Below are positions 1 to 32,853 of a stretch of DNA of 32,853 bases, piece after piece. The notes under the pieces were generated by a model. It searched no databases and had not been told where the DNA came from. It saw nothing but the letters and a program-made list of their open reading frames with translations. This DNA is from Microscillaceae bacterium (GTDB taxonomy: Bacteria; Bacteroidota; Bacteroidia; Cytophagales; Microscillaceae): positions 1-32,853 of the forward strand of contig JAABSX010000046.1 in NCBI GenBank assembly GCA_011390205.1, read 5' to 3'. The translations under genes were made by a program, and so were the position numbers. The first letter of the stretch is position 1. The number at the start of each line of letters is the position of its first letter.

Positions 1-2461
1 GCCCTACGAGGGGTTTATCGGCTTGCACCAGCGTACTGAATAACCTGACATTCTGTTCGGCGATTTTCTTGGCATCTTTGAGCAAACCTTTGGAGAGGTA
101 AGTGCGCCCGCTTTCGGCGTGATTGGGCAAAATGACCTCATAGCCCAAGCGAGTGAGCAGTTCTATCGCCTTGATGCCAATGGGCGTATCGTTGTAGTTG
201 GTAAACTCATCTGCAAAGAAGAACACTTGTCCTTTTTTCTGTGTAATTGCCTGATTGAGGCGATTAAGGTGCTTATTTGCCCATTTTCGGAGGGTTTGTT
301 TGTGCAGCTCGGGCAGAGAGCGTTTGGGGTGAAAACCCATCAGTTTTTTGCTAAGTTCGCCCGTGAGTTTTGTCTTAAACCAAAAATTATAGGCTTTGGG
401 CAACAGCGTAGCGAGCTTGTTGAGGTTATTGTAATTGGCAATCAGCCGAGTGCGGAGCGGAATGCCATTGGCATCGTAGTAATTTTGGAGAAATTCGGCC
501 TTCATCTTGCCTATGTCCACATTAGAAGGGCATTCTGATTTGCAGCCCTTGCAAGAAAGGCACAAATCCATGACCTCTTTGATAGATTCACTGTTAAATG
601 GATTAGATTCTGTGGAGTGCGTCAAGATTTCTCTCAAAATATTTGCCCTGGCTCGGGTCGTGTCTTTTTCGGCACGGGTGGCCATGTAGCTAGGGCACAT
701 CGTGCCGCCGCTGAGGTGCGTTTTTCGGCAGTCTCCTGAGCCATTGCACATTTCGGCTGCCCTCAAAATGCCTTGTTCTCCCGAAAAATCAAAATAAGTC
801 TTGATGTCAGGGGTTTCTTGCCCTTTGGCGTAGCGTAGGTGTGTATCCATAGGCGGAGCATGCACGATTTTGCCAGGGTTGAAGATATTTTGTGGGTCAA
901 AGGCATACTTGACTGCTTTGAGGAGGGTGTAATTTTTTTCGCCAATCATTTTAGGGATAAATTCCGCCCTGAGTCTGCCATCACCGTGCTCACCACTGAG
1001 CGAACCACGGTATTTTTTGACGAGTGTGGCTATTTCTTCGGCGATGAGCCTAAATTGAGCCTGTCCTTCGGCAGTTTTGAGGTTAAGAATCGGGCGAAGG
1101 TGCAGTTCGCCTGAGCCAGCATGGGCATAATGCACTGAGTACATTCCGTGTTTTTGGAGGATTTGGTTAAATTCTGCAATGTATTCGGGCAGTTCTTGCA
1201 CATCTACAGCCGTATCTTCTATCACAGGGGCAGGTTTTTCATCTCCAGGGATATTTGACAAAAGCCCCAGACCAGCCTTGCGTAAGTTCCAGACTTTGCC
1301 TGCATCTTCTTTCGCTACGATAGGGAAATGATAGCCCAAGCCCAGTGATTCAAGCTCTGCAATCAATGCCTGAGCCGTACTTTCACAGGCTGCTTTGCTT
1401 TCTCGGCTAATCTCCATCACCAGAATGGCTTGTGGGTCATCCTTGACAAAAAAACGGTTTTGACGTTGCTCTGTATTGGTTTTAGTCCGCTCCAGCACAT
1501 AGTGGTCCATCAGTTCGCAGGCAGAGGGTTGGTATTTGAGGGCGATGAGATTGGCACGCAGAGATTCATCTATAGAATGGAAATGCCCACAGACCAATAC
1601 CTTTTCGGGAGGGGGAAGGGGAATGGTTCTAAGGGTGATTTCGGTCATCAGGCAAAGTGTACCTTCAGAGCCAGCTATCAGTTTACAAAAATTAAAATCT
1701 TCTTTTCCTGCTGTAAAAGGGGCAGTTTCTAAGAGTAAATCTAGGGCGTAGCCTGTGTTCCTTCTTGGGATATTGGGTTTGGGAAATTCTCTTCGGATTT
1801 CTTCCTGAAAATCTTTTTGTTTGAGAATGGTCTGGATTTGTTGATAGATTTTGTTTTCGAGTGTTTCTCCCTTGCATTTTTGCTGAAATTCTTCTTCGCT
1901 CAGGCTTTTAAAGATGACCTCTGAGCCATCACTGAGGAGGGCTTTGACCTCTAAGAGATGCTCTCTAGTGCTGCCATAAACCACTGAATTAGAGCCACAT
2001 GAGTTGTTGCCTACCATTCCACCGAGCATGGCACGGTTGGCGGTAGAAGTCTCGGGGCCAAAATACAAGCCATAAGATTTGAGAAATAAATTTAACTCGT
2101 CACGTACCACGCCAGGCTGCACTTTCACCCAGTTTTCTTGCTCATTCAGGGCTATGATTTTGGTAAAATACTTAGACATATCCACCACGATGCCCTCACC
2201 TACCACTTGCCCCGCAAGCGAAGTGCCTGCTGTGCGAGGGATGAGTGATACTTTGTGATTTTGAGCAAAAGACACTAAAGCCTTAAGGTCAGCTTCTGTT
2301 TTGGGCAAGGTAACAGCCAGAGGCATCTCACGATAAGCAGAGGCATCTGTGGCATAGAGTATCCTCATGGTATCCTCTAAATAAAATTCACCTGAGAAAT
2401 CTTCTTTGAGTGCTTCTAAGGCTGGCATAGACTTTTGATGTACTGCATTTTGTGAGGTCAT
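1..2461 (-). CDS. FAD-binding oxidase fused to a CCG-type Fe-S domain (YdiJ / GlcD-GlcF-fusion-like D-lactate/glycolate oxidase family). C-terminal end lies beyond the window start.
   Basis: Hand translation of the minus strand from the ATG at 2461 (MTSQNAVHQKSMPALEALKEDF...) runs uninterrupted to position 1. It has an N-terminal FAD_binding_4-like region (SLIPRTAGTSLAGQVVGEGIVVDMSKY) and a later double Cys-cluster region (CNGSGDCRKTHLSGGTMCPSY ... CLSCKGCKSECPSN) typical of the GlcF/CCG Fe-S domain. All + strand ORFs in 119..1751 are antisense artefacts of this gene. Confidence 0.8.
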   Translation of the reverse strand, partial: MTSQNAVHQKSMPALEALKEDFSGEFYLEDTMRILYATDASAYREMPLAVTLPKTEADLKALVSFAQNHKVSLIPRTAGTSLAGQVVGEGIVVDMSKYFTKIIALNEQENWVKVQPGVVRDELNLFLKSYGLYFGPETSTANRAMLGGMVGNNSCGSNSVVYGSTREHLLEVKALLSDGSEVIFKSLSEEEFQQKCKGETLENKIYQQIQTILKQKDFQEEIRREFPKPNIPRRNTGYALDLLLETAPFTAGKEDFNFCKLIAGSEGTLCLMTEITLRTIPLPPPEKVLVCGHFHSIDESLRANLIALKYQPSACELMDHYVLERTKTNTEQRQNRFFVKDDPQAILVMEISRESKAACESTAQALIAELESLGLGYHFPIVAKEDAGKVWNLRKAGLGLLSNIPGDEKPAPVIEDTAVDVQELPEYIAEFNQILQKHGMYSVHYAHAGSGELHLRPILNLKTAEGQAQFRLIAEEIATLVKKYRGSLSGEHGDGRLRAEFIPKMIGEKNYTLLKAVKYAFDPQNIFNPGKIVHAPPMDTHLRYAKGQETPDIKTYFDFSGEQGILRAAEMCNGSGDCRKTHLSGGTMCPSYMATRAEKDTTRARANILREILTHSTESNPFNSESIKEVMDLCLSCKGCKSECPSNVDIGKMKAEFLQNYYDANGIPLRTRLIANYNNLNKLATLLPKAYNFWFKTKLTGELSKKLMGFHPKRSLPELHKQTLRKWANKHLNRLNQAITQKKGQVFFFADEFTNYNDTPIGIKAIELLTRLGYEVILPNHAESGRTYLSKGLLKDAKKIAEQNVRLFSTLVQADKPLVG

Positions 2462-2746
2462 ATTTCGTATTTCTTTTGATACAAAGTTAGGTGTTTTTCT
2501 TTCTCATCAAAAAGAATTTGTGAGAGCGGATTGTTGTGTTGTGGGAGTAAGCTAAATTTAGAAATTTTAACCAATCTGTTTGATTTTTCATGTTCTTTAT
2601 GGCGAATTACTTCCACACAGTGTTTTTTATATGAAAATAACTTAATTATTTCTTAGATTTGTCAAATGGATGGTTTCAAACGTTTGCATTCTTTCATTTC
2701 AAATATTTTACATCCCTCCATTTCAAATGATTTTACCAAAATAAAG

Positions 2747-5700
2747 ATGATGAAAAACATTACTTACCTGTACATTTTGTGCTTTTTGTGTTTACTGATA
2801 GGTAGCACTCATTTAGCTGCACAAAGTCAAGACTTACTTCCACTCGCCAAACGCTATCTTGACCAGAAGCACCATGGCGTTACCAAACAAGCCGACTTTG
2901 ATTGGATAATCACAGATCAATCTTACAGTACCCGCAATCAAGTAACCTACCTCTATCTCAGACAAACCTACCAAGGCGTAGAAATCGTCAATGCCAACAT
3001 CAGTATGGCTCTTAAAGATGGGCGGGTAGTGCATCAAGCTGGAAAGCTTATCTCTAAAATACCTACAAAAGGACTGAGTAAATCTCCTTCTATCAGTGCT
3101 GAAGGGGCTATCCAAAAAGCAGCCGAACAACTTTCGCTCAGTATTACTGAGCCAATAAGACAAGAACAGAGCAAAAACCCTCATTCAAGAGCCGCAATCT
3201 ACAGCAAAGGAGGCATTTCTCTAGAGCCTATTCCCGTAAAAATGGTCTATTGGCAAAACCCCGAAGGAGCACTCGTATTGGCTTGGGATTTGTCGATTTA
3301 CCCCCTTGACCAGCAAAACTGGTGGAGCTTAAGAGTAGATGCACAAACTGGCAGTGTGCTCGAGAAAGGCAACTGGGTTACCAAATGTCAGTTTGATGCC
3401 AAACCACACATACATGCGCAGGGTGAAAGATTAGATTTTGCAAATAATACTTCTCTCATGCCCGAGTGGCTCAAGCATTCTCACCAAAGCCTCAACACGG
3501 GTGAGCAATACAATGTATTCCCGATGCCCATAGAAAGCCCCAACCATGGGGCTCGAAACCTAGAAGTAACCCCTCACAACAGCATTGCTTCTCCTTTTGG
3601 CTGGCATGATACCAATGGAGTAGCAGGGGCAGAGTTTACCACTACTCGTGGCAACAACGTACATGCCTACGAAGACCGCAATGATTCCAATATACCTGGA
3701 TTTAGCCCTGAGGGTGGTGCAAGTTTAAATTTCGATTTTCCCATTAATTTTAATGTTGATCCAGACAGATACCAAGAGGCTTCTATCACCAACTTATTTT
3801 ACTGGAATAACATTATGCATGATGTTTTCTATCATTATGGCTTTGATGAGCAAAGTGGTAATTTCCAAGTTAAGAATTATTCAGGGCAAGGCTTGGGCAA
3901 TGACGATGTGCGTGCCGAAGACCAGGATGGTTCTGGTACTAATAATGCCAATTTTGGGACTCCCCCCGACGGAAGCCGCCCCCGCATGCAAATGTTCCTC
4001 TGGAATCTACCAGCAGGTGGGCCCAAGTTGATAGTCAATAGCCCAGAAGCCATTACAGGCACTTACACTGCCTCAGGATCTGATTTTGGTGGAAATTTAG
4101 ATACTCCTCCAACGGGTGATTTGGTGCTAGTAAATGATGGCACTGCCAACCCCACGCAAGGCTGCGAAGCCTTGATAAATGCTTCCGAAGTGAATGGCAA
4201 GATAGCTGTCGTAGATAGAGGTACTTGTACTTTTGTGCAGAAAGCACTGAATGCCCAAGCTGCGGGTGCTATAGGGCTCATTGTTGTAAATAATACAACA
4301 GGGCTTATCAATATGTCAGGCACGGATTCAGGCATTACGATTCCTATCATCATGATTGGCCAAGAAGATGGGCAACTTATCAAAAACAACTTGGGTACAG
4401 GTGTCAATGCTACTATGCTTGGTGCTGCCACTTTCATTACCAGTAGTTTTGACAATGGAATCATTGCCCACGAATACGGACACGGAATATCTAACCGCTT
4501 AGCAGGTGGTCCTGGTAATTCAAACTGCCTGAATACAACTGAGCAAATGGGCGAAGGATGGAGTGATTATTTTGGGCTTATACTCACGATGAAGCCTGGA
4601 GATATAGGCGCTACCCCAAGGGGAATCGGGACTTACGCCGTTAGCCAGCCCACCACAGGAAGAGGTATCCGCCCTGCACCTTATACCACAGATATGGGTG
4701 TGAATCCTTTTACCTATGCCAACCTTAACAGTAGCAATATCTCGCAGCCTCACGGAATTGGGTTTATATGGTGTACTACACTTTGGGATATGACTTGGCT
4801 CTTCATAGAAAGATATGGACTTGATGAAGATGTATATACAGGCACGGGAGGAAATAACATCGCTCTACAGCTCGTCATGGATGGACTCAAGCTACAGCCC
4901 TGCGGACCAGGATTCGTAGATGGGCGGGATGCTATTTTACTGGCTGACCAACTCAACAATGGCGGAGCAAATCAAGATATTATTTGGCAAGCCTTCGCAG
5001 GTAGAGGCTTGGGTGCAGATGCAGACCAAGGAGACCCCAATAGCCGTGATGATGGCTCGGTATCTTTCGATATGCCCAAAAGTTTACAAATCAGTAAGTC
5101 AGTAAACAAAACACTCTCAGAAACGGGCGATATACTCACCTACGAAATCACCGTGAAAAATATCCTCACAGAAACAGAACAAAACATCAGCGTAGAGGAT
5201 ATTCTAGACAATGGGCTTACACTTGTAGAGGGCTCACTCAGTGAGGGGGGCAGTGCCAATGGAAATACCATTACTTTTACCAAAGCCCAGCTTGTAGCAC
5301 AAGAATCTGTAACTTTCTCTTTTCAGGCAGAAATAATACAAACTGAAGGTACACAAATACTCTTTTCGGATGGGCACGAAGAAGGGGGAACTAACTGGAC
5401 AGCCACTGCTGTAACGAACAGCAACCTATGGACTCTGCAAGGAAATAACCCCAATGGAGGAGCAAATGCTTGGTTTGTACCCAATGTTGGAGCAGTTTCA
5501 TTGCAAACTTTGTCTCTGAACGAGGCGTTTCCTGTTGGGGCATCTTCTAAAATAGCCCTATGGCACGCCTACAACACGGAAATAGGGTATGATGGAGGCA
5601 TCATCGAGGCATCTACAGATGGCGGTATAACTTGGGCTGACCTAGGGCCAATGATGATAGAAAACGGATACGACATAACACTAAACAATAACTTTGAAAA

Positions 5701-6667
5701 TCCCATAGGAGGCAGACCAGCATTTTCAGGAAGTAGTGGAGGCTATATCAAGACAGTCATTAACCTCTCAAGCCTAGCAGGGCAATATGTGAAAATTAGA
5801 TTTAGATTTGGCTCTGATAGCGGGGTAGGTGGCATAGGATGGTATGTAGATGACATCTATGTCTTTGAAGGGGATGAGCAAAGTATCAGCAACCAGGCTT
5901 GCCTTACGTATGATGCTGAGCCAAACCCACGCTGCGCAAACGCACAAGATGTATTGATTCTTTCTGAAATTGTATTGCCAGATTGTGCTGCCAATGCAGG
6001 TCTGATTACTAGCACTATCACATTGCCTGTGGTATTTTGCCAAGATGACAACAGTATCTTGAACTTTGGAAAAATGCACAATGCCCTCAATCCTGACCCT
6101 GGTGCGGGCTTTGCGTACCGTTATTTGATTACTACAAGAGAGTTGCCTTATCAAATCATCGCAAGGAATGCCACAGGAAGTTTTGACCCTACAGCACTTG
6201 CCATTGCTACTTTTAAGATTTGGGGATTCTCTTATGATGAGAGCAATACTGAAACCAATGTAGATACTTATCTCAATGGATTTACTACCGTACAGGCCAT
6301 CCAAGGAGAGATTAATTCAGGACTTACTTGTGCCAAGTTGAGCAATACATTTGAGCTAGGAGGAGTGGCTCAGATTACAAAATCACCTTGTACGGCATTG
6401 CCTTCTATTCAAAGTAACCCTGAAATAAACTACTACCCCAACCCTAGCACTGAGGAGGTTAATATTTCTATCACAGGGCATGCAGGGCAAAAGGCAATGG
6501 TTACTTTGTTTGATGCTAAGGGAATGCCCGTTTATACGGAGGCTTTTGAGGTGTCAGATGGCAATCATACCAAAACCCTAGACATCAGAAAGCTACAAGC
6601 AGGGCTTTATCTTATCAGAATTGGTCTAGGAGATGCCACTTATCAAGATAGGCTCATCGTAGAGTAG
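2747..6667 (+). CDS. Secreted M36 (fungalysin) zinc metalloprotease with FTP propeptide, inserted PA domain, extra beta-sandwich/DUF11-like domains and a T9SS type-A C-terminal sorting domain.
   Basis: Signal peptide MMKNITYLYILCFLCLLIGSTHLAAQ begins at the ATG at 2747; the ORF-track start at 2666 adds 27 non-signal residues. The M36 HExxH motif reads IIAHEYGHGISNRLAGG. A PA domain (GCEALINASEVNGKIAVVDRGTCTFVQKALNAQAAGAIGLIVVNN) is inserted. The C-terminal ~80 aa (NYYPNPSTEEVNISI...GLYLIRIGLGDATYQDRLIVE) matches the Por/T9SS C-terminal sorting domain pattern. Confidence 0.85.
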   Translation: MMKNITYLYILCFLCLLIGSTHLAAQSQDLLPLAKRYLDQKHHGVTKQADFDWIITDQSYSTRNQVTYLYLRQTYQGVEIVNANISMALKDGRVVHQAGKLISKIPTKGLSKSPSISAEGAIQKAAEQLSLSITEPIRQEQSKNPHSRAAIYSKGGISLEPIPVKMVYWQNPEGALVLAWDLSIYPLDQQNWWSLRVDAQTGSVLEKGNWVTKCQFDAKPHIHAQGERLDFANNTSLMPEWLKHSHQSLNTGEQYNVFPMPIESPNHGARNLEVTPHNSIASPFGWHDTNGVAGAEFTTTRGNNVHAYEDRNDSNIPGFSPEGGASLNFDFPINFNVDPDRYQEASITNLFYWNNIMHDVFYHYGFDEQSGNFQVKNYSGQGLGNDDVRAEDQDGSGTNNANFGTPPDGSRPRMQMFLWNLPAGGPKLIVNSPEAITGTYTASGSDFGGNLDTPPTGDLVLVNDGTANPTQGCEALINASEVNGKIAVVDRGTCTFVQKALNAQAAGAIGLIVVNNTTGLINMSGTDSGITIPIIMIGQEDGQLIKNNLGTGVNATMLGAATFITSSFDNGIIAHEYGHGISNRLAGGPGNSNCLNTTEQMGEGWSDYFGLILTMKPGDIGATPRGIGTYAVSQPTTGRGIRPAPYTTDMGVNPFTYANLNSSNISQPHGIGFIWCTTLWDMTWLFIERYGLDEDVYTGTGGNNIALQLVMDGLKLQPCGPGFVDGRDAILLADQLNNGGANQDIIWQAFAGRGLGADADQGDPNSRDDGSVSFDMPKSLQISKSVNKTLSETGDILTYEITVKNILTETEQNISVEDILDNGLTLVEGSLSEGGSANGNTITFTKAQLVAQESVTFSFQAEIIQTEGTQILFSDGHEEGGTNWTATAVTNSNLWTLQGNNPNGGANAWFVPNVGAVSLQTLSLNEAFPVGASSKIALWHAYNTEIGYDGGIIEASTDGGITWADLGPMMIENGYDITLNNNFENPIGGRPAFSGSSGGYIKTVINLSSLAGQYVKIRFRFGSDSGVGGIGWYVDDIYVFEGDEQSISNQACLTYDAEPNPRCANAQDVLILSEIVLPDCAANAGLITSTITLPVVFCQDDNSILNFGKMHNALNPDPGAGFAYRYLITTRELPYQIIARNATGSFDPTALAIATFKIWGFSYDESNTETNVDTYLNGFTTVQAIQGEINSGLTCAKLSNTFELGGVAQITKSPCTALPSIQSNPEINYYPNPSTEEVNISITGHAGQKAMVTLFDAKGMPVYTEAFEVSDGNHTKTLDIRKLQAGLYLIRIGLGDATYQDRLIVE

Positions 6668-6683
6668 AAAGTACTTCATACTT

Positions 6684-6730
6684 AAACCCAAAAAAAGCCC
6701 ATTCAAAACTGATTGGGCTTTTTTTGGGTT
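6684..6730. terminator. Bidirectional rho-independent terminator formed by a perfect 17-bp inverted repeat.
   Basis: AACCCAAAAAAAGCCCA (6684-6700) and TGGGCTTTTTTTGGGTT (6714-6730) are exact reverse complements around an 11-nt loop. The stem is GC-rich at its centre and flanked by A/T runs on both strands, directly after the fungalysin stop. Confidence 0.7.
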
Positions 6731-6902
6731 TAAATAGAAAGATAGCAAAAGTCTATTATCAAGAAATAGACATCAGCAACACCAACAATTTGAAATTATG
6801 ATTACAAACTGACTCAAAATCTGATTAATTTCATAAATTTGTACGAGAGACTGATTTAAAACACAATTTTATACTTATACGTTGTAAGTGCTTTAACCCA
6901 TT

Positions 6903-8354
6903 TTGAAATTTATGCAAAATAATACTTGGAAAACTATTTTTATCTCTTTGATTGCGGGCTTTACAGGGGCTTTTGCATACCAGCTGACTATAAACTTTTC
7001 TTCTGAAAATACAGAGAAACTACCAATCTTGGAAGAGCAAGCAGTCTACCGAAATGTAAAAAAAGACCCTCTACCCCCTGTCAATGAAGATATTAACTTC
7101 GTAACTGCTTCAGCTCTGAGCACACCCTCAGTAGTCTATATCAAAACTGTGTTTGACAACTACAGCTCTACCAATATCTTTGATTTGTATTTCGGAGATG
7201 GTGGCGGCGGAAGAAAATCTGCTGGCTCAGGTTCAGGCGTGATTTTCACCTCTGACGGATACATCGTTACCAATTACCACGTCATAGAGAATGCCGAACG
7301 AATAGAAGTCATTCATCAAAAGAAAAGCTATGAAGCCACCTTGATAGGCACAGACCCCTCTTCTGACTTGGCAATCATCAAAATAGAATCTAAAAACCTG
7401 CCTGCAGTGAAGCGAGGAAACTCTAAAAGTCTGAGAGTAGGGGAGTGGGTCATCGCGGTAGGCAATCCATTTAACCTAGAATCTACCGTTACGGCTGGCA
7501 TCGTCAGTGCTAAAGGAAGAGATATTGCACTGCTCAGTGGGCAGTTCCCCTTAGAATCATTCATTCAAACAGACGCAGCCATCAATCCAGGCAACAGTGG
7601 AGGGGCATTGGTCAATATCAAAGGAGAGCTTGTGGGCATCAATACAGCCATTTTATCTCGCACTGGCTCTTACACTGGGTATGGCTTTGCGGTGCCGATA
7701 GATATTGTTGCCAAGATTTTTAATGACATCATTCAATATGGAGAGGTTCAGAAAGCATTCACAGGGCTACAAGTAACGGATTTGGATTCAGAAAAAGATA
7801 AAAAATACAAACTAAACCTTGATAAATATGAGGGGGCAGTAGTGGTCAGTAGCCAGGCATCAAGCAATGCTGCCAAAGTGGGCATGGAAGAAGGAACGGT
7901 GATTCTGAAAATCAACAATGACGATGTAGAGGGTAAGAGTAGTTTTGAAGAGCTGATAAGCTACTACAGACCTGGAGATAAAGTGAAAATTACTTTCTTA
8001 AAAAAGGGTAAAATACAAGAAACTACCCTCATACTCACCAACCGAAACGGCACTACCGAAGTGCTGAAAAATGAAACCTTTGTATCCGAAGGTCTGGGTG
8101 TAGAGCTAGAGCCTGTATCCAAGATAGAAAAAGAAAGACTTAACATAGAGGAAGGTGTCAGGGTAGTGAAAGTCAGGCGAGGGCTGTTTAGTAGGTTAGG
8201 AATTCAAGAAGGATTTATCATCACTTCTATCAACAAAACACCCGTTACTGAGCCTGCCCAAGTAGAAAAAATACTGGGCAACATCAGTGGAAGGGTTTAT
8301 ATAGAAGCCATCAGCCCCGAAGGAGTGAGGGGCTATTTTAATTATTATTTTTAA
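6903..8354 (+). CDS. htrA: HtrA/DegP/DegQ (Do-family) periplasmic serine endopeptidase with PDZ domain(s).
   Basis: N-terminal membrane anchor/signal (MKFMQNNTWKTIFISLIAGFTGAFA). Trypsin-like catalytic segments HVIENAERIEV (His), DLAIIKIE (Asp) and GNSGGALVNIKGELVGINTAI (Ser). The C-terminal region is PDZ-like. The start could also be the ATG at 6912. Confidence 0.9.
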   Translation: MKFMQNNTWKTIFISLIAGFTGAFAYQLTINFSSENTEKLPILEEQAVYRNVKKDPLPPVNEDINFVTASALSTPSVVYIKTVFDNYSSTNIFDLYFGDGGGGRKSAGSGSGVIFTSDGYIVTNYHVIENAERIEVIHQKKSYEATLIGTDPSSDLAIIKIESKNLPAVKRGNSKSLRVGEWVIAVGNPFNLESTVTAGIVSAKGRDIALLSGQFPLESFIQTDAAINPGNSGGALVNIKGELVGINTAILSRTGSYTGYGFAVPIDIVAKIFNDIIQYGEVQKAFTGLQVTDLDSEKDKKYKLNLDKYEGAVVVSSQASSNAAKVGMEEGTVILKINNDDVEGKSSFEELISYYRPGDKVKITFLKKGKIQETTLILTNRNGTTEVLKNETFVSEGLGVELEPVSKIEKERLNIEEGVRVVKVRRGLFSRLGIQEGFIITSINKTPVTEPAQVEKILGNISGRVYIEAISPEGVRGYFNYYF

Positions 8355-8362
8355 TTTAACAA

Positions 8363-8758
8363 ATGCCTGAAATGGAATCAAAAAAGAATGGAATAAGCCC
8401 CAATATGTTATTAATGGGCAGCATAGTAGGTATTTTATTTGGTTTTAATCTTGATTTGCCTTTTCTAATATTGGCAGGCATAGGTGGGCTAATATGGAGA
8501 AGGCAGATACTTTCCAAGCAGAAAAAAGCACTGAGGGCGGGCCCAGTGCAGCCACGTTTTGAACTGACTGATGATTTGATTATGCGTCTGGCAAAGCGTC
8601 TAGGAGGTAAAATATCTGCAGAAGACCTTTCGGCACAGACCAGCCTAAGTGTAGAGCAGGCAAAGGCTCGGTTAGAAACACTGATGCAAAGAGGAGATTG
8701 TGAAATAGACTTAGATGGCATAGATGCAAATGGAAGAATTTATTATCAGTTTAACTGA
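8363..8758 (+). CDS. Small membrane-anchored protein with a C-terminal winged-helix-like domain; paralogue 1 of a tandem pair, function unknown.
   Basis: 131 aa. Hydrophobic TM segment LLMGSIVGILFGFNLDLPFLILAGIGGLIW, then a basic linker, then a conserved ~68-aa domain LTDDLIMRLAKRLGGKISAEDLSAQTSLSVEQAKARLETLMQRGDCEIDLDGIDANGRIYYQF. It starts 8 bp after the htrA stop. The antisense ORF 8356..8721 is rejected. Confidence 0.65.
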   Translation: MPEMESKKNGISPNMLLMGSIVGILFGFNLDLPFLILAGIGGLIWRRQILSKQKKALRAGPVQPRFELTDDLIMRLAKRLGGKISAEDLSAQTSLSVEQAKARLETLMQRGDCEIDLDGIDANGRIYYQFN

Positions 8759-8860
8759 ATTTAAAAATGCTTTAATTTTTTAATTATCAATAGATTATAG
8801 GAGAAATCATAAATCATAAAACTAAAAACGCTCAAGTACTTAACTTAATTAAAATACATT

Positions 8861-9184
8861 ATGACACCATTTCTAATAATGGTCATGATTGCTGCCGCAA
8901 GTATGATCATAATCGTGTTTGGTAGTTCAAGCAAAAAATCTTCAAAAAACATTGCAAGCTCTCGGGCGCCATCACAAAAAGTATTTGTCTTGACCGATGA
9001 CCTTATCATCCGTCTTGCCAAGCGGCTAGGAGGCAAAATAACCGCCTCTGACCTCTCTGCACAGACCAGCCTGAGTATAGAGCAAGCCAAAGCACGTCTT
9101 GACATCATGCAAGAGAAAGGGATTTGTGAGATAGACTTAGATGCTGTGGATAGGAGTGGAAAGATTTATTATCACTTTGTGTAA
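8861..9184 (+). CDS. Paralogue 2 of the membrane-anchored winged-helix-like protein pair.
   Basis: 107 aa. N-terminal TM (MTPFLIMVMIAAASMIIIVFG), a Ser/Lys-rich linker, then LTDDLIIRLAKRLGGKITASDLSAQTSLSIEQAKARLDIMQEKGICEIDLDAVDRSGKIYYHF. This is ~70% identical to the C-terminal domain of the upstream gene, and ~75% nucleotide identity is visible by eye. Confidence 0.65.
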   Translation: MTPFLIMVMIAAASMIIIVFGSSSKKSSKNIASSRAPSQKVFVLTDDLIIRLAKRLGGKITASDLSAQTSLSIEQAKARLDIMQEKGICEIDLDAVDRSGKIYYHFV

Positions 9185-9307
9185 AGTGAAAAACTACTAC
9201 TATTACATAATGTGTTGATTGGCAATGGTTTATGCTAGAATAGCAATCTAAATTAATTTTGCGGCATATAAGTAGGCAGACATTTTAGACAACTTTAGAT
9301 TCTAAAG

Positions 9308-9347
9308 CAAAAAAGCAGCAATTCAATCTGAATTGCTGCTTTTTTGA
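9308..9347. terminator. Bidirectional rho-independent terminator between convergent genes.
   Basis: AAAAAAGCAGCAATTCA ... TGAATTGCTGCTTTTTT: a 12-bp perfect stem (9314-9325 / 9329-9340) with an A-run upstream and a T-run downstream. Confidence 0.7.
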
Positions 9348-9353
9348 TGGTTT

Positions 9354-9536
9354 TTAGCCATAAAGGTATTCCTTGGTATTATGAAAATAGTTTTCATTTA
9401 CCCATATGACTGCTCGGGTTTCGGTATCAAAGTTAGCGATTTGGTTGAATCCCATTTCTTTGAGTACTTTTTTATTTTTAGCAAAAAAGGCTTTTACTTT
9501 TCCTTCTTCTTCTTCTTTGGTGGCTACGTAAATCAT
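9354..9536 (-). CDS. Hypothetical small protein, 60 aa.
   Basis: ORF-track ORF MIYVATKEEEEGKVKAFFAKNKKVLKEMGFNQIANFDTETRAVIWVNENYFH... It sits between a terminator and cmk on the same strand. No recognisable motif; it could be a real small alpha/beta protein or noise. Confidence 0.35.
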   Translation of the reverse strand: MIYVATKEEEEGKVKAFFAKNKKVLKEMGFNQIANFDTETRAVIWVNENYFHNTKEYLYG

Positions 9537-9683
9537 AATAGAAAAAATTGATGAATTTAGAGAATTATATTATCAAGTACAGTATTTTATACACAGACTG
9601 TATTCTTTAGAGCAAGGTCACAACCAATAAACAAATATAAGTCTTTAATTGTTCGTTTTGGGCTTTGGCTGCTGTGGGCTTGG

Positions 9684-10379
9684 TCAAATACTGCTGTATT
9701 CTTTGATTTTTTGTTCTGCCAGTCTGATGACATACTGCGTCTGTTCTTCTATACTAATATTGCTAGAATCAAGTATGAGGGCATCTTGTGCCTTTAAGAG
9801 AGGGCCTTCTTCTCGGCTTGTATCTATGAGGTCTCTTTTTTTTAGGTTTTCTAGAATGGTCTCAATCTCGATTTCTTCTCCTTGTTTTTTGAGCTCGGCC
9901 TGTCTGCGTTTTGCTCTGATGCTTACATCGGTCTGCATAAATATTTTTAGGTCAGCCTCTGGAAACACTACAGTACCGATGTCTCTTCCATCCATGACGA
10001 TTCCCTTTTTTTTGCCCATTTGCTGCTGCTGTGCTACCATGGCATGTCTGACGGCAGCGATTCTGCTCACCTCACTTACTTTTTGAGAGATATACATTTT
10101 TCGGATTTCATTTTCTACATTTTTGCCATTGAGATAGGCATCACTTTTTTGGCTACTTGGGTTATAGACGAAGGAGATTTGAAGCTGTGCGAGTGCATTT
10201 TGTATCTCTGAGGGCTGCTCGAGGTTTACGTGATGATTGAGGAAAAACAGCGTAACGGCTCGGTACATAGCTCCTGTGTCTATGTAGATATAGTTGAGGT
10301 GCTGTGCTACGGCTTTGGCAGTGGTGCTTTTGCCGCAGCCAGCATAGCCATCAATGGCAATAATAATGGGAGTGTTCAT
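9684..10379 (-). CDS. cmk: Cytidylate (CMP/dCMP) kinase.
   Basis: IIIAIDGYAGCGKSTTAKAVAQHLNYIYIDTGAMYRAVTLF: P-loop plus the characteristic cmk N-terminus. Length 231 aa is typical. The + strand ORFs 9649..10086 and 10020..10211 are antisense artefacts. Confidence 0.9.
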   Translation of the reverse strand: MNTPIIIAIDGYAGCGKSTTAKAVAQHLNYIYIDTGAMYRAVTLFFLNHHVNLEQPSEIQNALAQLQISFVYNPSSQKSDAYLNGKNVENEIRKMYISQKVSEVSRIAAVRHAMVAQQQQMGKKKGIVMDGRDIGTVVFPEADLKIFMQTDVSIRAKRRQAELKKQGEEIEIETILENLKKRDLIDTSREEGPLLKAQDALILDSSNISIEEQTQYVIRLAEQKIKEYSSI

Positions 10380-10427
10380 TTTTTGAGGTTTAATTTACTT
10401 CAAAAATCCGAATTTTTTTTGCATAAA

Positions 10428-10450
10428 AAAAACCTACCAAAGGTAGGTTT
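10428..10450 (-). terminator. Rho-independent terminator for the small-peptide genes upstream of cmk.
   Basis: The + strand reads AAAAAAACCTACCAAAGGTAGGTTT. On the - strand this is a GGTAGG/CCTACC hairpin followed by a T7 run, overlapping the stop of the 50-aa ORF. Confidence 0.55.
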
Positions 10451-10601
10451 AACAATCTTTTAGAGGGCAGGGGATTCTTCCTTTTTTGAGTACTTTGTGT
10501 GGTTTTCGGCGTTTTTGCATTTTAGGGTTACAGCTCTCGAGGCTCAGCCCCAGCATTATCAGGATGAGAAACAATCCGACTACTCTTCGCCAATTTTTCA
10601 T
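10449..10601 (-). CDS. Small secreted/lipoprotein-like basic peptide, 50 aa; not in the ORF track.
   Basis: Hand translation gives MKNWRRVVGLFLILIMLGLSLESCNPKMQKRRKPHKVLKKGRIPCPLKDC*: a signal-peptide-like hydrophobic core, a Cys after the h-region and a Lys/Arg-rich tail. It is followed immediately by a hairpin + T-run terminator. Confidence 0.35.
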   Translation of the reverse strand: MKNWRRVVGLFLILIMLGLSLESCNPKMQKRRKPHKVLKKGRIPCPLKDC

Positions 10602-10627
10602 AGATATTCATTTTGAGTATGGATTGT

Positions 10628-10771
10628 TTAGTTCTTTCGTTTTTTGTTGATGGGCTTCGTAAAGTCTTTTGGTTTATGTTTTCTAGGCACCCAAGTCTGT
10701 TTGATGGGTTCGTAGCCTGAGCATGATGCTAAAAAGCAAGTGAGTATTCCAAGGATTAATAATTTTCTCAT
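10628..10771 (-). CDS. Small lipoprotein-like basic peptide, 47 aa; not in the ORF track.
   Basis: Hand translation gives MRKLLILGILTCFLASCSGYEPIKQTWVPRKHKPKDFTKPINKKRKN*, with a canonical lipobox L-A-S-C after the hydrophobic core and a basic tail. Its architecture parallels the adjacent 50-aa ORF. Confidence 0.4.
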   Translation of the reverse strand: MRKLLILGILTCFLASCSGYEPIKQTWVPRKHKPKDFTKPINKKRKN

Positions 10772-10864
10772 AACACTTTAATATTTTGTTTTACATTCAT
10801 TTAACGCAAAATTGCTGAAAAGTTATCAATCAAACTAAAAAAAGCGGGGCTTTTGTAAGGATAT

Positions 10865-11407
10865 TTAAAGCTTTGCCGTTTTTCTAACCATTCTAAGGAT
10901 TGATTCTTCTTGGGTCATTTCTTTGATTTGTTCTAGGCTAAACCATTGCAAATCTTTGGATTCGGAACTGATACTGAGGGCGGTATCTTCTGCTATCACA
11001 AAACAAAATCTAATATCATAGTGTGCGTGCTGTGGCATATCTCCTCTGGCAGGGAAGATGTGGATGTCTATATCAAATATCTCTGCGGTTATTTTTTTGG
11101 TAATTTTGATGCCTGTTTCTTCTTCTAATTCACGGCAAGCCGTGTGGTAGATGCTTTTATCTGTGGGCTCAGCATGCCCGCCAGGCTGCATCCATTGGTT
11201 TAGCTTTCGGTGATGTACCAAGAGAGCTTTGTCTGTGGCTTCATTGACAATCCAGGCTGAGCCTGTAAGGTGTCCTGGCAGTAGATTTCTATCATAAAAA
11301 TCAGGAAAAGTATGCACCAAATCTTCAGTTTGGGTTTTAAAAATCTGCTCTTTTGGGTCAGTACAGTGGTATTTCTGGAATAAATCAAGGGTATCAAGTT
11401 GATTCAA
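10865..11407 (-). CDS. NUDIX hydrolase.
   Basis: Nudix box GGHAEPTDKSIYHTACRELEEETGIKI (GX5EX7REUXEEXGU). 180 aa. Confidence 0.85.
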   Translation of the reverse strand: MNQLDTLDLFQKYHCTDPKEQIFKTQTEDLVHTFPDFYDRNLLPGHLTGSAWIVNEATDKALLVHHRKLNQWMQPGGHAEPTDKSIYHTACRELEEETGIKITKKITAEIFDIDIHIFPARGDMPQHAHYDIRFCFVIAEDTALSISSESKDLQWFSLEQIKEMTQEESILRMVRKTAKL

Positions 11408-11493
11408 AGCAGTAGTTTGTTTTAGTAAAAAATTGGAGATAAAAAATATTTTATATTTTAAAGTTAACGAAGATATTTTGAATTTTCTTGAAT

Positions 11494-11958
11494 TTAAGCA
11501 ACTGATTTTATCTTGATTATTTGGTTTCTAAATAAAACATCATCACCTGATAGATGCCCTATAAGTGCTTGCCCGAGTGGAGAGGCAGGAGAGATACAAA
11601 AGCACGTAACTGCTTCCCAAGAGATTTTGCCAAGCCCAATACTGAGGTAATAATAGCCTGTATTGGCTTCTATGAGGCTTCCGAGTCTTATTTTAGGGTT
11701 TTTGTATTTTGAGTCTATTCTGTGCATGACTTCTTGCATTTTGATTATTTCGGTGATTTGGGTGTTGATTTTGTCTTTTTCTTGTTGAATCAGTGCCGGA
11801 CCAGTTTCGTATTTATCTCCCATGCTGCTTTTGGTATCTTGTTGGGCGGCTTCTTTGAGCTCTTTGAGGCTGTCTTTAGCTTCTTGGAGTTTTGCTTGCA
11901 GGGTATCTAAGCAGAGGCTGTGTATTTGTGTTTTGAGCTGCTGGAGGTGATTATTCAT
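11494..11958 (-). CDS. GreA/GreB-family transcription elongation factor paralogue.
   Basis: 154 aa. An N-terminal coiled-coil (LQAKLQEAKDSLKELKEAAQQ...) and a C-terminal FKBP-like Gre domain (KIRLGSLIEANTGYYYLSIGLGKISWEAVTCFCISPASPLGQALIGHLSGDDVLF). It starts 17 bp downstream of the histidine-kinase stop. Confidence 0.75.
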   Translation of the reverse strand: MNNHLQQLKTQIHSLCLDTLQAKLQEAKDSLKELKEAAQQDTKSSMGDKYETGPALIQQEKDKINTQITEIIKMQEVMHRIDSKYKNPKIRLGSLIEANTGYYYLSIGLGKISWEAVTCFCISPASPLGQALIGHLSGDDVLFRNQIIKIKSVA

Positions 11959-11975
11959 AGGATTATTTTAAGCGT

Positions 11976-14900
11976 TTAGGCAGTGATGGGAAGTGTGATG
12001 TAAAAAGAGCTGCCTTTTGCGAGGGTACTTTCTACACGGATACTTCCTTTGTTTTTTTCTAAAAATTCTTTGCAGAGTATCAGCCCCAGACCCGTACCTT
12101 TTTCATTGGAAGTGCCTCTGCTGCTTTGCATTTGATTGGAGAATAACAAATCTAATTTATTTTTTTCTATGCCTACCCCCGTATCTTTGATAAGGATTTC
12201 CACCTCATTTTTATCAGGGTGATTTTTCGCACTGATGGTAATTTTACCTCCTTTTTCACAAAACTTGACGGCGTTGTTGATTAAGTTTCGGAACACGAGC
12301 TTAATCATTTCTCTATCTGCATAGACTTTAGTGTCGGCATTGGTTTGGTTTTTTATTTTTATTTCTTTTCGGGTAGCGATGGGGTCAAAGAGTTGGACAT
12401 TGTCTCTGATGAGAGAGTTGATAGAAAGTATCTCAGGCATTGTCTGTAGTCCTTCCATTTGGCTTTTTGCCCAGAAGAGGAGATTATCTGTAAGTGAGAG
12501 TGTACTCTGCACACTGTTGCCAAGTTCGGGGAGGATTTTTTGCAGTTCTTTTTCAGAAAAATCACCTGAGCGAAATATCTGCAATGTAGCCATTAGCTGA
12601 TTTAGAGGGCTTCGTAGGTCATGTGAGATGATAGAAAAAAGTCTATTTTTGATTTGGTTAGCTTCTTGAAGCTTTGTGGCTTGGCTTTTTACCTCTTCTT
12701 GTTGCCGCCTTAGCACATCATTCATTGCCATGATGTCATCTTTTTGTGCCAAGATTTCCTCATTGATTTGTTGTATCTCTCGAGTGCGTTCTTCTACTCT
12801 TTTTTCTAATATAGAGGTCTGTGCTCGGAGATTTTTAGTATAAATATTCACGATAATCACTACCAAGACCGTAATCAGGCTAAGGTAAATTAGGTATGCC
12901 CACCAAGTACGGTAAAAAGGTGCTTTGATTTCGAAAGCGTATTTTACGGTGTCGCTTTCTAAGTCATAGATATCTTTGGCTTTGACATAGAGTATATACT
13001 TACCTTCGTTGAGGTTTGTAAAATTAACACTAGACTGGTAGCTCCATTCAGACCATTGCTGGTCTTGCCCTTCTAAAAAGTATCGATACTGAATTTTAGA
13101 TTCCTCTTTATAGTGATGTGCCGTAAACTGAAAATAAAGCTTATTGAGGTCAAAAGGGATAGGGGCATTGTCGATGATGATACTGTTTTTTGCCAGTAGT
13201 TTGCTCTGTTGCTGGGTGTCTCCTGCTTTTACAGAGGTGATAGACATACGAAAGGGCTTCTTGATATTGTTTTCCTTTTCGGGGTTGTATTCGTAGAGTC
13301 TGTCCCCGATTGCAAACCATACCTTGCCATTCTCTAGCACGAGCATCGGTACATCTACATCTACTATGAAGTTATTGGCAGGGTTTTCTACTCTATGAAA
13401 TGGGCGAGTGTTGAGGGTGTAAGTTCCTGATTTTTGTTTTCTGAGTACTCCCCCTACCTGCCTACCTGGGTTACGCTCGCTTATCCAGACATATACATCA
13501 CCTGAGGGGTGCTCCACAAAATTATATACGCATTTGTTTTTGAGTGCTTCTCTGAAATCTGGGTGGGGTTCAAATCGGTCATTTTTAGCATCATATTGAT
13601 AGAATCCGTCTTCGGTTGTAAAAGTAAGTGAACCATCCTTAAACCTGTATATACGGTTATTGACAGAGCTAGGAAGTCCTTGTGGAGTGCCATATTCTTT
13701 TTTACTTATGACAGAGTCTAGTGCTGCATTGAGTTTTAGCTTACGGATTCCGACAGCATAGTTACCTATCCAGATATTTTCTTGCGCATCTTTTTTAATA
13801 AACCTGATTTCACCATCGATTCCTTTAATTTTTGTACTTTTCCAGGTATCACCGACTTTGCTGAGTTTATTGAGTCCATTATGATAAGTGCCAAAGAGGT
13901 AGGTTTGAGCATTTATTTTTTCTAAGCACATCACGTAGTTTTCTTCTAAGAGAAGGGTACTCTTGTTATTGTCTATCACAAAAAGCCCTGCACTAGTAGT
14001 TGCAAAGCATTGATCATCAAACTCAAAGAAGTTCCAGATTTCGCTGTTGGTATTGATAAGTGTACGAAAATTTTTGTCAGAAGTCTGATATTCTATCCTT
14101 GATGCGCTGCCTACATATTGCTTTGAGTTATGTTGTGCCAATGCCAGAATAGGGTCCCCTTGTAAGGTAGGCTGATAATAGTAATCTATGGGAGAAGAGA
14201 GCATCACTTGTGATACCTCGTGCCCAGTGAGCCAGAGGTTATTCATTTTATCTTCATATATGTGATTATAAGTATTTCCATTAAGCCCTTGTTCTCTTTT
14301 TATTTGATAGATAATGTCGCCTTTGGTATTGAGGATAATGAGCCCTTCTTCTAAGATATTTATAGCGATTAACCCATTGTGAAGCCCCTCAATAATAAAA
14401 ATATCTTTGTTTTTGATAAGTGCGTTGATTTTGCCACTTATTTTTTTAGTGTGGGTTACTGTTGAGTTTTTGAGACTTAGTAAAAGCAATTCATGGTCTT
14501 CTGACAAGGCATAGAGCATATCATTCTTATCAGGAAAATTACCTATATAACTAAGTGTCACTTGAGGGAGGCTGGCAATTAACTTACTCCATGGTTTTAG
14601 TTGCTTGCCTTCCACATAAAATAATCCTTCGGTATTATAGACACAAACCTTGTTTTGAAACACGAATATATCTGAGTAACCAATAGACCACAGAGATTTT
14701 AGGCTAGAAGGAATTACAGCGAACTCTTTGGTTGCCAAATCATAAATGTAGAGCATCTCTGAGTTTGCAAAGACCACTGATTTATCATTGGCTTTGATGG
14801 TATAGACGGCCAAGTTCTTGATAATTTCTTTTGGAAGTTTATCAGTAAGAGACCGAATGACAGTCGATCCATCTGGGCGTGTCTCTAGGTATCCAATTAA

Positions 14901-15185
14901 ATTATCACCCCCTAGATAGATAGTACCATTATTTGAAGTATGCAGTACTCTTGCAAAGGTATTTACCGTACATATAATGGACTCCCATTTGTTGCCATCA
15001 TAGCGCAAAATAGCATCACTGTTGGCCACATAGATGATTTGCTTGGCATCTTGCGCCACTTGCCATGTCTGGAAACCTCCTTTGTAGAGCTTTGAAGTAT
15101 AATGCTGTATAAATGGGGTTTGAGCAACCACACTGCTGTGCCCCCATATAACAAGGAATAAATAGAATTGGAGTTTAAGTTTCAT
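11976..15185 (-). CDS. Sensor histidine kinase with a large periplasmic two-component-regulator beta-propeller / Y_Y_Y domain; no receiver domain.
   Basis: Signal peptide MKLKLQFYLFLVIWGHSSVVAQ. About 750 aa of propeller-like repeats. A TM segment (WWAYLIYLSLITVLVVIIVNIY). HisKA H-box SIISHDLRSPLNQL. HATPase_c N/G boxes (NLINNAVKFCEKGG, DTGVGIE, GTGLGLILCKEFLE). Confidence 0.85.
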   Translation of the reverse strand: MKLKLQFYLFLVIWGHSSVVAQTPFIQHYTSKLYKGGFQTWQVAQDAKQIIYVANSDAILRYDGNKWESIICTVNTFARVLHTSNNGTIYLGGDNLIGYLETRPDGSTVIRSLTDKLPKEIIKNLAVYTIKANDKSVVFANSEMLYIYDLATKEFAVIPSSLKSLWSIGYSDIFVFQNKVCVYNTEGLFYVEGKQLKPWSKLIASLPQVTLSYIGNFPDKNDMLYALSEDHELLLLSLKNSTVTHTKKISGKINALIKNKDIFIIEGLHNGLIAINILEEGLIILNTKGDIIYQIKREQGLNGNTYNHIYEDKMNNLWLTGHEVSQVMLSSPIDYYYQPTLQGDPILALAQHNSKQYVGSASRIEYQTSDKNFRTLINTNSEIWNFFEFDDQCFATTSAGLFVIDNNKSTLLLEENYVMCLEKINAQTYLFGTYHNGLNKLSKVGDTWKSTKIKGIDGEIRFIKKDAQENIWIGNYAVGIRKLKLNAALDSVISKKEYGTPQGLPSSVNNRIYRFKDGSLTFTTEDGFYQYDAKNDRFEPHPDFREALKNKCVYNFVEHPSGDVYVWISERNPGRQVGGVLRKQKSGTYTLNTRPFHRVENPANNFIVDVDVPMLVLENGKVWFAIGDRLYEYNPEKENNIKKPFRMSITSVKAGDTQQQSKLLAKNSIIIDNAPIPFDLNKLYFQFTAHHYKEESKIQYRYFLEGQDQQWSEWSYQSSVNFTNLNEGKYILYVKAKDIYDLESDTVKYAFEIKAPFYRTWWAYLIYLSLITVLVVIIVNIYTKNLRAQTSILEKRVEERTREIQQINEEILAQKDDIMAMNDVLRRQQEEVKSQATKLQEANQIKNRLFSIISHDLRSPLNQLMATLQIFRSGDFSEKELQKILPELGNSVQSTLSLTDNLLFWAKSQMEGLQTMPEILSINSLIRDNVQLFDPIATRKEIKIKNQTNADTKVYADREMIKLVFRNLINNAVKFCEKGGKITISAKNHPDKNEVEILIKDTGVGIEKNKLDLLFSNQMQSSRGTSNEKGTGLGLILCKEFLEKNKGSIRVESTLAKGSSFYITLPITA

Positions 15186-15678
15186 ATTTGTTTTAAATCA
15201 CACAAAATACGGATTGACTCCATTTGTTATTGGTATCAATGAAAATAGGTATTTTTATGGAAGATTAAAATATTTTACCTAAAATTTTGCCATACTTTTA
15301 GAAGAGCAACCTAAGATACCCCTAAACTTACGGTGAAATCTAAGAGTAGTTTTGAATCTACAGATTTATAAAGTAATATTTAATCAAAATTGGAACTTTA
15401 TCCAGATATGAATCCTAATTATTCAAAAAAAGAAACTTTCCCATAAAGAGTTATATCTTTATAACATCTTGTGTATAAACATTATTTTACAGTTGGTCTT
15501 CAAAAAATAATCATTCATCTATTTTTTTTGTAGTTTTCTTGTTTTTATCTTATCAGGAAAAATTTTGACAAGCTTGTTGAACGGGGCTTAGATGTGTTTT
15601 TTGTAGTAAGCCCATAAACATCTTGCATTTGTAAGTTTAGATAGAGATTATCTTCAATGATAGCTATTAAGAGCGGAT

Positions 15679-16665
15679 TTATACCATAGGGCTAGGTTTA
15701 GAAGATAAATCTATGGTAAAATGTTTGTCCTCAAATTCTTCAAAAGACTGAAAGATTTGTTTTTGTTGCCAGTAAAAACCCACTTTTTTTTCTTCAGGGA
15801 AATACTGTGCAGTGTATAAAGTACCAAACCCCTTCTCAAAGCGAGTCTGATAAAGCGGAGGTTTTAGGAAGTTGCTCAGGAATGTATCTTGGCTTTGATA
15901 GGGGTTATCTAAGTGAGTGATGAGCTGATGATGGCGCTCTAGGGTCGCACTCATTTTGGCATAGGCTGGCCAAGTGATGCGGTCTTGGTGATTGGTGATG
16001 GCAAGTTCTTGGGTGATGAGTGGGTCGCTATCAGGAGCCAAGAATATGGTGCAGTGTTTGCCAGAGGCCTCTAGCACAGTAAGGTTGTATGCCATGTGCA
16101 CAGGGATTCGGTTCACCTTTTCATTTACTTCTTCAATACTTTCACAGGTTTCTAATAGATACCGAACGAGCAGAGGCACACCAAAGCCCTTGCCCAACAC
16201 TTGGCTTCCTCCGAAAGTAAGCGAAATAGACAGCCCGCTGTCATTTATCCCATCTAGCACGCCCCAGTTACAATCACTCATAGCTATTACAGGTCTGAGC
16301 CAATTAGAATACAATACGACACCCTCAAAATAATGAGGGCTGTAATCATAGTTACGTATAAGGGAGAGTCCGTTTTTTTTCCAGACAGCTTGTGAGCATC
16401 CTGATAGATAAGGAGGGGGACAGTAGCCACTTAAAAACCGAGCTGCCACATCTCCGCCTCCTGCCAGCCCCACGAGTGCATCATAGACAGGCACTAATTC
16501 AGGCATATACTCTTTGAGTTTGCGGTAGCTTGTGGCATAGCCGACCCTTCTGAGTAGCCCTTCACTCACAAACCATTTACGGTAATAAGGCCAAGATTTA
16601 TCAAATAAGTGTTTCCATTTTTCGCCAGGTTGTGCCTCTTCAAGGCAGTTAATGTATAAAAACAT
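15679..16665 (-). CDS. Peptidase C45 family (acyl-CoA:6-aminopenicillanic-acid acyltransferase-like) Ntn-hydrolase.
   Basis: A Gly89-Cys90 self-processing site (YLSG|CSQAVWKKNGLSLIRNYDY), followed by segments that align by eye with isopenicillin-N acyltransferase (GQNWDF ~ IRNYDY; GIIGKVGFNSAGVAV ~ GVLDGINDSGLSISL). Confidence 0.6.
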   Translation of the reverse strand: MFLYINCLEEAQPGEKWKHLFDKSWPYYRKWFVSEGLLRRVGYATSYRKLKEYMPELVPVYDALVGLAGGGDVAARFLSGYCPPPYLSGCSQAVWKKNGLSLIRNYDYSPHYFEGVVLYSNWLRPVIAMSDCNWGVLDGINDSGLSISLTFGGSQVLGKGFGVPLLVRYLLETCESIEEVNEKVNRIPVHMAYNLTVLEASGKHCTIFLAPDSDPLITQELAITNHQDRITWPAYAKMSATLERHHQLITHLDNPYQSQDTFLSNFLKPPLYQTRFEKGFGTLYTAQYFPEEKKVGFYWQQKQIFQSFEEFEDKHFTIDLSSKPSPMV

Positions 16666-16924
16666 AAGTTGTATTGTTTTTGTAGCAATGCCAAACCATT
16701 ACTACGTTGAATTTATCAGATAAAAGAAAGGTATTGCTTTTTACAAGATAGAGAATGGCAAGATATTCCGTATTTTAAATATAAAGAAAAAATATGGAAA
16801 ATTAAAGGCTTTGATTGAAAATCAGAGCAAATGCGGGGCAATGTCTGGATAAAATACCCCTAAGATTATCAAGGACGCTAAATGCTCGGCAATCCAAGGG
16901 GCATTCTTTTTTTACAAAATCAAT

Positions 16925-18349
16925 TTAGAGCTCGAAGCATTCTCCTTTTTGGGGAGTTTCTACTTGTTGATAGCCCTCTTCGTTCAGTGTATGCTTAAAG
17001 TCTTGCATGGCAGATGCCTCTCCGTGCACTAAAAACAGTTTTTTGAGTTTTTTGGGAGATTGATAATGTACAAAATCGAGCAAATCATCCAAGTCTCCAT
17101 GTCCACTAAAGTTATCGATACTCTCAATACGTGCTTTGATAGGGATATCACGTTTTTCAAATTTGATGGTTTTTTCACCGCTTCTAAGGTCGTGCCCTAT
17201 CGTGCCCTCTGAAGCATACCCTATCAAGAAAATGGTAGCGTAAGGGTTATTAAGGTTTTCTTTGACGTGATGTTCTATCCTTCCTCCCTGAATCATCCCT
17301 GAAGAAGAGATGATAATGCACGGCTCTCTGTAGCTTGTGATGGCCTTGCTCTCTTTGATATTGTCCACAAATACAAGATTCTCAAAATCAAAGAGTTGTT
17401 TATTGGCTTTTCTGAAATCTTGTGCTTCTTGATTGAGCCATGAGTGGTATTTTTCGTGAATCTCCGTGCTTTTGAGTGCTAGGGGGCTATCTGTAAATAT
17501 TTTGATATTGGGCAGTTTTCCTTGTACTCGGAGTTTATTCAGTGTAAAAAGCATGGCTTGTGTGCGGCCCACACTGAATGCTGGCACAATGAGTCTTCCA
17601 GGGATATCTACGCAGGTAGATTTGATAATATCATAAACAGGCCCTTCAGCAGATTCTTTTGAGGTGTGTCGGCGGTTGCCATAGGTGCTTTCACAGACCA
17701 AGTAATCAACCTCAGGCACAGGTGCAGGATCTACCAAAAGTGGGTAATCTTTTCGCCCAATATCTCCTGAGAAGCAAATTGTTTTTTTTCCTCCATTTTC
17801 TTGAATCTCAAAAAGCACATGGGCTGCCCCTAGCAAATGCCCCGCAGGGATAAGCTGTAGGCTGATGCCATCTCCTATTTTTTGTTTTTTATGAAAGGGC
17901 AATGTTACAAAATGGTCTAGAGCTTGGTGCACTTGTGTATGCACATAAAGTTCTTTGTATTCGGCCGTGTTGCGTAGCTTATTGAATAGCTGCTTTTTTT
18001 TGTGGATTCTTTTTATTTTCTTTTGATTGAGCGAGGCAGAGTCATTTAATAAAATCTCTGCAAGTTCGTAAGTAGCCGATGTAGTGAATATTTTCCCTTC
18101 AAATCCCTCTCTGATGAGGTTGGGGATAAATCCAGAGTGGTCTATGTGTGCGTGTGTAAGCACTACGGCGTGTATCATAGAAGGCTCAAAAGCGAATAAA
18201 CCCTTTTGTGTTTCGGGCGTATCTTTTTGGCGGCGGCGATTTTCCATATCCAGACCACAATCAATCAATACCCTAAAATCATCTGCTGTTTCTAACAGAA
18301 ACATACTCCCAGTTACTTGCTGGGATGCTCCCCAAAATGTCAATTTCAT
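16925..18349 (-). CDS. MBL-fold metallo-hydrolase with beta-CASP / RNA-specificity domain (RNase J / CPSF-like ribonuclease).
   Basis: MBL motif VLTHAHIDHSG. A downstream beta-CASP-type region and a C-terminal RMMBL-like end. The start is taken at the internal Met (MKLTFWGASQQVTGSM, ATG at 18349) rather than the ORF-track start at 18415, because the MBL fold normally begins right there. Confidence 0.8.
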   Translation of the reverse strand: MKLTFWGASQQVTGSMFLLETADDFRVLIDCGLDMENRRRQKDTPETQKGLFAFEPSMIHAVVLTHAHIDHSGFIPNLIREGFEGKIFTTSATYELAEILLNDSASLNQKKIKRIHKKKQLFNKLRNTAEYKELYVHTQVHQALDHFVTLPFHKKQKIGDGISLQLIPAGHLLGAAHVLFEIQENGGKKTICFSGDIGRKDYPLLVDPAPVPEVDYLVCESTYGNRRHTSKESAEGPVYDIIKSTCVDIPGRLIVPAFSVGRTQAMLFTLNKLRVQGKLPNIKIFTDSPLALKSTEIHEKYHSWLNQEAQDFRKANKQLFDFENLVFVDNIKESKAITSYREPCIIISSSGMIQGGRIEHHVKENLNNPYATIFLIGYASEGTIGHDLRSGEKTIKFEKRDIPIKARIESIDNFSGHGDLDDLLDFVHYQSPKKLKKLFLVHGEASAMQDFKHTLNEEGYQQVETPQKGECFEL

Positions 18350-18643
18350 GTGATTTTCCTCAATTATCATAAGCCAGAATAATGAATATACTGTGATGCC
18401 ATGTTTATGTATCACAGCCTTTTTTCAAAAATAGGCTTTCTTACTGTATTTTCTTTTAATTTTACAAAGGCAGGCTTTGCATTTTACAAAAATACAAAAT
18501 TGGCAGTGATTTAAGCGAAAAACTTTTTAGCTTTTTCAGATTGGCAAGCCCTTCTCAGGTGGTGAGAGAGAGAGAATCTTATAACTGAAGTTGGGTTTTT
18601 GAAGATAATCTTTAAATATTTGTGCATATTTAGACTTAATTTT

Positions 18644-19129
18644 ATGAAAATACACGCTATTTTTTATTTGTTGACACTTTTTTTATTGTGCCAATGTACC
18701 ATCAATGAAGTAGGCCCACCAGGAGAGGATGGTGGCTTTGATTTAGAGTTGCGTTTTTCCTTAGGCAGTCAAACAAAGACTACAGCCGCAGAGGATAGCC
18801 TCAGGGTAGATGCACGCTATGATTTGGTTCGATTTGACAAACGGAACTATCTCGAAGTAGATTCTATTGTATTTGGGTCTAGGATGCGCTCGGAGATAGA
18901 CCAAGACACCTGTCTGGTGTTTTTATACAATGTTACAAACAACATTGTTATCTCAGGAGCTAGACTACAATCAGATACTACGGCCTTCGAGTGGAGATAT
19001 TCTGGCAATATTTACAATGCCTTGCCTAGCCGCCCCATAGATTTGGGAGTCTTGCTTGTGAGCAAAAAAACGGGTGCAGTGGTAGAGGGAGGGCAGTCTA
19101 TTTTATTTTTGTATCGGCGGAATGAGTAA
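18644..19129 (+). CDS. Hypothetical secreted/lipoprotein.
   Basis: The ORF-track ORF 18599..19129 has an internal Met at 18644, which starts a signal peptide MKIHAIFYLLTLFLLCQC. There is no recognisable catalytic motif. It is followed by a terminator. Confidence 0.5.
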   Translation: MKIHAIFYLLTLFLLCQCTINEVGPPGEDGGFDLELRFSLGSQTKTTAAEDSLRVDARYDLVRFDKRNYLEVDSIVFGSRMRSEIDQDTCLVFLYNVTNNIVISGARLQSDTTAFEWRYSGNIYNALPSRPIDLGVLLVSKKTGAVVEGGQSILFLYRRNE

Positions 19130-19149
19130 TTTATCCAGTTAGAAAGCAT

Positions 19150-19194
19150 AAAAAAACCTCCATTAATCACTGAATAATGGAGGTTTTTGTTTTA
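19150..19194. terminator. Bidirectional rho-independent terminator.
   Basis: AAAAAAACCTCCATTA ... TAATGGAGGTTTTTGTTTT: an 11-bp perfect stem (19155-19165 / 19175-19185) with A/T runs on both sides, lying between convergent genes. Confidence 0.7.
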
Positions 19195-19201
19195 GTGAAG
19201 G

Positions 19202-20737
19202 TTATTTAATCCATTTAAGATGATACAAGTCTTTGCGGCGGTCTTTGAGATTTCGTACACTGCCCTGTGTATGTAGTTCTTTGAGCAAGTCCAAATCTAC
19301 ATCAGCAATGATGGTCATCTCACTGTTGGGTGTGCCTTCTGCAATGATGGCATTCTGTGGAAAAGCAAAATCAGAAGGAGAAAAAATAGCTCCTTGTGAG
19401 TACTGCAAATCCATATTGATTACTCTGGGCACATGCCCTACGCTGCCCGTAACAGCCACGTAGCATTCGTTCTCAATGGCACGGGCTTGAGAGCAAATAC
19501 GCACTCTTTGGTAGCCACTCTGTAAGTCAGTGGAAGAAGGCACAAATAAAATCTCCATGCCTTGGTCAGCCAAAATACGGCTCAACTCTGGGAACTCAGA
19601 GTCATAGCAAATCAATATCCCAATCTTGCCAATATCTGTTTCAAATACTTTAAGTTCATCTCCGCCCTTCATTCCCCAGTCATTTACTTCACTGGGAGTA
19701 GGGTGGATTTTGTACTGAGTTTCATAAGTGCCATCTCTTCGGCAGAGGTAGCTGACATTGTAGAGTGAGCCATTTTCTACCAGTGGCATGCTGCCTGCTA
19801 TGATATTAATGTTATATTCTAGGGCAAACTGCACCATTTTTTGGCGAATCTCCTCCGTATAGTTTGCTAATTTGCGGATGGCAGTGGCGGAGTCTAAATT
19901 GTTAAACTCAGACATCAATGGAGCATTGAATAGCTCAGGGAAGAGCAAGAAATCTGATTTATAATCACTTACTGCATCTACGAAGAACTCTACATTGTCA
20001 AAAAAAGCTTCTAAATTATTGGCACGCCGCATCAACCACTGCACTAATCCTATTCGTACCCAAGATTTTTTACTGCCTACAGTTTTTTTCTTTCTCTCAT
20101 AATAGATGTTTTTCCACTCTATGAGCGTGGCATGTGCATTGGAGGCGGAGTCTGAGGGGAGGTAATTTTTTAAGATTCTTCTGACGTGGAAGTCATTGCT
20201 GAGCTGAAAGGTAAGCACAGGGTCAAAGATTTCTTTTGCCTTTACCTTGTCTATGTATTGCTTAGGGCTGAGTGCATCCTGGTGTAAGTGATAATTGGGC
20301 ATTCTGCCTCCTGCCACTATAGATTTCAGGTTAAGATTTTCACAGAGTTCTTTTCTGCCATCGTAGAGCCTTCGCCCTAGTCTAAGTCCTTGATATTCAG
20401 GGTGTACCCCCACTTCTATTCCGTAGAGGATGTTTCCGTCTTTGTCGTGGGTAGAAAACGAGCCCGTATCTGTTACTTCTTTGTAAGTATGGTCATCTTC
20501 TAAATCCTCTTCATCTATCAGGATACAGAGTGCAAAAGCGACCACCCTGCCCTTGTCCTCGATACAGATTTGCCCTTCGGGAAATAGCTCTAGTAGTTTG
20601 CTGATTTGTTCGTGTTTCCAGCTTCCCATGTCTTTATAGACCAAATTCATGATTTGGTTCAGTCCATCAAAGTCTTCTATGGTAAGGTTACGTAGTTTGA
20701 GAATGTGTTCGCTGGATTCTGTTTGGATATTTTGCAT
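19202..20737 (-). CDS. Bifunctional GNAT N-acetyltransferase / carbon-nitrogen hydrolase (nitrilase-superfamily) protein.
   Basis: The N-terminal ~150 aa have a GNAT-like core (YGIEVGVHPEYQGLRLGRRLY). The C-terminal ~280 aa have the CN-hydrolase Glu-Lys-Cys triad context (LLFPELFN ... IGILICYDSEFPE ... ENECYVAVTGSVG). Confidence 0.8.
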   Translation of the reverse strand: MQNIQTESSEHILKLRNLTIEDFDGLNQIMNLVYKDMGSWKHEQISKLLELFPEGQICIEDKGRVVAFALCILIDEEDLEDDHTYKEVTDTGSFSTHDKDGNILYGIEVGVHPEYQGLRLGRRLYDGRKELCENLNLKSIVAGGRMPNYHLHQDALSPKQYIDKVKAKEIFDPVLTFQLSNDFHVRRILKNYLPSDSASNAHATLIEWKNIYYERKKKTVGSKKSWVRIGLVQWLMRRANNLEAFFDNVEFFVDAVSDYKSDFLLFPELFNAPLMSEFNNLDSATAIRKLANYTEEIRQKMVQFALEYNINIIAGSMPLVENGSLYNVSYLCRRDGTYETQYKIHPTPSEVNDWGMKGGDELKVFETDIGKIGILICYDSEFPELSRILADQGMEILFVPSSTDLQSGYQRVRICSQARAIENECYVAVTGSVGHVPRVINMDLQYSQGAIFSPSDFAFPQNAIIAEGTPNSEMTIIADVDLDLLKELHTQGSVRNLKDRRKDLYHLKWIK

Positions 20738-20969
20738 AAAGTAGAGATATTGTTAATAAGTAAAATAAGTAGTTTTGGTGGTTTGTTATAAAATTTCTTA
20801 AAGATTTGTTTATCAGTACTTTGTATCTGATTAGAAATCTAATCCATCATCACTTGACCATATATAGAAAATGAAACACAGTTAAATTGTTTGGGCAAAT
20901 TTCCAGTAGTCTGTTTCTTTATTGATAAATGCAGTTACAAAAGTGAGAAAAAATCAGTTAGATTCATCT

Positions 20970-22754
20970 TTATTCTGTCAGAATATTTATGTTTTCTTCT
21001 AGTCTAAAGATAGGGTAGCGCATGTATTCTTTTTCAAAGTAAGGGGAGTTTTGGTAAATAAAATAAAGTTGTGAATCAGGATTTTTCGCAAATGCTTCGT
21101 CTGTGTCTATTTTTTCCTTCAATTTTTTTCTGAGTGTTGCATCATTTTTTAAGAGTTCTTCTGCAAGGTCTTCAAAGACATAGCTTGAGTAGCCTTCTTT
21201 TTGCTGTAAAATACTGTCAAAGAAATTCCAATTAAAGAAGGAGTCTATTGCTTGGGGTTCTAGGGTTTCTATGATATAGCGGTTGCTGCTTTGATTCGTA
21301 AAAATGACATAATCTCCTTTGCGCAAAAAGATACTTTGTTTTTTCTTTTCTACTTCTGTCTGGTAATGTACATAATGGCTTTCGTAGGGCTGTGTGCGTG
21401 TTTTGAAATCAGTGATGTAGTAGGCATCGAGGTCTATGATTTGGTCTTGGCTGAGCTGTTTCATTTCCACATCATTTCGTTTCATTAAATCTATGACCTT
21501 GTGCCAAGCCTGTGGGATAAGATAAGCGATGGGTTTTTGGATGGAAATGCTCGGTTTGTAAAATTCATAAAAAGGGATTTCTTTGGTAAAAGGCTTGTCA
21601 GGATGGTATTTGAGCCTTTGCCCTGTGCTTACTTTGCTTGGGATGCGTGTAGCTTCATAGCCTCTAAAGAGCAATACACTAGAAGTATCACGCCTTACCT
21701 GCCAGTCTAGCACAAACTCATTTTGGCTGATGGCATCTTGGGCTTGCTTTGCTCGGAGGGCTTTGATTTTTTCGCCTTCGGTAGCCAATATTTCCAGAAA
21801 AGACTGCATCAATTGGTAGGTAGCTTGCACACGAGCAGGGTAAGGCTTAAGCATGTGTGTCTCACTGATAAAGCCTAGCGTATGAAAAAGGGTAGTATAG
21901 CCCGAAGTGTATCGAGGAGAATCATAAAATCCAGCAAAGCCCTCAGGTTCGGGTGTTCGCCCAAACACATTGACATAGGGAGTCATGGGCTGTTTTTTAT
22001 CATTCATTTGTTGGTTTAAGTGAGGGATAAACTCATTTCTGAGATAATTGCCCAATCCTCCGCCTAGCTTATCGGGCTGTGTGGCGAGGTAGGTCATGAC
22101 ATATTGGTAATCTGCTCCGTTGCTGACGTGATTGTCTAAAAATACATGGGGCTTCCAAGTTTGGAATATTTCTGTAAATGCCAAGGCATTCTTAGAATCT
22201 GCCTTGATAAAATCTCTGTTGAGGTCTAGGTTACGGGCATTTCCTCTAAAACCATAGCTAAGAGGCCCGTTTTGGTTGGCTCTGCTGTAGGCACTTCTAT
22301 TGAGAGCTCCGCCGATGTTATAAAAAGGAATGGCTATCAGCACAGTATTTTTTAGGAGTTTCTGAAGTGATTTTTTTTGTGCCAAATCCCTCAGTAGCAT
22401 CATTGTGGCATCTACTCCGTCGGGCTCACCGGGGTGTATGGCATTATTGACCATAAAGATGAGCTTTCCCTGTGCTTGAAGGTCTTCGGGTTCAAAATTT
22501 TTATCTTCCGAAAAAATCACCAAGTGAAGCGGTAGCCCACTATCAGTAGTGCCATAGGTCAGGAGTTTAATCTCAGGATATGCCCCTGCTAGTTTTTCGA
22601 GGTAGGCAATGCCCTCTGAGTAAGTAAGGGTTTCTTGTCCTTGTGTTTGCTCAAATTTAGTGAGCCACTCAGATTTTTGTTGTGCAAAGCCATAAAAGAC
22701 ACAGCAGCAGGCAAGGCACAGCGTAAGTATGTTTGTAAAGTATTTAAGCATCAT
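20970..22754 (-). CDS. M14-family zinc carboxypeptidase, secreted.
   Basis: Signal peptide MMLKYFTNILTLCLACCCVFYGFAQ. Zn-binding HxxE motif in NNAIHPGEPDG. Length 594 aa. Confidence 0.7.
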   Translation of the reverse strand: MMLKYFTNILTLCLACCCVFYGFAQQKSEWLTKFEQTQGQETLTYSEGIAYLEKLAGAYPEIKLLTYGTTDSGLPLHLVIFSEDKNFEPEDLQAQGKLIFMVNNAIHPGEPDGVDATMMLLRDLAQKKSLQKLLKNTVLIAIPFYNIGGALNRSAYSRANQNGPLSYGFRGNARNLDLNRDFIKADSKNALAFTEIFQTWKPHVFLDNHVSNGADYQYVMTYLATQPDKLGGGLGNYLRNEFIPHLNQQMNDKKQPMTPYVNVFGRTPEPEGFAGFYDSPRYTSGYTTLFHTLGFISETHMLKPYPARVQATYQLMQSFLEILATEGEKIKALRAKQAQDAISQNEFVLDWQVRRDTSSVLLFRGYEATRIPSKVSTGQRLKYHPDKPFTKEIPFYEFYKPSISIQKPIAYLIPQAWHKVIDLMKRNDVEMKQLSQDQIIDLDAYYITDFKTRTQPYESHYVHYQTEVEKKKQSIFLRKGDYVIFTNQSSNRYIIETLEPQAIDSFFNWNFFDSILQQKEGYSSYVFEDLAEELLKNDATLRKKLKEKIDTDEAFAKNPDSQLYFIYQNSPYFEKEYMRYPIFRLEENINILTE

Positions 22755-22785
22755 TGATTGTAAAATTTTGGTAGCTTAGCGTTTA

Positions 22786-22821
22786 TAAAAAAATCCTTTA
22801 CAGTGCATATGACTGTAAAGG
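22786..22821 (-). terminator. Rho-independent terminator ending the decarboxylase/ATP-grasp transcription unit.
   Basis: CCTTTACAGT gcatat GACTGTAAAGG is a perfect 10-bp inverted repeat (22795-22804 / 22811-22820) preceded on the + strand by AAAAAAA, which is a T-run after the hairpin on the - strand. It lies 25-60 bp below the ATP-grasp stop. Confidence 0.7.
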
Positions 22822-22845
22822 ACGTAATATTTAAGCTTTTTGGGC

Positions 22846-24354
22846 TTACATGAGTTTGAAACCACCTATTTCAGCAATGGTATTCTGAGCAAAAGTCATA
22901 TTGGTAGGTGTATCTCCAATGAAGTTATTTCTGATGCCCGCTATCCAAAGTTTGGCACGGTCATTCAGTTTGAAGTCATCTGTCATTAGTCGTCCACGAG
23001 TTACGAGTATTCCAAGGTCTGCTCCTTCGTAGCGGTAGTCTCCTACATTGCTAATTCTAAGGAAAAAAGCCTCCTGCTCACTCTCTACAGCACGGCGGTG
23101 CGTGTCATATCTAGAGTAATAAACAGTACCATCTTCTTTCATCACCCAAATACCTGTGGGGGGTGCATATCTAATGGTGTCTATGGTATCTTCAGTATGC
23201 TTGATGACGAGTTGGCTCCATCCGTCCACATTTTCGGGTCTGTTCCAGCGTTGGTTGAGTTGGCTCACATTGAGTTTGTAGTCTATGTCCATCCATTCTA
23301 AGATATGAAACATAAAAAGCGGGCAATCAGCCAGCGCAAACACAGCGTGGTTCGTGATAGAGCTTGCACCTGTTACTCTAGGGTTGAGCTCACCTAAGTA
23401 AATCTCTCCATTGTCTTGGTCTATCAAAAAATCAAGTTCGAAATAGCCTTTGTAGCCTTCTTCTCTGAGTTGGTTGCCAAATTTTTCGGTATATAGCCTT
23501 GCTTTTTCTCGAATATTTTTGGTGAATGCACCTGGAAAAATCTCATTACCACACCATCCCCCTTGGTAGGGTGTGAGCTCCTTGAAGCCCACGAGCTCGG
23601 TCATGAGCGGTGCTACGATGGTGCCATGTCTGGTTACACAAGCTTCTATAGCAGAGCCTATGCAGTTAATTCTTTTCATGATTTTGACTTCGGCTTCTGA
23701 GACGATTTCTTCTTCGTGCTTTTTAAATTCGGCTTCGTTAGAGATAAAGAAGGTCGTATGTCCTGAGTCTCCGAAGGGTGTCTGAATGACAAGATGCTCT
23801 CCTAGGTCTTTTGTTTTTTCTCTGAGGTCTTTATAGTTATCTATTTTGGTAAGTACATTGGGCACAGAGGGGACACCAGCCTTTTGTGCCACACGTGTGG
23901 TCGTTACTTTGTTGTCAAGGTGGTTTCTGAGAGAAGCCGTCGGGAAGATGACTTCTAAGCCCAGTTCTTTGGCAAGGGCTTCTGTGCGTTCGTCAAACAT
24001 TAAAAATAGGGCCTTGCCTTTGTTACCGTTTATGGCTCTTTTATCAATCAGGTCAGAGACCTCTTTATGCTCTAGCAGGTAATTATTAATATCTTCTATG
24101 CTCTTAAATTCTTCGTGTGGGAGTTCTGAAGGCACAAATACATTGGGGTGTTGTCTATCAAAGCAATCAATGTAAGAAATATATTTGAATCCTTTAATCC
24201 ACTCATCGGCACCTAGCAGGTTAAAGTTGGTAGCGCTGATAAAATAAATAGGGATTTCATTTTTGTAGAAAAATCTTCTTATGTCTGAGATGCCATTAAG
24301 GACTTTTTTTTCTCGTTCTGCGAGGTTATGAAGTTTGGATTGTATTTTTGCCAT
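22846..24354 (-). CDS. ATP-grasp domain carboxylate-amine ligase-like protein, substrate unknown.
   Basis: 502 aa. A central ATP-grasp signature region (YFELDFLIDQDNGEIYLGELNPRVTGASS) with a preceding pre-ATP-grasp region and an extra C-terminal ~150 aa. Confidence 0.65.
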   Translation of the reverse strand: MAKIQSKLHNLAEREKKVLNGISDIRRFFYKNEIPIYFISATNFNLLGADEWIKGFKYISYIDCFDRQHPNVFVPSELPHEEFKSIEDINNYLLEHKEVSDLIDKRAINGNKGKALFLMFDERTEALAKELGLEVIFPTASLRNHLDNKVTTTRVAQKAGVPSVPNVLTKIDNYKDLREKTKDLGEHLVIQTPFGDSGHTTFFISNEAEFKKHEEEIVSEAEVKIMKRINCIGSAIEACVTRHGTIVAPLMTELVGFKELTPYQGGWCGNEIFPGAFTKNIREKARLYTEKFGNQLREEGYKGYFELDFLIDQDNGEIYLGELNPRVTGASSITNHAVFALADCPLFMFHILEWMDIDYKLNVSQLNQRWNRPENVDGWSQLVIKHTEDTIDTIRYAPPTGIWVMKEDGTVYYSRYDTHRRAVESEQEAFFLRISNVGDYRYEGADLGILVTRGRLMTDDFKLNDRAKLWIAGIRNNFIGDTPTNMTFAQNTIAEIGGFKLM

Positions 24355-24391
24355 AATGAATTATAAGGGGTTATTTAGTGTATTGATTAAT

Positions 24392-27232
24392 TTATTTATT
24401 TGATTGCCCATTTTTGGTATTTATACCACCATTTTGTACCTCTTCTTGTACTTTGCCACTGATGGTTTTTTCTGAGGGCTTTGATTCTTCATCGGGTGTA
24501 TTCTTAATTTTTGGTGGGTAAGATTTGTATCCCAGTTTTTCTAGAGCCATTTCTTTGAACACTCTAAAGCCCAACTCGGGGCGGTAGCTATGAATTTCTT
24601 TGACATCAAGGGCTTTTATAAAATCAATGATTTCACGCGTCATGACTTGCCCAGGCACCAGCACAGGAAAACCAGGGGGGTATGGTGTTACAAAATTTGT
24701 GGAAACGATTTCACGTTCTTCCTCCATGGCTTTCTCACATTCTTCTATTTTGAGATACTCACAGTACTCTTCTTCATAGGCATAAAAATAGGCATCTCTG
24801 ATGTTGCCTTCTGAGGTATCCCAGTGAGATCTAAATGCAGCGTGAAAGTAGCTAAAGTTAGGGAGAGGCGGTAGGTTTTGCGTCAGAGAATGTATAGACT
24901 TTTGGTGAAGCATCATCTCGGCAGGGTTAAAAGAGTTGGTTTTTTCTTCTATCTGTTGGGCTACCTTGATAAGAACACTGACCAAATAAGTAACAGAACT
25001 GCGTGTAGTGCCGATATTGGTCATAAAAAGGACAGTATTTCGGGTGGTTTTATTGACCTGAATACCGAATTTATCCATCAAGAAATCCCTTTTAAAGGTA
25101 TCACCATCTATGCCCGTTTTGCCGATGTAAAGCGTAATCTTAGTGGGGTCAAGCACAAACTCATCCTTCTCCCATGCTTCATTCATTTGTGACCATCCTT
25201 CTTCTGCATCAAAATACACAGAAAGCCCTGAGCTACGGTAAGCAGGTGGGATAAACTGAGCTACAGTCAGCACTTCAAAATATTTACTTAGGAGTGGGTG
25301 AATCGTGATTTTTTCCCTCAGATTCATAGCCATTTCTATGCTTTTTTCTACCATCTCATAGCCTTCTAGCTCCACTTGTCTTCTGCCTATGTCTAATGAA
25401 GCCACGATTTGGTAATTGGGAGAAGTAGAGATATGTGTCATATAGGCTTCGTGGAAAGCATCTTCTGTTTTACGTTTAAATTCTTCGTCATAGACGTGAA
25501 TCATAGAGCCTTGCCTAAATGCCGTGAGTGTTTTGTGGGTAGATTGAGTAGAATAGACCCTGATTTTTACCTCATCGGGGTTAGGGATTCTTTTTTCTTC
25601 TCCTTTTCCTGCCCTGCACAGATCTTCATAATGTTTGACATAGACCTTGCTTTTGTATTTTTTAGAGAGTTTATCAGCATTATACATCGCAGTTCGCTGA
25701 CGATATACGGGCGTAAAGCGTGCAAAGCCAAACCAAGCCTCATCCCAGAGGAAGACCATATCAGGCTTGATTGCCAAGATTTCTTCCATGACTTTTTCTA
25801 CATTATAGACCATTCCGTCAAAAGTGCAATTGGTCAAAATAAGCATTTTGACACTGCTGAGCCTGCCTGCTTCTCTAAATTCATATAGTTTTTGTTTAAT
25901 ATCTTCTAGAGGCACAGCTCCATACATAGAGTAATCTATGATGGGGTAGGAATCTAAATAAACGGCTTTTGCTCCCATCATCACCAGTCCATAATGATGT
26001 GATTTATGACAATCTCTATCTACCAATACGACATCTCCAGGCCTGATAATCGCTTGCAATACGATTTTATTGGAAGTAGAAGTGCCATTGGTTACAAAGA
26101 ATGTTTCTTTAGACCCAAAGGCTCGGGCAGCATACTCTTGCGCTTCTTTGATAGAGCCCGTAGGCTGGAGCAGTGAATCAAGCCCGCCTGTAGTGGCGGA
26201 GGTTTCTGCCAAGAAAATATTTCGCCCATAAAAATCTCCCAGACTTTTAATCCAGTTGGATTTAAACACAGAGTTGCCCCTTGAGAGTGGCATTGCGTGA
26301 AAGACTCCAGTGGGTTTTTGGCTATATTGCCTGAGAGCATCAAAAAATGGCGTATGGTACCTGTCTCTGACTCCCCGCAAAATGCTCAGGTGCAAGTCTT
26401 GAATGTCTTCTTGTCTATAAAAAATCCTCCTAAACAAATTCAATGTTTTGGTTTTAATCTGGCTGATAGAAGTATTGGTAACATAGAATAAGTCTATTTC
26501 AGACCTAAATTTTTTGAGCATACTCCCTAGTAACGGCCCCGTATCGTGAGAGTCCACTCCAAATGACTCAAACTTAGGGATAGAGCCCAAGAAACTTGCG
26601 ATGGTTTCTAGCTGATTAGAAGAGTAAAGCGGAATATCTTGGCGAATAAGTCCACACTGAATGTTGGGGTTAAATAGCAAGGCAATCAGTGCATCTTGCA
26701 AAGATTCTACAATCAAGACATTATAAATGAATTGGTCATTGGAGTGCTGCACCTCTTCAAATCTTTCTACGAGATTATTCTCTTGGTCTTCTGAGAGCTT
26801 ATCTACAATCATGACTTCAAAATAATGCTTATTGGCATCATATTTTTCTACTGAGCCTTCTTCTAAGATATTATTAAGATTGGCTTTGGCACTTACAGGA
26901 TTCAATCTGTAAGATTCACTGGTGAGTGCCTTAAAGATGTTGCCTAGAGCCATTCCAAAAGAATTAAATTCTTGTCGGTGTAGCATAAGCCTAAGACTTT
27001 CTATGGCTTTTTTGCCTGGATATGCCCAGTACCTCTCGATAACTTCTAGTCGATCAATTAGCTCAAATATATACGCTTGCTCTGCTGAGCTTGGCTGTAT
27101 TTTTTCTCTCAGATTAGGTGCTACCAGCTTCAGGTTATTCCAAATATCAAGGCGATATTGCCCAATATTAAAATATTTTTTAGAGAGTGTGTAAGGTTTA
27201 TTAGAGGGTATATTTTCAGTATTTGATGACAT
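24392..27232 (-). CDS. Large Orn/Lys/Arg decarboxylase family (fold-type I PLP) enzyme with a long N-terminal extension.
   Basis: 946 aa. OKR_DC_1 major-domain segments (FHAMPLSRGNSVF, FVTNGTSTSNKIVL, VLVDRDCHKSHHYG). The PLP-lysine motif YSTQSTHKTL. A C-terminal OKR_DC_1_C-like region. It starts 37 bp upstream of the ATP-grasp gene on the same strand. Confidence 0.85.
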   Translation of the reverse strand: MSSNTENIPSNKPYTLSKKYFNIGQYRLDIWNNLKLVAPNLREKIQPSSAEQAYIFELIDRLEVIERYWAYPGKKAIESLRLMLHRQEFNSFGMALGNIFKALTSESYRLNPVSAKANLNNILEEGSVEKYDANKHYFEVMIVDKLSEDQENNLVERFEEVQHSNDQFIYNVLIVESLQDALIALLFNPNIQCGLIRQDIPLYSSNQLETIASFLGSIPKFESFGVDSHDTGPLLGSMLKKFRSEIDLFYVTNTSISQIKTKTLNLFRRIFYRQEDIQDLHLSILRGVRDRYHTPFFDALRQYSQKPTGVFHAMPLSRGNSVFKSNWIKSLGDFYGRNIFLAETSATTGGLDSLLQPTGSIKEAQEYAARAFGSKETFFVTNGTSTSNKIVLQAIIRPGDVVLVDRDCHKSHHYGLVMMGAKAVYLDSYPIIDYSMYGAVPLEDIKQKLYEFREAGRLSSVKMLILTNCTFDGMVYNVEKVMEEILAIKPDMVFLWDEAWFGFARFTPVYRQRTAMYNADKLSKKYKSKVYVKHYEDLCRAGKGEEKRIPNPDEVKIRVYSTQSTHKTLTAFRQGSMIHVYDEEFKRKTEDAFHEAYMTHISTSPNYQIVASLDIGRRQVELEGYEMVEKSIEMAMNLREKITIHPLLSKYFEVLTVAQFIPPAYRSSGLSVYFDAEEGWSQMNEAWEKDEFVLDPTKITLYIGKTGIDGDTFKRDFLMDKFGIQVNKTTRNTVLFMTNIGTTRSSVTYLVSVLIKVAQQIEEKTNSFNPAEMMLHQKSIHSLTQNLPPLPNFSYFHAAFRSHWDTSEGNIRDAYFYAYEEEYCEYLKIEECEKAMEEEREIVSTNFVTPYPPGFPVLVPGQVMTREIIDFIKALDVKEIHSYRPELGFRVFKEMALEKLGYKSYPPKIKNTPDEESKPSEKTISGKVQEEVQNGGINTKNGQSNK

Positions 27233-27305
27233 ATATCTGTTTATTAGTGTTTTTCAATCGTAAGATAAAGACAAAAAGTCGTAATTGGTAATATTTGGAG
27301 CAAAT

Positions 27306-28610
27306 TCATTTCGCAGTATTTTGTTTGATCCATTGTTGATAGAATGTTTCTTTTTTTGGAGAGGTAGAAAAATATTGTTTTTTTATTTCTTGTAAAAATT
27401 GGTTTTTAGCTTTAAATGGATTAAGAATAGCAAGCAAACTACTTTTGTTATTTTGTTTTTCCTCTCGAAGCTTTCTTACCATGTGATGCAGGGGGATTTC
27501 TATCGGGCAGGCTTCAGCACAAGCGCCACAAAGTGTACTTTCTGTAAGTAACTGGTTGTCATTAATGTGGGTTTTACTTTCTAAGACAAGACCTATAACA
27601 CCAGGATAAAAATTTTTGGTATTAGGAGGTAGCTGAGTTACTACTGGGCAAGTAAAGGCACAGGCTTGACAATGAATACACCTCAAAGCTTGCCTTAGCA
27701 TAGGGTCTTTATACAATTCACTTCTTCCGTTGTCCAGTATTATAACATCTAAATTCTTATATTGTTGGATTTCGGACTGATTCAATGGTGCATTTAAGAG
27801 AAAGGATTGGGCAGAAAAGATGTTTCCTGTCTGATAACCATCTTTGAGGCTCAGTAAAAGCTCTAAATCTTCTAGCTTGGCAACAATCTGCGAAAGGCTC
27901 ACCACCACGATATGTCTGGAAGCCTGCCCCAGAATAGTTTGGATATTTGTTTGATTATCTGAAAAGCACAGACTTCCTGTATCAGCCACCATAAAATCTG
28001 CTCCCAAAATTCCTAAAGCTTGGTGCTTGATTTGGTGTAAGTTTTTTTCTTGGAGGTAGTCAAAAATTTCTTTGGCATCTACACCTATTTTTTGATTGTC
28101 TTTTTGTTCGATGGCCTCTGCAATGTCTTTGAGTGAACTGACTGAGACTTCCTGCGTATTCATTTGTTTATTTTCAGGCAGATATCGGGATATCTGAGCG
28201 TGTATATCTGTATAGACAAGATCGATATCCTGATTTTGGATAGCTTTTTCAAAATCTACCTCTTGCAGTATAGGGGCTCGGTGTGCAATGACCTGTGTGT
28301 TATTTTGCTGGTGAAGAATGTTTCTGATGATGTGTTGTGCTTCTTGTGCTTGTTCAGCCCAGTGTACTTTAGCACCTCTCTGCGTGATTTTTTTCTCAAA
28401 ATCTACCAGCAAAGTATCTAAATTTTCAATGGCCTCTGCTCTTAAAAATTTAGCACGGCTGCGAGCAAGCGCCAAGTCGCTAAATTGTAGCTGTGCTTGG
28501 GCTTGTTTTACTTGTAGGTATTGCCTGTATTCGTTTTGATGATGTCGAGCCTTAATCTCTTCACCAAGCTTGTCAGTTTTTTTTTGAAATCTATATTCAG
28601 ATGAAACCAT
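27306..28610 (-). CDS. LutB/LldF-like iron-sulfur protein (LUD domain + 4Fe-4S dicluster).
   Basis: Two Cys clusters CIHCQACAFTCPV and CGACAEACPIEIP (ferredoxin-type CxxCxxCxxxCP x2) C-terminal to a LUD/DUF162-like segment (ILGADFMVADTGSLCFSDNQTN). 434 aa. Confidence 0.6.
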   Translation of the reverse strand: MVSSEYRFQKKTDKLGEEIKARHHQNEYRQYLQVKQAQAQLQFSDLALARSRAKFLRAEAIENLDTLLVDFEKKITQRGAKVHWAEQAQEAQHIIRNILHQQNNTQVIAHRAPILQEVDFEKAIQNQDIDLVYTDIHAQISRYLPENKQMNTQEVSVSSLKDIAEAIEQKDNQKIGVDAKEIFDYLQEKNLHQIKHQALGILGADFMVADTGSLCFSDNQTNIQTILGQASRHIVVVSLSQIVAKLEDLELLLSLKDGYQTGNIFSAQSFLLNAPLNQSEIQQYKNLDVIILDNGRSELYKDPMLRQALRCIHCQACAFTCPVVTQLPPNTKNFYPGVIGLVLESKTHINDNQLLTESTLCGACAEACPIEIPLHHMVRKLREEKQNNKSSLLAILNPFKAKNQFLQEIKKQYFSTSPKKETFYQQWIKQNTAK

Positions 28611-28785
28611 ATGTGTCAGCGTAAAAATATCAATGCCTTTGAATCCTTGTTTTAGTATTAAAATATCATGAAAGCTAATCGTTTTTTAGTGAATTTGCAA
28701 ATAATAAAAGCATTAATCTGTTTTTTACATTTAATTTCAGCGTGTGAGGCTGATTTTATGTAAGAGTTCAATTTCTAGGGGCATT

Positions 28786-28833
28786 TATAAAAAAGTTTTT
28801 GAGGCATCATTTGACACTTCAAAAACTTTTTTT
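28786..28833 (-). terminator. Rho-independent terminator immediately downstream of the MVP-like gene.
   Basis: AAAAAAGTTTTTGAGG ... CTTCAAAAACTTTTTTT: a stem of about 12 bp with one mismatch, flanked by an A-run (a T-run on the - strand). It lies 27 bp below the stop at 28860. Confidence 0.65.
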
Positions 28834-28859
28834 AGTAATGGCAACTAAGTTACAAATGT

Positions 28860-32853: not shown

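Follow-up and report, generated by a model that had tools for sequence, protein, structure and literature searches.

Conserved linkage of htrA to genes for predicted membrane-anchored winged-helix proteins in one group of Cytophagales

In operons such as algU-mucABCD and sigE-rseA-htrA, an htrA homolog is cotranscribed with genes for small inner-membrane regulatory proteins. Most bacterial winged helices are DNA-binding domains. RodZ, a small bitopic protein of the inner membrane, uses its cytoplasmic helix-turn-helix (HTH) domain to bind MreB, a protein and not DNA. Envelope-stress signaling in Bacteroidota is, to our knowledge, poorly understood, and a literature search found no papers on an HtrA protein encoded in one operon with a membrane-anchored winged helix or on the HtrA of Microscillaceae. 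Two membrane-bound regulators, ToxR and TcpP, have functional ties to regulated proteolysis and to periplasmic proteases of the HtrA family (PMC6242745, PMC4388833). Here we describe a locus from a Microscillaceae bacterium, within a 32,853-bp stretch of DNA (the window), in which htrA is followed by two small paralogous genes, here called A and B.

Genes and transcription unit of the htrA-A-B locus

All three open reading frames described by a sequence-only reading of the window are present, on the forward strand. The first, htrA (6912..8354), encodes a DegP/DegQ-type serine protease with an N-terminal hydrophobic signal or anchor, a trypsin-like domain, and two PDZ domains. Its longest reading frame (6903..8354, 483 aa) opens with a TTG at 6903, and the true start is probably the ATG at 6912, which gives 480 aa as in the orthologs. 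The protease domain matches Trypsin_2 (E = 1.4e-33), and the catalytic motifs TNYHV, SDLAII, and GNSGGA, carrying the His-Asp-Ser triad, are readable in the translation; PDZ_2 is found at residues 288 to 376 (E = 1.6e-12), and a second PDZ region at residues 420 to 463 matches PDZ_Tricorn and PDZ_1. With a score of 379.1 bits against NCBIfam TIGR02037, below the cutoff of 416.2, this HtrA is a divergent Do-type (S1C) member with full-length architecture. Its protease and PDZ domains, behind the N-terminal signal or anchor, are predicted to lie in the periplasm.

Gene A (8372..8758, forward strand) encodes a small inner-membrane protein of 128 aa, in which a basic linker joins a hydrophobic hairpin anchor to a winged-helix domain. 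The longest reading frame (8363..8758, 131 aa) begins 8 bp past the htrA stop, and both the deposited gene call and the orthologs start at Met4 (8372); residue numbers below follow the 131-aa form. Gene B (8861..9184, forward strand, 107 aa), recovered as P0005 in the homolog search, has the same layout with a transmembrane (TM) helix as its anchor. The proposed paralogy is firm, with 49 of 71 residues identical (69%; E = 2e-36), far beyond chance. Homologs occur in nine further lineages (designated by locus number, such as L001), and pN (0.18 to 0.31) is far below pS (0.66 to 0.83), indicating that A and B are real genes under purifying selection. Orthologs of B are found in L001, L003, and L009; the duplicate is confined to the sub-clade of the window, and most relatives are single-copy.

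The three genes lie on the same strand, bracketed by two strong terminator hairpins. At the end of the upstream M36 protease gene, RNA folding gives a 19-pair stem-loop (6683..6732, forward strand; -32.1 kcal/mol) with a U run behind it, taken as the 5' limit of the htrA unit. Downstream of B, the terminator scan found an 18-pair intrinsic-terminator-like hairpin with a T run behind it (9308..9346, forward strand; -24.6 kcal/mol), closing the unit. A motif search located a -7 box, TAAATTTG (6834..6841, forward strand), 71 bp 5' of the htrA ATG; it matches TAnnTTTG, which we take to be the Bacteroidota sigma-A consensus, and is a candidate promoter of htrA. The same motif was matched by eye 5' of htrA in L001, L004, L006, L007, L009, and L014. 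This is the single box seen, none being present between the genes; terminator scan and RNA folding found no terminator between htrA, A, and B, and terminator scan and motif search found neither a hairpin nor a TAnnTTTG box in the A-B spacer. That spacer is 102 bp in the window and just 11 to 12 bp in L001 and L003. Taken together, the flanking hairpins, the single box 5' of htrA, the lack of boxes and hairpins between the genes, and the short A-B gap in L001 and L003 suggest that htrA-A-B is a three-gene unit read as one transcript. Rfam and tRNA scans gave no match in or near this operon.

Membrane topology, fold, and likely ligand of A and B

The sequence-only reading had assigned each copy a single N-terminal TM helix, a Lys/Ser/Arg-rich linker, and a C-terminal domain of about 68 aa. 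Linker and domain (about 66 to 68 aa) are as stated, and the single helix holds for B, where it spans residues 1 to 21. In A, by contrast, hydropathy, flank charges, and the AF2 model place a hydrophobic, glycine-rich helix-break-helix anchor at residues 14 to 45 (8402..8497, forward strand); its hydrophobic stretch is 31 to 41 residues long, and AlphaFold models a two-helix hairpin from residues 13 to 30 and 33 to 56. The winged-helix domain occupies residues 66 to 131 of A (8558..8755, forward strand) and residues 42 to 107 of B (nucleotides 8984 to 9181). More generally, members of the family consist of an inner-membrane anchor at the N terminus, a basic linker of 15 to 25 residues, and a minimal 66-residue winged helix.

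On which side of the membrane does this domain lie? The anchor of A is flanked by 2 K/R on its N-terminal side and by 7 K/R and no D/E on its C-terminal side; B has 5 K/R after the TM helix, and B-type proteins have no residue before it. Throughout the 23 subfamily members, the C-terminal flank contains 2 to 8 K/R and 0 to 1 D/E. By the positive-inside rule, this charge bias alone predicts that the winged helix faces the cytoplasm in all 23, across the membrane from the HtrA protease domain, and that A exposes to the periplasm at most a loop of a few residues and B essentially nothing. The possibility that the N terminus of B is a signal peptide was rejected, as it has no positive n-region and its K/R cluster directly follows the hydrophobic stretch.

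The AF2 model of A has a mean pLDDT of 79.7, with the winged-helix domain above 90, and its H1-S1-H2-H3-S2-wing-S3 order bears out the winged-helix layout first read from the sequence. The domain also lies, as had been suspected, outside the named families: all matches of A and B have E values of 0.007 or worse and fall below the Pfam and NCBIfam cutoffs (HTH_24, MarR, EutK_C, EAP30, DnaD_N, and HemN_C are the subthreshold families), the 23 subfamily members likewise show nothing above curated-family cutoffs, and scans of A and B with Pfam, NCBIfam, and PADLOC gave neither a hit above cutoff nor a link to a defense system. Among PDB sequences, the winged helix of SNF8 matches best (E = 0.0026). 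Structurally, a single domain is matched by ArsR and MarR repressors no less well than by ESCRT-II, while the best structural matches of two-domain relatives are ESCRT-II, ScpB, and RPC62, which are protein-binding tandem winged-helix scaffolds; Foldseek gives an SNF8-type ESCRT-II winged helix as the top match of one such relative (E = 3.5e-5). When a two-domain relative was modeled with AF2, both winged helices were confident (pLDDT 91), and they were joined by a disordered linker (pTM 0.53); the model gives no sign of a fixed interface between them that might serve as a proxy for an A-B dimer. The invariant Cys113 was considered as a redox sensor and rejected: in P0036 and the wider family, Leu, Phe, or Val occupies this column, indicating a core beta-strand position.

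The domain carries a net charge of -1 to -4 in all 23 subfamily members, 22 of which also have a net negative wing; across 206 domains from the wider family, the median charge is -2. An acidic domain with an acidic wing argues against canonical DNA binding, and for this reason the cytoplasmic macromolecule that the winged helix of A and B may bind would more probably be a protein than DNA. The reading that we tentatively prefer, with somewhat less than even confidence, is that A and B are membrane-anchored cytoplasmic adaptors or regulators coexpressed with HtrA, and neither HtrA substrates nor anti-sigma factors.

It is possible, if doubtful, that A and B are instead membrane-bound transcription factors, similar to ToxR and CadC with the domain order reversed, which would control either the htrA operon or a regulon for envelope stress upon input from HtrA or from the membrane state through their membrane helices. 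ArsR, MarR, and Lrp-type repressors are among the best winged-helix matches, and conserved polar or basic residues on helix 3 (Q99, K101, R103) and helix 1 (R75, R79) could contact DNA. In addition, htrA homologs are often located in envelope-stress regulatory operons, the algU-mucABCD and sigE-rseA-htrA operons being examples. The control of ToxR stability by DegS and DegP (PMC6242745) points in the same direction. Against these stand the acidity of domain and wing in essentially all members, the minimal size of the domain (about 66 residues in A, without dimerization helices in the AF2 model), the shortness of the tether, and the lack of a periplasmic sensor domain; moreover, an operator search in the htrA upstream regions of seven loci found the TAnnTTTG promoter box alone in common.

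Linkage to htrA and distribution of the family

Orthologs of A lie directly downstream of htrA in eight lineages besides the window. In all, nine of ten lineages have the gene directly 3' of htrA, although the genes around them differ; the pairing noticed in this one genome by the sequence-only reading is thus kept in relatives, rather than absent or unlinked there. Among the nine htrA-linked lineages, HtrA is 61 to 84% identical and A is 44 to 73% identical. The adjacency could nevertheless reflect gene order passed down within a single bacterial family and not a functional link, with A and B serving an unrelated membrane-proximal process. All linked loci do fall in one narrow clade with HtrA at least 61% identical, and neither the close member L010 nor any of the distant members checked (the L011, L018, L019, L021, and P0024 loci) adjoins htrA. 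Recurring neighbors also behave as ordinary synteny would predict: a TM2-SHOCT gene is beside A in L004, L006, L014, and L016, and a HAMP-GAF gene is beside A in L004, L006, and L014, with a homolog in L010. Yet the pair stays intact while both flanks change in the window, L001, L004, L006, L007, L009, and L016, and the breakpoints of an inversion relative to L001 flank the htrA-A-B trio exactly. Intergenic gaps of 2 to 17 bp in four lineages and the absence of a terminator between the genes likewise speak for a functional unit, although in L007 as many as 246 bp separate htrA from A. On balance, mere inheritance of gene order is unlikely.

The neighborhoods examined contain no sigma-70 or ECF gene (Sigma70_r2 or r4) and no conserved intramembrane protease gene. 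L004 alone has a divergently oriented rhomboid gene, three genes upstream of htrA.

Members of the close subfamily are rare, about 25 proteins among 5.8 billion, and those that are named come from Microscillaceae or Cytophagales metagenome-assembled genomes (MAGs). Scans of metagenome and genome contigs, with sensitivity limited by the short peptide pattern, gave few extra loci. Around this subfamily is a wider winged-helix family, uncurated and with about 240 cluster representatives; in 130 of 168 family proteins, a TM segment precedes one to three winged-helix domains.

Relation to HtrA and comparison with known systems

How might cytoplasmic adaptors be coupled to a protease that would act on the periplasmic side of the same membrane? 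For A and B as adaptors, coupling may come from coexpression, from contacts between membrane helices, or from both. A more specific proposal is that HtrA and A/B form a split trans-envelope signaling pair, in which the periplasmic PDZ-protease would be the sensor and the sensorless A and B, through contact with its membrane helix, would pass envelope protein-folding stress on to a cytoplasmic target, either DNA or, in the manner of ESCRT-II, a protein scaffold, with no sigma/anti-sigma or two-component system involved; we regard this as improbable.

The sequence-only reading had also raised a membrane-tethered transcription factor released by proteolysis. In such a scheme, A and B would be cut under envelope stress, with HtrA making the initial cut or a rhomboid or site-2 protease cleaving within the membrane, and the soluble winged helix would then act in the cytoplasm. 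Apparent cotranscription with a protease gene, a glycine- and proline-rich anchor with helix breakers, and the rhomboid gene near htrA in L004 alone would fit this scheme. However, with at most a loop of a few residues in A and no N-terminal tail in B, HtrA would find no periplasmic domain to act on and hence no site-1 target, and the neighborhoods lack a conserved intramembrane protease gene. RseP-type site-2 proteases prefer the type II orientation, and B is predicted to be N-out/C-in. Such release is quite improbable. Finally, anti-sigma-like factors or direct periplasmic HtrA substrates or adaptors, roles along the lines offered in the same reading, for which only the htrA adjacency and the membrane anchor speak, are very improbable, as no sigma-70 or ECF gene adjoins any locus examined, the fold is a winged helix and not an anti-sigma domain, no extracytoplasmic part is predicted, and the globular domain is placed by charge distribution in the cytoplasm, away from the periplasmic protease and PDZ domains.

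If A and B work with HtrA, they would constitute a previously undescribed cytoplasmic arm of envelope protein quality control in Bacteroidota, with an impact limited by the very narrow, MAG-only htrA-linked subfamily. An anchor with one to three acidic winged helices could be a general way to recruit cytoplasmic partners to the membrane.

Compared with described systems, the locus differs from algU-mucABCD and sigE-rseA-htrA in that no gene for an ECF sigma factor, and none for an anti-sigma factor bearing a periplasmic domain, was found at htrA-A-B, whereas those operons have both; the winged-helix fold and the neighborhoods free of Sigma70_r2 or r4 genes set A and B apart from the RseA/ZAS-type anti-sigma class. 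In common with ToxR, CadC, and TcpP, they are predicted to carry a winged-helix-type domain that a TM segment tethers to the cytoplasmic side of the inner membrane. ToxR, CadC, and TcpP begin with an OmpR/PhoB-type winged HTH, followed by a TM segment and a periplasmic sensor, whereas in A and B the anchor comes before the winged helix, and with no Trans_reg_C match, no residues past the anchor on the periplasmic side, and an acidic domain, they fall outside the ToxR/CadC class.

Small HTH domains on nonregulatory proteins offer another comparison. Of the curated Pfam models, EutK_C (PF16365) comes closest to the wider family as a whole, matching one two-domain relative with E = 1e-8 and A and B weakly (E = 0.054 and 0.18; 13.9 and 12.2 bits versus a cutoff of 27.5), and like them it is a small HTH on a nonregulatory protein, but it is fused to a microcompartment shell protein and not to a membrane anchor. 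The protein-binding tandem winged helices of ESCRT-II (EAP30 family: Vps22/SNF8 and Vps36), ScpB, and RPC62 resemble the two- and three-domain relatives of A and B. For A and B themselves, the likeness to EAP30 is at the level of the fold (14.7 bits versus a cutoff of 26.8), and in contrast to ESCRT-II they have one winged helix each, are membrane anchored, and have no ESCRT-III/PspA-type gene nearby. RodZ, with an N-terminal Xre-type HTH and a periplasmic C-terminal domain, has no sequence or architectural homology to A and B; its use of a cytoplasmic HTH for protein binding is nonetheless the kind of mechanism proposed here for A and B.

The htrA-A-B cluster and its conservation

In the window, htrA (6903..8354, + strand; 483 aa counted from TTG) and the small paralogous genes A (8363..8758, +; 131 aa) and B (8861..9184, +; 107 aa) are three open reading frames (ORFs) in one direction. 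The sequence-only reading was right on where they lie, on the gaps between them (8 bp and about 100 bp) and on the ~70% identity of the paralogues; A and B share 49/71 aligned residues (69%, E 2e-36). Orthologues of htrA start at the position equivalent to ATG 6912, and Met4 of A (nt 8372) is the start in the deposited call, P0001, and in orthologues. HtrA contains Trypsin_2 (Pfam, E 1.4e-33), two PDZ regions and readable His, Asp and Ser motifs, and matches the Do-family model TIGR02037 along its whole length at 379 bits, below the trusted cut-off of 416. Pairwise Nei-Gojobori comparisons (A-A, B-B and A-B) gave pN of 0.18-0.31 versus saturated pS of 0.66-0.83, and purifying selection acts on both A and B. 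Antisense ORFs mirror A and B (8356-8721 and 8845-9108, - strand; 121 and 87 aa), and at the related locus L001 a 161-aa antisense ORF (9799-10284, - strand) mirrors the htrA 3' end plus A; these long ORFs are most simply shadow ORFs.

A gene of A type (hydrophobic-hairpin anchor) or B type (single transmembrane [TM] helix) comes directly 3' of htrA and runs in the same direction in nine lineages: the window, L001 (= L002, L012 and L020), L003, L004 (= L005), L014, L006 (= L015), L007 (= L008), L009 and L016 (= L017). Identity to the window proteins at these loci is 61-84% for HtrA and 44-73% for A, the gaps between genes span 2-246 bp, and the flanking genes vary by lineage. A block encoding a Beta-CASP RNase, AAT, a Y_Y_Y histidine kinase and a 154-aa protein, downstream of htrA in the window (11494-18415, - strand), is inverted relative to L001, where it is upstream of and co-oriented with htrA (1512-8162, + strand), with inversion breakpoints on either side of the htrA-A-B trio. 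With htrA adjacency kept in nine lineages, the finding named beforehand as telling against the association, paralogues absent or unlinked in relatives, was not made for the close subfamily. One close homologue, at L010, is preceded by a HAMP-GAF-PAS-SpoIIE gene instead, and htrA is not near the distant members at the L011, L018, L019, L021 and P0024 loci; the htrA link is limited to one clade.

In single-copy lineages, a convergent gene for a TM2+SHOCT membrane protein lies 3' of A, at times overlapping it, with a HAMP-GAF protein gene beyond it in L004, L006 and L014; in L016 the next gene is cut by the contig end (neighborhoods: L004 6380-8577, L006 6472-8646, L014 5197-7180, L016 3399-3779 and L010 2766-5396). 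The HAMP-GAF part of the protein upstream of A at L010, the htrA-unlinked locus, shares 40% identity with the L004 protein, and HAMP-GAF may be a second recurring neighbor of the family.

Co-transcription of htrA, A and B is likely, because hairpins flank the trio, a terminator scan found no terminator-like site on the + strand between these hairpins, a promoter-like -7 box precedes only htrA, and A and B lie just 11-12 bp apart in L001 and L003. One hairpin closes the upstream M36 protease gene (6683-6732, +; 19 pairs then a U run, -32.1 kcal/mol), the other follows B (9308-9346, +; 18 pairs then a T run, -24.6 kcal/mol), and the A-B spacer forms only weak structure (-4.9 kcal/mol). The box, TAAATTTG at 6834 (+), matches TAnnTTTG, which we take to be the Bacteroidota sigma-A consensus; equivalents occur upstream of htrA in six relatives, and the motif search found none directly before A or B in the window.

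B-type genes are restricted to the window, L001, L003 and L009, and in a neighbor-joining tree they fall, as two groups and not one B clade, with the A copies of the sub-clade to which they belong, apart from the single-copy A of other lineages; accordingly, the A-B duplication is recent and local. L009 has B without A, and each anchor type can stand alone beside htrA. In the metagenome-assembled genome (MAG) Cytophagales bacterium La3_concoct.176, contig L012 carries htrA and A and ends about 100 bp beyond the stop codon of A, in the 5' part of B, and L013 opens with the B winged-helix region. The paralogous repeat is the likely cause of this break, and tandem copies could be masked in the same way in other MAGs.

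Fold, anchors and topology

The A/B domain is certainly a winged helix, as the sequence-only reading had recognized from its layout, and that reading's failure to name a family is borne out: no Pfam or NCBIfam model scores above threshold for A, B or the close subfamily. Sub-threshold matches are all winged-helix families (EAP30, EutK_C, HemN_C, HTH_24 and DnaD), the top PDB profile match is SNF8/Vps22 (E 0.0026), with Lrp, TFE and GntR next, and Foldseek matches ArsR/SrnR, ESCRT-II, AspA, eS25 and Z-alpha, none better than E 0.013. An AlphaFold2 model of A from a 23-sequence alignment (mean pLDDT 79.7; >90 across residues 70-131) places the C-terminal elements (H70-79, E83-85, H86-92, H97-110, E113-116 and E127-130) in what is, as modeled, canonical winged-helix order. 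The invariant Cys113 is unlikely to be a redox site, since its column is hydrophobic in wider relatives.

A single N-terminal TM helix had been proposed for each paralogue. This holds for B-type proteins, with one helix of 20-24 residues from residue 1, whereas the A-type anchor is a hairpin: a glycine-rich hydrophobic stretch of 31-41 residues with a polar or proline break in the middle, spanned in the A model by helices 13-30 and 33-56. A signal peptide at the B N-terminus was rejected because a positive n-region is missing. In the stretch following the anchor, 23/23 members carry 2-8 K/R and 0-1 D/E, so the winged helix is predicted by the positive-inside rule to face the cytoplasm. In HtrA, a hydrophobic N-terminal segment with a conserved GAFA(F/Y)(Q/H)(L/F) motif (GAGVFHW in L006) precedes the protease domain, which is thus placed in the periplasm. 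HtrA and A/B are predicted to have their globular parts on opposite faces of the inner membrane.

The wider family and other genes of the window

A word-indexed search of 5.8 billion proteins matched 3 with a single sequence and 26 with a six-sequence profile, named only as "Microscillaceae bacterium" MAG hypothetical proteins or generic "hypothetical protein"; the htrA-linked subfamily is narrow in distribution and MAG-only. Of 1.84 billion representatives searched exhaustively with a profile, 240 scored E < 1e-3 and 43 scored < 1e-10. Among 168 family proteins analyzed, 109 have one winged helix, 55 two and 4 three, in 130 a TM segment precedes the domain, and fusions to an RDD membrane domain or adenylate cyclase occur occasionally. 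By HHalign, the htrA-linked domain is related to domain two of the two-domain proteins (99.2% probability, E 2.4e-19). A two-domain relative is predicted (pLDDT 91) to have a TM helix and two winged helices joined by a flexible linker, with the tandem winged-helix scaffolds ESCRT-II, ScpB and RPC62 as best PDB matches. Some two-domain members (P0045, P0058, P0061, P0078, P0088 and similar) lack a TM helix and have a short, basic, amphipathic-looking N-terminus, e.g., MAIFDIFRRYKEAV and MGLWKSAKAYFKKQR, which could be a peripheral membrane-binding helix.

Directly upstream of htrA, beyond a strong terminator, is a gene for a 1333-aa secreted M36 fungalysin-type metalloprotease (2666-6667, +). 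The protease carries PA, DUF11 and MAM-like domains, plus a C-terminal sorting domain for type IX secretion. An 832-aa ORF (28860-31358, -; Pfam MVP_shoulder E 2.2e-30, Vault_3 E 2.1e-9) encodes a bacterial relative, by homology, of the major vault protein of eukaryotes. The window end cuts a bacterial 16S rRNA gene (32255-32853, +; 5' 611 positions). Neither the 594-aa ORF (20970-22754, -) nor the 154-aa ORF (11494-11958, -) has a Pfam match at E 1e-5 or better; the latter is kept beside the histidine kinase in L001.

Possible roles and known systems

We tentatively propose, at somewhat less than even confidence with the anatomical claims included, that A and B are membrane-anchored protein-binding adaptors. 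This is favored over a membrane-bound DNA-binding regulator, which we consider unlikely, because the domain carries a net negative charge in 23/23 members (-1 to -4), with a median of -2 across 206 domains, the wing is acidic (e.g., DLDGIDANGR), the A model lacks dimerization helices, comparison of 7 loci revealed no evident shared operator upstream of htrA, and the tandem-domain relatives look like protein scaffolds. The roles first suggested fit poorly: anti-sigma function, because no neighborhood has a sigma gene, the fold is wrong and no extracytoplasmic part exists; HtrA substrate, because the globular domain is predicted to sit in the cytoplasm, across the membrane from the protease; and HtrA-triggered release, because nothing periplasmic is presented for cutting.

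In structure, A and B are themselves minimal winged helices; the ESCRT-II/EAP30 and EutK_C types come closest, and A and B belong to neither. In function, the membrane-tethered wHTH proteins ToxR/CadC/TcpP are the nearest analogues; how stable ToxR is depends on DegS and DegP (PMC6242745). RodZ, a membrane-anchored HTH protein that serves protein binding, the use proposed here for A/B, is a further analogue. A and B fail all defining architectural features of both the ToxR class and anti-sigma factors. The structure and htrA linkage of these previously unannotated proteins are solid, and what is new here is an uncurated, anchor-first and sensor-less winged-helix family with a clade-specific htrA operon link.
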